The notes under the pieces are model-generated. The model saw only the letters and a program-made list of their open reading frames with translations, did no database searches and was not told the origin of the DNA. A DNA stretch of 64,000 bases. It comes from an uncultured Candidatus Binatia bacterium. GTDB lineage: Bacteria > Desulfobacterota > Binatia > UBA9968 > JAJDTQ01. Where the stretch lies: the NCBI GenBank assembly GCA_965242525.1, contig OZ251459.1, positions 2,688,001 through 2,752,000 of the forward strand. Reading direction: 5' to 3'. The position numbers were made by a program, and so were the translations under genes. Numbering within the stretch: position 1 is the stretch's first letter; each line of letters begins with the position of its first letter. Shown here piece after piece: positions 1 through 64,000 of the stretch.

Positions 1-83
1 TCGAAGCGGACATCATCGGAAAGTACGTCCTCCGGTTCGCCGATGCCTACCGCAAGACGCCGCGCAAGCCCGGCCCCGAGTGA
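1..83 (+). CDS. ribE: Riboflavin synthase (alpha chain), C-terminal fragment (partial, runs off window start)
   Basis: Frame from nt 3 reads EADIIGKYVLRFADAY...PE*, matching the (NL)E.DIIGKYV C-terminal motif; lies upstream of ribBA-ribH-nusB. Confidence 0.8.
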   Translation, partial: EADIIGKYVLRFADAYRKTPRKPGPE

Positions 84-107
84 CGCCCGCGCGGCGCGGC
101 ACACGAC

Positions 108-1331
108 ATGTCCCTGAGCCCCATCGAAACCGTTCGGGAAGAGCTTCTCCATGGCCGCCCGATCCTGCTGGCGGAGGAGGAAAGCGACCACGGCGCGGGC
201 TTCGTCTGCATGGCCGCGGAAAAGGTGACCCCGGAGCACGTCAACTTCATGACGCGCCATGCCGGAGGCGTACTCTACCTGGCGCTGGAAGCCCCCCGGG
301 TCCGGGAGCTGGGCTTCTGCGTGGACGCGGCTGCGAGCATCCTCCCGGGACAGGCCCCGGTCGGGGCGCCCGTGGGAGCCAACTCGGTGCTGGGCCTGGA
401 GGTCTCGGCCGCGGGCAGGGCCCATACCATCCGGACGGCCGCCAAGCCGGACGCGGAGCCCCGGGACTTCGTGACCCCGGGCAACGTGCTGCCGCTCCAG
501 GCCAGCAAGGGAGGCGTGCTGGTCAAGGCGGGACCGGCGGAGGCCGCGGTGGACCTCGCGTCCCTCTGCGGCCTGCAACCGGTTGCGGCGATCTGCCAGG
601 TGCTGAGCGAGGACGGCGCCGTCGCCGCGGGCGCCGAGCTGAAGGCATTCGCCGAGCGCCACGACCTGCGGATGGCGTCGGTGGTGGACTTGGTGGCGTC
701 CCGGCTCCGCAACGAAGCCACCATACGGAAGGTGTGGCAGGAAGACTTCCCGACCATCCACGGCAAGTCCTTCAAGGCGATACTCTACCGGACCAACCTC
801 GACCCGTTCGAGCACATGGCCCTGGTGAAGGGCGAGGTCGAGGCCCGGGACGACGTGCTGGTGCGGGTGCATTCGGAGTGCCTTACGGGGGACGTGTTCT
901 CGTCCGAACGGTGCGATTGCGGCGAACAGTTGCGGGCGGCCATACGGATCATCGACAGGGAAGAGTGCGGCGTCATCGTCTATATGCACCAGGAGGGCCG
1001 CGGTATCGGCCTGACCAACAAGATCAAGGCATACGCGCTGCAGGACCGGGGGCGCGACACGGTGGAGGCGAACCTGGACCTGGGGTTCGAAGTCGATCTG
1101 AGGGACTACGGGGTGGCGGCCGAGATACTGCGGCACCTGGGGATCCGGCGGCTGCGCCTGTTGACCAACAACCCGCGCAAGATCGTCAGCCTGGAGGGTT
1201 ACGGCATATCCGTGAGCCAGAGGGTCCCCCTGGAGGTGGAGCCCCGCGGCCGCAACGCCGGTTACCTGCGGACCAAGCGCGACAAGCTCGGGCACCTGCT
1301 GTCCCGGGTCCGGGACGAGACTGCCCGCTGA
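108..1331 (+). CDS. ribBA: Bifunctional DHBP synthase / GTP cyclohydrolase II (RibBA); DHBP synthase half appears degenerate
   Basis: C-terminal half has RVHSECLTGD, RCDCGEQL, QEGRGIGL, DLRDY and LTNNPRK. N-terminal half follows the RibB layout but lacks its catalytic motifs. Confidence 0.9.
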   Translation: MSLSPIETVREELLHGRPILLAEEESDHGAGFVCMAAEKVTPEHVNFMTRHAGGVLYLALEAPRVRELGFCVDAAASILPGQAPVGAPVGANSVLGLEVSAAGRAHTIRTAAKPDAEPRDFVTPGNVLPLQASKGGVLVKAGPAEAAVDLASLCGLQPVAAICQVLSEDGAVAAGAELKAFAERHDLRMASVVDLVASRLRNEATIRKVWQEDFPTIHGKSFKAILYRTNLDPFEHMALVKGEVEARDDVLVRVHSECLTGDVFSSERCDCGEQLRAAIRIIDREECGVIVYMHQEGRGIGLTNKIKAYALQDRGRDTVEANLDLGFEVDLRDYGVAAEILRHLGIRRLRLLTNNPRKIVSLEGYGISVSQRVPLEVEPRGRNAGYLRTKRDKLGHLLSRVRDETAR

Positions 1332-1342
1332 GGGCGCCGGCC

Positions 1343-1807
1343 ATGGAAGTGATCGAAGGGAAACTGGACGCCGCGGCCATGCGCTTCGGCATCATCGCCA
1401 GCCGCTTCAACGGCTTCATTACCGAACGGCTCCTGGACGGGGCCGCCAACGCCCTGAAGCGGCACGGCGCGGGCGACGACGCCGTGGACGTGGTATGGGT
1501 CCCGGGCGCGTTCGAGATCTCCTTCTGCGCCCACAAGATGGCGGCCAGCGGCAAGTACGACGCGCTCATCTGCCTCGGCGCGGTCATCCGCGGCGAGACG
1601 CCCCACTTCGACTACATCTGCGCCGCGGCCTCCCGGGGGGTGGGCGACGCCATGGACCGGTACGGCGTTCCCATCGCCTTCGGCCTGCTGACCACCAACA
1701 CGGTGGAGCAGGCGGTGGACCGCGCCGGGGCGAAGATGGGCAACAAGGGGTTCGAGGCCGCGGTCACCGCCATCGAGATGGCGAACTTGAGCAGAGATCT
1801 GGGGTGA
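1343..1807 (+). CDS. ribH: 6,7-dimethyl-8-ribityllumazine synthase
   Basis: MEVIEGKL..., SRFN, VPGAFEI, LGAVIRGETPHFDYI, GAKMGNKG. ATG at 1343 within the 80..1807 ORF. Confidence 0.95.
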   Translation: MEVIEGKLDAAAMRFGIIASRFNGFITERLLDGAANALKRHGAGDDAVDVVWVPGAFEISFCAHKMAASGKYDALICLGAVIRGETPHFDYICAAASRGVGDAMDRYGVPIAFGLLTTNTVEQAVDRAGAKMGNKGFEAAVTAIEMANLSRDLG

Positions 1808-1867
1808 CCTCCGGGCGCGGTCCCAGCGGGCGGGCCACGGCCGGGCGCCGGGTTCCGTCTCCAGCCG

Positions 1868-2302
1868 ATGATGGGTATTCGCCGCAAGGCCAGGGAGCTG
1901 GCGCTGCAGGTCCTCTACCAGATGGAGGTCACGCATGACCCGTCTCCCGCCGGTCCGGACAGTTTCTGGGGCCACTTCCCGTCGCGCCCGGCCTCCCGGG
2001 ACTTCGCCCAGCGCCTGATCGCCGGAACCGTGGAGCACCGGGCGGAGATCGACGGGTTCCTCACGGACGCGGTGGAGAACTGGAGGCTCGACCGCATGCC
2101 CAAGGTCGATCTGATCATCCTTCGGCTCGCCACCTACGAGCTGGTCTATTGCCCGGACATTCCCTTGAACGTCAGCATCGACGAAGCCATCGAGATCGGC
2201 AACCGCTACGGGTCGGACGACTCCCCCACGTTCATCAACGGGGTGCTCGACCAGGTGGCGCATGCCAACGGACTCGAGGAGAGCGAGCGGCCGGAGCCAT
2301 GA
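1868..2302 (+). CDS. nusB: Transcription antitermination factor NusB
   Basis: [28 protein letters not shown]; follows ribH. Confidence 0.95.
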
Positions 2303-4788
2303 TGGAGAAGTACGAGTTCTGGAATATCGAGGCCAAATGGCAGGGCGAGTGGGAGCGGAGCGAGAGCTTCCGGGTGGACGAGTCCTCGCCCCTGCCCAAG
2401 TACTACCTGCTGGAGATGTTCCCCTATCCGTCGGGCCGGATCCACATGGGGCACGTGCGGAACTATTCCATCGGGGACGTGATCGCGCGCTACAAGCGCA
2501 TGCGCGGGTTCAACGTCCTGCACCCCATGGGCTGGGACGCCTTCGGCCTGCCCGCGGAGAACGCCGCCATCGCCAACAAGGTCCATCCCGCCCGCTGGAC
2601 CGTGGAGAACATCGACTACATGCGGACCCAGCTCAAGCAGATGGGCTTCAGCTACGACTGGGCCCGGGAGCTGGCCACGTCGGACGCCGGCTACTACCGC
2701 TGGGAACAGTCGTTCTTCCTGGAGATGCTCGAGCGGGGGCTGGCGTACCGGAAGAGCGCGTCGGTCAACTGGTGCACCGGCTGCGAGACCGTCCTGGCCA
2801 ACGAGCAGGTGCAGGAGGGCCGCTGTTGGCGCTGCGAGCATGAGGTCCTCATGCGCGAGTTGCCCCAGTGGTTCTTCCGCATCACGGCCTACGCCGAGGA
2901 GTTGCTGGCGGCCTGCGACGAGCTCCGGGGATGGCCCGACAAGGTGCTCACCATGCAGCGCAACTGGATCGGGAAGTCCATCGGGGCCGAGATCCGCTTC
3001 CCCCTGGCGGACCGGGACGACGCCCTCACCGTCTTCACCACCCGGCAGGACACGGTTTACGGCGCCACCTTCGTCTCCCTGGCCGCGGAGCATCCCATGG
3101 TTTCGGAGCTTTCCGAGGGGACGCCGCAGCGACAGGCGGTCCGGGAGTTCACCCGGCAGGTGCAGCGCATCAGCCATTCCCGGCGCGGCGACGTGGGGAC
3201 GGAGAAGGAGGGCGTCTTCACCGGCTCGTTCTGCCACAATCCGTTCACCGGGGAGAAGATCCCCATCTACGTGGCGAACTTCGTGCTGATGGAATACGGC
3301 ACCGGCGCGGTCATGGCGGTGCCGGCCCACGACCAGCGGGACTTCGAGTTCGCGGTGAAGTACCACCTGCCGGTGCGGCCGGTGATCCATCCCCCCGGCG
3401 CGACCCTGACGGCCGGGGACATGGCCGAAGCCTACACCGCCGACGGGGTGATGGCCGACAGCGGCGAATTCAGCGGCCTGGGCAGCGAGGAAGGCAGGGC
3501 CCGGATCGCCGCGTTCCTCGAGGAACGGGGCTGGGGCAAGGGCACGGTGCGCTACCGGCTGCGGGACTGGGGCATCTCCCGCCAGCGCTACTGGGGGGCG
3601 CCCATCCCCGTGGTCTATTGCGACCGCTGCGGCCTCGTGCCCGTGCCTCGGGAGGAGTTGCCGGTGCGGCTGCCCACCAACGTGGAGTTCACCGGCGCGG
3701 GGGGCTCGCCGCTGGCGAGCCTGCCGGAGTTCCGCGACGCCGCCTGTCCCGCGTGCCGCGGGCCCGCCCGTCGGGAGACCGACACCATGGACACCTTCGT
3801 GGAGTCGTCGTGGTACTTCGCGCGCTACGCCTGCCCGGACGAGGACCGCCGCCCGCTGGACACGGAACGCACGGCCTACTGGATGGCGGTGGACCAGTAC
3901 GTGGGAGGGGTCGAGCACGCGGTGCTGCACCTGCTCTACGCCCGCTTCTTCACCCGCGTCCTGCGGGACCTGGGCTGGCTTTCGGTGTCCGAGCCCTTCG
4001 CCAACCTCCTGACCCAGGGCATGGTCATCAAGGACGGCGCCAAGATGTCCAAGTCCAAGATGAACGTGGTGGATCCGGACGAACTCATCCACCGCTATGG
4101 CGCGGACACCGCGCGCCTGTTCACCCTGTTCGCGGCGCCGCCGGAGAAGGACCTGGACTGGAGCGACCAGGGAGTCGAGGGGTCCCACCGTTTCCTGAAC
4201 CGGGTGTGGCGCTTCGCCATGCGCCATCGCGAGCGCCTGGCGGGCGTGGCCGCGGACTCGGGTGGAGCGCCGTCTTCGAGCGGCCTCGAGGAACTGCGCC
4301 GGCGGATCCACTGGACCGTCAAGAAGGTCACCGAGGACATCGAGACCCGGTTCCACTTCAACACCGCCATCGCGGCCATCATGGAGCTCCACAACGCGTT
4401 GGGTTCCGTGGCTCCGGAGGACCTGGATCGAGCGGACGGAGCCGCCCTGATCAAGGCCGCCCTGGAGACCGAGATCGTCCTCCTCTCGCCCTTCGTGCCG
4501 CACATCGCCAGCGAGTTGTGGGAGCGGCTGGGCCACTCGGAACCCCTGGCGGACATGGGCTGGCCGGAGTACTCCGAGGAGGCGCTGGCCCGGGAGAACC
4601 GCCTCATCGTCGTCCAGGTGAACGGCAAGCTGCGCGGGAAGGTCGCGGTGCCGACCGACGCTCCCCCGGAGCACGTGGAATCCGCGGCCCTGGCCGACCC
4701 GAAGGTGGCGGCCTTCCTCGACGGCCGTCCGGTCAGGCGGGTGGTGCAGGTGCCCGGCCGGCTCGTCAACATCGTGCTGGAGGGATGA
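2299..4788 (+). CDS. leuS: Leucine--tRNA ligase
   Basis: [13 protein letters not shown] (HIGH motif), [20 protein letters not shown] editing domain. ATG overlaps the nusB stop. Confidence 0.97.
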
Positions 4789-4809
4789 ACCCTGGTCCGG
4801 CGACCGGTC

Positions 4810-5397
4810 TTGCCGGCGGTCCTCTCGGTCTCCGTGGGCCTGGCGCTGCTGACGGGCGCCTGCGGCTACCGCTTCACCGGCTCGCACACGGGGCTTCCGG
4901 CCGACGTGCGGACGGTCTTCGTGGAGACCTTCCTCAACCGGACCCGGGAGGTGGGCCTGGAGGACCGCTTGGCCGCGGCCTTGCGCAGGGAGTTGGCGAG
5001 CCGGGAATCGCCGCGGTTGGTGGAACGGTTCGAGGACGCGGACGCGGTGCTTTCCGGGGTCGTCCGGTATTACGGGGTCGGGGACGCGTCGGTCAACCGG
5101 TTCGACCAGGCGCTGGAGTGGGAGGCCCGGATGGACGTGGAGGCGACGCTCCGGCGCAGGCGGTCGAAGGAGGTGCTGTGGCCCCGGCGCGTGATGCGGC
5201 TCCGGGAGGTTTACGCGGCTGCCCGCGGGGCGGTGGTTCCCACTTCCTCCGGGTTCTCCCGGGACACGCTGGACATGAGGGACGTGGGCCGGTTGACGGA
5301 CGCCAGGTTGGCGGAAGACTCCCGCAGGGGAGCCAGGGAACGGCTGCTCGAAAGGTTCGCCCGGTCCATACGGGAGCGGATGGCGGAGGGGTTCTGA
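4810..5397 (+). CDS. lptE: LptE-family LPS-assembly lipoprotein (true start probably ATG 4785 with a 1-nt indel)
   Basis: Lipobox-like LTGA-CGYRF, V..F.NRT motif, position directly after leuS. Confidence 0.75.
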   Translation: MPAVLSVSVGLALLTGACGYRFTGSHTGLPADVRTVFVETFLNRTREVGLEDRLAAALRRELASRESPRLVERFEDADAVLSGVVRYYGVGDASVNRFDQALEWEARMDVEATLRRRRSKEVLWPRRVMRLREVYAAARGAVVPTSSGFSRDTLDMRDVGRLTDARLAEDSRRGARERLLERFARSIRERMAEGF

Positions 5398-5427
5398 CGG
5401 AGCGCGCCGACCCGGGCGCGGTTCGCG

Positions 5428-5730
5428 CTACGCGGGCTGCTCTGCTTCGGCGGAGGTCCGGGACGAGGCCCGGGCCAGGTATGCGGCCTTGGACAGGCGG
5501 GCCAGCTTCCTCGACGCGGTGTTGCGCTTGAGGACTCCCTTGGTCACGGCCTTGTCCAGCATCCGGTTGACTTCCCGGATCTTCCGTTCGATGGCTTCCG
5601 GGTCGCGGCTCTCGATGGCCGCCCTGACCTTCTTGACCAGGGTCCGGACGCTGGACCGGACCGCTTGGTTGCGCTCGCGGCGCCGGACGCTCTGGTTGTG
5701 CCGCTTGATGGCCGATTTGTGGTTCGCCAA
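5428..5730 (-). CDS. rpsT: 30S ribosomal protein S20
   Basis: MANHKSAIKR, KGVLKRNTASRK. Confidence 0.97.
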   Translation of the reverse strand: MANHKSAIKRHNQSVRRRERNQAVRSSVRTLVKKVRAAIESRDPEAIERKIREVNRMLDKAVTKGVLKRNTASRKLARLSKAAYLARASSRTSAEAEQPA

Positions 5731-5784
5731 GAGCTACCTCCCGAAAGCCCGTCAACTTAGCACCGCTTGCGCGAGGAGTCAACG

Positions 5785-7449
5785 GTGAGCGAGCTCCGCA
5801 AGGTAGCCAGGGCAACGGGCGTGGTCGGCTCCATGACCCTCCTGAGCCGCGTTTCCGGCCTCGCCCGGGACATCGCCATCGGGTATCTCCTGGGAGCCCG
5901 AAGCGCCGCGGACGCGTTCTTCGTCGCCTTCCGGATACCGAACCTGTTGCGGCGCCTCACCGCGGAAGGCGCCCTGTCCGCGGGGTTCGTTCCGGTGGTC
6001 TCCGGTTGCCTGGCCACCCGAGGCCGCGGGGCCGCGGTGGAGGCCAGCCGCGTGATCGTGACCTTCGCGGTCCTGTTCCTCGTCCTGCTGACCGCGGTGG
6101 GCGTGCTCTTCCCGTCTCCGCTCACGCGGCTGTTCGCGCCGGGGTTCTCCGCGACGCCGGAGCGGTTCTCCCTCACCGTGCAGCTCCTTCGGATCATGTT
6201 CCCCAGCATCTTCTTCGTCAGCCTCCTGGCCCTCGCCATGGGCTACCTGAACACCTTCGGCCACTTCATGGCGCCGTCCGTGGCGCCGGTGCTGCTGAAC
6301 CTGTCCATCATCGCCTCCGCGGTCCTCCTCGTTCCGCTGCTGTCCGAACCGGTCCTGAGCCTGGCCTACGGGGTCCTGCTGGGCAGCGTGGCGCAACTCC
6401 TCTTGCAGCTCCCCTTCCTGCGCCGCCACGGGTTCTCCTGGCGGCCGAGCCTGGACTTTCGCAGCGAGGCGATGCGCCGGTTCCTGCGGCTCATCGGTCC
6501 TGCGGTCATCGGCGCCGCGGTGTATCAACTGAACGTCCTGGTGAGCACGGTCCTGGCTTCGTTGCTGGAGCCGGGCAGCGTCTCCTACCTCTACTATGCC
6601 GACCGCTTGGCGCAGTTCCCCCTGGGGGTCTTCGCCGTGGCCCTGGGCACCGCGGCGCTGCCGAGTTTCTCGTCGTTGGCGGCGCGCGGCGACATGCCCG
6701 GGTTGAAGACGACCCTGGGCTACTCGCTGCGGATGGTGAACTTCGTCTCGCTCCCCTCGGCCCTGGGGTTGATGGTGGTGGCCGTGCCCGCGTTCTCGCT
6801 GCTCTTCCTGCGGGGCGCCTTCGACGCCGCGGACGTGCTCGCCAGCGCCCGCGCCCTGGTGTTCCTTGCCCTGGGGTTGTGGGCGGTTTCCGGCAGCCGC
6901 GTCCTGGTGGCCCTGTTCCATGCCATGCAGGACACCCGGACCCCGGTCCGGGTGGCTTTCTGGAGCTTCGCGCTGAACCTGTTCCTGAGCCTGCTGCTGA
7001 TCGGCCCGGTGGCCGCGGGACCGGGGGACAACCCGTTCGTGCTGGCGGTGGCCGCGGTCAGCCATGGCGTCGGCCTGCTCAGCCTTTCCTACGTGGGCCT
7101 GGCCCTCGCCAACTCGTTGTCCGCGACCTTCCAGTTCACGGTGCTCCTGTGGCTCGTCACCCGCCGCCTGGGGGGGTTCGCCTGGAAGGAGTACCTGTCG
7201 TCGCTCGGGCGCAACCTCACCGCGGCCGCGGTGATGGCGGGTCCCCTGTTCCTGATGGCCGGACGCATGCAGTGGGACCCCCGCACCGGCGCATTGTCCA
7301 TGCAGGCGCTGGGCTTCCTCGCCCTGGTGGCGGGCGGAACGGCGCTCTACGCGCTGGCTGTCAGGTGGTTGCGAAGCCCGGATTGGCCGTTGGCGCGGGA
7401 AATGGGAGCCGCCCTCCTGGAGCGGCTCCCACGCTTGACGAAAAAGTGA
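5785..7449 (+). CDS. murJ: Lipid II flippase MurJ (MviN)
   Basis: SRVSGLARD, DAFFVAFRIPNLLRRL.AEGA, YYADRL.QFPLG, DTRTPV; GTG at 5785 after a GAGGAG RBS. Confidence 0.95.
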   Translation: MSELRKVARATGVVGSMTLLSRVSGLARDIAIGYLLGARSAADAFFVAFRIPNLLRRLTAEGALSAGFVPVVSGCLATRGRGAAVEASRVIVTFAVLFLVLLTAVGVLFPSPLTRLFAPGFSATPERFSLTVQLLRIMFPSIFFVSLLALAMGYLNTFGHFMAPSVAPVLLNLSIIASAVLLVPLLSEPVLSLAYGVLLGSVAQLLLQLPFLRRHGFSWRPSLDFRSEAMRRFLRLIGPAVIGAAVYQLNVLVSTVLASLLEPGSVSYLYYADRLAQFPLGVFAVALGTAALPSFSSLAARGDMPGLKTTLGYSLRMVNFVSLPSALGLMVVAVPAFSLLFLRGAFDAADVLASARALVFLALGLWAVSGSRVLVALFHAMQDTRTPVRVAFWSFALNLFLSLLLIGPVAAGPGDNPFVLAVAAVSHGVGLLSLSYVGLALANSLSATFQFTVLLWLVTRRLGGFAWKEYLSSLGRNLTAAAVMAGPLFLMAGRMQWDPRTGALSMQALGFLALVAGGTALYALAVRWLRSPDWPLAREMGAALLERLPRLTKK

Positions 7450-7512
7450 CCCGGGACGGGGTGATGACTTGATACAGGCGACCCCAGGTCACCGGGATGG
7501 CGGCGTCGGACG

Positions 7513-7869
7513 CTATTTCCGCATGGTCTTTTCGAACATGGCCGCTGCCCTGGCCGCGGCGCGTTCGGCTCTTTCCGCGGCGCGTTCGGCGCGTCCGGCA
7601 GCGGCGTCGGCCCTGCCGACTGCGGCGTCTGCGCTACTCGCGGCGTCTGCGGCGCGTCCGGCAGCGGCGTCCGCTTTGCCCGCGGCGTCTTCAGCGCGTC
7701 CGGCGGCGGCGTTGGCCTTGCCGGCCGCATCGTTGACCGCCTGGGCGTCGGCCTTGTACGCGGGGTGCTGGTGATCGACCACTGAACAACCGCTACCCAG
7801 CAGGGCGAGAACCCCCAGGCAAACGGCCGCCCTTCCCATGTTCCTCATGTATCTCGACGACTGCTTCAC
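7513..7869 (-). CDS. Alanine-zipper lipoprotein (Lpp/OprI-like)
   Basis: Signal peptide with lipobox-like LGSG-C, heptad Ala repeats (A.xAAGRA), C-terminal MFEKTMRK. Confidence 0.75.
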   Translation of the reverse strand: MKQSSRYMRNMGRAAVCLGVLALLGSGCSVVDHQHPAYKADAQAVNDAAGKANAAAGRAEDAAGKADAAAGRAADAASSADAAVGRADAAAGRAERAAERAERAAARAAAMFEKTMRK

Positions 7870-8045
7870 AGTAAGCCTCCTTCCGTGGCTCTGGTTTCTC
7901 GAATCGCGCGGGCGCCGCTGATTCTGCTGGTCAGGAAAAGTTACAAGCTCTTACCTTATAGCCTTATTCGTGCGCAAGAGCAAGGGACGCGACGGTTCCC
8001 GCCGGAATCCGCGGCCCGTCGCAGTGAGCGGCCGGATCTGCTAAA

Positions 8046-8236
8046 GGAAACTCGGGACAATCCCGGAGGAAGAGCGCGTCCTTCGACTTCGCTTCGCTAC
8101 GCTCAGGACGAACGGGGACGGGAAGGTCGCGCGAGGGAATACCCAGCGGGGGTTCCTGCCTCCCTCAGGATGTTTCGGACAGGAAGGTCGCGCGAGGGAG
8201 CGCCCCTCGTCCACGGCTCGATTGTCCGGGGTTTCC
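8046..8236 (+). mobile_element. MITE-like element copy A (about 17-bp TIRs, REP-like core at 8074-8117)
   Basis: Ends GGAAACTCGGGACAATC ... GATTGTCCGGGGTTTCC are near-perfect inverted repeats; core GCGCGTCCTTCGACTTCGCTTCGCTACGCTCAGGACGAACGGGG. Confidence 0.7.
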
Positions 8237-8313
8237 TGGGGATGGAAATGGCCGGCCGCGGGTTCCCGCCGTCGGTCCGCGGCCCTTGGCCTCCGTCTCC
8301 CTGCTCGACCACC

Positions 8314-9039
8314 ATGACCGCGATCCTCCCGAAGCTCACCCGCGAGATGGAAAGGGTGCGTTCGTGCCTGATTCGGTCCCTGGCCGCGGTGCTGGCGCTG
8401 TTCGCCGGAGGACTGTTTCTCGCCCCGCAACTCTTCGAGGTGCTGGTGGAGCCCCTGAAGAGCCGGCTTCCGCCGGGGCAGAGCCTGATCGGTACGGGAG
8501 TGGCGGAGGTCTTCTTCGTCGAGATCAAGGTGGCTTTCCTCGCGGCCGTCCTGGCGGGAAGCCCGGCCATCTTCTACCAGGTATGGCGTATCCTGGCGCC
8601 GACGTTCGGCGCCGAAGGCAGGAAAGCCCTTCTGGTGGGCTTCGTCGGCGCCGCTTCGCTGTTCTTCGTGTCGGGCGCGGTGTTCTGCTACCGGAACGTG
8701 CTGCCCCTGGCGTTCCTGTATTTCCTGGACCAGTACGGCGCGCTCGGGGTCAGCCCGGAAATCCGCGTGTCGGAGTATTTCTCCTTCTTCTGCCGCATCG
8801 TCGTCGCCTTCGGCGTGACGTTCCAACTGCCGGTGCTGACGTTCTTCCTGGCCCGCACCGGGGTGTGGAACCACCGTTTCCTCTGGCATCATTTCCGCTA
8901 CGCCCTGCTGGCGATGTTCGTGCTGGCCGCGGTGCTGACGCCGCCGGACGTGGTCTCGCAACTGCTGTTGGCCGGGCCGCTGATCGTCCTCTACCTGTTG
9001 AGCATCGGAGTGGCCTACCTGGTCGGACGCGGCCGGTAG
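8314..9039 (+). CDS. tatC: Twin-arginine translocase subunit TatC
   Basis: E.FF..IKV, P.IFYQ.W, FGVTFQLP, AAVLTPPDVVSQ; about six TM segments. The ORF extension to 7885 crosses a repeat and is likely spurious. Confidence 0.9.
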   Translation: MTAILPKLTREMERVRSCLIRSLAAVLALFAGGLFLAPQLFEVLVEPLKSRLPPGQSLIGTGVAEVFFVEIKVAFLAAVLAGSPAIFYQVWRILAPTFGAEGRKALLVGFVGAASLFFVSGAVFCYRNVLPLAFLYFLDQYGALGVSPEIRVSEYFSFFCRIVVAFGVTFQLPVLTFFLARTGVWNHRFLWHHFRYALLAMFVLAAVLTPPDVVSQLLLAGPLIVLYLLSIGVAYLVGRGR

Positions 9040-9125
9040 GCCTCGGGACGGCAGGCGGAGTCTCGATGAAACCCTGAACAAGAGCGAAAGGGATCACGCC
9101 ACCATTGCTCCGCAGACGCCCACGA

Positions 9126-9151
9126 TGGATTCCCGCTTTCGCGGGAATGAC
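9126..9151. repeat. dRS3/REP-like palindrome TGGATTCCCGCTTTCGCGGGAATGAC
   Basis: ATTCCC-N8-GGGAAT stem-loop, a widespread intergenic palindromic repeat. Confidence 0.65.
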
Positions 9152-9257
9152 GGGGAGGGGTAGCGTCTGCGACGCCAAACCAGGGACGGCATGGTCGGAA
9201 TGGGAGGGGAGCGGACCTTGTCGTGTGCGTGGGGAGTGTCACAACCCACACGAATTC

Positions 9258-9448
9258 CTGAAGAGCCGACAATCGAGCCGTGGATGGTGGTATTCCCCCA
9301 CGTGACCTTCCTTCTCCTTCAGGCCGCCTATGGGCAGCACGCTGCCCCGGGAGCATTCCCTCGCGTGACCTTCTTTCCCCGTTCGTCCTGAGCGTAGCGT
9401 AGCGAAGTCGAAGGACGCGCTCTTCCTCCGGGATTGTCCCGGGTTTCC
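9258..9448 (-). mobile_element. MITE-like element copy B (inverted relative to copy A)
   Basis: Reverse complement aligns with 8046-8236 along its length, including TIR, REP core and CCACGGCTCGATTGTC end. Confidence 0.7.
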
Positions 9449-9538
9449 TCAAGGGGGTCGGACGGGGACGGGTTGCGGGCCCGTGGACGCCGGGCTTCGG
9501 AGCCCCGGGCCGCGGCCTTGCGGGAACAGGGGCCGGGG

Positions 9539-10297
9539 TCAGGTCGCGTAGTCGGGCTCTTCGCGGTCGAGGATGCGTTTCAACGCTGCGAAGTGGCGCT
9601 CCGCGGCGAGGTCCTCGCCGCCGGCCCGTTGCCGCCGGAGGTAGTCGGTGGTCTGCGGGGAAAGGCGCGCGAGTTGGTGGCCGCCCGTTTCCGCCAGCAC
9701 CTGGACTTGGCAAGCGCGTTCCAGGAAATAGAGCCGATCGAAGGCCTCCGCCACGGTCCTGCCCGCGGCGATGACTCCGTGGTTGGCCATGAACAGCACG
9801 TTCTTGTCCGCCATGGCATGGGCGATCCTCCCTCCCTCCGCGCCGTCGAGCACGAGGCCGTTGTAGTCCTCCAGGTAGGCCACGTCGTCGGCGAACCGGG
9901 TGCTGGTCTGGTGCAGCATCTCCAGGCGGCCCCCCTGGCGGCAGGCGATGGCGGTGGCGTAGGGCATATGGGTATGCAGCAGGCAACGGAACTCTCCCGG
10001 GTTGGCCCGGTGCAGCGGCGCATGGATGTGCAGGGCGGTGGGCTCGACCTCGTGGACGCCCTCCACGCGGGTCCCCTGCAAGTCCACGAGGATGAGGTTG
10101 CTCGCCGTCACTTCCGACCAGTGGAGCGGGTAGGGGTTCAACAACATCAGGTCGTCCCGCCCGGGCACGAGGAAACTGAAGTGGTTGTCGATCCCTTCGT
10201 GGAACCCGAACCGGACGGCGAGACGGTAGGCCGCGGCAAGGTCCAGGCGGGCCTGCCTTGCCGCTTCCCGGTCGTACCAGAGGCTTCGTTTGGCCAC
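9539..10297 (-). CDS. Class II aldolase/adducin family protein
   Basis: LDLAAAYRL, IDNHFS, IHAPLH, LLHTH, MANHGV; GTG start after CAGGAGG. Confidence 0.9.
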   Translation of the reverse strand: MAKRSLWYDREAARQARLDLAAAYRLAVRFGFHEGIDNHFSFLVPGRDDLMLLNPYPLHWSEVTASNLILVDLQGTRVEGVHEVEPTALHIHAPLHRANPGEFRCLLHTHMPYATAIACRQGGRLEMLHQTSTRFADDVAYLEDYNGLVLDGAEGGRIAHAMADKNVLFMANHGVIAAGRTVAEAFDRLYFLERACQVQVLAETGGHQLARLSPQTTDYLRRQRAGGEDLAAERHFAALKRILDREEPDYAT

Positions 10298-10496
10298 GGA
10301 TGGCGCCTCCTGTGCGTGATGTGCGCGGCTTCGCGGCCGCCGGCCGTGCGGCGTCGGCCCGGCGCCCGGAAACCGCGCGCCCCGGAGTGTGCGACAAACG
10401 AGCGGCGGGCGCAAGCGTCCGGGGTTCCCTTGATTACCGCGGCGCCAACCCCTAGACTGGCCCGGATCGATCATCCCCGCGACCGGGCCATCTGGC

Positions 10497-11975
10497 ATGC
10501 ATACCCTGGAACAACTCTACAACAATTCGCTGGCGCTGCTGACCGACCTCTACCAGTTGACCATGGCGTACGCCTACTGGAAGTCCGGCACTGCGCGAAA
10601 GGAGGCGGTGTTCCACCTCTCCTTTCGGGAGAACCCCTATCGCGGCGGGTTCGCCGTCGGGTGCGGGCTCGGCCACGTGGTGGGGGTGCTCAGCCGGTTC
10701 GGGTTCGACGCCAGCGACCTGGACTACCTGTCGCAACTGCGCGGCAACGACGACGAGCGCCTCTTCGAGGACGCCTTCCTCGACTACCTGCGCGACTGCC
10801 GCTTCGTCTGCGACGTGGACGCGGCGCCGGAGGGGACGGTGGTGTTCCCCCACGAACCCCTGGTGCGGGTCCGCGGCCCCATCCTGCAATGCCAGATCCT
10901 GGAGACGGTGCTGCTCAACGTCATCTGCTTCCAGACGCTCATCGCCACCAAGGCGGCCCGGGTCTGCCAGTCCGCCCGGGGGGAGCCGGTGCTGGAGTTC
11001 GGACTGAGGCGCGCCCAGGGGTTCGACGGAGCGCTGGCGGCGAGCCGGGCGGCCTACGTGGGGGGCTGCGCGGGGACGTCCAACGCCCTTGCCGGAAAGC
11101 TCTTCGACATCCCGGTCAAGGGGACCCACGCCCACAGTTGGGTGCTGTCCTTCGACGACGAGACGGAGGCTTTCGAGACCTACGCCGAGGCCATGCCCAA
11201 CAACTGCCTCCTGCTGGTGGATACCTTCGACAGCCTGAACGGCGTCCGCAAGGCGGTGGAGATCGGCCGCAAGCTGCGGGAGCGGGGCCACGAGATGGTG
11301 GGCGTCCGGTTGGACTCCGGAGACCTGGCCTTCCTCAGCGTCGAGGCGCGCCGTATCCTGGACGAGGCCGGCTTTCCCGACGCGGTCATCGTGGGCAGCA
11401 ACGACCTGGACGAGCACGTGATCGCCTCCCTCAAGGAGGAGGGCGCGCGCATCAACGTGTGGGGCGTGGGCACCAAGCTCGCCACCGGCTATGACCAGCC
11501 CGCCCTCGGCGGAGTTTACAAGTTGTCCTGCGTCCGGTCCGAGGGCGAGCAGTGGGTGAACAAGGTGAAGCTGTCGGAGCAGGCCATCAAGGTATCGACG
11601 CCGGGGATCCTCCAGGTGCGGCGTTTCCACGGAGCCGGCCGGTTCGTTGCGGACGCCATCTACGACGAGTCCCTGGGCATCGCCGACGGCTGCACCATCG
11701 TGGATCCCATGAACATGACCCGCAGGAAGCCCATACCCGGGGGGACCGGGTTCCGGGACCTGCTGGTGCCGGTGTTCCGCAACGGCGAGCCGGTTTACGA
11801 CGTGCCGTCGGTGCACGCCGCCCGGGAGCGGGCCCGGGACGAGTTGACGGGTTTCCACAACAGCATCAAGCGCAGGGTGAACCCGCACGAATATCCCGTG
11901 GGCCTGGAGGCGCGGCTCCACGACATGAAGACGCAGCTCGTGCTGCACGCCCGCGGGGTCAACGGAGCGGGTTAG
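10497..11975 (+). CDS. pncB: Nicotinate phosphoribosyltransferase
   Basis: LLTDLYQLTM, EFGLRRAQG, GTHAHSW, LVDTFD, VRLDSGDL, GVGTKL. Confidence 0.95.
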   Translation: MHTLEQLYNNSLALLTDLYQLTMAYAYWKSGTARKEAVFHLSFRENPYRGGFAVGCGLGHVVGVLSRFGFDASDLDYLSQLRGNDDERLFEDAFLDYLRDCRFVCDVDAAPEGTVVFPHEPLVRVRGPILQCQILETVLLNVICFQTLIATKAARVCQSARGEPVLEFGLRRAQGFDGALAASRAAYVGGCAGTSNALAGKLFDIPVKGTHAHSWVLSFDDETEAFETYAEAMPNNCLLLVDTFDSLNGVRKAVEIGRKLRERGHEMVGVRLDSGDLAFLSVEARRILDEAGFPDAVIVGSNDLDEHVIASLKEEGARINVWGVGTKLATGYDQPALGGVYKLSCVRSEGEQWVNKVKLSEQAIKVSTPGILQVRRFHGAGRFVADAIYDESLGIADGCTIVDPMNMTRRKPIPGGTGFRDLLVPVFRNGEPVYDVPSVHAARERARDELTGFHNSIKRRVNPHEYPVGLEARLHDMKTQLVLHARGVNGAG

Positions 11976-12018
11976 CCTTCCCCGCCTCCCCGAGGTCCAT
12001 GGGGCGCGCTCTGCGAAG

Positions 12019-12092
12019 AGGCGAACGGGGACAGGGGTCAGGGTGAAGGAATCGGGAACCCGTCCCGGATGTCCCGATCGTTCAGAGGTTCC
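12019..12092 (+). repeat. Partial (right half) copy of the MITE-like element
   Basis: CGAACGGGG...GGAATCGGGAA.CC.TCCCGGATGTC.CGAT.GTTCAGAGGTTCC resembles the right end of 35717-35923 and abuts the MFS start codon. Confidence 0.55.
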
Positions 12093-12094
12093 CC

Positions 12095-13306
12095 ATGAAC
12101 ATCCTCGGACGGCTCCACGACGCGGTTGGCCGGTTGGGCCGGGAGCGTCTCCGGCTCCTGGGTTTCATCACCCTGGCCCACTTCGCCATCCACTGGTTCA
12201 TGCAGCTCTTCCCGGTGATCGTGCCCACCCTCAAGGGGAGCATGGGCCTCAACGACGTGCAGGTGGGCGGCCTCACGTCCATGCGCATGGCGTCCCAGGC
12301 GGCGTTGAACTTTCCCTCCGGGGTCATGGCCGACGCATGGGTCCACCGGCGCTCGTTCATCGTGACCTCTTCGCTGGTCTTCATGGGGCTCTGCTACTGG
12401 GTGTTCGGGTCCCTGTCCGGTTACGGATGGGCGCTGCTCGCGGTGGGCCTTCTCTCGGTGGGCACGTCGCTGTTCCATCCCGCGGCGATGGCCTCGTTGT
12501 CCAACCGGTTCCCGGAGCGCCGCGCCACCGCCATCGCCATCTACGGCATGGGCGCGACCCTGGGGAACACCGTGACGCCGCTGGCCGTGGGCGTCCTGCT
12601 GGCCAGCTTCCCGTGGCAGCGGGTGCTGGAGAGCCAGCTCCCGGTGGCCCTTTCGGCTGCGGGCCTGGTGTGGCTCTACGCCGCGCGCATGTTCGAGGGC
12701 GACGAGGTCCCGGTCAAGAAGGCCAAGCCGATGGCGGAGATGAAGGGGCTTGCGCGCAACCCCGTGTTCCTGGCGCTGGTGCTGGCGCGCAGCTTCAACC
12801 ACACCGCCCGGCAGGTGACCATGACGTTCCTGCCCATCTACCTCGTCGAGCACCTGGGCTACGCCTCGGTGGGACTGGGCGCCTACCTCATGTTGATGAG
12901 CGTGTCGGGCCTGGTGGCCCAGCCGGTGATGGGGGTGCTGTCCGACCGGGTGGGCCGCAAGGCGGTGCTGGGGCCTTCGCTCCTGGCCCTGGGGCTCGCG
13001 TGCCTCCTGCTCCAGTGGGCAACGTCGGACACGGCGTTGGCTCTGGTGGTCATCGCCATCGGGTTCCTGTTCTACACGGTGGCCAACGCCACCACCGCGG
13101 CGGTCCTCGACGTGGCCACCAAGAGCAGCCAGGCATCCGCCTTCGGACTCATGTCTCTGGGCACCAACCTCATGGTGGTGCCCATGCCCATGCTGGCGGG
13201 ATACCTGAGCGTGCGTTTCGGCATACTGGCGGCCTTCGTGTTCCCGGCCGTCTGCCTGCTGGCGGGCGGTTGCCTCATCCTGCTGCTGCGGTTCGAGAGG
13301 GACTGA
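12095..13306 (+). CDS. MFS transporter (Fsr-like)
   Basis: About 12 hydrophobic segments, G..SDRVGRK motif A, FHPAA motif. Confidence 0.9.
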   Translation: MNILGRLHDAVGRLGRERLRLLGFITLAHFAIHWFMQLFPVIVPTLKGSMGLNDVQVGGLTSMRMASQAALNFPSGVMADAWVHRRSFIVTSSLVFMGLCYWVFGSLSGYGWALLAVGLLSVGTSLFHPAAMASLSNRFPERRATAIAIYGMGATLGNTVTPLAVGVLLASFPWQRVLESQLPVALSAAGLVWLYAARMFEGDEVPVKKAKPMAEMKGLARNPVFLALVLARSFNHTARQVTMTFLPIYLVEHLGYASVGLGAYLMLMSVSGLVAQPVMGVLSDRVGRKAVLGPSLLALGLACLLLQWATSDTALALVVIAIGFLFYTVANATTAAVLDVATKSSQASAFGLMSLGTNLMVVPMPMLAGYLSVRFGILAAFVFPAVCLLAGGCLILLLRFERD

Positions 13307-13307
13307 A

Positions 13308-13469
13308 GGAACGTCTGCTCCATTCGGCTCCCTGTGGGAAAGCGCGTCCTTCGACTTCGCTTCGCTACGCTCAGGACGAACGGGGATAGTCGTTCCGGGT
13401 CCATGCCTACGAACGGGACGGTTTCAACGCTACGCTCAGGACGAACGGGGGTAATCGTTCCGGGTTTCC
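13308..13469 (+). mobile_element. MITE-like element copy C (full REP core plus partial second core)
   Basis: Starts GGAACGTCTG, core near 13341-13386, ends AATCGTTCCGGGTTTCC. Confidence 0.6.
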
Positions 13470-13525
13470 CGAAGACGCGGCGGGCGGGACCCGGCCCGGT
13501 TGACCGCGGCGGGGCCTGATGTTAG

Positions 13526-13677
13526 GGAACGTCCGGACAATCGAGACATGGAGGATGGATTCCCTCACCTTGACTCTCCTATCCTCGTTCATCCTCATCC
13601 CCGTTCGTCCTGAGCGTAGCGAAGCGGAGTCGAAGGACGCTTTCATGCTCCCCCTGTCCCGATTGTCCAGAGTTTCC
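13526..13677 (-). mobile_element. MITE-like element copy D
   Basis: GGAACGTCCGGACAATC ... GATTGTCCAGAGTTTCC, flanked by TTAG/TCAG (possible degenerate 4-bp target duplication). Confidence 0.65.
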
Positions 13678-13718
13678 TCAGGCAGGTCTTCTCGAAACCC
13701 TGACCGCGGGAGGTTTCC

Positions 13719-14792
13719 ATGAACGCAAGCGAACTCGCCGTCGTCGATGCCGACGGCCACCTGATCGAGTCCATCCCCGAGATGGCGGAGTACATGGCGC
13801 CGGAAGCGAAGGAATACGCCCTGAACCCGCCCCGGAACCGGGCCGGCGTGTTCCCGTCCATCGACGGCATGCACTACCCGGAGACCGAGGAGAACACCGC
13901 GGCCAGCCGCATCAACCCGGTGCGGGCCAGCGACCAACGGCCGGGCTCCGGCGAGGACATCTTCGAGTTCGTCAAGAAGGCCGAGATCGCCGACTCGGTG
14001 CTCTACGCCACCGAAGGGTTGTCCCTGGGCTTCATCCAGCAACCGAGCTACGCGGTGAAGGTGTGCCGGGCCTACAACGACTACGTCACCGAGCGGTACC
14101 GCGGCATCAGCAAGCGGCTGCATCCCATCGCGCTCCTGCCCATGCAGGACCCCGGGGCCGCGGCCCTGGAGTTGCGCCGGTGCGTGAAGGAGATGGGGCT
14201 CCTGGGCGGCATGCTTCCCTCCACCGGCCTGGAGTTGCACCTGGGCCACGAGTTCTACGGTCCGGTGTACGAGGAAGCGGCAGAGCTCGGTTGCGTGCTG
14301 GGCATCCACGGCGGCTCCAACCGGGGCGTGGGCATGGATTCGTTCAGCAGCCGCCTGGGGTCCCGGTTGCTGCACCACCCGGTCCCGCTCATGATCGCCC
14401 TGGTCTCGTTCATCTACCACGGCTGGTTCGACCGTTACCCGACCCTCAAGGTGGCCTTCCTGGAGGGAGGGTGCGCGTGGCTGACCTGCATCGCCGACCG
14501 CATGGAGCGGGACGCGGAGCTGGAAGGGCTGTCGTGCCGCCCGCTGCCGGAATACATCGCCAGCGGCCAGGTCCTCATCGGCTGCGAGGGCAACGACGTG
14601 AGCCTGCCGTACCTGGCCGGGCGCGTGGGCATCGAACCCTTCGCCTATTCCTCGGACTACCCCCATGAGGTGGACCTGCCCGCGGCCCGGCGCATGATCG
14701 AGGAGACGCGCAACCACGCGGAGTTGTCCGAAGAGCACAAGGCGGCGGTGCTGGGAGACAACGCGCGCCGCTTCTACGGCCTGGACGGATGA
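13719..14792 (+). CDS. Amidohydrolase family (amidohydro_2) protein
   Basis: DADGH, GIHGG, FLEGGCAW, SSDYPH. Confidence 0.9.
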   Translation: MNASELAVVDADGHLIESIPEMAEYMAPEAKEYALNPPRNRAGVFPSIDGMHYPETEENTAASRINPVRASDQRPGSGEDIFEFVKKAEIADSVLYATEGLSLGFIQQPSYAVKVCRAYNDYVTERYRGISKRLHPIALLPMQDPGAAALELRRCVKEMGLLGGMLPSTGLELHLGHEFYGPVYEEAAELGCVLGIHGGSNRGVGMDSFSSRLGSRLLHHPVPLMIALVSFIYHGWFDRYPTLKVAFLEGGCAWLTCIADRMERDAELEGLSCRPLPEYIASGQVLIGCEGNDVSLPYLAGRVGIEPFAYSSDYPHEVDLPAARRMIEETRNHAELSEEHKAAVLGDNARRFYGLDG

Positions 14793-14816
14793 CCCGTCGG
14801 CCGGCCCCCACCCGCC

Positions 14817-15740
14817 GTGGTCGTTGAAGTCTCCGGCGTCTCCAAGCGCTTCGGCGCGCGGGCGGCGGTGGACGACCTTACCCTGGACGTGCCGCAAGGG
14901 GTCTGCTTCGGCCTCCTGGGCCCCAACGGCGCCGGCAAGACCACGACCCTCCGCATGGTCTATGGCGTGGCCCAGCCCACCCGGGGGCGCGTCCGCGTCT
15001 TCGGCCTGGACGTGTCGCGCCACGTGCGCGCGGTGCGCAAGCGGCTGGGGGTGACGCTGCAACAGAACGTGCTGGTGGAGCCGTTGTCGCCCCGGGAGAA
15101 CCTGACGGTCTTCGGGCGCTACCATCTCCTGGGCGAGGCCGAGTTGGCCCAGCGGGTGGAAGAGCTCCTGGACTTCATGGAGCTCCGCTCCCATGCGGAC
15201 GCGCCGGTCTCCACGCTATCGGGAGGGTATCAACGGCGGCTGGCGGTGGCCCTGTCGCTGGTGAACCGCCCGGAACTCCTGATCCTCGACGAACCCACCA
15301 CCGGGCTCGACCCCGGGGTGCGGCTCGCCCTCTGGTCGAGGGTGCGCGAGCTTCGGCGCAACGGCGCCACGATCCTGTTGACCACCCATTACATGGACGA
15401 GGCCCAGCGCTTGTGCGACCACGTGGCCATCATGTCGGCCGGCAAGGTCATCGCACAGGGACCGCCGCAGGAGCTGATCCTGCGCTACCTGGCCAGGGAG
15501 ACCGTGGAGATCGAAGCGACGCCGGAGGAAGAGTATGCGCTGCTGCGGCAGTTCGACGAGGTCCCGCAACTCTACCGCGCCGGCAACCGCACCATGATCT
15601 ACCTGGACCACCCGCAGCGGCTCCTGGACCGTATCCGGGACCTGGAGCGGTCCGACTGGGGCGCGGTCATCGTCCGGCCCACCAACCTGGAGGACGTGTT
15701 CCTGACCCTCACCGGTGCTACCCTCGAGGACTCCCCGTGA
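14817..15740 (+). CDS. ABC-2 exporter ATP-binding protein (NodI-like)
   Basis: GPNGAGKTT, LSGG, ILDEPTTGLD, TTHYMDEA. Confidence 0.92.
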   Translation: MVVEVSGVSKRFGARAAVDDLTLDVPQGVCFGLLGPNGAGKTTTLRMVYGVAQPTRGRVRVFGLDVSRHVRAVRKRLGVTLQQNVLVEPLSPRENLTVFGRYHLLGEAELAQRVEELLDFMELRSHADAPVSTLSGGYQRRLAVALSLVNRPELLILDEPTTGLDPGVRLALWSRVRELRRNGATILLTTHYMDEAQRLCDHVAIMSAGKVIAQGPPQELILRYLARETVEIEATPEEEYALLRQFDEVPQLYRAGNRTMIYLDHPQRLLDRIRDLERSDWGAVIVRPTNLEDVFLTLTGATLEDSP

Positions 15741-16504
15741 GCCTCTCGGTGCGGCACGCCCTGGCGGTGTGGCGGCGGAACGCCACCATGTACCGCCGCA
15801 CCTGGAGGTGGAACATCCTCCCGAACTTCTTCGAGCCGGTCCTCTACCTGGTGTCCATCGGCGTGGGCCTCGGGGCCTACATCACCACCATGGGCGGGGC
15901 CTCCTACATCGAGTTCCTGACCCCCGGGCTGGTTTGCGTGGCCGCCATGAACGGCGCGAGCTTCGAGGTGACCTACAACGTCTGGGTGCGCATGAAGAAC
16001 GAGAAGATCTACGACGCCATGCTGACCACGCCCATCCAGCCGGTGGACGTGGTGGCCGGCGAGGCGGCCTGGGCGGTCACGCGGTCGTCCGTCTATGGCA
16101 TGTGCTTCTTCCTCGTGGCGGCCCTGGCCGGGCTGGCGCCCCTGCCGCAGGCCCTCTGGGCGCTCCCCGTAGTGCCCCTGACCGGCCTCCTCTTTGCGTC
16201 CGTCGGGCTGGCCTTCACCCTGCGCATCCCCCAGATGGAGCTCTTCAGCTTCTACTACACCCTCTTCCTCACCCCCCTCTTCCTCTTCTCCTCGGTGTTC
16301 TTCCCCCTGGAGGAACGCCTGTCCGGTCCCTGGCTCTGGTTCGCCGAGGTCCTGCCCCTGCTCCACCCTGTGCGGCTGGTCCGCGCCGCGTTCGAGGGCG
16401 CGCCCTCCATCGGACTGCTCTGGGACTTGGCCTATGTCCTGGGTTTGTCAGCGGTGCTGCTCGCCTATGCTGTCCGCCGTATGAGGCAGAGGTTGATCCA
16501 GTAG
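15737..16504 (+). CDS. ABC-2 exporter permease (NodJ-like)
   Basis: FFEPVLYL, YDAML.TP, TPLFLFS.VFFP, PLLH.V; GTG overlaps the ATPase stop. Confidence 0.88.
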   Translation: MSLSVRHALAVWRRNATMYRRTWRWNILPNFFEPVLYLVSIGVGLGAYITTMGGASYIEFLTPGLVCVAAMNGASFEVTYNVWVRMKNEKIYDAMLTTPIQPVDVVAGEAAWAVTRSSVYGMCFFLVAALAGLAPLPQALWALPVVPLTGLLFASVGLAFTLRIPQMELFSFYYTLFLTPLFLFSSVFFPLEERLSGPWLWFAEVLPLLHPVRLVRAAFEGAPSIGLLWDLAYVLGLSAVLLAYAVRRMRQRLIQ

Positions 16505-16557
16505 GGGGGCGCGTGAGTGGGCGGTTCCTTCGGGGGGTTGGGCGGGGTAGGAGAAAC

Positions 16558-16605
16558 GGCAATGGATTTTTTGGCAAAGAATCTATTGCCAAAAAATCCA
16601 TTGCC
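16558..16605. repeat. Perfect 20-bp inverted repeat at the left edge of the defence island
   Basis: GGCAATGGATTTTTTGGCAA-AGAATCTA-TTGCCAAAAAATCCATTGCC. Confidence 0.85.
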
Positions 16606-16707
16606 AAAGGCCCGGATCGGGCAAACGCCGATTCAGGCCCGCAACGTCTTCCACTGCCTTGCGGAGGCATGGAAGCCGATTTGCCTTGCATTGGGCAGCT
16701 CTTCCCC

Positions 16708-16736
16708 TTGACATGATTGTTAGATATAATTAACGT
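16708..16736 (+). promoter_or_regulatory. Putative sigma70 promoter of the TA operon (likely leaderless transcript)
   Basis: TTGACA-17 bp-TAACGT, ending 6 bp before the GTG at 16743; no RBS visible. Confidence 0.55.
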
Positions 16737-16742
16737 ACCTGG

Positions 16743-17072
16743 GTGGAATACGAGACACTCAAGCTTCGCTTGGATACCGGACAGGTTCCCTTTGAAGAGT
16801 GGCTTGACGGCCTTGGCGATCCTGTCGTGAAAGCACGAATCCTTGCCGCGATCAGGAAGATGGCTGTCGGCAACTTCGGCGGAGCAAGGTCCATCAAGGG
16901 GTCGCCAGGGGTGTTCGAGTATCGTGTCGATGCCGGTCCGGGGTATCGGATATACTACCGTCTCAAGGGTCGAACCGTCGTCTTGCTGTGGGGTGGCACG
17001 AAGGGCACTCAGACGCGGGACATCGAACGCGCGAGCCTCTTTGCCAAGCGCTTAGACAGCGGGGAATGTTAA
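16743..17072 (+). CDS. RelE/HigB-family 'addiction module killer' toxin
   Basis: FEEWLDGL.D, GNFG, EYRVDAGPGYRIYY, LLWGGTKGTQ.RDI. Confidence 0.88.
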   Translation: MEYETLKLRLDTGQVPFEEWLDGLGDPVVKARILAAIRKMAVGNFGGARSIKGSPGVFEYRVDAGPGYRIYYRLKGRTVVLLWGGTKGTQTRDIERASLFAKRLDSGEC

Positions 17073-17093
17073 TGGTCAGAGGGAGGGTTGCCA

Positions 17094-17393
17094 ATGGCCA
17101 GTGCAACGACCGAACGATTCGATGTAGCCGACCACCTCGACACTCCTGAAGAGGTCGCCGCCTACCTGGAGGCTATCCTCGAAGAAGGGGACGACAGGCT
17201 GTTGCTGCTTGCGCTCCGCGATGTCGTCAAATCAAAGGGGTTTGCCAATGTCGCCAAGAGGGCCGGTTTGCGACGGGAGACCCTGTACCAGGCATTGTCG
17301 GAGGACGGCAATCCCCGCCTCTCCACCTTGTGCGGCGTCCTCGGGGAGTTGGGCATGCGGCTCAGCGTGGCGCCTCTGGCGAAAAGCGCCTGA
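17094..17393 (+). CDS. Addiction-module antidote (HTH) antitoxin
   Basis: FDVADHL.T.E....YL, AGLRRETLYQALS.DGNP.LSTL. Confidence 0.88.
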   Translation: MASATTERFDVADHLDTPEEVAAYLEAILEEGDDRLLLLALRDVVKSKGFANVAKRAGLRRETLYQALSEDGNPRLSTLCGVLGELGMRLSVAPLAKSA

Positions 17394-17439
17394 GCCGCGG
17401 GTGCTATGGTGCAAAAATCACTGAATCCGGGTACACGCC

Positions 17440-17703
17440 ATGCCTCGTCTGACCATCCGTTTGACCGACGCTACGCATAGAGCGCTGAAGGAAGCCGCGG
17501 TCCGACAGAACCGTTCCATGGGTTCCATCATCGAGGAGAGCCTGGAACTGAGAGGCATCCGGCCCTACGACACCGTCAGGGAGATCGTCGCCAAGGCGCG
17601 GGCCAAGTCCGGGTTGAGCGCTGGCGACGCGATGGCTCTGGCAGTCGAGGAAACGCGGCGTCTGCGCCACGGGCAAGTGAAAGATTATCGGCGTCCGGCG
17701 TAG
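17440..17703 (+). CDS. Ribbon-helix-helix (CopG/FitA-like) protein, putative orphan antitoxin
   Basis: MPRLTIRLTDATHRALKEAAVRQNRSMGSIIEE, an RHH pattern. Confidence 0.7.
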   Translation: MPRLTIRLTDATHRALKEAAVRQNRSMGSIIEESLELRGIRPYDTVREIVAKARAKSGLSAGDAMALAVEETRRLRHGQVKDYRRPA

Positions 17704-18182
17704 CGGGCCAAGCGGTGACGTACAGCGGCCTTGGGAAGGCGGCAACGTGGATGGCGCGAGATCGTGGTCAAGGCGTCGTGCAGTTCCTCAAGGCTGGCCG
17801 CGGCCGCATCCTGTATCTGGTCGAGAAGCCATAGCAGGCCGTGGCACTCTACGCCTTCTTCGGCCGCGGACCTGCGAAGTGCGGCATCGCCGCTCAGCAG
17901 TATCCAGGCCCGTGTTCGGGCGAGCTCCAGGGCAAAGCAGTCGGGCAGGGAAAGCACAGGCGCTCGCTGTCGATAGGCAAGGGCGCGCCGGACGCCGTCG
18001 CCATCCAATTCTTCCACTGCGAGGCCAAGCTCAATGAGTTCCTCGCCACCGTGGTTCTTCAGTTCACGCTCGTAGAGCAGGTCCGGGACGGCGAACCGGA
18101 ACGGCAGACGGAATGCGGCCCCAAGCAGGGATCCGCGATCGAAGTCAACGAGAACGGAAGTGTCGGAGACGAGCGCCCGCAT
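17685..18182 (-). CDS. PIN-domain protein
   Basis: LVSDTSVLVD, LS..D, LLSGDAALR, V.CHGLLW acidic PIN motifs. Confidence 0.8.
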   Translation of the reverse strand: MRALVSDTSVLVDFDRGSLLGAAFRLPFRFAVPDLLYERELKNHGGEELIELGLAVEELDGDGVRRALAYRQRAPVLSLPDCFALELARTRAWILLSGDAALRRSAAEEGVECHGLLWLLDQIQDAAAASLEELHDALTTISRHPRCRLPKAAVRHRLARYAGRR

Positions 18183-18187
18183 CGGGA

Positions 18188-19276
18188 TCAGTTCCCCGAC
18201 AGGTCTTCGCGTTCGAGAGCGGGCGGTTCGTCCATCCGCCAGTTGAGTTCACGGACGGACAGGCCAAGCAACTCCGCGGCCTTGGCTTCGGAAACGGCTC
18301 CCTCAGCAAGGGCGCGGAACGTGAGTCGCTCGAAACGCCTGGGTTCCTTTCCTTCCTTGGCGCAAGGCTCCTCGTAAGGCGGGGTGCGCCACCCAAGGAG
18401 GCTGAATTCGTTGAACAACCGCCGGAACAGCGTCTCACTGAAGATGCCGAGGTCCTTGCATCGGTACGTGATCGCCTGAACGCTCGCGCCGAAGAGTTGC
18501 TTCAACTGGACAAGTTCGCCCAGAGCGACCGAAGTCCGGTGTTTCCCGATCTTTGCCCACAGGGCTTCGGCGGGCATGAGAAAGGCCCCGGCGAAGCGGT
18601 GCGCGACTTTTTCTTCGTCCAGGCCGGGCGCCGTGTCCACGACAAGGTGTCCAAGCTCATGGGACAGGGTAAAGCGTTGGCGTTCCAGCCAGTCGTGCCG
18701 GTTCACGACGATGACGGGAACTTGGCTCCTTCCGGCTCGGCGGACACGTGCGGTCAGACCGTCGATCTCTTCCGATCCGACGGCAAGCACCTTGATGCCC
18801 TGCTCCTCCAGCAACTCGAAGAGGTCGGGGATCGGGTCGTGACCAAGGCTCCAGTGGTCCCGAAGGCTGCGAGCCGCCCGGTCCGCCTCGGAAACGTCCC
18901 GCACGACAGGATAGGGCGCCTCGCGCGGACGGTTCCACTCCGCGCTCGGAAGCTGAAGCAACTCCTCGACCATGAGGTAACGCTCCAGAAGGTGCAGAAC
19001 GTTGGCCTCGATCCGGGACTCCTCTTTCCTGCTCGCGCCCGTCTTTCTCCTGAACTCCACCGCTTCGAGGACCATCTCCTGGTCGCTGAGCAGGTAGTCC
19101 ACGGAGACGCCAAGGGCGTCCGCCAGCGCGATCAGGACCCCGGAGCTGGGCATGGATTCGTCGCGCTCGTACTTCCCGATGGCCTGGGCCGTGACCCGGT
19201 TTCCAATCTTCGTCTCCAGTTCGCGGAGAGAAAGACCGGCAGCGGAGCGGGCAAGCTTAAGTCTTTTTCCAAGCAT
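18188..19276 (-). CDS. XRE-HTH fused to ImmA/IrrE-family zinc metallopeptidase
   Basis: N-terminal RLKLARSAAGLSLREL...KYE HTH; RQRFTLSHELGH (HExxH), E..A..FAGAFLMP. ATG at 19276 after GGGAGG. Confidence 0.9.
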   Translation of the reverse strand: MLGKRLKLARSAAGLSLRELETKIGNRVTAQAIGKYERDESMPSSGVLIALADALGVSVDYLLSDQEMVLEAVEFRRKTGASRKEESRIEANVLHLLERYLMVEELLQLPSAEWNRPREAPYPVVRDVSEADRAARSLRDHWSLGHDPIPDLFELLEEQGIKVLAVGSEEIDGLTARVRRAGRSQVPVIVVNRHDWLERQRFTLSHELGHLVVDTAPGLDEEKVAHRFAGAFLMPAEALWAKIGKHRTSVALGELVQLKQLFGASVQAITYRCKDLGIFSETLFRRLFNEFSLLGWRTPPYEEPCAKEGKEPRRFERLTFRALAEGAVSEAKAAELLGLSVRELNWRMDEPPALEREDLSGN

Positions 19277-19292
19277 AGGTTTAACCTCCCTC

Positions 19293-19334
19293 TTGACAGT
19301 TTCTAAAATATCTGATAAAATGAATTTTGTAAAC
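19293..19334. promoter_or_regulatory. Divergent promoter/operator region
   Basis: + strand TTGACA-17-TAAAAT (extended TGn) at 19293-19321; imperfect inverted repeat GTTTCTAAAAT-N14-ATTTTGTAAAC (19299-19334) spans its spacer and -10. Confidence 0.55.
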
Positions 19335-19512
19335 TCAAGCGGCGTCAATTTCCCTTTCCTTGGCCGGAGGGTGGGGAATTCCGTATCCTGTGCATTCATG
19401 GAGGCGACAGACTCGAAATCCTAAAGAGCCGTAGTCTTGAAGTCCCCCTTGAAGTCTCCTATCCTGAAGCTGACTTAGCGCGCCGTTACGAAGACTCGAA
19501 TGGGACCCGGAA

Positions 19513-20748
19513 ATGATGGAAACTGATTTTCACAGACCCGCCGTTGTCGTAGATGATCTGCGAGAAATCCTGATGGTCGACAGGCTGCCCGTTGGCTTTC
19601 TTCTCGGGGCGGGTTGCCCATGCTCAATCAAGGTCCCGGACCCAGATGGCTCACCTCTCATCCCGGACGCAAGAGGACTTACAAAGGCAGTCGTAGATCG
19701 GTCTTCCGTCACCGATATGGCTGACTCATTCCAACGCCTCCAAAAGATGCTAGTCGAGGACGGACAAAAGGACCCGACTATCGAACATATGCTAACCCGT
19801 GTTCGTGCGATGGAGACCGTTGTTGGCAACGCTAAAGTACGAGGCTTTTCCGCGTCTGATCTGCAGCAACTGGAGCAGTCGATCTGCCGGACCATCTCCA
19901 GCATGGTAAACAAACAGCTTCCTGAGTCAACGACGACACCCTATCACTCCTTGGTCAGATGGATCGGACAGCGCACGAATAGAACCGTCATTTTCACTAC
20001 CAACTACGACTTGCTTATTGAGCAGGCATTTGAGGCGCTTCAAGCGCCATTCTTCGACGGATTCATCGGTTCCTACCAGCCGGTTTTCGATCAGTATGCG
20101 ATGGAACAGGATGACCTGCCAGCGCGATGGGCTCTGGTCTGTAAGCTCCACGGCTCGATCAACTGGCGATTCATCCACCAGAGAAATACGATCGTGCGAA
20201 GCTTGGACGAAGCAGGAGACGAGCTCCTCATTCACCCTTCGCACCTGAAATATACCGAAAGTAGACGCATGCCGTACCTCGTAATGCTTGACCGCCTCAA
20301 GGCGTTTATAGGGAACGACAGAAAGCCGGCCGCTCTGTTTACGATCGGCTACTCGTTCTCCGACGAGCATATCAATGACACGATTGCGGATAGCCTTCGA
20401 GCCAATCCTTCTGCAGTATGTTATGCGCTTCAGTACGGCAAGCTGTCGGCTTATCCGCAAGTCGATAGCTTGGCCGAACGGTGCTCCAATTTGCATGTTC
20501 TTGCTCTTGATGAAGCGGTGACCGCTGGCCGGCGTTCCTGTTGGGAAACGTGCTCTCGTGAGCAGATAGAACAACTCGATGATGCATTTCGTTCTCCATC
20601 TTCCGAAGAGGAGACTTCCAAAGCTGGCAGCGAGGGCGTCGATGGTGACGAGGTTGCTGTTGAGTTCCGTCTTGGGGATTTCGACATTTTCGGGCACTTT
20701 CTCGCGTCTTTCTCACCCTTGAAAGTACCATCATTAGGTTATAGCTGA
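19513..20748 (+). CDS. SIR2-family NADase (Sir2-HerA/Nezha-type defence)
   Basis: GFLLGAG, FTTNYDLLIE, KLHGSINW, IGYSFSDEHIN; less GC-biased than the flanking genes. Confidence 0.9.
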   Translation: MMETDFHRPAVVVDDLREILMVDRLPVGFLLGAGCPCSIKVPDPDGSPLIPDARGLTKAVVDRSSVTDMADSFQRLQKMLVEDGQKDPTIEHMLTRVRAMETVVGNAKVRGFSASDLQQLEQSICRTISSMVNKQLPESTTTPYHSLVRWIGQRTNRTVIFTTNYDLLIEQAFEALQAPFFDGFIGSYQPVFDQYAMEQDDLPARWALVCKLHGSINWRFIHQRNTIVRSLDEAGDELLIHPSHLKYTESRRMPYLVMLDRLKAFIGNDRKPAALFTIGYSFSDEHINDTIADSLRANPSAVCYALQYGKLSAYPQVDSLAERCSNLHVLALDEAVTAGRRSCWETCSREQIEQLDDAFRSPSSEEETSKAGSEGVDGDEVAVEFRLGDFDIFGHFLASFSPLKVPSLGYS

Positions 20749-20757
20749 GGCAACTCC

Positions 20758-22671
20758 GTGAATATCGACCCCACGTTTCTTGGAACTGTTGAGGATGTGT
20801 CCGGTACGACGGTTCGTGTCAGATTGGATGACGCCACGGCCTCTGGCCTTAGCTTCATAGGTGGTCAAAGCTATCGAGTCGGCCAGCTTGGAGGATTTGT
20901 ACGCTTCCCGATGGGGTTCGTGAATCTCTACGGGATAGTATCGCAAGTCGGAGCGAGCGCGGTACCGCAACGTTCGATGGCGGAGTTATCCCAGGACAAT
21001 AGATGGATCACGGTTCAGCTTGTGGGCGAAGTGCGTCCAAACAAGGACTTTCAGAGGGGGATTTCGCAGCACCCCACAGTAGGAGACTCTGCGCATTTGG
21101 TGACCAAAGAAGATCTCGGGACGATCTACCGAAGGCCCAGGGACCCCCGCTATGTTGCAATTGGTCATTTGGCCGCGGCTGAGTCGATTCCGGCGTTGAT
21201 CGACCTGAACGCTCTCGTCACTCGGCACAGCGCGGTCGTAGGAGCTACCGGGTCAGGGAAGTCCACTACTGTGGCTGGCGTTCTGTCGGCGTTAGCCGAC
21301 GGGAATCGGTATCCTTCCGCGAGAGTGCTTATTATCGACATACACGGCGAATATGGGGCTGCACTGGGAAAGAGGGCGGCAATCTATCGTACCAATCCAG
21401 ACGAAGAAAGGGGTGAAAGGCCGCTTCGGGTCCCTTATTGGGCAATGAGCTTGGAGGAACTAATGCCCGTGACGTTCGGGCAACTCGAAGGCCGCGAAAG
21501 GGGAGCCCTGGTAGATCGGATCGTGACCCTCAAGAGGCAGGCGCTTGAAGCTTGCCCGAGGAATGGCGTAGCTGAGGACGATCTAACGGTGGACACGCCG
21601 GTGCCTTTCAGTATTCACAAGCTATGGTTCGACCTTCACTGTGAGATTAACGCAACGCACGTCGAGAAGGCCGGCACGAAACAATCAAGAGAGACATGGG
21701 CCTTGGAGAAGGGAGACGATGGCAGGCCTGTTCAGCCAGGGGATGTGATGAAGGTTGTGCCTCCACGTTTTCGGGGAGCCAAGGATGTAAAGGGCGATGA
21801 GGAGAAAATCCGTCTGAGCAACTCGAACTTGAACATGGGTAGGCCAGTCGATGCTTTGGCGGCAAGATTGCGGGACACGAGATTCGACTTTCTCTTTCGT
21901 TCTGGTCCGTACCTGCCCGACGAGAATGGAAAGGTACAGGCTGACCTCGGCGAGCTGTTGGCTGAGTGGCTAGGAGAGGAACAGCCGGTTACCGTACTGG
22001 ATCTGTCGGGAGTGCCAAGCTCGATCCAGGCGGAGATCGTGGGTACACTCCTTCGTGTGGTGTATGACGCCTTGTTCTGGGCAAGGAACCTTCCCGAAGG
22101 CGGACGTGAGCGCCCGTTGCTGATCGTGTTGGAGGAGGCGCATGCATATCTTGGCAGTGATGTTGAAGGAAGCGCGGCGGCAGGCGTGCGGCGAATAGCG
22201 AAGGAGGGTCGCAAGTATGGCATCGGGGTCATGTTGGTTAGCCAGAGGCCATCAGAGATCGACGCAACGGTTCTTTCTCAGTGCGGGACGATTTTCGCCA
22301 TGAGGCTAGCGAACCGAGAGGACCGCGGAAAGGTGGAAGGGGCGGCGAGCGACAGCTTGGAAGGACTGTTCGGCGTACTTCCAGTGCTGCGGACCGGTGA
22401 GGCCCTGATCGTTGGCGAAGCGGTCAACATACCTATCCGTGCGAACGTTGACCGTGTGCGTCGACCACCGGACAGCGAGGACCCTGCAGTAGTGGTTGAG
22501 GGAGACGAAGAAGACGGGTATGCGGCGCCAGGGGGTTGGAATCAGCGGCGCGACAAGGCAGACTACGATGAAGTTGTCGAGGTGTGGAGGCGACAAAACC
22601 CGCATCCTCGCAGAGTGCTAGAGGCAAGTAAGACAGTAGATGGAGGAGAAAATGATACGTCAACCGGTTAG
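20758..22671 (+). CDS. HerA/FtsK-like ATPase (DUF87 with N-terminal HAS barrel)
   Basis: Walker A GATGSGKST, IIDIHGEY, Walker B IVLEEAH, RIAKEGRKYG..LVSQRPSE. Confidence 0.92.
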   Translation: MNIDPTFLGTVEDVSGTTVRVRLDDATASGLSFIGGQSYRVGQLGGFVRFPMGFVNLYGIVSQVGASAVPQRSMAELSQDNRWITVQLVGEVRPNKDFQRGISQHPTVGDSAHLVTKEDLGTIYRRPRDPRYVAIGHLAAAESIPALIDLNALVTRHSAVVGATGSGKSTTVAGVLSALADGNRYPSARVLIIDIHGEYGAALGKRAAIYRTNPDEERGERPLRVPYWAMSLEELMPVTFGQLEGRERGALVDRIVTLKRQALEACPRNGVAEDDLTVDTPVPFSIHKLWFDLHCEINATHVEKAGTKQSRETWALEKGDDGRPVQPGDVMKVVPPRFRGAKDVKGDEEKIRLSNSNLNMGRPVDALAARLRDTRFDFLFRSGPYLPDENGKVQADLGELLAEWLGEEQPVTVLDLSGVPSSIQAEIVGTLLRVVYDALFWARNLPEGGRERPLLIVLEEAHAYLGSDVEGSAAAGVRRIAKEGRKYGIGVMLVSQRPSEIDATVLSQCGTIFAMRLANREDRGKVEGAASDSLEGLFGVLPVLRTGEALIVGEAVNIPIRANVDRVRRPPDSEDPAVVVEGDEEDGYAAPGGWNQRRDKADYDEVVEVWRRQNPHPRRVLEASKTVDGGENDTSTG

Positions 22672-22861
22672 CTCGAGCAACTTGGTAGAGGTCGGCTACG
22701 ACCCCACGAGGCAGATCCTGGAGGTCTATTTCAAGAGCGGCCACACTTACCAGTACTTCGACGTCCCTGAGCGTATCCATGAGGACTTGATGACGGCTGG
22801 GTCTCCGGGTGGGTACTTGAGTCGTGAAGTAAAGGGCAAGTACCGGTACGCCAGGGTTTGA
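22652..22861 (+). CDS. KTSC domain protein
   Basis: PVSSSNL..VGYD, LEV.F.SG..YQYFDVP, A.SPGGY, KGKY; GGAGGAG RBS; overlaps the HerA end. Confidence 0.88.
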   Translation: MIRQPVSSSNLVEVGYDPTRQILEVYFKSGHTYQYFDVPERIHEDLMTAGSPGGYLSREVKGKYRYARV

Positions 22862-23053
22862 TCGAAGGGATAGGCCGTCGCTTCGACTGGTGCCGATTCG
22901 CACGTCCGCAAGGCCAAGTATCAGGTAGCAAGCCTTAGGCGTGAGGCACGAGCTTGGAAGGCCGGATGACGGTCTGTTGCTGCGAACCAATGCTAGGGGA
23001 AGCAGTCCCTAAGTCGGTGGGCTGACTTGAGTCCCCTCGGGTTGTCGAAAGGG

Positions 23054-23917
23054 TCATTGGTTGATCCTGGAGTTTGCCGGATCATCTCCGAGTCTTTCCA
23101 GAGCGTCATGCAGTAGCGTGTCAAGTAACCGTCTCCGCGTCGTTTCTCGTTCCATCTGCACCGCTTCCAGCCCATCGCACAGCGCCATCAGTTCATCGAC
23201 CTTGGTGACAATTCGGCTTTGTTCACTAAGGGGCGGAAGTGGGAAAGGTGCGATGATGGCGTCTTCCGTCCGCAATCTTGGCATTTTCGTTCCCTGCCCG
23301 AGTCGCGTCACGTAGGCGACGAAATCGGGGCGCCGCAAGGCCAAGCCGCAATAGTGTGAGCAAATCGGAAGATACGGACGGAGGGCGACAATCTCAGTCG
23401 TTGAGTAGCCTGGTTCGTCTGCAACAATGACCTTGTTCAAGTACGGTCGCAGCTTTCCATAAAGAATATCGCCAACGCGAAATTCGGATTTGGTACTCTT
23501 GGATTCCCTTCCAGATGCTTGAATCCGAGCGAGCAAGTGCCCGGTGTCTTTTTCAACATCTTCAAGTTCCAAGAGCCACAGGTTTTGATCCAACGATACA
23601 GGCTCCCGTTTACTTCCTGCATCGTACAAGAAAAGCTCACCGAGAGCGCTCCATTCCCATGATCGTGGCAACTCGAAAGGGGCTTCGGCCATGCGAGCCG
23701 GATTGACTTTGCTTTTCTTGATCTCCCCCGTCTTCACCAACCGCGCCTTCTCCTCCGCTATCCGCTTCAGCAACCCCGCTGCCGGCTCATCCTTCGGGTC
23801 CTGCGGCACGAGCTTGCCGCGGACCGCTAAATCGAGGATGAAGCGTCGCAGCCGCTCCACGGACTCTGGTGACTGAATCAGCCGGTCGAAATTGCCGAGC
23901 AGTGCCTCGATGCTCAT
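23054..23917 (-). CDS. hsdS: Type I R-M specificity subunit, single-TRD (half-size)
   Basis: LAVRGKLVPQDP.DEPA, PFELP.SW.W, GDILYGKLRPYL, PLPPLSEQ.RIV; only 287 aa. Confidence 0.85.
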   Translation of the reverse strand: MSIEALLGNFDRLIQSPESVERLRRFILDLAVRGKLVPQDPKDEPAAGLLKRIAEEKARLVKTGEIKKSKVNPARMAEAPFELPRSWEWSALGELFLYDAGSKREPVSLDQNLWLLELEDVEKDTGHLLARIQASGRESKSTKSEFRVGDILYGKLRPYLNKVIVADEPGYSTTEIVALRPYLPICSHYCGLALRRPDFVAYVTRLGQGTKMPRLRTEDAIIAPFPLPPLSEQSRIVTKVDELMALCDGLEAVQMERETTRRRLLDTLLHDALERLGDDPANSRINQ

Positions 23918-24007
23918 GGCGTTCGCGCCTCGCTGCGTTCAGTCTGCGGTCCCAGAAGGTCGAGTCGTTTCCCGGCGTGAGGAGTCAGTTGAGACGGGGT
24001 CGCCATG

Positions 24008-24193
24008 TCAGGTTGCAGTCGAATCCTCGTCCTCGGATCTCTTTGCGGTCTCGATCAGCCGATTCCCGTACTGCTTCTGCATTTCCATGTAGAAGGCCAC
24101 CAACCGCGCAGGATCATGACCAAAACGCGCTGAAATGCGATGCCGCACTTCCCGGATCTCATCGAGGACGGGATCACTCAGGTCCTGTTTCAT
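24008..24193 (-). CDS. Small hypothetical protein (probable partner of a lost PIN toxin)
   Basis: 61 aa, DPVLDEIREVRHRISARFGHD; preceded by an LVTPLEL remnant. Confidence 0.55.
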   Translation of the reverse strand: MKQDLSDPVLDEIREVRHRISARFGHDPARLVAFYMEMQKQYGNRLIETAKRSEDEDSTAT

Positions 24194-24248
24194 TACTTCC
24201 TCTAAAGAGTTCCAGCGGGGTCACCAGCATCTCCTTCAACGCTGTCCC

Positions 24249-24542
24249 CTAAGCGATAGGCTGTAGCGTCAGTCGGAGTCCAAGCGCTTTTGCCACTATG
24301 GCCACGGTGGAAAAAGAGGGATTTCCCTCACTCGACAACGCCTTGTACAAGCCTTCGCGGGTCAGGCCCGTATCCTTGGCGATTTGGCTCATGTTGCGGG
24401 CGCGAGCGGCAGCCCTCAATGCCTGCACGATGAATGCAGGATCGTCCTCCGCCTCTTCCAGGCAGGCTTCCAGGTACAGCCGTATGTCTTCGTCAGTCCT
24501 GAGATATTCTGCCGAGTTCCAACGGGTTGTGGAAAGAGCCAT
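24249..24542 (-). CDS. Addiction-module antidote antitoxin (orphan)
   Basis: W.SAEYL.T.EDI..YL, TGLTREGLYKALS.EGNPSFST; paralogous to 17094-17393. Confidence 0.88.
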   Translation of the reverse strand: MALSTTRWNSAEYLRTDEDIRLYLEACLEEAEDDPAFIVQALRAAARARNMSQIAKDTGLTREGLYKALSSEGNPSFSTVAIVAKALGLRLTLQPIA

Positions 24543-24569
24543 TGGTCAATCCTCCAGTTTGCCTGCCAA

Positions 24570-24684
24570 GGAACGTCTGATCAATTCCGGCTTGAACTCT
24601 CTCTCCCTCTCCCTGCAGGAAAGCGCGTCCTTCGACTTCGCTTCGCTACGCTCAGGACGAACGGGGATGATTGTTCAGGATTCC
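24570..24684 (+). mobile_element. MITE-like element copy E
   Basis: GGAACGTCTGATCAATT ... GATTGTTCAGGATTCC with REP core near 24623-24666. Confidence 0.65.
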
Positions 24685-24733
24685 CTGATTTCTGGACCTC
24701 AACGTACTCAATCGTCCGGGGCAAGGCAAGCCT

Positions 24734-26191
24734 TCACCTCCCCAGCGCCTCCCCCAGCATCGCCCTCAGCCGCTCCCGCAGGGCTGCGGTCTCGGCCTCC
24801 GCTTCGGCCAGTTTCGCCAGCAGTTCTTCCGGGTCGCCGTGGTCGGCTTCCGCGGCGTGGGGGTTCTTGACGTCCAGGTTCCAGCCGCGGGCCGCGACCT
24901 CGTCCGCGTCCACTTTCCAGGCGCGGGGGGTTGCCTTGCGGCCCTTGCGGTTCGGGCCGCCCCACCAGTCCATGCAGGGTTGCAGGTGTTCCAGCTTGAT
25001 GGGCCTGGTCATGGAATAGGCTTTCCGGTCTTCGGGCACGAGGTGCTCGTAGAACCAGGTTTCCCGGGTGGGCTCGCCCTTCTCGAAGAACAGCAGGTTG
25101 GTGCCGATGGAGGCGTAGGGCTTGAACACGGAGTTGGGCAGGCGGACGATGGTGTGGAGGTTGCACTCCTCCATCAGGTGCTCCTTGAGCCGGGTCTTGA
25201 CGCCCTCGCCGAACAGGGAGCCGTCGGGCAGCACCACCGCGGCGCGCCCGCCGGGCTTCAGCAGCCGCACGATCAGGGCCAGGAACAGGTCCGCGGTCTC
25301 CTTGGTGCGGAAGTGCGCGGGGAAGTTGCTCTCGATGCCGTCTTCTTCCTTGCCGCCGAAGGGCGGGTTGGTGAGCACCACGTCCACCCGGTCCTTCCGC
25401 CCCCAGCTCGTGTAGGGCCGCGCCAGGGTGTTGTCGTGGCGCACGAAGCCCGGGTCCTCGACGCCGTGCAGCAGCATGTTGGTGACGCACAGCATGTGCG
25501 GAAGCTGCTTCTTCTCCACCGCGCGCAGGGACGCCTGCATGGCCTGCTCGTCCTCGGGCCGCTTGACGTAGCGCTTGCGCATGTGGCGCAGGGCGCAGGT
25601 CAGGAACCCGCCGGTGCCGCAGGCCGGGTCGAACATGACTTCGCCCGGCCTGGGGTCGATGCGGTCGGCCATGAAGGCGGTGACGGCCCGGGGCGTGTAG
25701 TACTCGCCGGCGTTGCCCGCGGACTGCAGGTCGTTCAGCAGTTGCTCGTAGATGTCGCCGAAGTGCTGGCGTTCGGTGAGGTCGTTGAAATCCACGTCGT
25801 TGATGCGGTTCACCACCTGCCGCATCAACTGGCCGGACTTCATGTAGTTGTAGGCGTCCTCGAACACGTCCCGCACCACGCGCCCCCGGTCTCCAGCCCG
25901 GCCGCCCGGCCGAAGCGCCTTCAGGGCCGGGAACAACTCGTCGTCGATGAAACCCAGCAGCGCGTCGCCGGTGACGCCTTCGGGGTCCGCGGCCCAGGCG
26001 CGCCACCGGAACCGTTCCGGGATCGGGGAAGCGTAGCCTTCCCGCATCAGTTCCAGTTCCCGGTCCTGGTCGTCGATGATCTTGAGGAAGAACATCCAGC
26101 ACAACTGGCTGATGCGCTGGGCGTCGCCGTCCACGCCCACGTCCTGGCGCATGACGTTCTGGACGGACTTGACCAGGGTGCGGACCGACAT
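24734..26191 (-). CDS. hsdM: Type I R-M methyltransferase subunit (N6-adenine)
   Basis: GEYYTPR, DPACGTGGFL, NPPF. Confidence 0.95.
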   Translation of the reverse strand: MSVRTLVKSVQNVMRQDVGVDGDAQRISQLCWMFFLKIIDDQDRELELMREGYASPIPERFRWRAWAADPEGVTGDALLGFIDDELFPALKALRPGGRAGDRGRVVRDVFEDAYNYMKSGQLMRQVVNRINDVDFNDLTERQHFGDIYEQLLNDLQSAGNAGEYYTPRAVTAFMADRIDPRPGEVMFDPACGTGGFLTCALRHMRKRYVKRPEDEQAMQASLRAVEKKQLPHMLCVTNMLLHGVEDPGFVRHDNTLARPYTSWGRKDRVDVVLTNPPFGGKEEDGIESNFPAHFRTKETADLFLALIVRLLKPGGRAAVVLPDGSLFGEGVKTRLKEHLMEECNLHTIVRLPNSVFKPYASIGTNLLFFEKGEPTRETWFYEHLVPEDRKAYSMTRPIKLEHLQPCMDWWGGPNRKGRKATPRAWKVDADEVAARGWNLDVKNPHAAEADHGDPEELLAKLAEAEAETAALRERLRAMLGEALGR

Positions 26192-26194
26192 GGT

Positions 26195-28635
26195 TCAGGC
26201 GGTCTCCCGGTACAGGGCGTCCTGCAGGGTGTGGACGGCCTCCACGAAACCCTCCCGGCCGCCGAACGCCTCGATCAACTGGACCGGCGTGCCCAGGCGG
26301 GTGAACGGCGCGATGCGCAGGACCTCGGTGTCGTCGAGGTTGAGCACCCCCTCGTCCGCGTACTTGTCGAGCAGGGCGTCGAGCACCGACCGGGCCCGGC
26401 CGCCGTACCGGGCGAACACGTCGCGTTTCCGGACGTTGTCCGCCCGTTCCCGGCGGGTCAGCGGCTTGGCGTCGAAGGCCACGTGGCAGATGAGGTCGAA
26501 GGGGTCCAGGTCCTTGCCCAGTTCCCAGGCCATGGCGTCGAGGCTCAGGCCCTCGGCCTCCAGCTCCTCGACCACCGCCTGTTTGCGCTCCGCGGCCTTC
26601 CAGCGCCGGAGGAAGGAGTCGAGGCTGGCGAAGCGCCGCTTCAACGCCTTGCGGGTGAAGTCGTACAGGGACTCGGTGACCAGCTTGCCGTGTTCGTCGA
26701 GGTGCTCCACCCGCTCGGCGACGATGCGCGCCCCTACCCGTCCACATAGACCTTGCGCCGGGCCTCGGAGGGTGGCGGACCCACCGGCGTACAGACGATG
26801 GTCTCGTCCTCGCCCGGTTCCCGCGGTATGGGGTCGTCCTCGTCGTCCGGGGGCGGCGCGTGGTCGGGCGGGGCGACGGGGTCGTCGTCCCCCGGTTCGT
26901 AGATCTGCACCGGCTCCCCGTCGAAGTCCGGGTCGGCGAAGTGGCTGGCAGCCCCGCGGAAGTCCATCAAGGTGAAATAGAACTTGCGCGTGTCCTCGTG
27001 CACGCGGCTGCCGCGCCCCACGATCTGCTTGAACTCGGTCATGGACCCCACCGGGCGGTCCAGCACGATCAACCGGCAGGTCTGGACGTCCACGCCGGTG
27101 GAGAGCAGGCGCGAGGTGGTGACCAGCACCGGGTAGCGGGATTCCGGGTCGATGAAGTTCCCCAACTGCGCCTGCCCTTCGGCGTCCTCTCCGGTGATGC
27201 GCATGACGTAGCGATGGTTCCGGCCCGTCAGGTCGGCGTTCTCGTTGACCAGCGCCTGCCTCATGCGGGCGGCGTGTTCCTGGTCCACGCAGAAGACCAT
27301 GGTCTTCTGGAAACGGTCGCCGCTCTGTTCCAGGAACTCGGTGACCTTGCGGGCCACCAGTTTCGTCCGCTCGTCCAGCACCAGGGTACGGTCGAAGTCC
27401 CGGGCGTTGTAGATGAGGTCCTCCACCTCCCGGCCCTCCCGGTCGAGTTGCCCGGCTACCGGGCGGTAGCCCTCCACGTCCCGGTCGATGTGGACCTTGA
27501 CGACCTTGTAGGGGGCGAGGAAGCCGTCGCGGATGCCCTGTTTCAGGGAGTAGGAATAGACCGGCTCGCCGAAGTAGTGGATGTTGGAGGCGTACCGGGT
27601 CTCCCGGGGCGTGGCGGTCAGTCCGACCTGCGCGGCCCCGGAGAAGTACTCCAGGATCTCCCGCCAAGCCGAGTCCTCCGCGGCGCTCCCCCGGTGGCAC
27701 TCGTCGATGACGATCAGGTCGAAGAAGCCGGGCGAGAACTCGCGGAAGAGCTTCTGCCGCTCCTCCGGTCCGGTGATGGCCTGGTAGAGGCCGAGATAGA
27801 CCTCGTAGGCGGTGTCGATGCGGCGCTTTCCGCCGTGGGCGTCGGTGGAGGTTTCGGCGCCGCGGTCCTCCCGCCGGATGGTCCCGGAGCGGGTGGAGAG
27901 CTTGGCCATGGCCGGGCCGAAGGGCCGGAAGTCGTTGACCATGGCCTGATCGACCAGCACGTTGCGGTCGGCCAGGAACAGGATGCGCTTCCGGCGGCCC
28001 GCCTTCCACAGCCGCCAGATGATCTGGAAGGCGGTGTAGGTCTTGCCGGTTCCCGTGGCCATGACCAGCAGGACCCGGTCCCGGCCCTTGGCGATGGCCT
28101 CCACCGCGGCGTTGACGGCGTTGACCTGGTAGTAGCGCGGGGCCTTGTCGCCGCCGTCGTCGAAATAGTCCTGGAGGACCACCTCCTCGGCCTCGGGGGT
28201 CAGCCCCTTCCAGGCCCGGTAGCGCTCCCACAGGTCGTCCGGCGACGGGAAGGAGTCGAGTCCGAGGGTGGTTTCCCTTTCGCCGCTCTTGCGGGTCCGG
28301 TCGTGGAACACGAAGCCGTCGCCGTTGGAGGAGAAGACGAAGGGGACCTCCAGCGTCTCGGCGTAGTCCAGGGCCTGCTGCATTCCGTCGCCCGCGGCGT
28401 GGGTTTTGTCCTTGGCCTCGATCAGCGCGATGGGGAGGTTGGGCCGGTAGTACAGCACGTAGTCGGCCCGCTTGGCCCTGCCCCGGCTCACCAGCCGGCC
28501 GCGCACGACGATGCGGCCCTTGGTGAAGCCTACCTCCTCGCGGACCTGCGACATCTCGTCCCACCCGGCCTTGCGCAGGGCCGGGGTGATGAACTTGGTG
28601 CAAACGTCGCGTTCGCTGAGTTTCCGCCCGTCCAC
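26195..28635 (-). pseudogene. hsdR: Type I restriction endonuclease subunit R (EcoAI-like), split by a 1-nt frameshift near 26737
   Basis: IEAK nuclease motif, [26 protein letters not shown]. The C-terminus ([10 protein letters not shown]...DPFDLICH...) continues in another frame. Confidence 0.88.
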
Positions 28636-28649
28636 GCCCGGGGCTTCCT

Positions 28650-29711
28650 TCAGGCTTGGCCGCTTCCCCTGTACAGGGAGGAACCCTTGTAGCGCTGGGC
28701 CAGGAACCGGGCGAGGACGCCGAGGATGGCGACCGCGGGCACCGAGAACAGTATCCCGACGAGGCCGAACAGGGCGCCCCCGGCCGCCAGGCCGAAGATC
28801 AGCCAGAGAGGATGCAGGACCAGCCTGGGGTCGATGATGCGCGGGACCAGCACGTAGTTGGCCAGCAGTTGGCCCGCGGCGAATATGCCCGGCACCAGCG
28901 CGATACGGAGCCACTCGGGCCAGTACTGGATGAAGGCAATCCCCAAGGACAGGACGAGGCCGAAGACCGTCCCCACGTAGGGAATGAACGAAAGGACGCC
29001 CACGAGCAGGCCGATGGCGAAGCCGTAGGCCAGCCCTGTCAGGGAAAGCGCGGCGCCGTAGAACGCCGCCAGCGCCGCGCCCAGGAGGAAGGACCCCCGG
29101 AGGAACCCCTTGAGCACGCCGTCGATGTCGCGCGCGATGCCCCGGACCGCCTCCGCATGGTCCCGGGGCAACCCGTCGTCGATGGCGGCCACCACGTCCG
29201 GCCATTGCAGCAGCAGGTAGAAGGCGGTGACCGGCGTAATGGTGAGCAGGGCGGCCGCCTGGAAGACCGCGGCCCCGTTGCCGAGCAGGCTGAGGCCGTT
29301 GACGAGGCCCCAGACCACCGCGCTCATGGTTTCGATCCCGCCCAGCACCCCTTGCTCCAACTCCGCGGCCTGGCTGATGCCCGCCTGGACGAGCAGGGGC
29401 CCGATGAACTTGACTAGGCCCGACAGGAACAGCGGGAGTTGCCGGAGCAGTTCTGCGGTCTGCAATCCCACCGGGGGGAGCACGAGCAGGAACGCAGCGA
29501 GCCCGGCGCCCAGGAATCCCCCCATGACCAGCGCCGCGGCAGGAAGCCGCGGCATCCCGCGCCTTTCCATCCACGCCGCGGCCGGGTCGAGCAGCCAAGC
29601 GATCCCGGCGCCGAGGACGAAGGGAAACAGGACCGGGCCCAGGAGCCAGACCAGCAGCAGCGCCGCGGCCAGCGCCGCCAGCCAGAAGAATGCCTGTGAG
29701 CGCGCGTTCAT
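28650..29711 (-). CDS. AI-2E family transporter
   Basis: [29 protein letters not shown]....VP. Confidence 0.88.
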
Positions 29712-29733
29712 GGGAGACCCGTGGGTTGCCGAC

Positions 29734-30288
29734 TCAGGCCGGGCCGGGGTCCGGCGGCCCGAGCCGCAGCTCCCTTGCGGCGCAGAACCGCGCCACTTCG
29801 CGTTCCAGCGCGGCCACGTCCTCGCAATCGACGATCTCGGATGACTCCCGGTGGTCCAGCGCCGCGCCGGCGAGCCGGTCGGCCCAGCCCCCGGACCCCT
29901 GCAGGAGGTAGATGGGGCGTCCGTGGATCCATCCGAAGCAGAGCTCGGACAGGGAGCCGGCGCCGCCGCCCACCGCCACGATGAAGTCTCCCGCCAGCGC
30001 GGTCAGGACGTTGCGCGCGTGGCCCAGGCCGGTGGGGATGACCACGCCGCACCAGGGGTTGGCCGCGTCCGCGTCCGTGCCGGGGGTGATGCCCACCGTG
30101 AGGCCGCCGGCCCGGGCGGCGCCTCGGGCGGCCGCTTCCATGACCCCGCCGCGGCCGCCGGTGACCAGCGTGACGGAGCGGCGCGCGAGCATCTCTCCGG
30201 CCTGCTCCGCCAGCGCGAGGACCGGGGCCGGGGCGTCCGAGTCCCCGACCAGGGCGGCTTGCGCAAAACGTGCCGCGCCCGGGTTCAC
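29734..30288 (-). CDS. LOG-family (TIGR00725-like) protein
   Basis: TGGRGGVMEA, GGLTVGI.P, TGLGHARN, GGGAGSLSE. Confidence 0.85.
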   Translation of the reverse strand: MNPGAARFAQAALVGDSDAPAPVLALAEQAGEMLARRSVTLVTGGRGGVMEAAARGAARAGGLTVGITPGTDADAANPWCGVVIPTGLGHARNVLTALAGDFIVAVGGGAGSLSELCFGWIHGRPIYLLQGSGGWADRLAGAALDHRESSEIVDCEDVAALEREVARFCAARELRLGPPDPGPA

Positions 30289-30306
30289 CGGTCCGTCCGT
30301 CTGCCC

Positions 30307-31773
30307 TCAGTCCAGCAGGTAGCCGAATTTCTCATGCGCTTTCCGCACCACTTCCGGGCTGGGCGCGTTCACCTTGGGGTACTTGTCGAACCACTCGAAG
30401 GGGCGGCAGGCATCGACGACCACGCGGGAGTTGGTGATGTCGCGGGCCGCGCGCTGCTCCGGGGTCACGCGAGGGTCCGCGGGCGAGGTGCGCATCTTGC
30501 GCAGGATCTCGATGGAGGTCTCGGGGTCGCACCGGGTGAGCATGGCCCAGATCAACTGGTCCAGGTTCGACACGTCGATGTCGTCGTCCACCACGATGAC
30601 GAACTTGCACCCATAGACCACCGAGCCGCAGGTGGACGCCAGCGTGCCCGCCTGCCGGGCGTGGCCGGGATACCGTTGCTTGATGGCGATTCCGTGCATC
30701 AGGCGCGAGGCGCCGACCTCGTGGCACCACACCTGGGTCACGTCCGGGACGCCGGCGTCGGCCAGTTCCTGCTTGAGCATGGCCGAACGCATGATGGCCC
30801 GGTAGCGCGCCATCTCGTCGGGGCCGGCGCCCAGCGGCGGGACCCCCAGGATGACGGGGTCGTTGCGGTGGTAGATGGCGCGCACGTCGAGGGTCGGTTG
30901 CTCGCTGGCGCCGCCGGCGTAGTACCCCGTCCACTCGCCGAAGGGTCCTTCCACCGCGCGGTTGCCGGAGGTCAGGAACCCTTCCAGCACGATCTCGGCG
31001 TTGGCCGGGAAGGGCAGGCCGGTGACCTTGCCCCGCACCACTTCCACCGGAGCGCCGCGCAGTCCCCCCACCACGTCGAACTCGCACACGCCGTAGGGGA
31101 ACTCCGTCCCTGCCACGAAGAACGACATGGGGTCGCTCCCCACCACCAGGGCCACGGGCATGGGTTGGCCCCGGTCGAAGTATTTCTTTCGGTGCATGTA
31201 GGCGTGCTTGCCGGGGACGAACAGCAGGCTCACGGCGTTCCTGCCCTGGACCATGGCCCGGTAGGTGCCCACGTTGATCCACCGTTCCTCCGGGTCGATG
31301 GTCACGCAGAAACAGCCCGTGCCGATGTAGCGGCCGCCGTCGTCCGCGTGCCACTTGGGGGTGGGGAAGAGGGTCACGTCCACGTCGTCGCCGGTGAGGA
31401 CGTTCTCGAACACCGGCCCGTCATCGACTACCACGTGGGGCAGCCGCCGCTGGACCTTGATGTAGTGCTCGAAGAACGCCTGGCTGAGCTCCTGCTTGGT
31501 GAGGTGCTCCGGGAACCCCAGGGTCATGTTCCGGCGCTTGCCGGCAAAGGCGTTGATCATGACCCGGAACCCCTTGGGACATCCGGGGACTTCGTCGAAC
31601 AGGACCGCGGGTCCGTCGTCGGCGCGGATCACCGCGTCCGCGGCCAGCCCGATGTCCTCTTGCCAGCTCGCGCCAGTGACGGTGCGGAGCTCGCCCAGGG
31701 CGTCGGCCCGGGCCATCCATTCGCGCAGGTCCCGGTAGGGGAGCCTGGCTTCCATGGCAGCGGTTGTCGTCAC
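30307..31773 (-). CDS. UbiD-family prFMN-dependent (de)carboxylase
   Basis: DLREW, DGGRYIGT, NVGTYR, EGPFGEWTGYY, VVDDDID..WA. Confidence 0.92.
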   Translation of the reverse strand: MTTTAAMEARLPYRDLREWMARADALGELRTVTGASWQEDIGLAADAVIRADDGPAVLFDEVPGCPKGFRVMINAFAGKRRNMTLGFPEHLTKQELSQAFFEHYIKVQRRLPHVVVDDGPVFENVLTGDDVDVTLFPTPKWHADDGGRYIGTGCFCVTIDPEERWINVGTYRAMVQGRNAVSLLFVPGKHAYMHRKKYFDRGQPMPVALVVGSDPMSFFVAGTEFPYGVCEFDVVGGLRGAPVEVVRGKVTGLPFPANAEIVLEGFLTSGNRAVEGPFGEWTGYYAGGASEQPTLDVRAIYHRNDPVILGVPPLGAGPDEMARYRAIMRSAMLKQELADAGVPDVTQVWCHEVGASRLMHGIAIKQRYPGHARQAGTLASTCGSVVYGCKFVIVVDDDIDVSNLDQLIWAMLTRCDPETSIEILRKMRTSPADPRVTPEQRAARDITNSRVVVDACRPFEWFDKYPKVNAPSPEVVRKAHEKFGYLLD

Positions 31774-31789
31774 GTGTCTCGACCTCGTT

Positions 31790-32674
31790 TCAGGCGGCCA
31801 TGGACTTGATGCGCTCCACCGCCTCGTCCACCAGTTCGTCGGTGGTCTCGTTGGCGCCGATGACGCCCACCCTGGACTTGCCGGTGAACCACGAGCGCTC
31901 CAGGTCCTCGACCTTCTCGATCCGGTGCACGTTGTCGTTGAACGCCCGGGCCACTTCCTCCATGCGGTTGGTCATGCCCTCGGTCCAGCCGAAGATCACC
32001 ACCGCCTCCACGTCCCGGGCCAGGTCCTCGACCTTCGGCAGGCGCTGCAGCGAGTCGATGCACGCGGTGTTGCGGATACGGACGTTGGCGAACCGCTCCA
32101 GCAGCAACGCCATGATCTTCTTGTAGCTCTCCATCCAGAACGTGGTCTGGACGATGACCCCCACGGGCTCGAAGCGGGTCAGGCGGATGTCCTTCACGTC
32201 GTCTTCGTCCTCGACGATGAAGACCTCCCGCTCCTTCTCCGCGGCGATGCCCATGAGGCGCGGAATGCCGTGGTGCGTGCGGCTGCTCAGGATCACCAGG
32301 TGGCAACCCTGCTCCAGCAACTCCAGCTCGGCCTCCTCCTGCTGCACCACGAAGGGGCAGGTGGCGTCCGCCAGGAGCTCCAGGCCCTGTTCGCGCGCCT
32401 TCCGGCGGACCTCCGGCGGCGCTCCCCGGACCCCATAGATGAGCTTCTCGTCCCGGATGGACTCCATGTCGTTGGTGGAGCGGATGCCGTCCTCTTCTTC
32501 CAGCGACTGGAAGGCGATGAAGTCGTTCTCGGGCCTCAGGGACCACACCGCCAACCCGCCGCCGTATTTATCGACCATCTTCCGGTGCATGGCCCCGGCG
32601 CGGTGCACGCCCACGCAGAGGCCGGAGGGGGGGATGCCCTTGGTGTCCGCGAAGCCCACCTTCACCACTTCCAT
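31790..32674 (-). CDS. Divergent IspH/LytB-like [4Fe-4S] protein
   Basis: GLCVGV, DATCPFV, QTT and NTAC give the three cluster cysteines and fold markers; many IspH substrate-binding residues are replaced. Confidence 0.8.
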   Translation of the reverse strand: MEVVKVGFADTKGIPPSGLCVGVHRAGAMHRKMVDKYGGGLAVWSLRPENDFIAFQSLEEEDGIRSTNDMESIRDEKLIYGVRGAPPEVRRKAREQGLELLADATCPFVVQQEEAELELLEQGCHLVILSSRTHHGIPRLMGIAAEKEREVFIVEDEDDVKDIRLTRFEPVGVIVQTTFWMESYKKIMALLLERFANVRIRNTACIDSLQRLPKVEDLARDVEAVVIFGWTEGMTNRMEEVARAFNDNVHRIEKVEDLERSWFTGKSRVGVIGANETTDELVDEAVERIKSMAA

Positions 32675-32744
32675 GAGAACCTCCTCGCTGAAGCCGAACC
32701 GCCGAGGGAGCCCGCGGTTGGCGCCGGCGCCGGGACCGGACGGG

Positions 32745-33785
32745 TTACCCGTGCGCGGGTCGGACCTTCCCGGCCTCGACGGCCACGTCCTTCAGGTATT
32801 CTTCCTGCTCGACGATGGTGTAGAGCGCCAGCGAGCCGTCGTCCTTCACGGGCACGCCGCCGAAGAAGTGGAACGCGTGGCCGTCCCAGTCGTAGAACTC
32901 GTCGCCCCGCTCGTACATGGCCTTCCACTGGTAACCCACCGGGCTCCGGTGCAGGCCGGTGCGCGCGGGAAGCGCGTCTTCCTCTTCCAGGGTCATGCCG
33001 GCCTCTTCCTTCGCCCTTTCTTCCTCCGGCAGCCCTTCCCACATGCGGCGGTAGTTGGGCATGAACTCCTCCGCCCGCACGGTCAACGCCGTGTGCATGT
33101 CCCACCAGGGTCCGTGCCCGGCCACCCGCTCGTCCACCCGGTCCACCAGTTGGTAGATGAGCCGTCCGCCGGCCCGGAGCCGCAGCACCAGCATGCCTTC
33201 GGCCACCGCGGAGATCCTTTCCGGTTCGAGGGCGCAGTAGGTCTCGAAGAACCTGGCGGTGCGCCCCAGGTCCCGGGAGCCGTACACCGCGTGGCTGATC
33301 CGGCCCACCCCTTCCGAGGTGCAGACCTCCATGGCCCCTTCGGGCATGCGGTCGGGGGCCCAGAACTCGTACTGGTTGCCGTCCGGGTCGGCAAAGTGGA
33401 CCACGGTCCCTTCGTCGCCGCCCGCGGCCGTCCGGACCGGGTCGGTGTGCGGGATGTGGTGGCGGTCCAGCCGCCCGAGATGGGCGTCCACGTCCCCGGG
33501 CCGCACGTAGAAACCGCACCGGGGCGTGTCCTCGCCCAGGGGCTTGGCCGGCGGATAGACCTCGGGCTGGAGGAACGCGCCGATGCGGCAGGACTCGCCG
33601 TCCCACCAGAGGAAGCACATGATCGGCATGTCCTTCTTGCGCCCGGCGGTGGTGATGCCCCGGATGGGCCTTCTCGTGATGCCGGTGGCGTTCACCGCCC
33701 AATCCACCCAGGCCACCATGTCGTTGGTGCCGACGATGAAGTGGTCGATCCAGTGGACTACTCCGCGAGGCTCCTGGTCCGACAT
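32745..33785 (-). CDS. Two-domain VOC (glyoxalase/extradiol dioxygenase fold) protein
   Basis: IDHF, F.DPDGNQYEF, ISHAV, MHTAL, FYDWDGHAFH. Confidence 0.75.
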   Translation of the reverse strand: MSDQEPRGVVHWIDHFIVGTNDMVAWVDWAVNATGITRRPIRGITTAGRKKDMPIMCFLWWDGESCRIGAFLQPEVYPPAKPLGEDTPRCGFYVRPGDVDAHLGRLDRHHIPHTDPVRTAAGGDEGTVVHFADPDGNQYEFWAPDRMPEGAMEVCTSEGVGRISHAVYGSRDLGRTARFFETYCALEPERISAVAEGMLVLRLRAGGRLIYQLVDRVDERVAGHGPWWDMHTALTVRAEEFMPNYRRMWEGLPEEERAKEEAGMTLEEEDALPARTGLHRSPVGYQWKAMYERGDEFYDWDGHAFHFFGGVPVKDDGSLALYTIVEQEEYLKDVAVEAGKVRPAHG

Positions 33786-33933
33786 GGGTCACCTCCCTGT
33801 GCTGGCGAGTCGCGGCTCGGCGCGTCCTGGCGAGTTCCATCCTGCCGCCGAGATTGCGATTACCAGAGCGCACCCACGCTGTCAACGATCCCGGATCCCC
33901 CTCCGGGCCTCCGGCGGACGTCCACGTAGCAAA

Positions 33934-34026
33934 GCAAACCCTGAACGACGCTCCCGTTCGTCCCGAGCCTACCGAACTCATCCTCCCGTTCGTCCTGAGC
34001 GTAGCGAAGCGAAGTCGAAGGACGCG
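33934..34026 (-). repeat. MITE/REP copy F
   Basis: CCCGTTCGTCCTGAGCGTAGCGAAGCGAAGTCGAAGGACGCG with a degenerate TIR at 33934. Confidence 0.65.
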
Positions 34027-34201
34027 GTTGAAGTCCCGCCTGCTTCATGCTAACAACCGACGCCTGTTCTTGCAGTAGGGTCACACGGCCCTCCGGTGCG
34101 CGCGCACAGCGTCGCCGGGGCCGTGTGATAGACGGACGGCCCCTTTCGACCAGACCCCATCCCGACTACAAGCGGAGAGAGGTAGAGGAGCAAGGAGTAC
34201 C

Positions 34202-35620
34202 ATGGCAACGCTCTCGGATGTGCAGAAGACCATTTCGGACAACAAGGTGCGGCGAGTGGAGTTGCTCGTCACCGACCTGATCGGTCGGTGGCAGCATTTC
34301 GCGATACCGGCCGCCAGGGTGAACGACAGCCTCGTCAACCGCGGCCTCGGCTTCGACGGCTCCAGCCTGCGCGGCTTCCAGTCCATCGACGAATCGGACA
34401 TGCTGCTGGTCCCGGACCTCGACACCGCGCGCATGGACCCCGTCGAGTCGGAACCGACCATGAAGATCATCTGCGACATCGTGGACCCGATGACGGGCGA
34501 ACGCTACTCCAGGGACCCCCGCTACGTGGCCACCAAGGCCGAGGAGCACTTGAAGGCCACCGGCATCGCCGACAAGGCGTTCTTCGGCCCGGAGCTGGAG
34601 TTCTTCCTGTTCGAGCACGTGCAGTTCGGCCTCAAGATCAACTCTTCGTTCTACACGGTGGAGTCCGACGAGGCCGACTGGAACTCCGGCCGTGACGAGG
34701 ACGGCCACAACCTCGGCTACAAGGTCCCGCCCAAGCAGGGTTATTCCCCGGTGTCCCCGTTCGACAAGCTCGGCGACCTGCGCTGGGAGATGGCCGAGAA
34801 GATGGCCCAGGTGGGAATGGAGTTCGAGGTGCACCACCACGAGGTGGCCACCGGCGGCCAGAGCGAGATCGCCACGCGGTTCAACACCTTGCGCGCCAAG
34901 GCGGACGAGTCCCAGTGGTACAAGCACATCGTCCGCAACGTGGCCAGGGCCGGCGGCAAGTCCGCCACCTTCATGCCCAAGCCCCTGTTCGGGGACAACG
35001 GCACCGGCATGCACGTGCACCAGTCCCTGTGGCTCGGCGACTCGCCGCTGTTCTACGACGAGGACGGCTACGCCCAGCTATCGGAGCTGGCGCGGCACTA
35101 CATCGGCGGCCTGCTGAAGCACGGTCCGTCGCTGCTCGCCTTCTGCGCTCCCACGACCAACTCCTACAAACGCCTGGTCCCCGGGTTCGAGGCGCCGGTC
35201 TATCTGGCCTACTCGCAGCGCAACCGTTCGGCGGCCGTCCGCATCCCCACCTACGAGACCTCGGCGGCCAGCAAGCGGCTCGAATTCCGCCCGCCCGACC
35301 CCTCGGCCAACACCTACCTGGCCTTCTCGGCCATGCTGATGGCGGGCCTCGACGGCATCCAGAACCGCATCGAACCCGGCGACCCGGTGGACACCGACAT
35401 CTACGAGCTCTCTCCCGAGGAGATCGGCAACATCCCCGCGGTGCCGACTTCCATGGAAGAGGCGGTGGCGGCCCTGGGCGCCGACCACGAGTACCTGACC
35501 CGGGGCGGCGTGTTCACGCAGGACGTCATCGACCACTACATCTCCTTCAAGGAGCAGGAGTCCCGCGACGTCTTCCTGCACCCGGTGCCCGCGGAGTTCT
35601 TCCACTACTACCACATCTAG
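34202..35620 (+). CDS. glnA: Glutamine synthetase type I
   Basis: GFDGSS, GPELEFF, HHHEVA, FMPKP..GDNGTGMHVH, NSYKRLVPG.EAP, RNRSA..RIP, adenylylation-site Tyr in DIYEL. Confidence 0.97.
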   Translation: MATLSDVQKTISDNKVRRVELLVTDLIGRWQHFAIPAARVNDSLVNRGLGFDGSSLRGFQSIDESDMLLVPDLDTARMDPVESEPTMKIICDIVDPMTGERYSRDPRYVATKAEEHLKATGIADKAFFGPELEFFLFEHVQFGLKINSSFYTVESDEADWNSGRDEDGHNLGYKVPPKQGYSPVSPFDKLGDLRWEMAEKMAQVGMEFEVHHHEVATGGQSEIATRFNTLRAKADESQWYKHIVRNVARAGGKSATFMPKPLFGDNGTGMHVHQSLWLGDSPLFYDEDGYAQLSELARHYIGGLLKHGPSLLAFCAPTTNSYKRLVPGFEAPVYLAYSQRNRSAAVRIPTYETSAASKRLEFRPPDPSANTYLAFSAMLMAGLDGIQNRIEPGDPVDTDIYELSPEEIGNIPAVPTSMEEAVAALGADHEYLTRGGVFTQDVIDHYISFKEQESRDVFLHPVPAEFFHYYHI

Positions 35621-35716
35621 CCTCCTCGCCGGGGAGCGGCCGCGCGCCGCTTCCCGGCGCCATCCGCCACCGGCAGCCTTTCCCGCACGGCCCCCGACAA
35701 CGCTTCCCGAAAGACA

Positions 35717-35923
35717 GGAACCTCTGAACAATCCGGACAGGGGGCATGAGCGCGTCCTTCGACTTCGCTTCGCTACGCTCAGGATGAACGGGGGACTTCG
35801 CTACGCTACGCTCAGGATGAATGGGGATCCTCGCTTCGCTACGCTCAGGACGAACGGGGGTAGGGGCGTCAGGATGAGGGAATCGGGAATCCATCCCGGA
35901 TGTCTCGATTGTCCAGAAGTTCC
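35717..35923 (+). mobile_element. MITE-like element copy G with triplicated REP core
   Basis: GGAACCTCTGAACAATC ... GATTGTCCAGAAGTTCC; three tandem CGCTACGCTCAGGAYGAAYGGGG units. Confidence 0.7.
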
Positions 35924-36015
35924 GATACGGATACCGTACTGCCCGCAGGACGCGCCGGCGTCCCGCCCCGCCCGGGGCGTGACGGAACAGGGACGATGTG
36001 CTAGGGAAGGTTGCC

Positions 36016-36930
36016 ATGCGTATCCTGATCCATGGCCAGCAGGCGTTCGGCAAGGCGGTGCTGGAACGGCTCCTTGCGGGACCGGACGAAGTCGTGGGGG
36101 TCTTTTGCGCGCCGGACCGCGAGGGCCGGCCCATGGACCCCTTGAAGGAGGCGGCGCTGGAGCGGGGGCTGCCGGTGCACCAGCCCGGAAGCTGGAAGGA
36201 CGAGGCGCTGGTGGACCTGGTGCAGTCGTTCCGGTCCGACCTGTGCGTCATGGCCTACGTGACCCTCCTCGTGCCCCGGGGGGTGCTGGACGCCCCGAGG
36301 TTCGGCACCATCCAGTATCATCCCTCCCTGCTGCCGTTGCACCGCGGCCCCAGCTCCATCAACTGGGCGCGGATACAGGGAGACCAAAAGACCGGCCTCA
36401 CCATCTTCTGGCCGGACGAGGGCCTCGACGAGGGGCCGGTCCTGCTCCAGAAGGAGGTGGATGTCGCGCAGGACGACACCGTGGGCAGCCTCTACTTCGA
36501 CAAGCTGTTCCCCATGGGGGTGGAAGCGGTGGCGGAGGCGGTGGAGCTGGTGCGCGCCGGTACGGCGCCGCGGGTCGAGCAGGACCAGAGCCGCGCCACC
36601 TACGAGGGCTGGTGCCGCGAGGCGGACGCGGAGGTGGACTGGTCCGGGTCGGCGCCGGAGGTCCATCGGCTCATCTGCGGAACCGATCCCCAACCCGGCG
36701 CCTGGACCACTTTCCGCGGGAACAAGCTGAAGCTGTACGGCAGCCGCATGGGCGCCGGCGCGGGCGCGCCCGGGGAGGTCCTGGCCGTGTCCGACCACGG
36801 CATGGAGGTGGCCGCGGGCTCGGCCAGCGTGGTGGTCCGAAGGGTGCGGGCCCACGACTCCCGGTCCAAGGCGGCCGCGGCGGAATACGCCGCCGCGGTC
36901 GGCCTGGGTCCCGGGTCGCGCCTGGGCTGA
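36016..36930 (+). CDS. Formyltransferase (Fmt-like / 10-formyl-THF hydrolase-like)
   Basis: YHPSLLP.HRG.SSINW, GLTIFWPDEGLDEG, C-terminal Fmt_C-like region. Confidence 0.85.
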   Translation: MRILIHGQQAFGKAVLERLLAGPDEVVGVFCAPDREGRPMDPLKEAALERGLPVHQPGSWKDEALVDLVQSFRSDLCVMAYVTLLVPRGVLDAPRFGTIQYHPSLLPLHRGPSSINWARIQGDQKTGLTIFWPDEGLDEGPVLLQKEVDVAQDDTVGSLYFDKLFPMGVEAVAEAVELVRAGTAPRVEQDQSRATYEGWCREADAEVDWSGSAPEVHRLICGTDPQPGAWTTFRGNKLKLYGSRMGAGAGAPGEVLAVSDHGMEVAAGSASVVVRRVRAHDSRSKAAAAEYAAAVGLGPGSRLG

Positions 36931-37025
36931 CGGCGCCCGCGGACCTCCGGGGCGTTTTTCCGGCGCACCGACCGTTTCCGGGGTTGGCCGTGTCCGCGTT
37001 CCGTGTCAGTATGGACAGGGGGACC

Positions 37026-38267
37026 ATGGATCGCTCGCAGTGGGACCGGCTCGACGGGATGCTTGGCGAGGTGCTCCGGACCAACGAGTTCTACCGCCGC
37101 AAGCTCGGCAGCGCCCTGCCGGCGTTGGAGAACCGGGAGCAGTGGTCCCGCCTGCCGTTCACCACCAAGCAGGAGCTGGTGGACGACCAGCTCCGGCGGC
37201 CGCCGTTCGGAAGCGGCCTGACGTACCCACTGGAACGGTACGTGCGGGTGCACCAGACCTCGGGCACCACCGGGCGCCCCCTGTACTGGCTGGACACCGA
37301 CGCGTCGTGGGACTGGTGGGGCGAGTGTTGGAAGGCGGTGTTCCGGGCCGCGGGGGTCGGGTCCGGGGACCGGGTCTTCTTCCCGTTCTCCTTCGGCCCC
37401 TTCGTGGGGTTCTGGAGCGGGTGGGAAGGCGCCCGCAAGGTCGGCGCGCTGGCGGTTTCCGGCGGGGGGCAGAGCACGCAGCAACGGCTCAGGAGCCTCG
37501 TGGACTACGGCGCCACCGTGCTGGTGAGCACCCCCACCTACGCCCTGCACATGGCCGCGGAGGCGCGCCGGGCGGGGATGGATCTGGCCCGGGAGTCGTC
37601 CGTCCGGGTGACCGTCCACGCGGGAGAGCCCGGAGCGAGCATCGCCTCCACCCGGCGGCGCATCGAGGAGGCATGGGGCGCCCGGTGCTTCGACCACACG
37701 GGCGCCACCGAGGTGGGCGCGTTCGGCTTCGCCTGCAACGCGCCCGGGGAAGGGGTGCACGTCAACGAGGACGAGTTCGTCGCCGAAGTGGTGGACGTGG
37801 ACAGCGGCGAGCCCTTGCCGGACGGAGGCCGGGGCGAGTTGGTGCTGACCAACCTGGGCCGGGTGGGGAGTCCCGTCATCCGGTACCGCACCGGCGACCT
37901 GGTGGAGGCGCGCCGCGGTCCCTGCGCCTGCGGCCGCTCCTCCCTGGTGCTGGACGGAGGCGTCCTCGGGCGCGTGGACGACATGGTGGTGGTGCGGGGC
38001 GTCAACGTGTTCCCGAGCGCGGTGGAACGGATCGTCCGGCAGTTCCCCGAGGTCGAGGAGTTCCGTGTGGACGTGCGGGAGACCGACGGTCTGGCGGAGC
38101 TCAAGGTCACGGTGGAGCCGGGGGCGTCGGAGAGTCCCGCGGGGCTCCGGGAGGGCGTGACCCGCTCCATCATGGACAACCTGCGCATCCGCCCGGTGGT
38201 GGATGTAGTGGCCCGGGGAACGTTGCCGCGTTTCGAGCTCAAGGCAAGGAGGTTCTTTCGGAGTTGA
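37026..38267 (+). CDS. PaaK-like aromatic acid--CoA ligase
   Basis: LPFTTK.EL, TSGTTG.P, AGEPG, GATEVG, RYRTGD, GRVDDM..VRGVN. Confidence 0.88.
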   Translation: MDRSQWDRLDGMLGEVLRTNEFYRRKLGSALPALENREQWSRLPFTTKQELVDDQLRRPPFGSGLTYPLERYVRVHQTSGTTGRPLYWLDTDASWDWWGECWKAVFRAAGVGSGDRVFFPFSFGPFVGFWSGWEGARKVGALAVSGGGQSTQQRLRSLVDYGATVLVSTPTYALHMAAEARRAGMDLARESSVRVTVHAGEPGASIASTRRRIEEAWGARCFDHTGATEVGAFGFACNAPGEGVHVNEDEFVAEVVDVDSGEPLPDGGRGELVLTNLGRVGSPVIRYRTGDLVEARRGPCACGRSSLVLDGGVLGRVDDMVVVRGVNVFPSAVERIVRQFPEVEEFRVDVRETDGLAELKVTVEPGASESPAGLREGVTRSIMDNLRIRPVVDVVARGTLPRFELKARRFFRS

Positions 38268-38779
38268 GCGGCCGGGAGATCACCGGAAAGCAGTTGTTGC
38301 GCCTGTGCGTCAACGGCGAGGTCCACGAGGTCGCCGGCCACGTGACCCGAAGCTTGCTGGAGGTGTTGCGGGAAGAGCTGGGGCTCACCGGCACCAAGCA
38401 CGGCTGCGAGTTGGGGGAGTGCGGCACGTGCACGGTGCTGGTGGACGGCGAGCCCATCTACTCGTGCCTGATGCTGGGCCTGGAGGCCGAGGGCCGCGAG
38501 GTCACCACCGTCGAGGGGCTCTCCGTGCAGGGCCGACCGCATCCGCTGCAACGGGCGTTCTCGGACCTCGGGGCGGCCCAGTGCGGTTACTGCATTCCCG
38601 GCATACTGCTGGCGGCCAAGTCGCTGCTGGACAAGGACCCCAGCCCGGCCCGGGCGGACATCGAAGCGGCCCTGTCGGGCAACCTGTGCCGCTGCACCGG
38701 GTATGCCAAGATCATCGAGGCGGTGGAGCGGGCCGCGGCCGACCCGGGGCGCGAGGGGCCGCGGGCAGGGGACGGCTAG
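38264..38779 (+). CDS. (2Fe-2S) small subunit of xanthine-dehydrogenase-family enzyme (HcrC-like)
   Basis: GTKHGCELGECGTCTV, SCL, QCGYC.PG, GNLCRCTGY; TTG start overlaps the upstream stop. Confidence 0.9.
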   Translation: MSGREITGKQLLRLCVNGEVHEVAGHVTRSLLEVLREELGLTGTKHGCELGECGTCTVLVDGEPIYSCLMLGLEAEGREVTTVEGLSVQGRPHPLQRAFSDLGAAQCGYCIPGILLAAKSLLDKDPSPARADIEAALSGNLCRCTGYAKIIEAVERAAADPGREGPRAGDG

Positions 38780-38851
38780 GGCCGTGGGCCGGCCGGGAGG
38801 GCGCGCCGCGGGAGGCCCGGGGACAAGACGCGGCGCGGAGGACGTTCGGGC

Positions 38852-41221
38852 ATGAAGCACAAAGGGTTCTCGGTCATCGGCAAGCCGTTGCCGCGCATCG
38901 ACGGGCCGGCCAAGTGCGCCGGGACCACCCGTTACGCCGACGACGTGGTGTTGCCGCGCATGCTGTTCGCCAGGCTGTTGCGCAGCCCGCATCCCCACGC
39001 CCGGGTCCACGGCGTGCTCACCGGGCGCGCCCTGGAACTGCCGGGCGTCCTGGCGGTCATCACCGGCGAGGACGTCCCGAGGAAGTTCGGCATCATGCCT
39101 TCCACCCAGGACGAGGAGGCGCTGGCGGTGGACAAGGTCCGCTACGTGGGGGACCCGGTGGCCGCGGTGGCCGCGGTCAGCGAAGACGCCGCGGAGGCGG
39201 CGTTGCGCCTCATCGACGTCGAATACGAGGTGCTCGACCCCATACTCTCCATCGAGGGCGCCTTGGAGGCCGAGGACTGCCGCATCCATAGCTGGAACCG
39301 CCGCGCCAACGTCCAGAAGGCCGTCTCCTTCGAGTTCGGCGAAGTGGAAGCGGGCTTCGACGAGGCGGACGAGGTCTTCGAGGGGACGTACTTCTTCCAG
39401 GGCAACACCCACCTGCCCATGGAGCAGTACTGCGCCCTGGCGGACTACGCCCCGGACGGCAAGCTCACCCTGTGGTCCTCGACCCAGACGCCCCACTACG
39501 TGCACCGGGCCCTCGCCAGGGTGCTGGACCTGCCCATGGGGCGCATCCGGGTCATCGCCACGCCGGTGGGCGGCGGGTTCGGGGGCAAGAGCGACCCGTT
39601 CTCCCACGAGATCGCCGCGGCCAAGCTCTCCATGGTGACGGGCCGGCCAGTGAAGATCACCCTCAACCGGGAGGAGTCGTTCTACGTGCACCGGGGGCGC
39701 CACCCGGTGAAGATGTGGCTGCGCACGGCGGTCGAGCGCGACGGCTCGCTCAAGGCCATGTGGTTCCGGTCGTTCCTCGACGGCGGCGGCTACAGCAGCT
39801 ACGGCTTGGCCACGGTCTATTACACCGGCGCGTTGCAGACGGTGACCTACGACTTGCCGGCCTACAAGTTCGAGGGCGTGCGGGTGTTCACCAACAAGCC
39901 CCCCTGCGGCCCCAAGCGCGGACACGGCACGCCCCAGCCCCGGTTCGCGGTGGAAGTGCAACTGGACGAGATCGCCGAGAAGTTGGGGCTGGACCCGGTG
40001 GAGATGCGCCTCCGGCAGGTGGTGAAGCCCGACACGGTGACCGTCAACGGGCTGCGGGTGAGCACCATCGGGCTGCGGGAATGCATCGAGAAGGTGGCCG
40101 AGAGCTCCGGCTGGAAGGAGAAGCACCGTTCGCTGCCCTGGGGCCGCGGCGTCGGCTTTGCCGCGAGCTCCTACATCAGCGGCGCGGGGCTGCCCATCTA
40201 CTGGAACGACATGCCCCATTCCGGGGTCCAGCTACGCGCGGACCGGGGCGGCGGCGTGACCGTCTTCTGCGGCTCCACCGACATCGGCCAGGGCTCGGAT
40301 TCGATCCTGGCCTTTGCCGTGGCCGAGGAGCTCGGGCTCATGCCCGAGGACGTGCGGGTGGTGACCGCGGACACGGACCTCACGCCGGTGGACCTGGGAA
40401 GCTACTCGAGCCGGGTGACGGTGATGACCGGGAACGCCGCCATCGAAGCGTGCGGCAAGCTCAGGGAGCGCCTGTTCCAGGTGGCCGCGGAGCTGCTGGA
40501 CGCGCCCGCGGACGACCTGGAGATGGAGGACGGCCGGGTGCGTTGCCGCAGCCTGCCGGACCGGGGCGTGGGCTTTGCGGAGTGCGTGGAGCGGGCGGAG
40601 AGCCGCTTCGGCACGCTGGGGGCCACCGGCAGCTATCGGCCGCCCCGCCATCCGGGGGACTACAAGGGCGCCGGGGTGGGTCCCACCCCCGCCTACAGCT
40701 ATTCCGCCGCGGTGGTGGAGCTCCACTGCGACGGCGACACCGGCGAGATCCGCATCGACAAAGTGTGGATCGCCCACGATTGCGGCCGGGCCTTCAACCC
40801 CCTCTGGGTCCAGGGGCAGGTGGAGGGAAGCGTTTACATGGCCCTCGGCGAGGCGTTGATGGAAGAGCAGGTCTTCCGCAAGTCGGGGCTGCACAAGATA
40901 CCCTCCATACTGGAGTACAAGAGCCCGACTACGCTGGAGACGCCGCCCATCGAGACCATACTGGTGGAGACCGACGACCCCGAAGGACCCTTCGGCGCCA
41001 AGGAGGCCGGCCAGGGGCCGTTGCTGCCGGTGATCCCCGCGGTGTCCAACGCGGTGTACGACGCGGTGGGCGTCCGGGTGCGCGAGATACCGGTGACCCC
41101 GGACAAGGTCCTGCGGGCCATGGACCAACGGCTCAAGCCGCCGACCGTGCCGGAGTTCGAGTTTCCCGCCCCCATCCGTTGGGCTCCCGGCCAGGGGGTG
41201 GAGGTCCCGCAGAAGAGCTGA
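38852..41221 (+). CDS. Molybdopterin-binding large subunit (4-hydroxybenzoyl-CoA reductase alpha-like)
   Basis: RSPHPHA, GGGFGGK, RGHGTPQ, DIGQG, GSYSSR, GQVEG, GPFGAKEAGQG. Confidence 0.88.
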   Translation: MKHKGFSVIGKPLPRIDGPAKCAGTTRYADDVVLPRMLFARLLRSPHPHARVHGVLTGRALELPGVLAVITGEDVPRKFGIMPSTQDEEALAVDKVRYVGDPVAAVAAVSEDAAEAALRLIDVEYEVLDPILSIEGALEAEDCRIHSWNRRANVQKAVSFEFGEVEAGFDEADEVFEGTYFFQGNTHLPMEQYCALADYAPDGKLTLWSSTQTPHYVHRALARVLDLPMGRIRVIATPVGGGFGGKSDPFSHEIAAAKLSMVTGRPVKITLNREESFYVHRGRHPVKMWLRTAVERDGSLKAMWFRSFLDGGGYSSYGLATVYYTGALQTVTYDLPAYKFEGVRVFTNKPPCGPKRGHGTPQPRFAVEVQLDEIAEKLGLDPVEMRLRQVVKPDTVTVNGLRVSTIGLRECIEKVAESSGWKEKHRSLPWGRGVGFAASSYISGAGLPIYWNDMPHSGVQLRADRGGGVTVFCGSTDIGQGSDSILAFAVAEELGLMPEDVRVVTADTDLTPVDLGSYSSRVTVMTGNAAIEACGKLRERLFQVAAELLDAPADDLEMEDGRVRCRSLPDRGVGFAECVERAESRFGTLGATGSYRPPRHPGDYKGAGVGPTPAYSYSAAVVELHCDGDTGEIRIDKVWIAHDCGRAFNPLWVQGQVEGSVYMALGEALMEEQVFRKSGLHKIPSILEYKSPTTLETPPIETILVETDDPEGPFGAKEAGQGPLLPVIPAVSNAVYDAVGVRVREIPVTPDKVLRAMDQRLKPPTVPEFEFPAPIRWAPGQGVEVPQKS

Positions 41222-41225
41222 GGCC

Positions 41226-42245
41226 ATGCTGCGACTCCCGGATTTCACCTATGTGAGGCCCCGGACCCTGGCGGAGGCGTCGCGGGCGCTGCGGGATCTC
41301 GGTCCGGAGGCCATGGCCGTGGCCGGCGGCACGGACGTCTATCCCAAGATGAAGCGGGGGCAGTTCACCCCCCGCTACCTGGTGTCGCTGGGCCGCATCG
41401 AAGAGCACCGGGGCATCCGCCGGGAGGAAGGCCGCGGGCTGTGGATCGGCGCCGGGGAGAGCCTGAGCGCGGTGGCCGGGCACGACACGGTGCGGGGGGC
41501 CTTTCCCGCGCTCGCGGCCGCGGCCGGGCTGGTCTCCACGCTCCAGCTTCGGAACGCGGGGACCATCGGCGGCAACCTGTTCGTGGACACCCGCTGCAAC
41601 TACTACGACCAGTCGTTCTTCTGGCGGCAGGCGGTGGGCTTCTGCCTCAAGAAGGACGGAGACATCTGCCTGGTGGCGCCCGGGAGCCGGGTCTGTCTCG
41701 CCATCTCCTCGTCGGACACCGCGCCGGTGCTGAGCAGCCTGGACGCGGAAGCCGTGCTCGTGGGCGCCGAAGGGAGCCGGCGGGCGCCGGTGGACCGCCT
41801 GTACCGGGACGACGGCATGCATTACCTGGCCAAACGGCCCGACGAGCTGCTCCGGGGCGTGTGGATACCGGAAGCGTCCTTCGGCTGGCGCAACGTCTAT
41901 CTCAAGCTGCGGCGGCGGGGCGCCTTCGACTTCCCGGTCCTGGGCGTGGCCGCGGCCCTGCGCATGGCGGCGTCGGGGGTGTGCGAGGCGGCCAGGGTGG
42001 TCCTGACCGCGGTGGCCTCGGCGCCCAAGGCGGTGGAGGACGTTCCCGGGGTGCTGTGCGGCAAGCCGGTGGAGTCCGGCTCCATCGAGGCGGCCGCGGA
42101 CTTGGCCATGCGCGTGTCCCATCCGCTGGACAACGCGGACATGGACTACTGGTACCGCAAGCGCATGACCCGGGTGTACGTGGCCCGGGCCCTGCGCCAA
42201 CTGGCGGACGCAGGGGAGGACCGCTCGCATGTCCCGGTGGCGTGA
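41226..42245 (+). CDS. FAD-binding subunit with [4Fe-4S] insert (HcrB-like)
   Basis: AGGTD, RNAGTIGGN followed by four-Cys insert RCNYY...CLK...C...C. Confidence 0.88.
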   Translation: MLRLPDFTYVRPRTLAEASRALRDLGPEAMAVAGGTDVYPKMKRGQFTPRYLVSLGRIEEHRGIRREEGRGLWIGAGESLSAVAGHDTVRGAFPALAAAAGLVSTLQLRNAGTIGGNLFVDTRCNYYDQSFFWRQAVGFCLKKDGDICLVAPGSRVCLAISSSDTAPVLSSLDAEAVLVGAEGSRRAPVDRLYRDDGMHYLAKRPDELLRGVWIPEASFGWRNVYLKLRRRGAFDFPVLGVAAALRMAASGVCEAARVVLTAVASAPKAVEDVPGVLCGKPVESGSIEAAADLAMRVSHPLDNADMDYWYRKRMTRVYVARALRQLADAGEDRSHVPVA

Positions 42246-43728
42246 GTGGTTGAGGTGGAAAGGGGCGGCCGCGCCGTCCGAACTGGAAGCGAGGCTGGAG
42301 AGCCTGGAGGCCCACTTGCGGACGGAGAACCCCGTCCTGCTGGACGCGGTCCGGAGCTTCCGCAAGCTGGACGTGGTCTCGCGCCGCCTGGGGTTCCTCG
42401 GACCGGAGGAGTCCCACGCCACGCGCATTCCCTGGTGGCCGCTGGTGGCGGTCCTGGGGACCTATTCGTCGGGCAAATCCACCTTCGTCAACGACTTCCT
42501 GCAGCAGCCGGTGCAGTCCACCGGGAACCAGGCCGTGGACGACCGCTTCACGGTGTTGTGCTTCGGCAAGGAAGAGGGCGTCCGGGTGCTGCCGGGGGTG
42601 GCCCTCGACGCCGACCCGCGCTTCCCGTTCTACAAGATGAGCCGGGCCATCGAAGAGATCAGCGCGGGGGAGGGAAGCCGCATCGACGCCTACCTCCAGC
42701 TCAAGACCTGCCCCGGCGAGGTCCTTCGGGGCAAGATCTTCATCGACTCGCCCGGTTTCGACGCGGACCAGCAGCGGACCGAGACCCTGCGGGTGACGGC
42801 CCGCATCATGGACCTGTCGGACCTGGTGCTGGTGTTCTTCGACGCCAGGCATCCCGAGCCCGGCACCATGAAGGACACCCTGCAGCACCTGGTGGAGGAG
42901 ACCATCCACCGGACCGATTCGAGCAAGTTCCTCTACGTGTTGAACCAGATGGACCACACGGCCCGGGAGAACAACCCGGAAGACGTGGTGGGCTCGTGGC
43001 AGCGCGCGCTGGCCCAGAAGGGGCTCACCGCGGGGCGCTTCTACGCCATATACAGTCCCGGGGCCGCGGTCCCCATCGAGGACCCGGGCCTGCGCGCCCG
43101 TTTCGAGCAGAAGCGCGACCTCGACCTGGCGGAGATCCACCAGCGCATCCGGCAGGTGGAAGTGGATCGGGCCTACCGCGTCATGGGAGTGCTCGAGCAC
43201 CGCGCGCGCGACGTGGAGCTCCGGCTGGCCCCGCGCCTGGATGAGATGTTGACGGAATGGCGCCGCCGGGTCCGGCGGCTGGACGGGGTCGTCTTCGCCG
43301 TGCTCCTTGCCGCGTTCCTGGCCTGGACCTTCCGCACCGGGGAGTGGGGCCTCCTGCTGCCCACGCATCCGTTCTGGTCCACGTTCTGGGGCTGCGCCGC
43401 CCTGGCCGCGGTCTTCCTGGCCGCGGGCTATACCCATCACTCCGTGTGCCGGCTCGCGGCCCGGCGCATGCGGAAGCGGCTTCGCCGGGAGTCGGAAGAC
43501 CCGCGCGACGCCGAGGCGATGGACGCCCTCGCAGGCGGTTTCCGGAAGAACGCGCGGATATGGCGCTCGGTGTTCGCGCTCGGGCCGTCCGGCTGGAACC
43601 GGAGCACCCGGCAGCAACTCTCCCAGATCATCACCGAGGCCAACGGTTACGTGCAGGCGCTCAACGACCGGTTCGCCGACCCCGGCGGGTCCGCGGACCC
43701 GCCGTCCTCCGCGGAGCCCCCGGCATGA
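42229..43728 (+). CDS. Dynamin-superfamily (EHD-like) NTPase with two C-terminal TM helices
   Basis: P-loop GTYSSGKST, DDRFTV, IDSPG, LNQMD; hydrophobic hairpin near the C-terminus. Confidence 0.8.
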   Translation: MSRWREWLRWKGAAAPSELEARLESLEAHLRTENPVLLDAVRSFRKLDVVSRRLGFLGPEESHATRIPWWPLVAVLGTYSSGKSTFVNDFLQQPVQSTGNQAVDDRFTVLCFGKEEGVRVLPGVALDADPRFPFYKMSRAIEEISAGEGSRIDAYLQLKTCPGEVLRGKIFIDSPGFDADQQRTETLRVTARIMDLSDLVLVFFDARHPEPGTMKDTLQHLVEETIHRTDSSKFLYVLNQMDHTARENNPEDVVGSWQRALAQKGLTAGRFYAIYSPGAAVPIEDPGLRARFEQKRDLDLAEIHQRIRQVEVDRAYRVMGVLEHRARDVELRLAPRLDEMLTEWRRRVRRLDGVVFAVLLAAFLAWTFRTGEWGLLLPTHPFWSTFWGCAALAAVFLAAGYTHHSVCRLAARRMRKRLRRESEDPRDAEAMDALAGGFRKNARIWRSVFALGPSGWNRSTRQQLSQIITEANGYVQALNDRFADPGGSADPPSSAEPPA

Positions 43729-43774
43729 CGCGGCTCCCCGGACCCGCGCCCTGCCGGAGGTTCCGCGGCGCAGG

Positions 43775-44461
43775 CTACCGGGCCTCTTCCGGGGCCGCGG
43801 CCGGCGAGGGTTGCCCGGGCGCAGCCGGCGGACCGAACGACCTGCCGACGATGCCCGACGAGACGATGAACTTGAAGGCTTCCTCCACGTTGTAGTCGGT
43901 GTCGATGACGTCGGTTTCCGGCACCTGGACGAGGAAGCCGGAGGTCGGGTTCGGCGTGGTGGGCACGAAGACCGACAACAGCGCGCCGGAGGAGGACAGG
44001 TCGAAAGGGTCGGGTCGCCGGGTCGCCACGAAGCCCATCATCCAGACGCCCTGTTTGGGATATTCCAGCAGCACCACCCGCTGGAAGCTGCGGTTGGGGC
44101 CGTGGAGGGTCTCGACCATCTGCTTCACCGCGCCGTAGATGCTGCTCACCAACGGCAGGCTCATGACCAGTTGGTTGAGGGCCGCCAGGATGCGTCGGCC
44201 GATGACGTTGGCGCCGAACAGCCCCATGAAGAAGATCAGCATCAGGGCCAGGAGCAGGTTGATGAACGGGACCAGCGGCGTGAGCCAGCGCAGGTCGTCC
44301 AGGTCGAAGAAGGACAGGACGCCCAGGAGGATCGGCGCGCCCGCGTTGTTGAGCAGGTTGAACAGGAACGCGATGAGGATATAGGTGACGAACAGCGGGA
44401 TCAGGATCAGGAACCCCGTGATCATCGTGTTGCGCAGGAAATGCGGCTTCTTGGCTTGCAT
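43775..44461 (-). CDS. DUF502 family membrane protein
   Basis: LPLVSSIYGAVKQ, VVLLEYP, VFVPTTPNPTSGF, FKFIVSSG. Confidence 0.9.
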   Translation of the reverse strand: MQAKKPHFLRNTMITGFLILIPLFVTYILIAFLFNLLNNAGAPILLGVLSFFDLDDLRWLTPLVPFINLLLALMLIFFMGLFGANVIGRRILAALNQLVMSLPLVSSIYGAVKQMVETLHGPNRSFQRVVLLEYPKQGVWMMGFVATRRPDPFDLSSSGALLSVFVPTTPNPTSGFLVQVPETDVIDTDYNVEEAFKFIVSSGIVGRSFGPPAAPGQPSPAAAPEEAR

Positions 44462-44569
44462 GGCGATGGACTCTCGGCGGGAACGACGACCCGGCGGCTC
44501 GGCAACCGGGAAACCATACTCGAACCGGCCGCCGGTGGCAAGCGGGAGCAGGTGGGAACTTGCATATGC

Positions 44570-44635
44570 CGAGCAACGCCCGGAAGTCTGCGGCGGGTGA
44601 CCGCCCCGGGCGCGGCTTGAGGCAGTCGGGACGCC
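44570..44635 (+). repeat. About 66-bp direct repeat, copy 1 (matches 46001-46066)
   Basis: CGAGCAACGCCCGGAAGTCTGCG.CGGGTGACCGCCC..GGCGCGGCT.GAGGCAG.CGGGACGCC. Confidence 0.85.
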
Positions 44636-44663
44636 GTGGTATCTTCGTCGCTTTCTCGACGAG

Positions 44664-44705
44664 GCGCGTCCTTCGACTTCGCTTCGCTACGCTCAGGACG
44701 GACGG
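44664..44705 (+). repeat. REP core copy H
   Basis: GCGCGTCCTTCGACTTCGCTTCGCTACGCTCAGGACGGACGG. Confidence 0.75.
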
Positions 44706-44768
44706 AGATGGTCGTCCGGCCCTGACCCTTCCCGGAACTTCACCGGGCGCCCCGGGAGACCCCGCGCG

Positions 44769-46031
44769 ATGGATTACGTTGGTTATCCTCCCCCCAGTGG
44801 CCGGTTCCGCGGTGCGCTGCGGCGCATCGGCTGGAATGCGCTCCTCATGGTCGCGGGCGTCGCGCTGGTGGCGTTGGCCGGAGAAGCCTGGTTCCGCCTG
44901 ACCGTGCCGTTCATGAAATCGAGCCGACCCCTGGAACACGTCCCGAACGTCGGCTCCCTCAGGCCGCCGAACACGGAGATACGCCATACCAACGGACTCG
45001 ACTACTGGAACGCCTCCCGCACCAACAGCCTGGGCTTCCTCGACCGGGAACCCCCGAACCCCGAACGCGCCGCAGCAACCTGCCACGTCTCCATCATCGG
45101 CGACTCCTTCGTGGAGGCGATGGAGGTCCCCATCGATCGAAAGCTCCAGGTTCGCCTCGAAGAACTCGCCGCCAGCCGGTTGCCCCATCTGGACGTCACG
45201 ACCTCGGCCTTCGGGTTGAGACATTCCGGCCAAGTCCAGCAACTGCCGTTCTACGACGAATATGCCCGGCGCCTCCGTCCCAAACTGCTCGTGCTGGTCT
45301 TCGTCGACAATGATTTCCTCGACAACACGCCGGTTCTGCGGGAACTGAACTCGGGAAGATGGGGCCGCGGAAGAGGGGAACATCGTTTGGAGCCCATCGT
45401 GAGAAAGCGCTCGGACGGGGAGTTGGAACTGGGATGGTCCTCCCCCCAGGACCAGCTTCCGCCGAGTTCCTGGCCCCCGCCACCGTGGACCGCCCGCGCC
45501 ATGAGGAAGATGACGGACCATTCGTGGCTTGCCATCTGGTTGTACGTCAAGAAGGGAGTCCTGTTTCCTGCTGACCGGGGGCAATGGTTCACCATGACCG
45601 TGGAGGCGCTGAGGCGGCAGCCCGGCTATGCCGCACTGCTCGAAGGATGGCAGCCCACCACTCGGGGCGCCGTGCGTCGAATGTTCACTCGAAAAGACAT
45701 CCCTCCCTTTTTCGAGGATGCCCTGCAATACACCCGCTTCGCGCTGGAGCAGTTCCAGCAGCGCGCCGACCGGGACGGCGCCACGCTGGTCATCCTGGCG
45801 ACACACGGATTGAAGCTCCACGGAACCCACGCGTTCGAACGGATGAGCAAAATGGCCGCAACCTTGGGCATTCCCGTCATCGACCATGCCGACTACATCC
45901 TCCGTCAAGGCGCCGAGCTCGCGGACGCCCGATGGCCCCACGACGCCCACTGGAGCCCCGCCGGCCACCAATGGGCCGCAGAGGCCCTGTTCGAGTACAT
46001 CGAGCAACGCCCGGAAGTCTGCGACGGGTGA
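44769..46031 (+). CDS. Membrane-anchored SGNH/GDSL hydrolase-like protein
   Basis: N-terminal TM helix, IIGDSFVE (block I), FVDND (block III), DAHWSPAGH (block V). Confidence 0.8.
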   Translation: MDYVGYPPPSGRFRGALRRIGWNALLMVAGVALVALAGEAWFRLTVPFMKSSRPLEHVPNVGSLRPPNTEIRHTNGLDYWNASRTNSLGFLDREPPNPERAAATCHVSIIGDSFVEAMEVPIDRKLQVRLEELAASRLPHLDVTTSAFGLRHSGQVQQLPFYDEYARRLRPKLLVLVFVDNDFLDNTPVLRELNSGRWGRGRGEHRLEPIVRKRSDGELELGWSSPQDQLPPSSWPPPPWTARAMRKMTDHSWLAIWLYVKKGVLFPADRGQWFTMTVEALRRQPGYAALLEGWQPTTRGAVRRMFTRKDIPPFFEDALQYTRFALEQFQQRADRDGATLVILATHGLKLHGTHAFERMSKMAATLGIPVIDHADYILRQGAELADARWPHDAHWSPAGHQWAAEALFEYIEQRPEVCDG

Positions 46032-46066
46032 CCGCCCTCGGCGCGGCTCGAGGCAGGCGGGACGCC
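46001..46066 (+). repeat. About 66-bp direct repeat, copy 2
   Basis: Spans the last codons and stop of the SGNH gene; near-identical to 44570-44635. Confidence 0.85.
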
Positions 46067-46109
46067 TTCGGTATGGGAAAGATCGCTTGTCCACGCCGCC
46101 GCCATCCTG

Positions 46110-46139
46110 TTGACATTTTCGTCTAACTTGTCGTATGAT
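46110..46139 (+). promoter_or_regulatory. Putative sigma70 promoter
   Basis: TTGACA-18 bp-TATGAT upstream of the GT4 gene. Confidence 0.55.
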
Positions 46140-46182
46140 CTGAACAATTCGTGCCTATTTTCACGGCATTGGAGGACCAGGC

Positions 46183-47640
46183 TTGACTTTCCTGAACGAC
46201 GCGCCGGATATACCGCAATTTTCCCCGCCCCCGCCCGAAACCGTCAACGGCAACGGCCGGAACGGGACTTCTCCCGGCCTGGAAGAACATCGGCCGGAAG
46301 CGTCCTTCGACCTCGCCGACTACGAGGAGGTCATCGGCAGGCCGCGGATGGAAGAGCTCCGGCGGCTGGCGGAGCCGTTGACGGACTACGGATGGGTGAA
46401 CGTGAACTCCACCGCGGTGGGCGGAGGGGTGGCCGAGATGCTTCGCAGCGCCGTTCCCCTGGCCCGGTTGCTGGGGGTCGATGCCCGGTGGTGCACCATT
46501 CGCGGCAACCGCGAGTTCTTCCAGGTCACCAAGAAGTTCCACAACCTGCTCCAGGGAGCGGGGGAGCCCATTTCCCTGGAAGAGATCTTCGGCGCCTACC
46601 TGGACACCATCGACGAGAACGCCCGCAACACGTTCATCGCTTCCGACCTCACCGTGGTCCACGACCCGCAGCCCGCGGCCATGATCATGAACGCGCCGAT
46701 CTTCGGCAACGTGGTCTGGCGCTGCCACATCGACACGTCGGCGCCGGACAAGACCGTCTGGCGGTTCCTCCTGCCTTACGTCAACCACTGCGACGGCGCG
46801 ATCTTCACCATGCGCGAGTTCGTGGGCCCGGGGCTCAAGGTCCCGGTCTATGAGGTCATGCCCTGCATCGACCCCCTGGCGGAGAAGAACCGGCGCTACA
46901 CCCGGACCCAGGCCCTGGACGTCCTGCAGCCGCTGTTCGAGGCCCACCAGGTGGACCCCGGGCGGCCCATACTCGCGGCGGTCTCCCGCTACGACCGTCA
47001 CAAGAACCAGGGCGCCATCCTGAAGGCGTTCCAGCGCCTGGGCCGGGAGCGGCGGCGCGACCCGAGGCCGTACCTCGTCTTCATCGGGAACACCGCGTCG
47101 GACGACCCGGAAGGGGACGACGTCCTGAACGAACTGAAGCAACAGGGGGGCGACCACCCGGACGTTCGCTTCTGGGTCAACGTCGAGGACAACGACCGGG
47201 TGGTGGGCGCGCTGATGAGCGTCGCCCACGGCTTCGTCCACGTCTCGACCCGGGAGGGTTTCGGCCTGGTGGTGGCCGAAGCCCTCTGGCAGGGCGCGCC
47301 GGTCATCGGGTCCCGGGTGGGCGGCATCAAGCGGCAGGTCATCGACGGGGTGACGGGCCATCTCGTGGACCCGCTGGACACCGACGCCATCGCCTCCCGC
47401 ATGGCCGCGGTCCTGGACGACGTGGAAGGAGCGGCCGCCCTCGGTCGCCGGGGACGGGAGCACGTCCGCCAGCACTTCCTGCTGCCGGAATTGGTCAAGC
47501 GCTACCTGGTCCTCATGAGGTACCACTCCCGCATCAGCGAGGAGTTGCCTCCGTTCCGGTACGACGACCTGACCCACAGCGACATCGTGAGCGCGTTCCG
47601 CCGCCCCCATCCGCAGTTGCCCGACTGGAGGAACCCGTGA
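46183..47640 (+). CDS. GT4 glycosyltransferase, TreT-like trehalose synthase
   Basis: NSTAVGGGVAEML, HDPQP, WRCHID, SRYD..K, STREGFGLVVAEALW. Confidence 0.85.
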   Translation: MTFLNDAPDIPQFSPPPPETVNGNGRNGTSPGLEEHRPEASFDLADYEEVIGRPRMEELRRLAEPLTDYGWVNVNSTAVGGGVAEMLRSAVPLARLLGVDARWCTIRGNREFFQVTKKFHNLLQGAGEPISLEEIFGAYLDTIDENARNTFIASDLTVVHDPQPAAMIMNAPIFGNVVWRCHIDTSAPDKTVWRFLLPYVNHCDGAIFTMREFVGPGLKVPVYEVMPCIDPLAEKNRRYTRTQALDVLQPLFEAHQVDPGRPILAAVSRYDRHKNQGAILKAFQRLGRERRRDPRPYLVFIGNTASDDPEGDDVLNELKQQGGDHPDVRFWVNVEDNDRVVGALMSVAHGFVHVSTREGFGLVVAEALWQGAPVIGSRVGGIKRQVIDGVTGHLVDPLDTDAIASRMAAVLDDVEGAAALGRRGREHVRQHFLLPELVKRYLVLMRYHSRISEELPPFRYDDLTHSDIVSAFRRPHPQLPDWRNP

Positions 47641-47739
47641 CGTTTTCGTCGTTTTCCGTTTACAATCGCGTTGCGATTTCGTAAGTTACGTGGGAACTGA
47701 AACGGCGCCCCGTTCCAGGGAGCGCAGGGAGGGAAATGC

Positions 47740-48048
47740 ATGGCAGCAGCAGCGAAGATGACGCAGGCAAGGATCGTGGCCGACTTGGCGGCAAAGTGCG
47801 ACCTCGACAAGCGTACCGCGAAAGAGTTTCTGGACAACCTGGCGGCTTTGGCCGTCAAGGAGACGAAGAAGAACGGGGTCTTCATCGTGCCGGGTATCGG
47901 GCGGCTCGTGAAGACCAACCGGAAGGCTCGCATGGGGCGCAATCCGGCTACGGGCGAATCCATCAAGATACCCGCGAAGAGGGTCATCAAGTTCCGGATC
48001 GCCAAGGCCTGCCAGGAAGCCATCGTCCCGCCGAAGAAACCCAAGTAG
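47740..48048 (+). CDS. HU family DNA-binding protein
   Basis: PGIG, RKARMGRNPATGESIKIPA, KFR.AK. Confidence 0.93.
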   Translation: MAAAAKMTQARIVADLAAKCDLDKRTAKEFLDNLAALAVKETKKNGVFIVPGIGRLVKTNRKARMGRNPATGESIKIPAKRVIKFRIAKACQEAIVPPKKPK

Positions 48049-48092
48049 GCGTCGTCCGGGCGTTCTTCCCCGTGGCGGAAGCGCGCGAGGAG

Positions 48093-49148
48093 ATGCGACG
48101 GACCACCGCGGGCGCGGCAAAGGATCCGTTTCCCGCAACGGCTGCGGCCGGGCCGCGGACCGGGGACGCCGGGGACTCGTTCCCCGGTTCCCCGACTCCC
48201 GGCTCCGAGACCGCAGCCGATGCCGTCCGCACCGTGTTGTGGGCCCAGTACCTGACGGTCCGCGGCAACGAAGAGGGCATCCTCGACGACACGGACGCGG
48301 AGTGCCTGCACGACTTCCGGGTCGCCGTCCGGCGCGCCCGGTCCGTCGTCGGACAGTTCAGGGACGTCTTCGCGCCGGGACCCGCGGCCGGGCTCCGGCG
48401 CGGCCTCTCATGGCTCGGCAAGTCCACCAATGCGCTGAGGGACCTGGACGTCTATCTGGCGCATGAGGCGGCATACCGGGGAATGCTCTCTGGACCCCTG
48501 GCCCGGGACCTCACGCCGCTGTTCGACTACGTCCGACGCGAGCGGGAAGCGGCCCTTCGCAAGCTGGCGGACGTCATGCGTTCGCCCGAATACGCGGCTG
48601 CGCTCCGGCGGTGGCGCGAATGCGTCGAGGACCCCGCCGCCATCGGGCGTCGGGGCTCCGAGCCCGTCCTGGGGTTGGCCGGGGCGCGCGTGGCGAAGAA
48701 GTGCCGGGCCGTCCTGGAGCAGGGGAATCGGCTCTCGGGCCGCGCCGAGGCCGCGGACCTCCATTCCCTGCGCATCGAGTGCAAGAAGCTCCGCTACCTC
48801 CTGGAGACCCTCGCGGACCGGATGCCCGAGGCCGGGGCGGTGGCGCACTGCCTGAAGAAGCTCCAGGACGCCCTGGGGCGCATCCAGGACCTCACCGTGC
48901 ACGAGTCCCGGAGCCGGGACTTCGCCCATGCGGTGTCCTCCGCGGGGGTCGGCTGCGTGCTGCCGGCCGTGGACGTGCTGGCGTCGCGCATGCGGGTGGA
49001 GAGGGAGTTGGCCGGCGCCGAGGTCCCGGGGCTGTTGGCCCGGTTCCACCGCGCCCTGCGCGAGACCGATCCTCCTTACGTCATGCTGCTCCCGTGGCTG
49101 CGCCGGATGCAGGGTCTTGGCGCAGCGGGAACAGGGCGGCGCCGATGA
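48093..49148 (+). CDS. CHAD domain protein (polyphosphate-binding)
   Basis: LHDFRVAVRRARS, RDLDV, LHSLRIECKKLRY, LQD.LG.IQD. Confidence 0.85.
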   Translation: MRRTTAGAAKDPFPATAAAGPRTGDAGDSFPGSPTPGSETAADAVRTVLWAQYLTVRGNEEGILDDTDAECLHDFRVAVRRARSVVGQFRDVFAPGPAAGLRRGLSWLGKSTNALRDLDVYLAHEAAYRGMLSGPLARDLTPLFDYVRREREAALRKLADVMRSPEYAAALRRWRECVEDPAAIGRRGSEPVLGLAGARVAKKCRAVLEQGNRLSGRAEAADLHSLRIECKKLRYLLETLADRMPEAGAVAHCLKKLQDALGRIQDLTVHESRSRDFAHAVSSAGVGCVLPAVDVLASRMRVERELAGAEVPGLLARFHRALRETDPPYVMLLPWLRRMQGLGAAGTGRRR

Positions 49149-49866
49149 TGCCTGCGGCGTTCCCGAGGCGCGCCGCTTCCACGCGGCAGCCCACGCCCTC
49201 GAGGCAGGGAAGGAACTTCTCGAACTTCTTGCTGACTCCGCCCCCGATGATGAACAGATCGACTCCGAGAAGGTACTCCACGTGGACGAGGTAGTCGTTC
49301 AACCTCTTGCCCCATTTCTTCCAGCTCAGGTCTTCGGCGGTCCGCACGTTGCCCGCCGCCCTCTTCTCCGCGGCCTTGCCGCGCATTTCGAGATGCCCCA
49401 GCTCGGTGTCCGGCAGGAGGACGCCGTCGCGGAAGACCGCGGTGCCGATGCCGGTACCCAGGGTGATCATCATCACGGTCCCGCCCGCGCCCCTTCCGGC
49501 GCCGAACTCGAACTCCGCCAGTCCCGCGGCGTCGGCGTCGTTGCCGATGGCCACCCGGGGCGCGTTCATCCCGGCCTGGAGCCGGGCGGCGAGGTCGTAG
49601 CCGATCCAGGATGAATCGAGGTTCGGGGCCCGCTCGACCCGCCCCCTCTTGACCAGGCCGGGGAAGCCGCAACCGACGGGCCCGCGCCATTGCAGCCGCC
49701 GCTGCAATTCCGTGACGGTCTCCAGGACCGCTTCCGGCGTTGCGGGCTGGGGCGTGGGGAGCCGCAGCCGCTCCGTGGCCATCCGTCCGTTCCGGGTGTC
49801 GATCAACGCGGTCTTGACCCCGGTGCCGCCGATGTCGATGCCCATGACCGTGTCTTCCTGGCTCAT
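49081..49866 (-). CDS. ppgK: Polyphosphate glucokinase (ROK family)
   Basis: GIDIGGTG.K, PTPQPATP, NDADAAGLAE, TLGTGIG, ELGHL, N.AGIIGAA. Confidence 0.88.
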   Translation of the reverse strand: MSQEDTVMGIDIGGTGVKTALIDTRNGRMATERLRLPTPQPATPEAVLETVTELQRRLQWRGPVGCGFPGLVKRGRVERAPNLDSSWIGYDLAARLQAGMNAPRVAIGNDADAAGLAEFEFGAGRGAGGTVMMITLGTGIGTAVFRDGVLLPDTELGHLEMRGKAAEKRAAGNVRTAEDLSWKKWGKRLNDYLVHVEYLLGVDLFIIGGGVSKKFEKFLPCLEGVGCRVEAARLGNAAGIIGAALFPLRQDPASGAATGAA

Positions 49867-49947
49867 CGTTCCTCCCGTTGGCGCTTGCGGCTATTCATGG
49901 ATTTCCCAATGGTCTATCATCGTTGAAGCGTACGGGGAACGCAACAC

Positions 49948-51918
49948 ATGCTCAACGTACTCACCAGCCTGGTGGCGGTCCTGGCCCTCACGGTGGCCAC
50001 GGTCTTCGCCTTCCACAAGCTCAAGCTCCCCACGGTCATCGGTTTTCTCGCGGTGGGCGTGGTCATGGGGCCCCACGGCTTTGGCGTCATCGGCCACGGC
50101 GCCGAGATCGAGCTGCTGGCGGAGATCGGCATCGTGCTGCTGCTCTTTTCCATCGGCCTGGAGTTCTCCTTCGAACGGTTCCTCTCGGTGAGGACCCTGG
50201 TGCTCCTGGGCGGCTCGCTGCAGGTGGCCCTGACGGTGCTGGCGGTGATGGCCGCAGCCCTCCATTTCGGCTACCCGCCGCGCATCAGCTTCTTCTTCGG
50301 TTTGCTCGCGTCCCTCAGCAGCACCGCCATCGTGCTCAAGATCTACAGCGACCGCGAGGAGCTCTCGGCGCTCCACGGCCGGCTCGCCGTGGGCACGCTC
50401 CTGCTGCAGGACATCATCGCCGTGCCCATGATGCTGTCGGTGCCGGTGCTGGGCGAGACCGAGGCGTTCTCGCTCCAGGTGGTGGGCCTGACCCTGGGCA
50501 AGTCGGTGTTGGCCGTGGCCGTCATCTTCACCGCCTCCCGGTTCGTCGTGCCGTGGTTCCTGCACCAGGTGGCGCGGCTGCGGAACCAGGAGATCTTCGT
50601 CCTGTTCGTGCTGCTCATCTGCCTCGGGACCGCCTGGCTGGCCTACCAGTCGGGCATCTCCCTTGCATTGGGAGCGTTCGTGGCAGGCCTGCTGATCTCC
50701 GATTCGGACTACAACCACCAGGTGATCTCCGACGTGCTCCCGCTGAGGGACAGCTTCGCCGGCATCTTCTTCATCTCCATCGGGATGCAGGTGGACCTGG
50801 GTTTCGTGCGCGAAGAACTCTCCCTGGTCGGCGTCGCGTGGCTCTTGCTGGTGCTCATCAAGGGCGGCATCATCACCGTCGTCTTCTCGTTCCTCCAGCG
50901 TTCGTTCCGCCTGGGCCTCCTGCTGGGCATGGCTCTGGCCCAGGTGGGGGAGTTCTCGCTCATCCTGGCGCGCATGGGGGGCGCTTTCGACCTCCTTTCG
51001 CCGGACCAGGAGCAGGTCTTCCTCGCCACCGCGATCCTCAGCATGCTGGCGACGCCCCTGTTGATCCTCGGCGGCGGGCGGGTGGGGTTCGCCCTAGGCC
51101 GGGGCATGGCGGCCGAGAAGCCCCAGGCGGACTCCCTGTCCGGCCACGTCATCATCGTCGGTTACGGTCTCAACGGACGGAACCTGGCCCGGGTCCTCCG
51201 CGAGGTGGCCATCCCCTACCGGGTGCTGGACCTCAACCCCCAGGTGGCCCGGCAGGTCCGGTACGAGGGGGAGGAGATCGACTTCGGCGACGCCACGCGC
51301 CCTGCGGTCCTCGCGGGCATGGGCGCAGCCCGGGCCCGGGCTCTGGTGGTGGCCATCAGCGACGCCATGGCCACGTCCCGCATCGTCTCCCACGCGCGGC
51401 GGCTGAACCCCCGTTTGTACATCATCGTGCGGACGCGGTACGTGTCCGAGATCCCGCACCTGACCCGCCTGGGCGCCAACGAGGTCATACCGGAGGAGTT
51501 CGAGACCTCGGTGGAAATCTTCGCGCGGGTGCTGCAGGAATACCACGTGCCGCGCAACGTCATCACCCTGCAGGTGGAGATGGTGCGCCGGGAAGGCTAC
51601 GGCATGCTGCGCGGGCTCAGGCTGGAGGGCAAGAGCCTGGACCGGTTCAGCCGGTTCCTCACCGGCGCCGCCGCGGACACGTTCCTGGTGCAGGAGGACG
51701 CGCCGGGGGCTTCCTGCACCATCGGCGAGCTCAAGGACCACTTCCAGGGAAGGACCAGCGTGTTGGCGCTGGTCCGCGACGGCGCTTCGGTGGAGAGTCC
51801 GCCCATGGACTACCGGCTGCAGCCCCACGACATCCTGGTGCTGCTCGGAAGCCACGCGGACCTGGACCGGGCTGTGCAACTGCTCACCGCGCCCGTCCCG
51901 GACGGGGAGGAAGGGTAG
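49948..51918 (+). CDS. CPA2 cation:proton antiporter with TrkA-N and TrkA-C domains (Kef-like)
   Basis: LLFSIGLE, SSTAIV.K, LLLQD, AQVGEF, IIVGYG..G, FGDAT. Confidence 0.9.
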   Translation: MLNVLTSLVAVLALTVATVFAFHKLKLPTVIGFLAVGVVMGPHGFGVIGHGAEIELLAEIGIVLLLFSIGLEFSFERFLSVRTLVLLGGSLQVALTVLAVMAAALHFGYPPRISFFFGLLASLSSTAIVLKIYSDREELSALHGRLAVGTLLLQDIIAVPMMLSVPVLGETEAFSLQVVGLTLGKSVLAVAVIFTASRFVVPWFLHQVARLRNQEIFVLFVLLICLGTAWLAYQSGISLALGAFVAGLLISDSDYNHQVISDVLPLRDSFAGIFFISIGMQVDLGFVREELSLVGVAWLLLVLIKGGIITVVFSFLQRSFRLGLLLGMALAQVGEFSLILARMGGAFDLLSPDQEQVFLATAILSMLATPLLILGGGRVGFALGRGMAAEKPQADSLSGHVIIVGYGLNGRNLARVLREVAIPYRVLDLNPQVARQVRYEGEEIDFGDATRPAVLAGMGAARARALVVAISDAMATSRIVSHARRLNPRLYIIVRTRYVSEIPHLTRLGANEVIPEEFETSVEIFARVLQEYHVPRNVITLQVEMVRREGYGMLRGLRLEGKSLDRFSRFLTGAAADTFLVQEDAPGASCTIGELKDHFQGRTSVLALVRDGASVESPPMDYRLQPHDILVLLGSHADLDRAVQLLTAPVPDGEEG

Positions 51919-51943
51919 CCCCGGCAAGGTCGGCCGCGGCCGG

Positions 51944-53638
51944 TCAGGGCACGGGGTCCACGGGATCGGAGAACCGCCCCGAACCCGCGAAGCGCAGGCT
52001 GAGGCCCACCACCGGCGCCAAGCCCGCGGCCACGATGAGGAGGGCCGCCGCGGCCGCCTGCTCGAAGGCCTCGTAGGACGCATATTCATAGACGTGGGTG
52101 GCCAGGGTGTCGAAGTTGAAGGGCCGCAGGATCAGCGTCATGGGCAACTCCTTCATGCCGTCCACGAAGACCAGCATGGCGCCGGTCAACAGGCTGCTCC
52201 GCAGCAGGGGAACGTGGATACGGGCCAGCACCCCTCCCGGACGGTGTCCCAGGGAGCGGGCCGCGGCGTCCATGTTGGGGGTGACCTTGGTCAGGCCGGC
52301 TTCCAGGGAGCCGAAGGACAGGGCCACGAACCGTACCGTGCAGGCGAAGACCAGGGCGCAGAGGGTGCCGCTGAAGACCAACCCGGTGGGTGCGCCGAAC
52401 CATGCGTCCATGAAGCCGTCGATGGCGTTGTCCAGTGCGGCCGCGGGGATCAGGACCCCCACGGCGAGCACGACCCCGGGCACGGTGTAGCCGATGCTGG
52501 CCAGGCGCGCCGTGGTCTTGACCAGGGGGGCGCCGGACAGGCGGGCGCCGTAGGCCAGGAAGAGGCCCGCGCACAGGCAGGCGAGGGCGGCCATGCCGGC
52601 CACCGCGATGCTGTTGCAGGCAAGGGCGAGGGTGCTGACGTCCGCGGCGGCGTCGGCGCCTGCCGCGGAGGCGGCCATGAGCGCGGCCGGAACGGCGAAC
52701 CCCAGGGTGACGGGGGCGGCGCAGGTCCCCAGGGCGAGGGCGCCCCGGGCGCCCCGGAGCCTTGCCAGGGCGCGGCGCCGGGGCGCGTGGCGGTCGGCCT
52801 GGTAGCGGCGCCGACCCCGGGCGGTCCTTTCCAGGGCGGCCAGCACCAGCACCAGCGCCAGCAGCATGGAAGCCAACTGCGCCGCCGCAGGAGCGTCGTT
52901 CATGCCGAACCAGACGCGATAGACCCCCACGGTCAGGGTCTGGACCGCGAAGTAGTCCACGGTCCCGAAGTCGTTCAGGGTCTCCATCAACGCCAACAGC
53001 ACGCCCACGGCAATGGCCGGCCGGGCCAGCGGCAGCGCCACCCGGGCGAAGCAGCTCCAGGTCCCGAGCCCGAGCCCCCGGGCGGCGTCCCACAGGCTCT
53101 GGGACTGCTCCACGAACGCCGACCGGGCCAGCAGATAGACGTAGGGGTAGAGGACCAGGGAGAGGAACGTCACGGCGCCGCCCAGGGAGCGGACCTCGGG
53201 AAACCAGTAGTCGCGGGGACCCTGCCAACCGAACAGTTGCCGCAAGCCCGTCTGCACCGGACCGGCGAACTCCAGCAGGTCCGTGTAGGTGTAGGCCGCG
53301 ATGTACGAGGGCATGGCCAACGGCAGCAGCAGCGCCCATTGCAGCACGGAACGGCCGGGGAACTCGAACATGGTGACCAGCCACGCGGTGCTCACGCCGA
53401 GGATCAGCACGCCGGCGCCCACGCCCAGGACGAGGCAGAGGGTCTGGCGCACGTAGTTGCCGAGGACCGTGGCGCCGAGGTGGGGCCAGGCGTCGCCGCT
53501 GCCCTCCATGGCGATTCCCAGCACCGCGAGGATGGGGCTGGTGAGCAGCAAGGCTAGGGCGAGGACGCCGACGGTCCAGCCGGTCACCCGCGGAAGCCGT
53601 GGGGCGGGGACGCGCCCCGCGGCGGGTCCCGGGGTCAC
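51944..53638 (-). CDS. Fe(III) ABC transporter permease (FbpB-like)
   Basis: LPLAMPSY, YPYVYL, two EAA-type loops, METLNDFG, MKELP.T.ILRPFNF.TLA; start uncertain. Confidence 0.88.
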   Translation of the reverse strand: MTPGPAAGRVPAPRLPRVTGWTVGVLALALLLTSPILAVLGIAMEGSGDAWPHLGATVLGNYVRQTLCLVLGVGAGVLILGVSTAWLVTMFEFPGRSVLQWALLLPLAMPSYIAAYTYTDLLEFAGPVQTGLRQLFGWQGPRDYWFPEVRSLGGAVTFLSLVLYPYVYLLARSAFVEQSQSLWDAARGLGLGTWSCFARVALPLARPAIAVGVLLALMETLNDFGTVDYFAVQTLTVGVYRVWFGMNDAPAAAQLASMLLALVLVLAALERTARGRRRYQADRHAPRRRALARLRGARGALALGTCAAPVTLGFAVPAALMAASAAGADAAADVSTLALACNSIAVAGMAALACLCAGLFLAYGARLSGAPLVKTTARLASIGYTVPGVVLAVGVLIPAAALDNAIDGFMDAWFGAPTGLVFSGTLCALVFACTVRFVALSFGSLEAGLTKVTPNMDAAARSLGHRPGGVLARIHVPLLRSSLLTGAMLVFVDGMKELPMTLILRPFNFDTLATHVYEYASYEAFEQAAAAALLIVAAGLAPVVGLSLRFAGSGRFSDPVDPVP

Positions 53639-53829
53639 GGTTCCGTCACCGAAAGGGTCTGCGCGCGGCGCTGGATGGTGGTCATTGCAGTTTCGGCCGC
53701 GGGTATCGGGCGGTCGCGGCTCGCCGGCCGGACGAAGTCTTGCGCATCCTCCCGTGCGGCGGGACGGACCCTACGCTAACACAGGAAGTCGCAGTCCTCA
53801 AACCGCGAGTTTTCGGTAGCGGGAACTTT

Positions 53830-55815
53830 TCAGGAACCGCTGGCCGAAGACGGCTGCCTTGCCTCGCGGATGCGGGTCCTGTGGAGGGTTTCCCCGGCCG
53901 GGTCCGCGGCCCTGGGCCTTCCTTCCTGCCGGTCCAGGTAGGTGCCGCCGGCGAGGACCTCGGTGAGTATGCGTTCCAGCCGCAGGGCAGGCGGGGCCTC
54001 CGGAGTCGGGTCGGGTACGGCCGGGAGGACCCCGGGCGCATGTGCGCGCACCAGGCCGCCGTAGCCCCAGCGGGCCAGCATGTCGGCGCAGGTGTCGGGC
54101 TTGCGCACGTCCACGACCTCGACCGCGCCATCGCCGTCGGTTTCCACCGTGACCGCGGCCGGCCGGCCGAACAGGTTGTGGTCGCTGCTCAGGGCCTCCT
54201 GGTAGGCGCCCAGGAACAGGATGGCCAGGGTGTAGGAGTCCTCCCAGGGGAGGGCGTGGAGCTCGAAGGTGGACCGGGGCTCCTGGGGGTGGGAGAACTT
54301 GTTGATGACGCCGTCCGAGTCGCAGGTGAGGTCCGCCAGGATCGCCTTGATGGCAGGCTTTTCCTTGAGCCGGCAGGTGGGCATGATGGGGAACAGCATG
54401 TCGAGGATCCAACTGTCCGGCAACGACCGGAATATGGAGAAGTTGAACGCGTGCAAGCGTGCGGCGATACGTTCGAGGGCGGCCTTGTCCTCGCCGTCGA
54501 ACCGGCCGTGGCGCGAGAAGCGGCTGGCGAGTTCGACGATCCGGGAGAACGCGGACTCCGCCTGGGCCCGCTGTTGCAGGGAAAGGAAGCCCAGGGAGAA
54601 GGCCGAGAGCATCTCGTCCTTCTTCTGGTAGGCGTCGTGCAGGTACTCGCGCCAGTTCTTGCCGTTGATCTCCACCGCCATGTCGTCGAGCTCGTTGACC
54701 GCGTCCACGTTGGAGGCCCGGGTCCGGGGCCGGCCGGACTTGGGGGTCGCTTGCGGCTGCTCCAGCGGGTCCACGAGCAGGGCCACGTGGTGGGTCACCA
54801 GGAACCGGCCCGATTCGGTGATGATGCGCGGCTCCGCGATGCGGGCCCGGTCCAGCACCTCCTTGGTGGTGTAGATGATGTCGTTGGCGTATTCCTGGAC
54901 GTTGTAGTTCACGCTGGAGTCCGCGGAGCTGTTGCTGCCGTCGTAATCCACGCCGAGGCCCCCGCCCACGTCCAGCGTGTCCAGGGGCACCCCCATCTCC
55001 TTGAGCTCCACGTAGAAACGGAGCGCTTCCTGCAGCGCCTGCTTGAAGTTCCGGATGTTGGTGATCTGCGAGCCTAAGTGGAAGTGGAGGAGCCGGAGGC
55101 GGTCCAGGAGCTTGCATTCCTTCAGCAGCCGCGTGGCCTCCAGCAGGTCCGAGGCGGTGAGGCCGAACTTGGACAGGTCCCCCGAAGACTCCTCCCAGCG
55201 GCCCATGCCGCTGGCGTTGAGCTTGACCCGGGCGCCGAGCCGGGGGCACCGGAGCCCCTTGGCCCGCAGCTCGCTCACGAGCTCGTACTCCCTCGGCCGC
55301 TCGAACACGAGCACGGTGTCGTAGCCGGCTTCGCCGGCCGCCGCGGCCAGCTCCACGTAGGCGCGGTCCTTGTAGCCGTTGCAGAGGATCGGCGCCCGGC
55401 TGTCCCCGATCATGGACAGGGCGATGCAGAGCTCGGCCTTGGTGCCCACCTCCAGGCCGACGCCGTAGGGACGCCCGGTTTCGCAGATGCGCGACACCGT
55501 GGCCTTGCGGCTGTTGACCTTGAGCGGATAGACGCAGGTGTAGGACCCGCGGTAGTCGAAGGTTTCCGTCGCGGTCCGGAACGCCCGGTGGAGGGTTTCC
55601 ATCTGCCGGTCGATGAGTTGCGGAAAGCGCACCAGCACCGGCGGGCGCACGTCCCGTTGCTGCAACAGGGTCACGAGCTCGTGCAGGTCCACCCGGCTCC
55701 GCTTGGCGGGGTTCGTGACCACCTCCAGGTGGCCCGCGTGGTTGACGTTGACGAACCCCTCGCCCCAGGACCGCCATGCGAACGGGTCGCCGGCTCCCAA
55801 CGGCAGCTTCTTCAT
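53830..55815 (-). CDS. speA: Biosynthetic arginine decarboxylase
   Basis: YPLKVN (PLP Lys), CNGYKD, SKFGL, HFHLGSQ, DVGGGLGVDYDG, TCDSDG, GAYQE..HNLFG. Confidence 0.92.
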   Translation of the reverse strand: MKKLPLGAGDPFAWRSWGEGFVNVNHAGHLEVVTNPAKRSRVDLHELVTLLQQRDVRPPVLVRFPQLIDRQMETLHRAFRTATETFDYRGSYTCVYPLKVNSRKATVSRICETGRPYGVGLEVGTKAELCIALSMIGDSRAPILCNGYKDRAYVELAAAAGEAGYDTVLVFERPREYELVSELRAKGLRCPRLGARVKLNASGMGRWEESSGDLSKFGLTASDLLEATRLLKECKLLDRLRLLHFHLGSQITNIRNFKQALQEALRFYVELKEMGVPLDTLDVGGGLGVDYDGSNSSADSSVNYNVQEYANDIIYTTKEVLDRARIAEPRIITESGRFLVTHHVALLVDPLEQPQATPKSGRPRTRASNVDAVNELDDMAVEINGKNWREYLHDAYQKKDEMLSAFSLGFLSLQQRAQAESAFSRIVELASRFSRHGRFDGEDKAALERIAARLHAFNFSIFRSLPDSWILDMLFPIMPTCRLKEKPAIKAILADLTCDSDGVINKFSHPQEPRSTFELHALPWEDSYTLAILFLGAYQEALSSDHNLFGRPAAVTVETDGDGAVEVVDVRKPDTCADMLARWGYGGLVRAHAPGVLPAVPDPTPEAPPALRLERILTEVLAGGTYLDRQEGRPRAADPAGETLHRTRIREARQPSSASGS

Positions 55816-55972
55816 CTCGTTCGGCGCCTCCTCGTTTCCTGTCCTGCCGAATGCGTCGGCGATGCCGCGGCCATGCAGCCGTCCGGGGCGGGGGTCCCGT
55901 GCGGGTTCCCCGTCCGGTCCGGGCGCGTTCCGCCGCGGTTTCCGGGACCGCGCCCGGACCGCCGCGCCCGGC

Positions 55973-58084
55973 TCACCGCGCCAGGGACAACGGTGCGTCG
56001 GCCTCCGGCCGTTGCGTGTGAAGCTGGTTCAGGTAGGCGTAGATGGCTTCCTGGGCGCGCGTCCGTTGGCCGCCTGCCGCCGTCCGGTACCGGTTCTCCA
56101 GGTCCTTGTCCAGCACCCTCGCCTTGACGTCGTCGTTCCACAGTATGTCCAGCACGTCCCGGATCTGCTCCTTCAGGGACGGGTCGTAGATCGGGCAGGC
56201 CACCTCCACCCGGTGGTCCACGTTCCGCTCCATCCAGTCGCCGGAGGCGATATAGATTTTCTCGGCGCCGCCGTTGGCGAACGCCATGACCCGGGAGTGC
56301 TCGAGGAACCGGTCCAGGATGGCCGCGGCCTCGATGCGCTCGCTGAAATGCCTGACCCCCGGGACCAGCGAGAACATCCCCCGCACCATGAGTTTCACAT
56401 GGACTCCGGCTTCGCTCGCGTCGTAGAGCTTGCGGATGAGGCCCCGGTCCTCCAGGTTGTTGACCTTGAGCATGATGTAGGCGGGCAGGCCCTTGCGGGC
56501 GTTCTTGATCTCGGCGTCGATGAGCTTCGTGAGCCTGCGGCGCGTGTCGTAGGGGGACACCATCAGGTGCTTGAAGGCGGTCCGCCGGAAGTTGTTCTCC
56601 AGGAAGCCGAAGACCCGGCTGACTTCGCCGGTGATCCGTTCGTCGGCGGTGAACAGGCTGTCGTCCGTATAGACGCGCGCGGTGGTCTCGTTGAAGTTCC
56701 CGGTGCCCACGTGGGCGTACAGCAGGGTCTTCCGATGCGACACCCGGGTGATGAGTATCAGTTTCGCGTGCACTTTCAGGCCCGGCACGCCGTTGATGAC
56801 GCGGACCCCTTCTTCCTGCAGCCGTTCCGCCCAATAGACGTTCTCGGCCTCGTCGAACCGGGCCTGCAGCTCCATCACCACGGTCACCCGCTTGCCGTTG
56901 CGGCTGGCGTTGATGAGGGCGTTGACCACCTTCGAGTCGCGCGCCACCCGGTACAGCGTCATCTTGATGGAGCGCACCTTGGGGTCGATGGCCGCTTGGC
57001 GCAGGAACTCGATGAGGTAGTCGAAGGTCTGGTACGGGTAGTGCACCAGGATGTCCCGGCGCCGGACGGCCTTGAAGAAGGTCTTGGCCGCGTCGATGTC
57101 CTTGTGGGCCAGCGGCGGCAGCGGGGCCGCGGACAGCTTCTTCGAGCCGATGCGCGGGAACCCCATGAAGTCCTTGAAGTTGTGGTACCGCCCTCCGGGG
57201 ATGAACGGGCCGGACTCGGCGTCGAGGCCCATCTTGCGCTGCAACAGCTCCAGCAGGCGCCGGGGTATCCGGGTGTCGTAGATGAAACGGACCGGCGTCC
57301 CGGTCTTCCTCTGCTTGAGGCCCTTGGAGATCTTCCCCATGTAGCTCTCGTAGAGGTCGTCGTCGAGGTCGAGTTGCGCGTCCCGCGTCAACTTGATGGT
57401 GAAAGCCTCGAAGTGGTCGAAGGGGAAGATGGAAAAGATGTCCTTCAGGCAGTAACGGATGACGTCGTCCAGCAGGATCACGCACTCCCGGCCTTCCGCC
57501 CTGGGGAGTATGACGAACCGCGACAACACGTCGGTGGGTATCTCGATCAGCGCGTATTCCGACCGGCGGGAACGGGTGTTGGAGAGGCAGACGGCCAAGT
57601 AGATGGCCTGGTCCTTCAGTTGCGGGAACTCCGCCAAGTGGTTGATCATCAGGGGGATCAGCGTAGGCCGCAGCTTCTGCCGGTAGAACTCCTCGATGTA
57701 GCTCTCCTGCGCGGGGTCGAGCTCGTCCTCCCTGACGATGGAGACGCCGTTCTCCCGGAGCTCTTCCAGGATGTTCCGGTAGATGCTCTCGAACCGGGCC
57801 TGCTGTTCCAGGACGATCTCGTGGATCTCTTCCAGCACCGCGGCCGGGTCCTCGCCCATGAGGCGCCGGGCACCCGCGCCGAGCTGTTCCAGCCGCCGGA
57901 GGTGGGCCACCCGCACCCGGAAGAACTCGTCGAGGTTGGACGAGAAGATGCCGAGGAAGCTCAGCCGTTCCAGGATCGGCACCGACGGGTCCGACGCCTC
58001 CTGGAGCACGCGGCCGTTGAACGCGAGCCAACTGAGCTCCTTGTTCCGCAACGGCAGGGCGGATTTCTGTTTCTGCTTCGGCAT
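55973..58084 (-). CDS. ppk1: Polyphosphate kinase 1
   Basis: ELSWLAFN.RVL.EA, SNLDEFF, VHYPY, ARFDE..N, KVHAK, GTGNFN, RFLEHSR. Confidence 0.96.
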   Translation of the reverse strand: MPKQKQKSALPLRNKELSWLAFNGRVLQEASDPSVPILERLSFLGIFSSNLDEFFRVRVAHLRRLEQLGAGARRLMGEDPAAVLEEIHEIVLEQQARFESIYRNILEELRENGVSIVREDELDPAQESYIEEFYRQKLRPTLIPLMINHLAEFPQLKDQAIYLAVCLSNTRSRRSEYALIEIPTDVLSRFVILPRAEGRECVILLDDVIRYCLKDIFSIFPFDHFEAFTIKLTRDAQLDLDDDLYESYMGKISKGLKQRKTGTPVRFIYDTRIPRRLLELLQRKMGLDAESGPFIPGGRYHNFKDFMGFPRIGSKKLSAAPLPPLAHKDIDAAKTFFKAVRRRDILVHYPYQTFDYLIEFLRQAAIDPKVRSIKMTLYRVARDSKVVNALINASRNGKRVTVVMELQARFDEAENVYWAERLQEEGVRVINGVPGLKVHAKLILITRVSHRKTLLYAHVGTGNFNETTARVYTDDSLFTADERITGEVSRVFGFLENNFRRTAFKHLMVSPYDTRRRLTKLIDAEIKNARKGLPAYIMLKVNNLEDRGLIRKLYDASEAGVHVKLMVRGMFSLVPGVRHFSERIEAAAILDRFLEHSRVMAFANGGAEKIYIASGDWMERNVDHRVEVACPIYDPSLKEQIRDVLDILWNDDVKARVLDKDLENRYRTAAGGQRTRAQEAIYAYLNQLHTQRPEADAPLSLAR

Positions 58085-58170
58085 GGCGACGCAGCCGGAA
58101 GGATTACAATAAATCCGGCTGCGCTTCAAATCCACGCGCAGACGCGCGCGGCGGAGGGGCAGGTTCTTCA

Positions 58171-58218
58171 CCGCGGCGTCCGGCCCGGGCGGTCGCACGC
58201 CCGGGCCGGACGCCGCGG
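58171..58218. terminator. Strong GC hairpin between the P-II gene and ppk1 (terminator or mRNA-processing stem)
   Basis: 21-bp perfect stem CCGCGGCGTCCGGCCCGGGCG, 6-nt loop; no clear U-tract. Confidence 0.45.
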
Positions 58219-58272
58219 CTTCGGAGTGGCGCCGGAGGCCGTCCCAGGCCCTGTGGAGGGCCGGTCCGTCCC

Positions 58273-58650
<378 letters not shown>

Positions 58651-59877
58651 CTACCAACTGTAACCGCGTTCCTCGTGTTGACTCAAATCCAGGCCCATCT
58701 GCTCTTCGTCGTCGGACACGCGGAGACCCATGGTGGCGTTGAGGATCCCGAGGATGGCCAGCGTGCCCACGAAAGAGAACACCGCGGTGGCGGCCACGCC
58801 CACGAACTGGATCCACAGTTGGCCGGGGTTGCCCAGGAAGAGGCCGTCCGCGCCGCCGGAGTTGACGAGCGTGGAGGCGAAGAGGCCGGTGGCCAGGGCG
58901 CCCCAGATCCCGCCGACCCCGTGCACCCCCACCACGTCCAGGGAGTCGTCATAGCCCAGCCGGGCCTTGAGGTTGCAGGCCGCATAGCACAGGAGTCCGC
59001 CGCCCGCGCCGATGACGATGGCGGACAGGGGGCTGACGAAGCCGGCCGCGGGCGTGATGGAGACCAGGCCGGCGACGGCGCCGGTGGCGGCTCCGAGCAG
59101 CGTGGGCTTGCCCCCGGTGGCCCATTCGGTGAACATCCAGGCCAGCGCCGCAGCCGCGGCCGCGGTGTGGGTGGTCACGAAGGCGATGGCCGCCAAGCCG
59201 TCCGCGGCAAGCGCGCTGCCGGCGTTGAACCCGAACCAGCCCACCCACAGGAGCGAGGCGCCGATGACGCTGAAGGGCAGGTTGTGGGGCATCATGGCGT
59301 CCCTGCCGTAGCCTCGCCGCGCGCCATAGACCAGGGCCGCGGCCAGCGCGGAAACCCCCGAGCTGATGTGCACCACGGTGCCGCCGGCGAAGTCCAGGGC
59401 CCCCATGCCCCCGATCCAGCCGCCGCCCCACACCCAGTGGGCGAGCGGGGAGTAGATGAGGGTGCTCCACAGGAGCGTGAACACGAGGAAGGTGCTGAAC
59501 TTCGCCCGCTCGGCGAACGCGCCCGTGATGAGCGCCGGCGTGATGATCGCGAACATCATCTGGAACACCATGAAGGCCAGATGGGGAACGCCTTCCACGT
59601 AGTCCGGGTTGGGCTCGGCGCCGACCCCGTCGAGGGCGAACCATTCCAGGTTGCCGACCAGGCCGCCCACGTCGGGGCCGAAAGCCAGGGTGTAGCCCCA
59701 CAGCACCCACTGGATGCTGATGACGCCCACCACGATGAAGCTCTGCATGATGGTCCCCAGCACGTTCTTGGTGCGGACCAGGCCGCCGTAGAACAGGAAC
59801 AGCCCCGGGATGGTCATCATCAGCACGAGAGCAGAACAGGTCAATATCCATGCGGTGTCACCGCTGTTGATCTCCAC
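58651..59877 (-). CDS. amtB: Ammonium transporter
   Basis: GDTAW, FQMMFAIITPAL, DFAGGTVVH, GWFGFN.GS, DD.LDV..VHG. Confidence 0.96.
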   Translation of the reverse strand: MEINSGDTAWILTCSALVLMMTIPGLFLFYGGLVRTKNVLGTIMQSFIVVGVISIQWVLWGYTLAFGPDVGGLVGNLEWFALDGVGAEPNPDYVEGVPHLAFMVFQMMFAIITPALITGAFAERAKFSTFLVFTLLWSTLIYSPLAHWVWGGGWIGGMGALDFAGGTVVHISSGVSALAAALVYGARRGYGRDAMMPHNLPFSVIGASLLWVGWFGFNAGSALAADGLAAIAFVTTHTAAAAAALAWMFTEWATGGKPTLLGAATGAVAGLVSITPAAGFVSPLSAIVIGAGGGLLCYAACNLKARLGYDDSLDVVGVHGVGGIWGALATGLFASTLVNSGGADGLFLGNPGQLWIQFVGVAATAVFSFVGTLAILGILNATMGLRVSDDEEQMGLDLSQHEERGYSW

Positions 59878-59951
59878 TACCTTGTCCCCCGTTTCGTCGT
59901 GTTTTTTCCGTCCGTTGGAATCCGTCCGCGGGAATGGATGGACTTGAATGA

Positions 59952-59968
59952 AGCAAATCGAGTGCCAA
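59952..59968 (-). promoter_or_regulatory. Sigma54 (-24/-12) promoter of amtB-P-II
   Basis: Minus strand TTGGCAC-TCGAT-TTGCT matches TGGCAC-N5-TTGCW. Confidence 0.8.
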
Positions 59969-60122
59969 CGAACGATGACGGCAAGGGTGGCGACCGGGGG
60001 CCGGTACAGATGCTCTTTCAGGTGGAAGCGACAGCGGCGCCAACGGTCACCGCACGACCGCGGCTGCCCAGGGAACGGGCAGGTGCGTAAAGGACAGGCA
60101 GGCCGGGAGCGGGGAGGGAGCG

Positions 60123-61877
60123 TTACCGGGGTCGCAGCCTCTGCCGCAGGGCGGCGTGCTGCTCGCGGATCCCCGCGGGGAGCCGGTCCCCGAACTTCTC
60201 GAAGAACTCCGACTGGCTCCGCAGGTTCGTGCGCCAGCCGTCGCGATCCACGTGCAGCAGCCGGCGCATGGCCGCCTCGGGCAGGTCGAGGCCCTTCCCG
60301 TCGATGCTCGACGGCTTGGGCAGGTAGCCGATGGGGGTCTCGTCCGCGGCTCCACCGCCCCGGGAACGCTCGATGATCCATTGGAGCACGCGCAGGTTCT
60401 CGCCGAAGCCCGGCCACAGGAACCCTCCCTGTTCGTCCCGCTGGAACCAGTTCACCCGGAAGATCTTGGGGGGACGGGTCAGGCGCCTGCCCATGGAGAG
60501 CCAGTGGCTCCAGTAGTCCCCCATGTTGTAACCGCAGAACGGCAACATGGCCATGGGGTCGCGCCGGACCACTCCCACCGCGCCGGTGGCGGCCGCGGTG
60601 GTCTCGGACGCCAGGGTGGCGCCGAGGAACGTGCCGTGGGACCAGTCGAAGGCCTGATAGACCAGGGGAACGAGCTTCTGGCGCCGGGCGCCGAAGAGGA
60701 TGGCGCTGATGGGGACGCCCCTGGGGTCGTCCCACTCGGGGGACAGGGAAGGGCATTCGCTCGCGGGCACGGTGAAGCGGCTGTTGGGATGGGCCACGGG
60801 CCCCTCCCGGGAGGCGTTCCACGGGCGCCCGCGCCAGTCGGTGACCGTCCGGGGCCTCGGGTCGTCGTGCCCCTCCCACCATACCCCGCCGTCGGGCTTG
60901 AGCCCCACGTTGGTGAAGATGGTGTTCCTGCGGACGGTGCGCATGGCGTTGGGGTTGGTCATGGAGTTGGTGCCCGGAACCACGCCGAAGAAACCGGCCT
61001 CCGGATTGACCGCCCACAGGCGGCCGTCGTCGCCCACGCGCAGCCACGCGATGTCGTCGCCCACCGTGAACACGCGCCAGCCATCCATGGACCCGGGCGG
61101 CACCAGCATGGCCAGGTTGGTCTTGCCGCAGGCGCTGGGCAGCGCCCCGCACACGTATGTGGTCTCGCCTTCCGGGCTCTGGACCCCCACGATCATCATG
61201 TGCTCGGCGAGCCAGCCCTCCCGCGCCCCGAGGGCGCTGGCCAGCCGCAGCGCCATGCACTTCTTGGACAGCAGCGCGTTGCCGCCGTAGCCGGAGCCCA
61301 CGCTCCAGATGGTGTTGGCCTCGGGGAAGTGGCAGATGAACCGCCGGTCCATGTGCAGGTCGGCCTTGGAGTGGAGCCCCCGGGTGAAATCGTCCGAGTC
61401 GCCGAGGTGCTCCAGGGCCGCGTCGCCCATGCGCGTCATGGCCCGCATGCTCAGGGCCACGTAAACGCTGTCGGTGAGCTCGACCCCCACCTTGCTGAAG
61501 GGAGAGCCGGGAGGCCCCATGAGGAAGGGGACCACGTACAGGGTCCTGCCAGCCATGGCGCCGTCGAACAGCCCGGCGAGCCGGTCGTAGGCCTCGTCCG
61601 GCGCCATCCAGTTGTTGACCGGCCCGGCGTCGTCCCGCTCGCGCGAGCAGACGAAGGTCAGGTGCTCCGTGCGCGCCACGTCGTTGGCGGCGCTGCGGTG
61701 CAGGTAGCAGCCCGGCAGCGTCTCCTGGTCCAGTGGAACGAGGTCCCCGGACCGGATCGCCACCTGGATCAACCGCTCGCGCTCGGCTTCCGACCCGTCG
61801 CACCACACCACGTCGTCCGGGCGGCACATGGCCGCGGCTTCCTTCACGAACTTGCGAACCGACGGATTCACGTCCAT
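60123..61877 (-). CDS. pckG: Phosphoenolpyruvate carboxykinase (GTP)
   Basis: SGYGGNALL, EGWLAEHM, PSACGKTN, GDDIAW, AHPNSRF, RDPMAMLPFCGYN. Confidence 0.95.
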   Translation of the reverse strand: MDVNPSVRKFVKEAAAMCRPDDVVWCDGSEAERERLIQVAIRSGDLVPLDQETLPGCYLHRSAANDVARTEHLTFVCSRERDDAGPVNNWMAPDEAYDRLAGLFDGAMAGRTLYVVPFLMGPPGSPFSKVGVELTDSVYVALSMRAMTRMGDAALEHLGDSDDFTRGLHSKADLHMDRRFICHFPEANTIWSVGSGYGGNALLSKKCMALRLASALGAREGWLAEHMMIVGVQSPEGETTYVCGALPSACGKTNLAMLVPPGSMDGWRVFTVGDDIAWLRVGDDGRLWAVNPEAGFFGVVPGTNSMTNPNAMRTVRRNTIFTNVGLKPDGGVWWEGHDDPRPRTVTDWRGRPWNASREGPVAHPNSRFTVPASECPSLSPEWDDPRGVPISAILFGARRQKLVPLVYQAFDWSHGTFLGATLASETTAAATGAVGVVRRDPMAMLPFCGYNMGDYWSHWLSMGRRLTRPPKIFRVNWFQRDEQGGFLWPGFGENLRVLQWIIERSRGGGAADETPIGYLPKPSSIDGKGLDLPEAAMRRLLHVDRDGWRTNLRSQSEFFEKFGDRLPAGIREQHAALRQRLRPR

Positions 61878-61910
61878 GCTAACCCCTCTTCCGGCACCGC
61901 CGCACCGGCC

Positions 61911-62264
61911 CTACTTCGCCTTCTTCCGGGTGGACGAGGTGCGGCCGGGGTCGCTCCCGGCCGGCGCCGGGGCCTTCGGCTTCGGAGGCGCCGTCTTTGC
62001 GGACCCGGGCTTTCCCGCGGTCTGCGCGGAGGCCGCGGGCCTGGACGCCTTGTGGCCCCTGGTGGGCTTGCCCGATGGACGGTTGGTGATGAAGTGCCCG
62101 CAGTTGATGCAGTAAACGGTGTAGGCCGGCTCCCGGCGGTGATGGACCGTGTGGAAATGCCCCTGGGAGCTGTTGATGCTGATATCTACCTGGTAGAGCT
62201 CGATAACGACATTGTGGTTGCAGTTCGGGCAAACCACCGTTTCGGGTACATCCGTTCTCGCCAT
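61911..62264 (-). CDS. Hypothetical zinc-ribbon protein with basic low-complexity tail
   Basis: CPNC...CINC pair, His-rich loop, K/P/A-rich C-terminus; co-oriented between the OCD gene and pckG. Confidence 0.6.
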   Translation of the reverse strand: MARTDVPETVVCPNCNHNVVIELYQVDISINSSQGHFHTVHHRREPAYTVYCINCGHFITNRPSGKPTRGHKASRPAASAQTAGKPGSAKTAPPKPKAPAPAGSDPGRTSSTRKKAK

Positions 62265-62340
62265 CCGAACTCCCAGAAAGCCGGCGAACTCCGAGAAGCC
62301 GACGCCTGACACGGGGCTACCATATAGCCCGGTATCCGGC

Positions 62341-63459
62341 TCATGTCCAGTAGTCTTCCCGTCCGCCCTGGACCCACCAGTTCTCCCGCGGCCGGATGTC
62401 GAGTTCGACCCCTTTCCCGTGCTCCCGGGCCAGGTCGTAGAGCCTCTTGGCCAGGGCCAGATCCACGATTCCCTGACCTCCCTGGTTCTTGTACAGGATG
62501 ATCTGGCGGTCGTCGGTGCGCCCCGGGGCCTTTCCGGTCAGGACGTCCGACATGTCCACCACCTTGTCCCAGGAGATGACCCCGTCCTGCACGGGCCAGT
62601 AGATGTCGCCCTGCTGGGAGTCCACCGCCTGCTCCCGGGACAGGGCGACGATGAAGTCGCACCGTACCAGCGTGCCGTCGTCGATCTCGCGCCGGGGCTT
62701 GTCCAGGTTGCCGCTCTTGACCAGCTCGATGTTGCTGCCGATGACCGAGATGACGTACTGGCCCGGCTCCAGCCACGCGCCGTCGATGACCGGGACGTTG
62801 GTGTTGGTCATGCACAGGACGATGTCCACGTCCTGGGCGGCCCGGGGGGCCTCGTCCACCGGCTGCACCGGCACCCCGGTGACCCGGGTCATCCTCCGGG
62901 CGAAGGCTTCCCGGTGCGACCGGGTGGGGCTGAACACCTTGGCGCCGTCGATGGGCCGGAGCTCGGTCAACCCCACGAACGTGGAGTAGGCCTGGTTGCC
63001 GGACCCGTAGATGCCCACCAGTCGGGCGTCCTCCCTGGCGAGCCGGTCGAGGCCCACCAGGCTCGTGGCCGGCGTCCGCAGGTCGGCGACCCCCGCGGCG
63101 TGCTTCGGCCGGTGCGCCATGACCCCCAGGAGGGAGCCCGAGTCCGCGTCGTAGATCAGCGCCAGCTCCGTCTGGTCCGGGTTGTACGGCGGCCGCCTTT
63201 GCTGGTCGCCGACGATGGCCTTCCGGTGCAGCGCCACCTGGGCGCCCACCGCGCCGTAGCTCGCCGCCCCGCCGGCATAGATGTTGAGCACCGTGTCGAA
63301 GGACGCCTCGCCCACGTTCCTGTGCAGGTTCAGGCGCTTGCGGGGCGCGTTCACGCCCTCCGGCGTGGCCACCTTCCCGAGCGCTTCCGCGGTGATGGAG
63401 ACGGCTTCCGGGAACGAGACCAGCTCGTCCACGTCCTGGGAATGAAAGAACAACGCCAT
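62341..63459 (-). CDS. Ornithine cyclodeaminase / mu-crystallin family protein
   Basis: LRT.ATS, GIYGSGNQA, REID, YKNQG.G..D.A.A. Confidence 0.88.
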   Translation of the reverse strand: MALFFHSQDVDELVSFPEAVSITAEALGKVATPEGVNAPRKRLNLHRNVGEASFDTVLNIYAGGAASYGAVGAQVALHRKAIVGDQQRRPPYNPDQTELALIYDADSGSLLGVMAHRPKHAAGVADLRTPATSLVGLDRLAREDARLVGIYGSGNQAYSTFVGLTELRPIDGAKVFSPTRSHREAFARRMTRVTGVPVQPVDEAPRAAQDVDIVLCMTNTNVPVIDGAWLEPGQYVISVIGSNIELVKSGNLDKPRREIDDGTLVRCDFIVALSREQAVDSQQGDIYWPVQDGVISWDKVVDMSDVLTGKAPGRTDDRQIILYKNQGGQGIVDLALAKRLYDLAREHGKGVELDIRPRENWWVQGGREDYWT

Positions 63460-63590
63460 GACGCCTCCAGGTTTTCGCGCTTGCCCGAAACCGGACCGTC
63501 CCCGCTCCGCGGAGAGGGCGGCCGAAGGCCGGGGGACCATTGGCCCCGTCCGAAAACAGACCAGATAGCCCGGGCGCACGAGAAAGGCAA

Positions 63591-63752
63591 GGAAACCCTG
63601 AAGCATCGAGCCGCGGACGGGATCATCGAGCCGTGGATGAGACCATCGAGCCGTGGACGGGAGTATTTCCCCACGTGACATCCCTGCCCCCGTTCGTCCT
63701 GAGCGTAGCGAAGCGAAGTCGAAGGACGCGCTTTCCCGTAGTCGGATGTTCC
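63591..63752 (-). mobile_element. MITE-like element copy I
   Basis: GGAAACCCTGAA end, triplicated ATCGAGCCGYGGA, REP core near 63687-63731; shares internal sequence with copy B. Confidence 0.65.
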
Positions 63753-63850
63753 GCCACGCGGCCCGCGGTCGTTGGCGGCGGTTCCGCGGCCGTGCTACGA
63801 GAACCCCTGACGCGCGCCGGTCGCCGCCGGTCGCGTCCGGGAGAGTCGTC

Positions 63851-64000
63851 ATGGATGCAGTGCAGATGGAAGTCGTCTATCGGGCCACCGCCCAGATCGC
63901 CAAGGAGCTCGCCCTCAACATGCTCCGGACCGGCTATTCGAGCGTCATCAAGGAGAGCCAGGACTTCACCTTCGCGATCTTCGACGCGGCCGGGCGCATG
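63851..64000 (+). CDS. Hydantoinase B / oxoprolinase family protein, N-terminal fragment (partial)
   Basis: MDAVQMEVV...RTGYSSVIKESQDFTFAIFDAAG matches the family N-terminus. Confidence 0.8.
   Translation, partial: MDAVQMEVVYRATAQIAKELALNMLRTGYSSVIKESQDFTFAIFDAAGRM

Follow-up and report, generated by a model that had tools for sequence, protein, structure and literature searches.

A probable iron-sulfur reductase of the IspH fold encoded beside a UbiD-family decarboxylase in a genus of Binatia

A 294-residue protein encoded in a 64,000-nucleotide stretch of Binatia DNA (the window) has the fold of IspH with its substrate pocket rebuilt, and it is best read as a candidate repurposed member of the IspH/LytB fold. 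This IspH-like protein (IspHL) is strongly conserved, is normally kept together with a ferredoxin and, within one genus only, lies in an operon with a UbiD-family decarboxylase, and so probably represents a new iron-sulfur reductase. The explanation that we favour, with modest confidence, is a ferredoxin-dependent [4Fe-4S] reductase that has been repurposed for a non-diphosphate substrate and operates from a genus-level operon with a PhdA-like UbiD. IspH, whose iron-carbon chemistry is unusual and which serves as a target for drugs and herbicides, has been treated as a one-reaction enzyme. If the favoured explanation is true, a protein under strong selection with a cluster site and a rebuilt pocket would mean that IspH chemistry has been put to use on another substrate. 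The family range, the ferredoxin partner, the genus-level arrangement of IspHL, UbiD and an SLOG protein, the loose linkage of a VOC-like gene and the PhdA-like character of the UbiD are new here. IspHL is also a warning for annotators.

The operon and its proteins

The cluster consists of the following genes.
32745..33785, minus strand: VOC-like protein, 346 aa (PF00903, 19.9 bits against a cut-off of 20.6)
31790..32674, minus strand: IspH-like protein (IspHL), 294 aa, putative [4Fe-4S] enzyme (PF02401, 144 bits)
30307..31773, minus strand: UbiD-family (prFMN-dependent) decarboxylase, 488 aa, PhdA-like (UbiD_N, UbiD and UbiD_C; TIGR00148)
29734..30288, minus strand: SLOG cluster 4 / TIGR00725 protein, 184 aa (PF18306, 127.5 bits)
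28650..29711, minus strand: AI-2E family transporter, 353 aa (PF01594, 137.7 bits)

The first four genes are co-directional and separated by 70 bp (VOC-like to IspHL), 16 bp (IspHL to UbiD) and 18 bp (UbiD to SLOG), exactly as in the original prediction of a four-gene operon, which is now extended by the AI-2E gene lying 22 bp past the SLOG gene. Spacings of 16 and 18 bp imply that these genes share a single transcript. A search of the coding strand found no terminator-like site between the operon genes (gaps of 16-22 bp), and a GGAGG Shine-Dalgarno sequence precedes the IspHL ATG by 6 nt. As also anticipated, the window holds no ubiX; the single ubiX of the genome lies about 2.3 Mb away (C1:406765-407310).

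The operon UbiD carries all three UbiD domains (UbiD_N 31.1, UbiD 211.9 and UbiD_C 101.4 bits) and passes TIGR00148 (265.4 against 244.85), and it falls below the cut-offs for phenylphosphate carboxylase beta (287 against 469) and VdcC (275 against 650). It contains NVGTYR and EGPFGEW, which we take to be the UbiD motifs N-x-G-x-Y-R and E-G-P-F-G-E with the catalytic arginine and two glutamates, and 15 orthologues without exception keep Asn167, Arg172, Glu275 and Glu280. Its best solved relative is PDB 7PDA (378 bits, E 5e-112, residues 13-470), described as PhdA, the Mycobacterium fortuitum enzyme that decarboxylates phenazine-1-carboxylic acid (PMC10850782). This PhdA-like UbiD provides a concrete handle on the substrate of IspHL.

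The SLOG protein exceeds the TIGR00725 cut-off (117.3 against 106.9) and stays below those of LOG proteins (PF03641, 22.6 against 27; TIGR00730, 40.6 against 96.35), so that the earlier LOG-family label has to be replaced by membership of TIGR00725 in the SLOG superfamily. It is a putative nucleotide- or cofactor-binding Rossmann-like protein, and orthologues of at least 73% identity were found in this genus only. The VOC-like protein has no sequence match in the PDB. Its nearest Atlas clusters are 94-96% PF00903, many close homologues carry precomputed PF00903 assignments, and homologues of 70-94% identity and about 344 aa from Binatia, Zixibacteria and Methylomirabilota are named VOC family. 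Its gene has only a loose tie to the cluster, being found upstream of IspHL in 12 of 23 genus loci, 29 bp to 4.5 kb away.

An IspH fold with a rebuilt substrate pocket

The profile search against PF02401 (LYTB) assigns IspHL to the family, and its AF2 model (pLDDT 93.4) matches E. coli IspH:HMBPP structures in Foldseek with TM 0.83-0.84. Residues were mapped by alignment to E. coli IspH chains and by a 91-sequence MAFFT alignment. Both bear out the predicted retention of the QTT motif and of three cluster cysteines: Cys20, Cys106 and Cys205 of IspHL correspond to Cys12, Cys96 and Cys197 of E. coli IspH and are predicted to ligate a cluster. Thr167 of IspH is kept as well.

Diphosphate is bound in IspH by His41, His74, His124, Ser225, Ser226, Asn227 and Ser269, and Glu126 of the HPE motif is the catalytic residue; E126 and T167 mutants are named in the titles of PDB entries matched by Foldseek. 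All or nearly all of 72 canonical IspH sequences hold His74, His124, Ser225, Asn227 and Ser269. In IspHL, the His41 region reads SLRPE with Glu/Asp at position 41, His74 becomes Arg83, Ser225-Ser226-Asn227 becomes Glu-Gly-Met and Ser269 becomes Glu, in agreement with the replacements that had been proposed from manual alignment. The proposed change of GHPE to THHG was right about the loss of Glu126, for THHGIPR replaces GHPEVEG and, according to which aligner is used, Gly or Arg takes its position; His124, however, is retained as His134 and is the only survivor of the diphosphate ligand set. IspHL also has a three-residue insertion containing HG. Because all diphosphate ligands but His124 are replaced, HMBPP is predicted not to be the substrate.

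Consistently, IspHL scores below the cut-offs of all seven NCBIfam IspH equivalog models, for example 125 against 187.85 for TIGR00216 and 135 against 276 for a further model, and the proteins P0125, P0129 and P0134 likewise fall below all of them. The original prediction that IspHL is not the housekeeping enzyme holds: a canonical ispH is found in the same genome about 204 kb from the locus and exceeds the equivalog cut-offs (487 against 420 and 316 against 187.85).

Conservation, ferredoxin partner and UbiD neighbourhood

IspHL belongs to a family found in one Binatia order and in four distant metagenomic relatives, and the family forms a clade with a support of 0.998. The replacement of His74 by Arg and the HG insertion are each present in 19 of 19 members. 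The three cluster cysteines are invariant in 18 of 19; in P0145, a distant relative, the first is missing. Arg47, Arg83 and Arg139 are invariant in a 17-sequence alignment, and Arg83 extends to the two most distant relatives as well. Identity across the genus is 87-94%, and dN/dS is 0.13 over 55 pairs and 0.08 over 16 pairs. These ratios rule out decay of IspHL, and the neutral drift of pocket residues that had been named as a possible refutation is out since the substitutions are also family-wide.

A small Fer2-type ferredoxin gene lies directly downstream of IspHL in 26 of 28 loci outside the genus, starting 6-137 bp away. Among 61 genomes, the source genome included, 34 have both genes, three have IspHL alone, none has the ferredoxin alone and 24 have neither. 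The source genome retains the ferredoxin about 0.8 Mb from IspHL. The ferredoxin has only three invariant cysteines, with an Asp at the expected third ligand (C-x4-C-x2-D...C), a point against the favoured reading, and it is the putative electron donor of IspHL; such a partner makes the idea of recruited chemistry testable.

Within the genus, the neighbourhood is different. The UbiD gene directly follows IspHL in all 23 loci centred on IspHL and in 26 of 28 centred on UbiD; in the other two, insertions of 1.3-1.5 kb separate the genes and the order is still kept. IspHL lies at most 1.6 kb upstream of UbiD, and SLOG lies downstream, in 28/28 genomes, and IspHL-UbiD-SLOG is a genus-level arrangement. 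The AI-2E gene follows SLOG in 20 of 23 IspHL-centred and 24 of 28 UbiD-centred loci and shows the lowest conservation among the cluster's genes, its identity being 51-62% in most loci and reaching 84% in the nearest relative. Outside the genus, a UbiD gene adjoins IspHL in none of 28 loci. UbiD orthologues of the sister family (70-78% identity) sit in varied contexts, and IspHL, SLOG and AI-2E genes are absent beside them in 12/12 loci, so the operon could be a recent juxtaposition. The route of IspHL with UbiD and VOC suggested at the outset is therefore borne out in part, as a UbiD linkage inside the genus with VOC loosely attached; in the sister lineages the partner is the ferredoxin.

In the favoured reading, Cys20, Cys106 and Cys205 would hold a [4Fe-4S] cluster with one iron open, to which a small substrate would bind through a hydroxyl or a comparable group. 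The dedicated ferredoxin would deliver two electrons and a C-O bond would be cleaved in a reductive dehydroxylation, or in a reduction or dehydration akin to it. In place of the lost Glu126, protons may come from Thr177 and the new His134-His135 pair. The invariance of Arg47, Arg83 and Arg139 suggests that they may meet an anionic handle on the substrate such as a carboxylate, although a monophosphate is another group that the retained Arg and His residues could accommodate. In this genus, the IspHL gene would have left the ferredoxin gene and joined an operon with UbiD, SLOG and AI-2E, and UbiD, SLOG, the AI-2E permease and IspHL probably act jointly on one small carboxylic acid, likely (hetero)aromatic or unsaturated. 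Coupling of IspHL to UbiD is plausible. More tentatively, and with somewhat less than an even chance of being right in full, IspHL and its Cys3-Asp ferredoxin may form an undescribed two-component reductase, which would apply the organometallic [4Fe-4S] chemistry of IspH to a non-isoprenoid substrate (e.g. a carboxylic acid that bears an allylic or benzylic alcohol) and would feed, or be fed by, the prFMN decarboxylase in a new catabolic or small-molecule pathway of the genus. In that case no earlier member of this fold, taken until now to catalyse a single reaction, would have been repurposed in such a way.

IspHL may instead be a real ferredoxin-dependent Fe-S enzyme whose place next to UbiD is a genus-specific accident or reflects shared regulation of unrelated pathways. 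The lack of UbiD near IspHL outside the genus, the sister-family UbiD orthologues with neither IspHL nor SLOG, the ferredoxin retained elsewhere in the genome, and the very varied contexts of the 26 UbiD genes of the source genome all agree with this. However, the arrangement persists in every genus genome despite the divergence of AI-2E, survives the two insertions and has the spacing of a single transcript, so that accident or shared regulation is fairly unlikely. Service to prFMN, as in the reduction of a hydroxy-prenyl monophosphate so that UbiX receives dimethylallyl phosphate, with SLOG as a cofactor carrier, would explain why IspHL adjoins UbiD; one ubiX for 26 UbiD genes, the kinship of SLOG with a molybdenum cofactor carrier and the possible binding of a monophosphate by Arg47, Arg83, Arg139 and His134/135 fit it as well. 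This role in prFMN supply, which the original prediction had entertained, is nevertheless quite unlikely: of the 28 genomes from sister family f2, 23 yielded no IspHL and all have close UbiD paralogues; no IspH-like or SLOG gene accompanies the other 25 UbiD loci of the source genome, which include paralogues about 47-48% identical to the operon UbiD; ubiX is distant; and the neighbours of IspHL outside the genus are ferredoxin, OCD-like and 4Fe-4S proteins, never UbiD.

The remaining alternatives question the enzyme itself. A non-catalytic or decaying paralogue, such as a redox sensor or relic, would accommodate the distant relative that lacks a cluster cysteine, but it is very improbable given the low dN/dS, the identity kept across the genus, the invariant pocket substitutions and the conserved ferredoxin partner. 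A second, unusual HMBPP reductase would share the fold, the cluster cysteines, Thr167 and His124; with six of seven substrate ligands and Glu126 replaced, every equivalog cut-off missed and a canonical ispH in the genome, such an isozyme is extremely hard to credit.

Comparison with known systems

Like IspH, IspHL has a three-domain fold in its predicted model, three cluster cysteines, Thr167/Thr168 and His124, and it is probably ferredoxin-dependent. Unlike IspH, it replaces His41, His74, Glu126, Ser225, Ser226, Asn227 and Ser269, carries the HG insertion, shows 22-31% identity and fails the equivalog cut-offs. PhdA pairs with the UbiX-type PhdB and is not known to pair with an Fe-S enzyme, whereas the gene of a putative Fe-S enzyme lies beside the operon UbiD; this UbiD resembles PhdA in sequence (378 bits against 193 for the next best solved relative). 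The SLOG protein resembles the Chlamydomonas molybdenum cofactor carrier (2IZ5, E 3.6e-17) and T. maritima 1RCU (E 2e-22), with 6Y01 as a further PDB relative, whereas its matches to LOG cytokinin phosphoribohydrolases are at 1e-9 or weaker and below the family cut-offs. Two LytB-family genes in one genome are also known from Mycobacterium tuberculosis, in which LytB1 and LytB2 are described as two homologues of the same enzyme (PMC4550268). In contrast to that pair, the second copy in the Binatia genome is without the substrate-binding residues.

The gene cluster and its surroundings

Five head-to-tail ORFs, all with strong third-position GC, form the gene cluster on the minus strand of the window, and close relatives of the window genes are found in public records mostly labelled as Candidatus Binatia MAGs. 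The source genome (G000), in which the window spans C1:2688001-2752000, is 4.23 Mb in size with roughly 68% GC.

Genes of the cluster
32745-33785, minus strand, VOC-like protein (VOC346), 346 aa
31790-32674, minus strand, IspH-like protein (IspHL), 294 aa
30307-31773, minus strand, UbiD decarboxylase, 488 aa
29734-30288, minus strand, SLOG/TIGR00725 protein, 184 aa
28650-29711, minus strand, AI-2E transporter, 353 aa

The ORF coordinates agree with the original prediction of four genes separated by gaps of 70, 16 and 18 bp, and the AI-2E transporter gene follows the SLOG gene after another 22 bp. A GGAGG site precedes the ATG of IspHL. No terminator-like sites were found on the coding strand between the five genes, and a scan of positions 28300-34300 for sigma-70-like promoters gave 0 sites. 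The cluster is followed downstream by a type I restriction-modification system, a part of which lies in a lower-GC stretch (16500-26200; GC 55-64% vs about 68-70%) that contains hsdM (24734-26191). The hsdR-like gene (26195-28603) is located just past this stretch and directly downstream of the operon, and the nearest relative locus (L026) also has an hsdR gene. Upstream of the cluster lie a glnA in divergent orientation, a formyltransferase-like gene and a Mo-hydroxylase cluster of the xanthine dehydrogenase type (37040-42245; 2Fe-2S, MoCo-binding and FAD subunits). This last cluster is separated from the VOC gene by about 3.3 kb. Similar Mo-hydroxylase genes adjoin three other UbiD loci of the source genome (L115, L116 and L127).

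The operon UbiD exceeds the cut-off only for the general TIGR00148 model of NCBIfam. Its best solved relative is PhdA, a phenazine-1-carboxylic acid decarboxylase (7PDA; 378 bits vs 193 bits for the next), and the NVGTYR and EGPFGEW motifs, which we take to be the catalytic Arg and Glu-Glu motifs of UbiD, are invariant across 15 orthologues. The SLOG protein passes the TIGR00725 and PF18306 models but not the LOG models, and the solved proteins nearest to it are 1RCU, 6Y01 and a molybdenum cofactor carrier protein. The VOC protein is a member of a 344-aa VOC family that is both widespread and well conserved.

IspHL and canonical IspH

IspHL matches the Pfam LYTB family with 144 bits and falls far below every NCBIfam IspH equivalog cut-off (e.g., 135 vs 276 and 125 vs 187.85). 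The source genome contains exactly two LYTB matches, namely IspHL and a second copy about 204 kb away (324.5 bits). Because this second copy exceeds the equivalog cut-offs (487 vs 420 and 316 vs 187.85) and retains the canonical IspH motifs in the alignment, IspHL is not the housekeeping enzyme, as had been proposed from the sequence.

An AlphaFold2 model of IspHL built from a 91-sequence alignment (pLDDT 93.4, pTM 0.88) superimposes on substrate-bound E. coli IspH with a TM score of 0.83-0.84. Residues were mapped by phmmer alignment to the E. coli IspH chains, with which a MAFFT alignment agrees.

Residues of E. coli IspH and their counterparts in IspHL
Cys12, Cys96, Cys197: Cys20, Cys106, Cys205
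Thr167, Thr168: Thr177, Thr178
His124: His134
His41 region: SLRP(E/D)
His74: Arg83
GHPEVEG: THHGIPR, with loss of Glu126
Ser225-Ser226-Asn227: Glu-Gly-Met
Ser269: Glu276

The His, Glu, Ser and Asn residues compared here are responsible for diphosphate binding and proton supply in IspH. Among 72 canonical sequences, His74 is present in 70 and His124, Ser225, Asn227 and Ser269 are each present in all 72. PDB titles of IspH structures name E126 and T167 mutants.

The IspHL family is small. A search of 1.84 billion cluster representatives yielded no more than five full-length proteins that score higher than the continuum formed by ordinary IspH, which stays at or below 118 bits: P0125, P0129, P0134, P0145 and P0147, with identities to IspHL of 74%, 45%, 39%, 37% and 33%, respectively. 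In a FastTree phylogeny of 91 sequences, 15 Binatia-type members, including P0125, group with the remaining four relatives in a single clade with a support of 0.998, and all 19 clade members have Arg in place of His74 together with an inserted His-Gly. A family alignment of 17 sequences shows no variation at Arg47, Arg83, His134, His135, Gly136, Arg139, Asp207 or Asn275. By the Nei-Gojobori method, dN/dS of IspHL is 0.13 for 55 pairs from the genus of the source genome and 0.08 for 16 pairs from sister lineages; comparisons across these two groups (67 pairs, of which 10 are saturated) give 0.13. The substitutions in IspHL represent a newly acquired state that has been maintained, not one reached by neutral decay; the dN/dS range of 0.08-0.13 and the strict exchange of His74 for Arg favor the earlier view of a repurposed enzyme.

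In the distant metagenomic relative P0145, Tyr replaces the first cluster Cys, and both Arg83 and the His-Gly insertion are kept. The metagenome match to P0134 is a single 2.5-kb contig, whose sequence reads as encoding a small membrane protein downstream and no ferredoxin; it is uninformative. At one locus (L059; G444:C427:468-1732), the IspHL match is split into two pieces that overlap (residues 1-220 and 84-294), suggesting that the gene is frameshifted or duplicated or that the assembly is wrong at this point.

In a phylum sample of 301 genomes, an IspHL orthologue was found only in the source genome. The best intermediate match examined in this search, from genome G033, was rejected as a family member because ORF translations show its copy to be an ordinary IspH, encoded in the gene order cmk-ispH-rpsA. 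Orthologues occur in 15 of 201 genomes of a class sample, all from one order, and in 37 of 61 genomes of an order sample, distributed over the genus (28/28 with the source genome), family f100 (4/5) and family f2 (5/28) of the same order.

UbiD and ferredoxin genes as partners of IspHL

IspHL loci from species genomes number 51, consisting of 23 genus loci (at least 87% identity) and 28 loci of 71-77% identity. UbiD and SLOG genes directly follow IspHL in all 23 genus loci, and AI-2E is present in 20 of them. When genus loci are centred on UbiD, IspHL lies directly upstream in 26 of 28, with an insertion of 1.3-1.5 kb between the two genes in the other 2; SLOG is found downstream in 28/28 and AI-2E within the flank in 24/28. 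In contrast, the VOC gene is upstream of IspHL in only 12 of 23 genus loci, at distances from 29 bp to 4.5 kb. Based on these locus counts (28/28 vs 12/23), IspHL-UbiD-SLOG(-AI-2E) forms a stable genus-level unit, with VOC only loosely linked to it.

The 28 non-genus loci have no matches to UbiD, SLOG, AI-2E or VOC346 in the fetched flanks, some of which are short. Family f2 carries true orthologues of the operon UbiD (70-78% identity), and IspHL, SLOG, AI-2E and VOC are absent near them in 12 of 12 loci; the neighbours there are varied, including an aldo-keto reductase, a Zn-ADH, an NMT1-type ABC transporter and an amidohydrolase_2. SLOG orthologues of at least 73% identity are confined to the genus, the best elsewhere reaching 42-50%. 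The proposed link of IspHL to UbiD and VOC genes thus holds for UbiD within the genus (28/28) but not outside it (0/28), and does not extend firmly to VOC.

A Fer2-type ferredoxin gene (93-100 aa) begins 6-137 bp after IspHL in 26 of the 28 non-genus loci; of the two exceptions, L061 ends at the IspHL gene, and L040 shows no ferredoxin match although 1.5 kb of sequence is available there. The source genome has an orthologue (67% identity; C1:3538537-3538818, L063:7534-7818, minus strand) about 0.8 Mb away, whose neighbours, a PEP-mutase-family protein, a LigB-type dioxygenase and an SDR, give no clear lead. Among the 61 order genomes, 34 have both IspHL and the ferredoxin, 3 IspHL alone (completeness 93, 76 and 91%), none the ferredoxin alone and 24 neither, a clean pattern but one drawn from relatives that are not independent. 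Judging from gene order and co-occurrence, the real conserved partner of IspHL is evidently this ferredoxin. Its 27 sequences (G000 and loci L033-L062) have only three invariant Cys residues, HDCTEA(I/V)CGTDRV ... RL(A/G)C, in a C-x4-C-x2-D ... C motif with an invariant Asp at the expected third Cys ligand (27/27).

In a sister subclade (within L043-L060), an OCD/mu-crystallin-like gene comes after the ferredoxin gene in 10 loci, and a 4Fe-4S dicluster protein of 301 aa is encoded after it in 7 loci. A CMD-family gene also occurs after IspHL-ferredoxin there, and NMT1-type binding proteins are common nearby. The OCD-like and 4Fe-4S neighbours were rejected as parts of a conserved core because neither has a clear orthologue in the source genome (best 44% and 35%). 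The OCD-like protein has 19 tblastn matches in this genome, and one OCD-family gene (L116) adjoins a UbiD gene.

Possible functions of IspHL

The source genome has 26 UbiD-family genes and a single ubiX, and its order relatives have up to 77 first-look UbiD candidates per genome. The other 25 UbiD loci (L109-L133) are flanked by transporters, cupins, Mo-hydroxylases (3 loci), CoA ligases and amidohydrolases, and no LYTB or SLOG cluster-4 genes were found among the flanking genes scanned. The original prediction raised a prenyl-donor or redox role for IspHL in prFMN supply, which fits poorly because most UbiD-rich relatives are devoid of IspHL. For functional coupling of IspHL to the PhdA-like UbiD, the odds are roughly even: the tight spacing and the 28/28 conservation in the genus suggest it, but loci from outside the genus show no IspHL-UbiD link, which counts against it. 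A predicted IspHL-UbiD complex scored 0.00 against a mark of 0.32, which speaks neither for nor against binding. Among the matches listed from the open-access literature, no joint mention of IspH and UbiD was found, and no repurposed IspH is described in a title or the start of an abstract; none of the open-access papers found on Binatota/Binatia mentions UbiD.

The best supported reading is that IspHL would be a ferredoxin-dependent [4Fe-4S] enzyme that keeps the cluster site of IspH and whose new pocket serves a diphosphate-free substrate. The invariant arginines suggest that this substrate may carry an anionic group. By analogy, the chemistry of IspHL would most likely be a reductive C-O cleavage, as in IspH.
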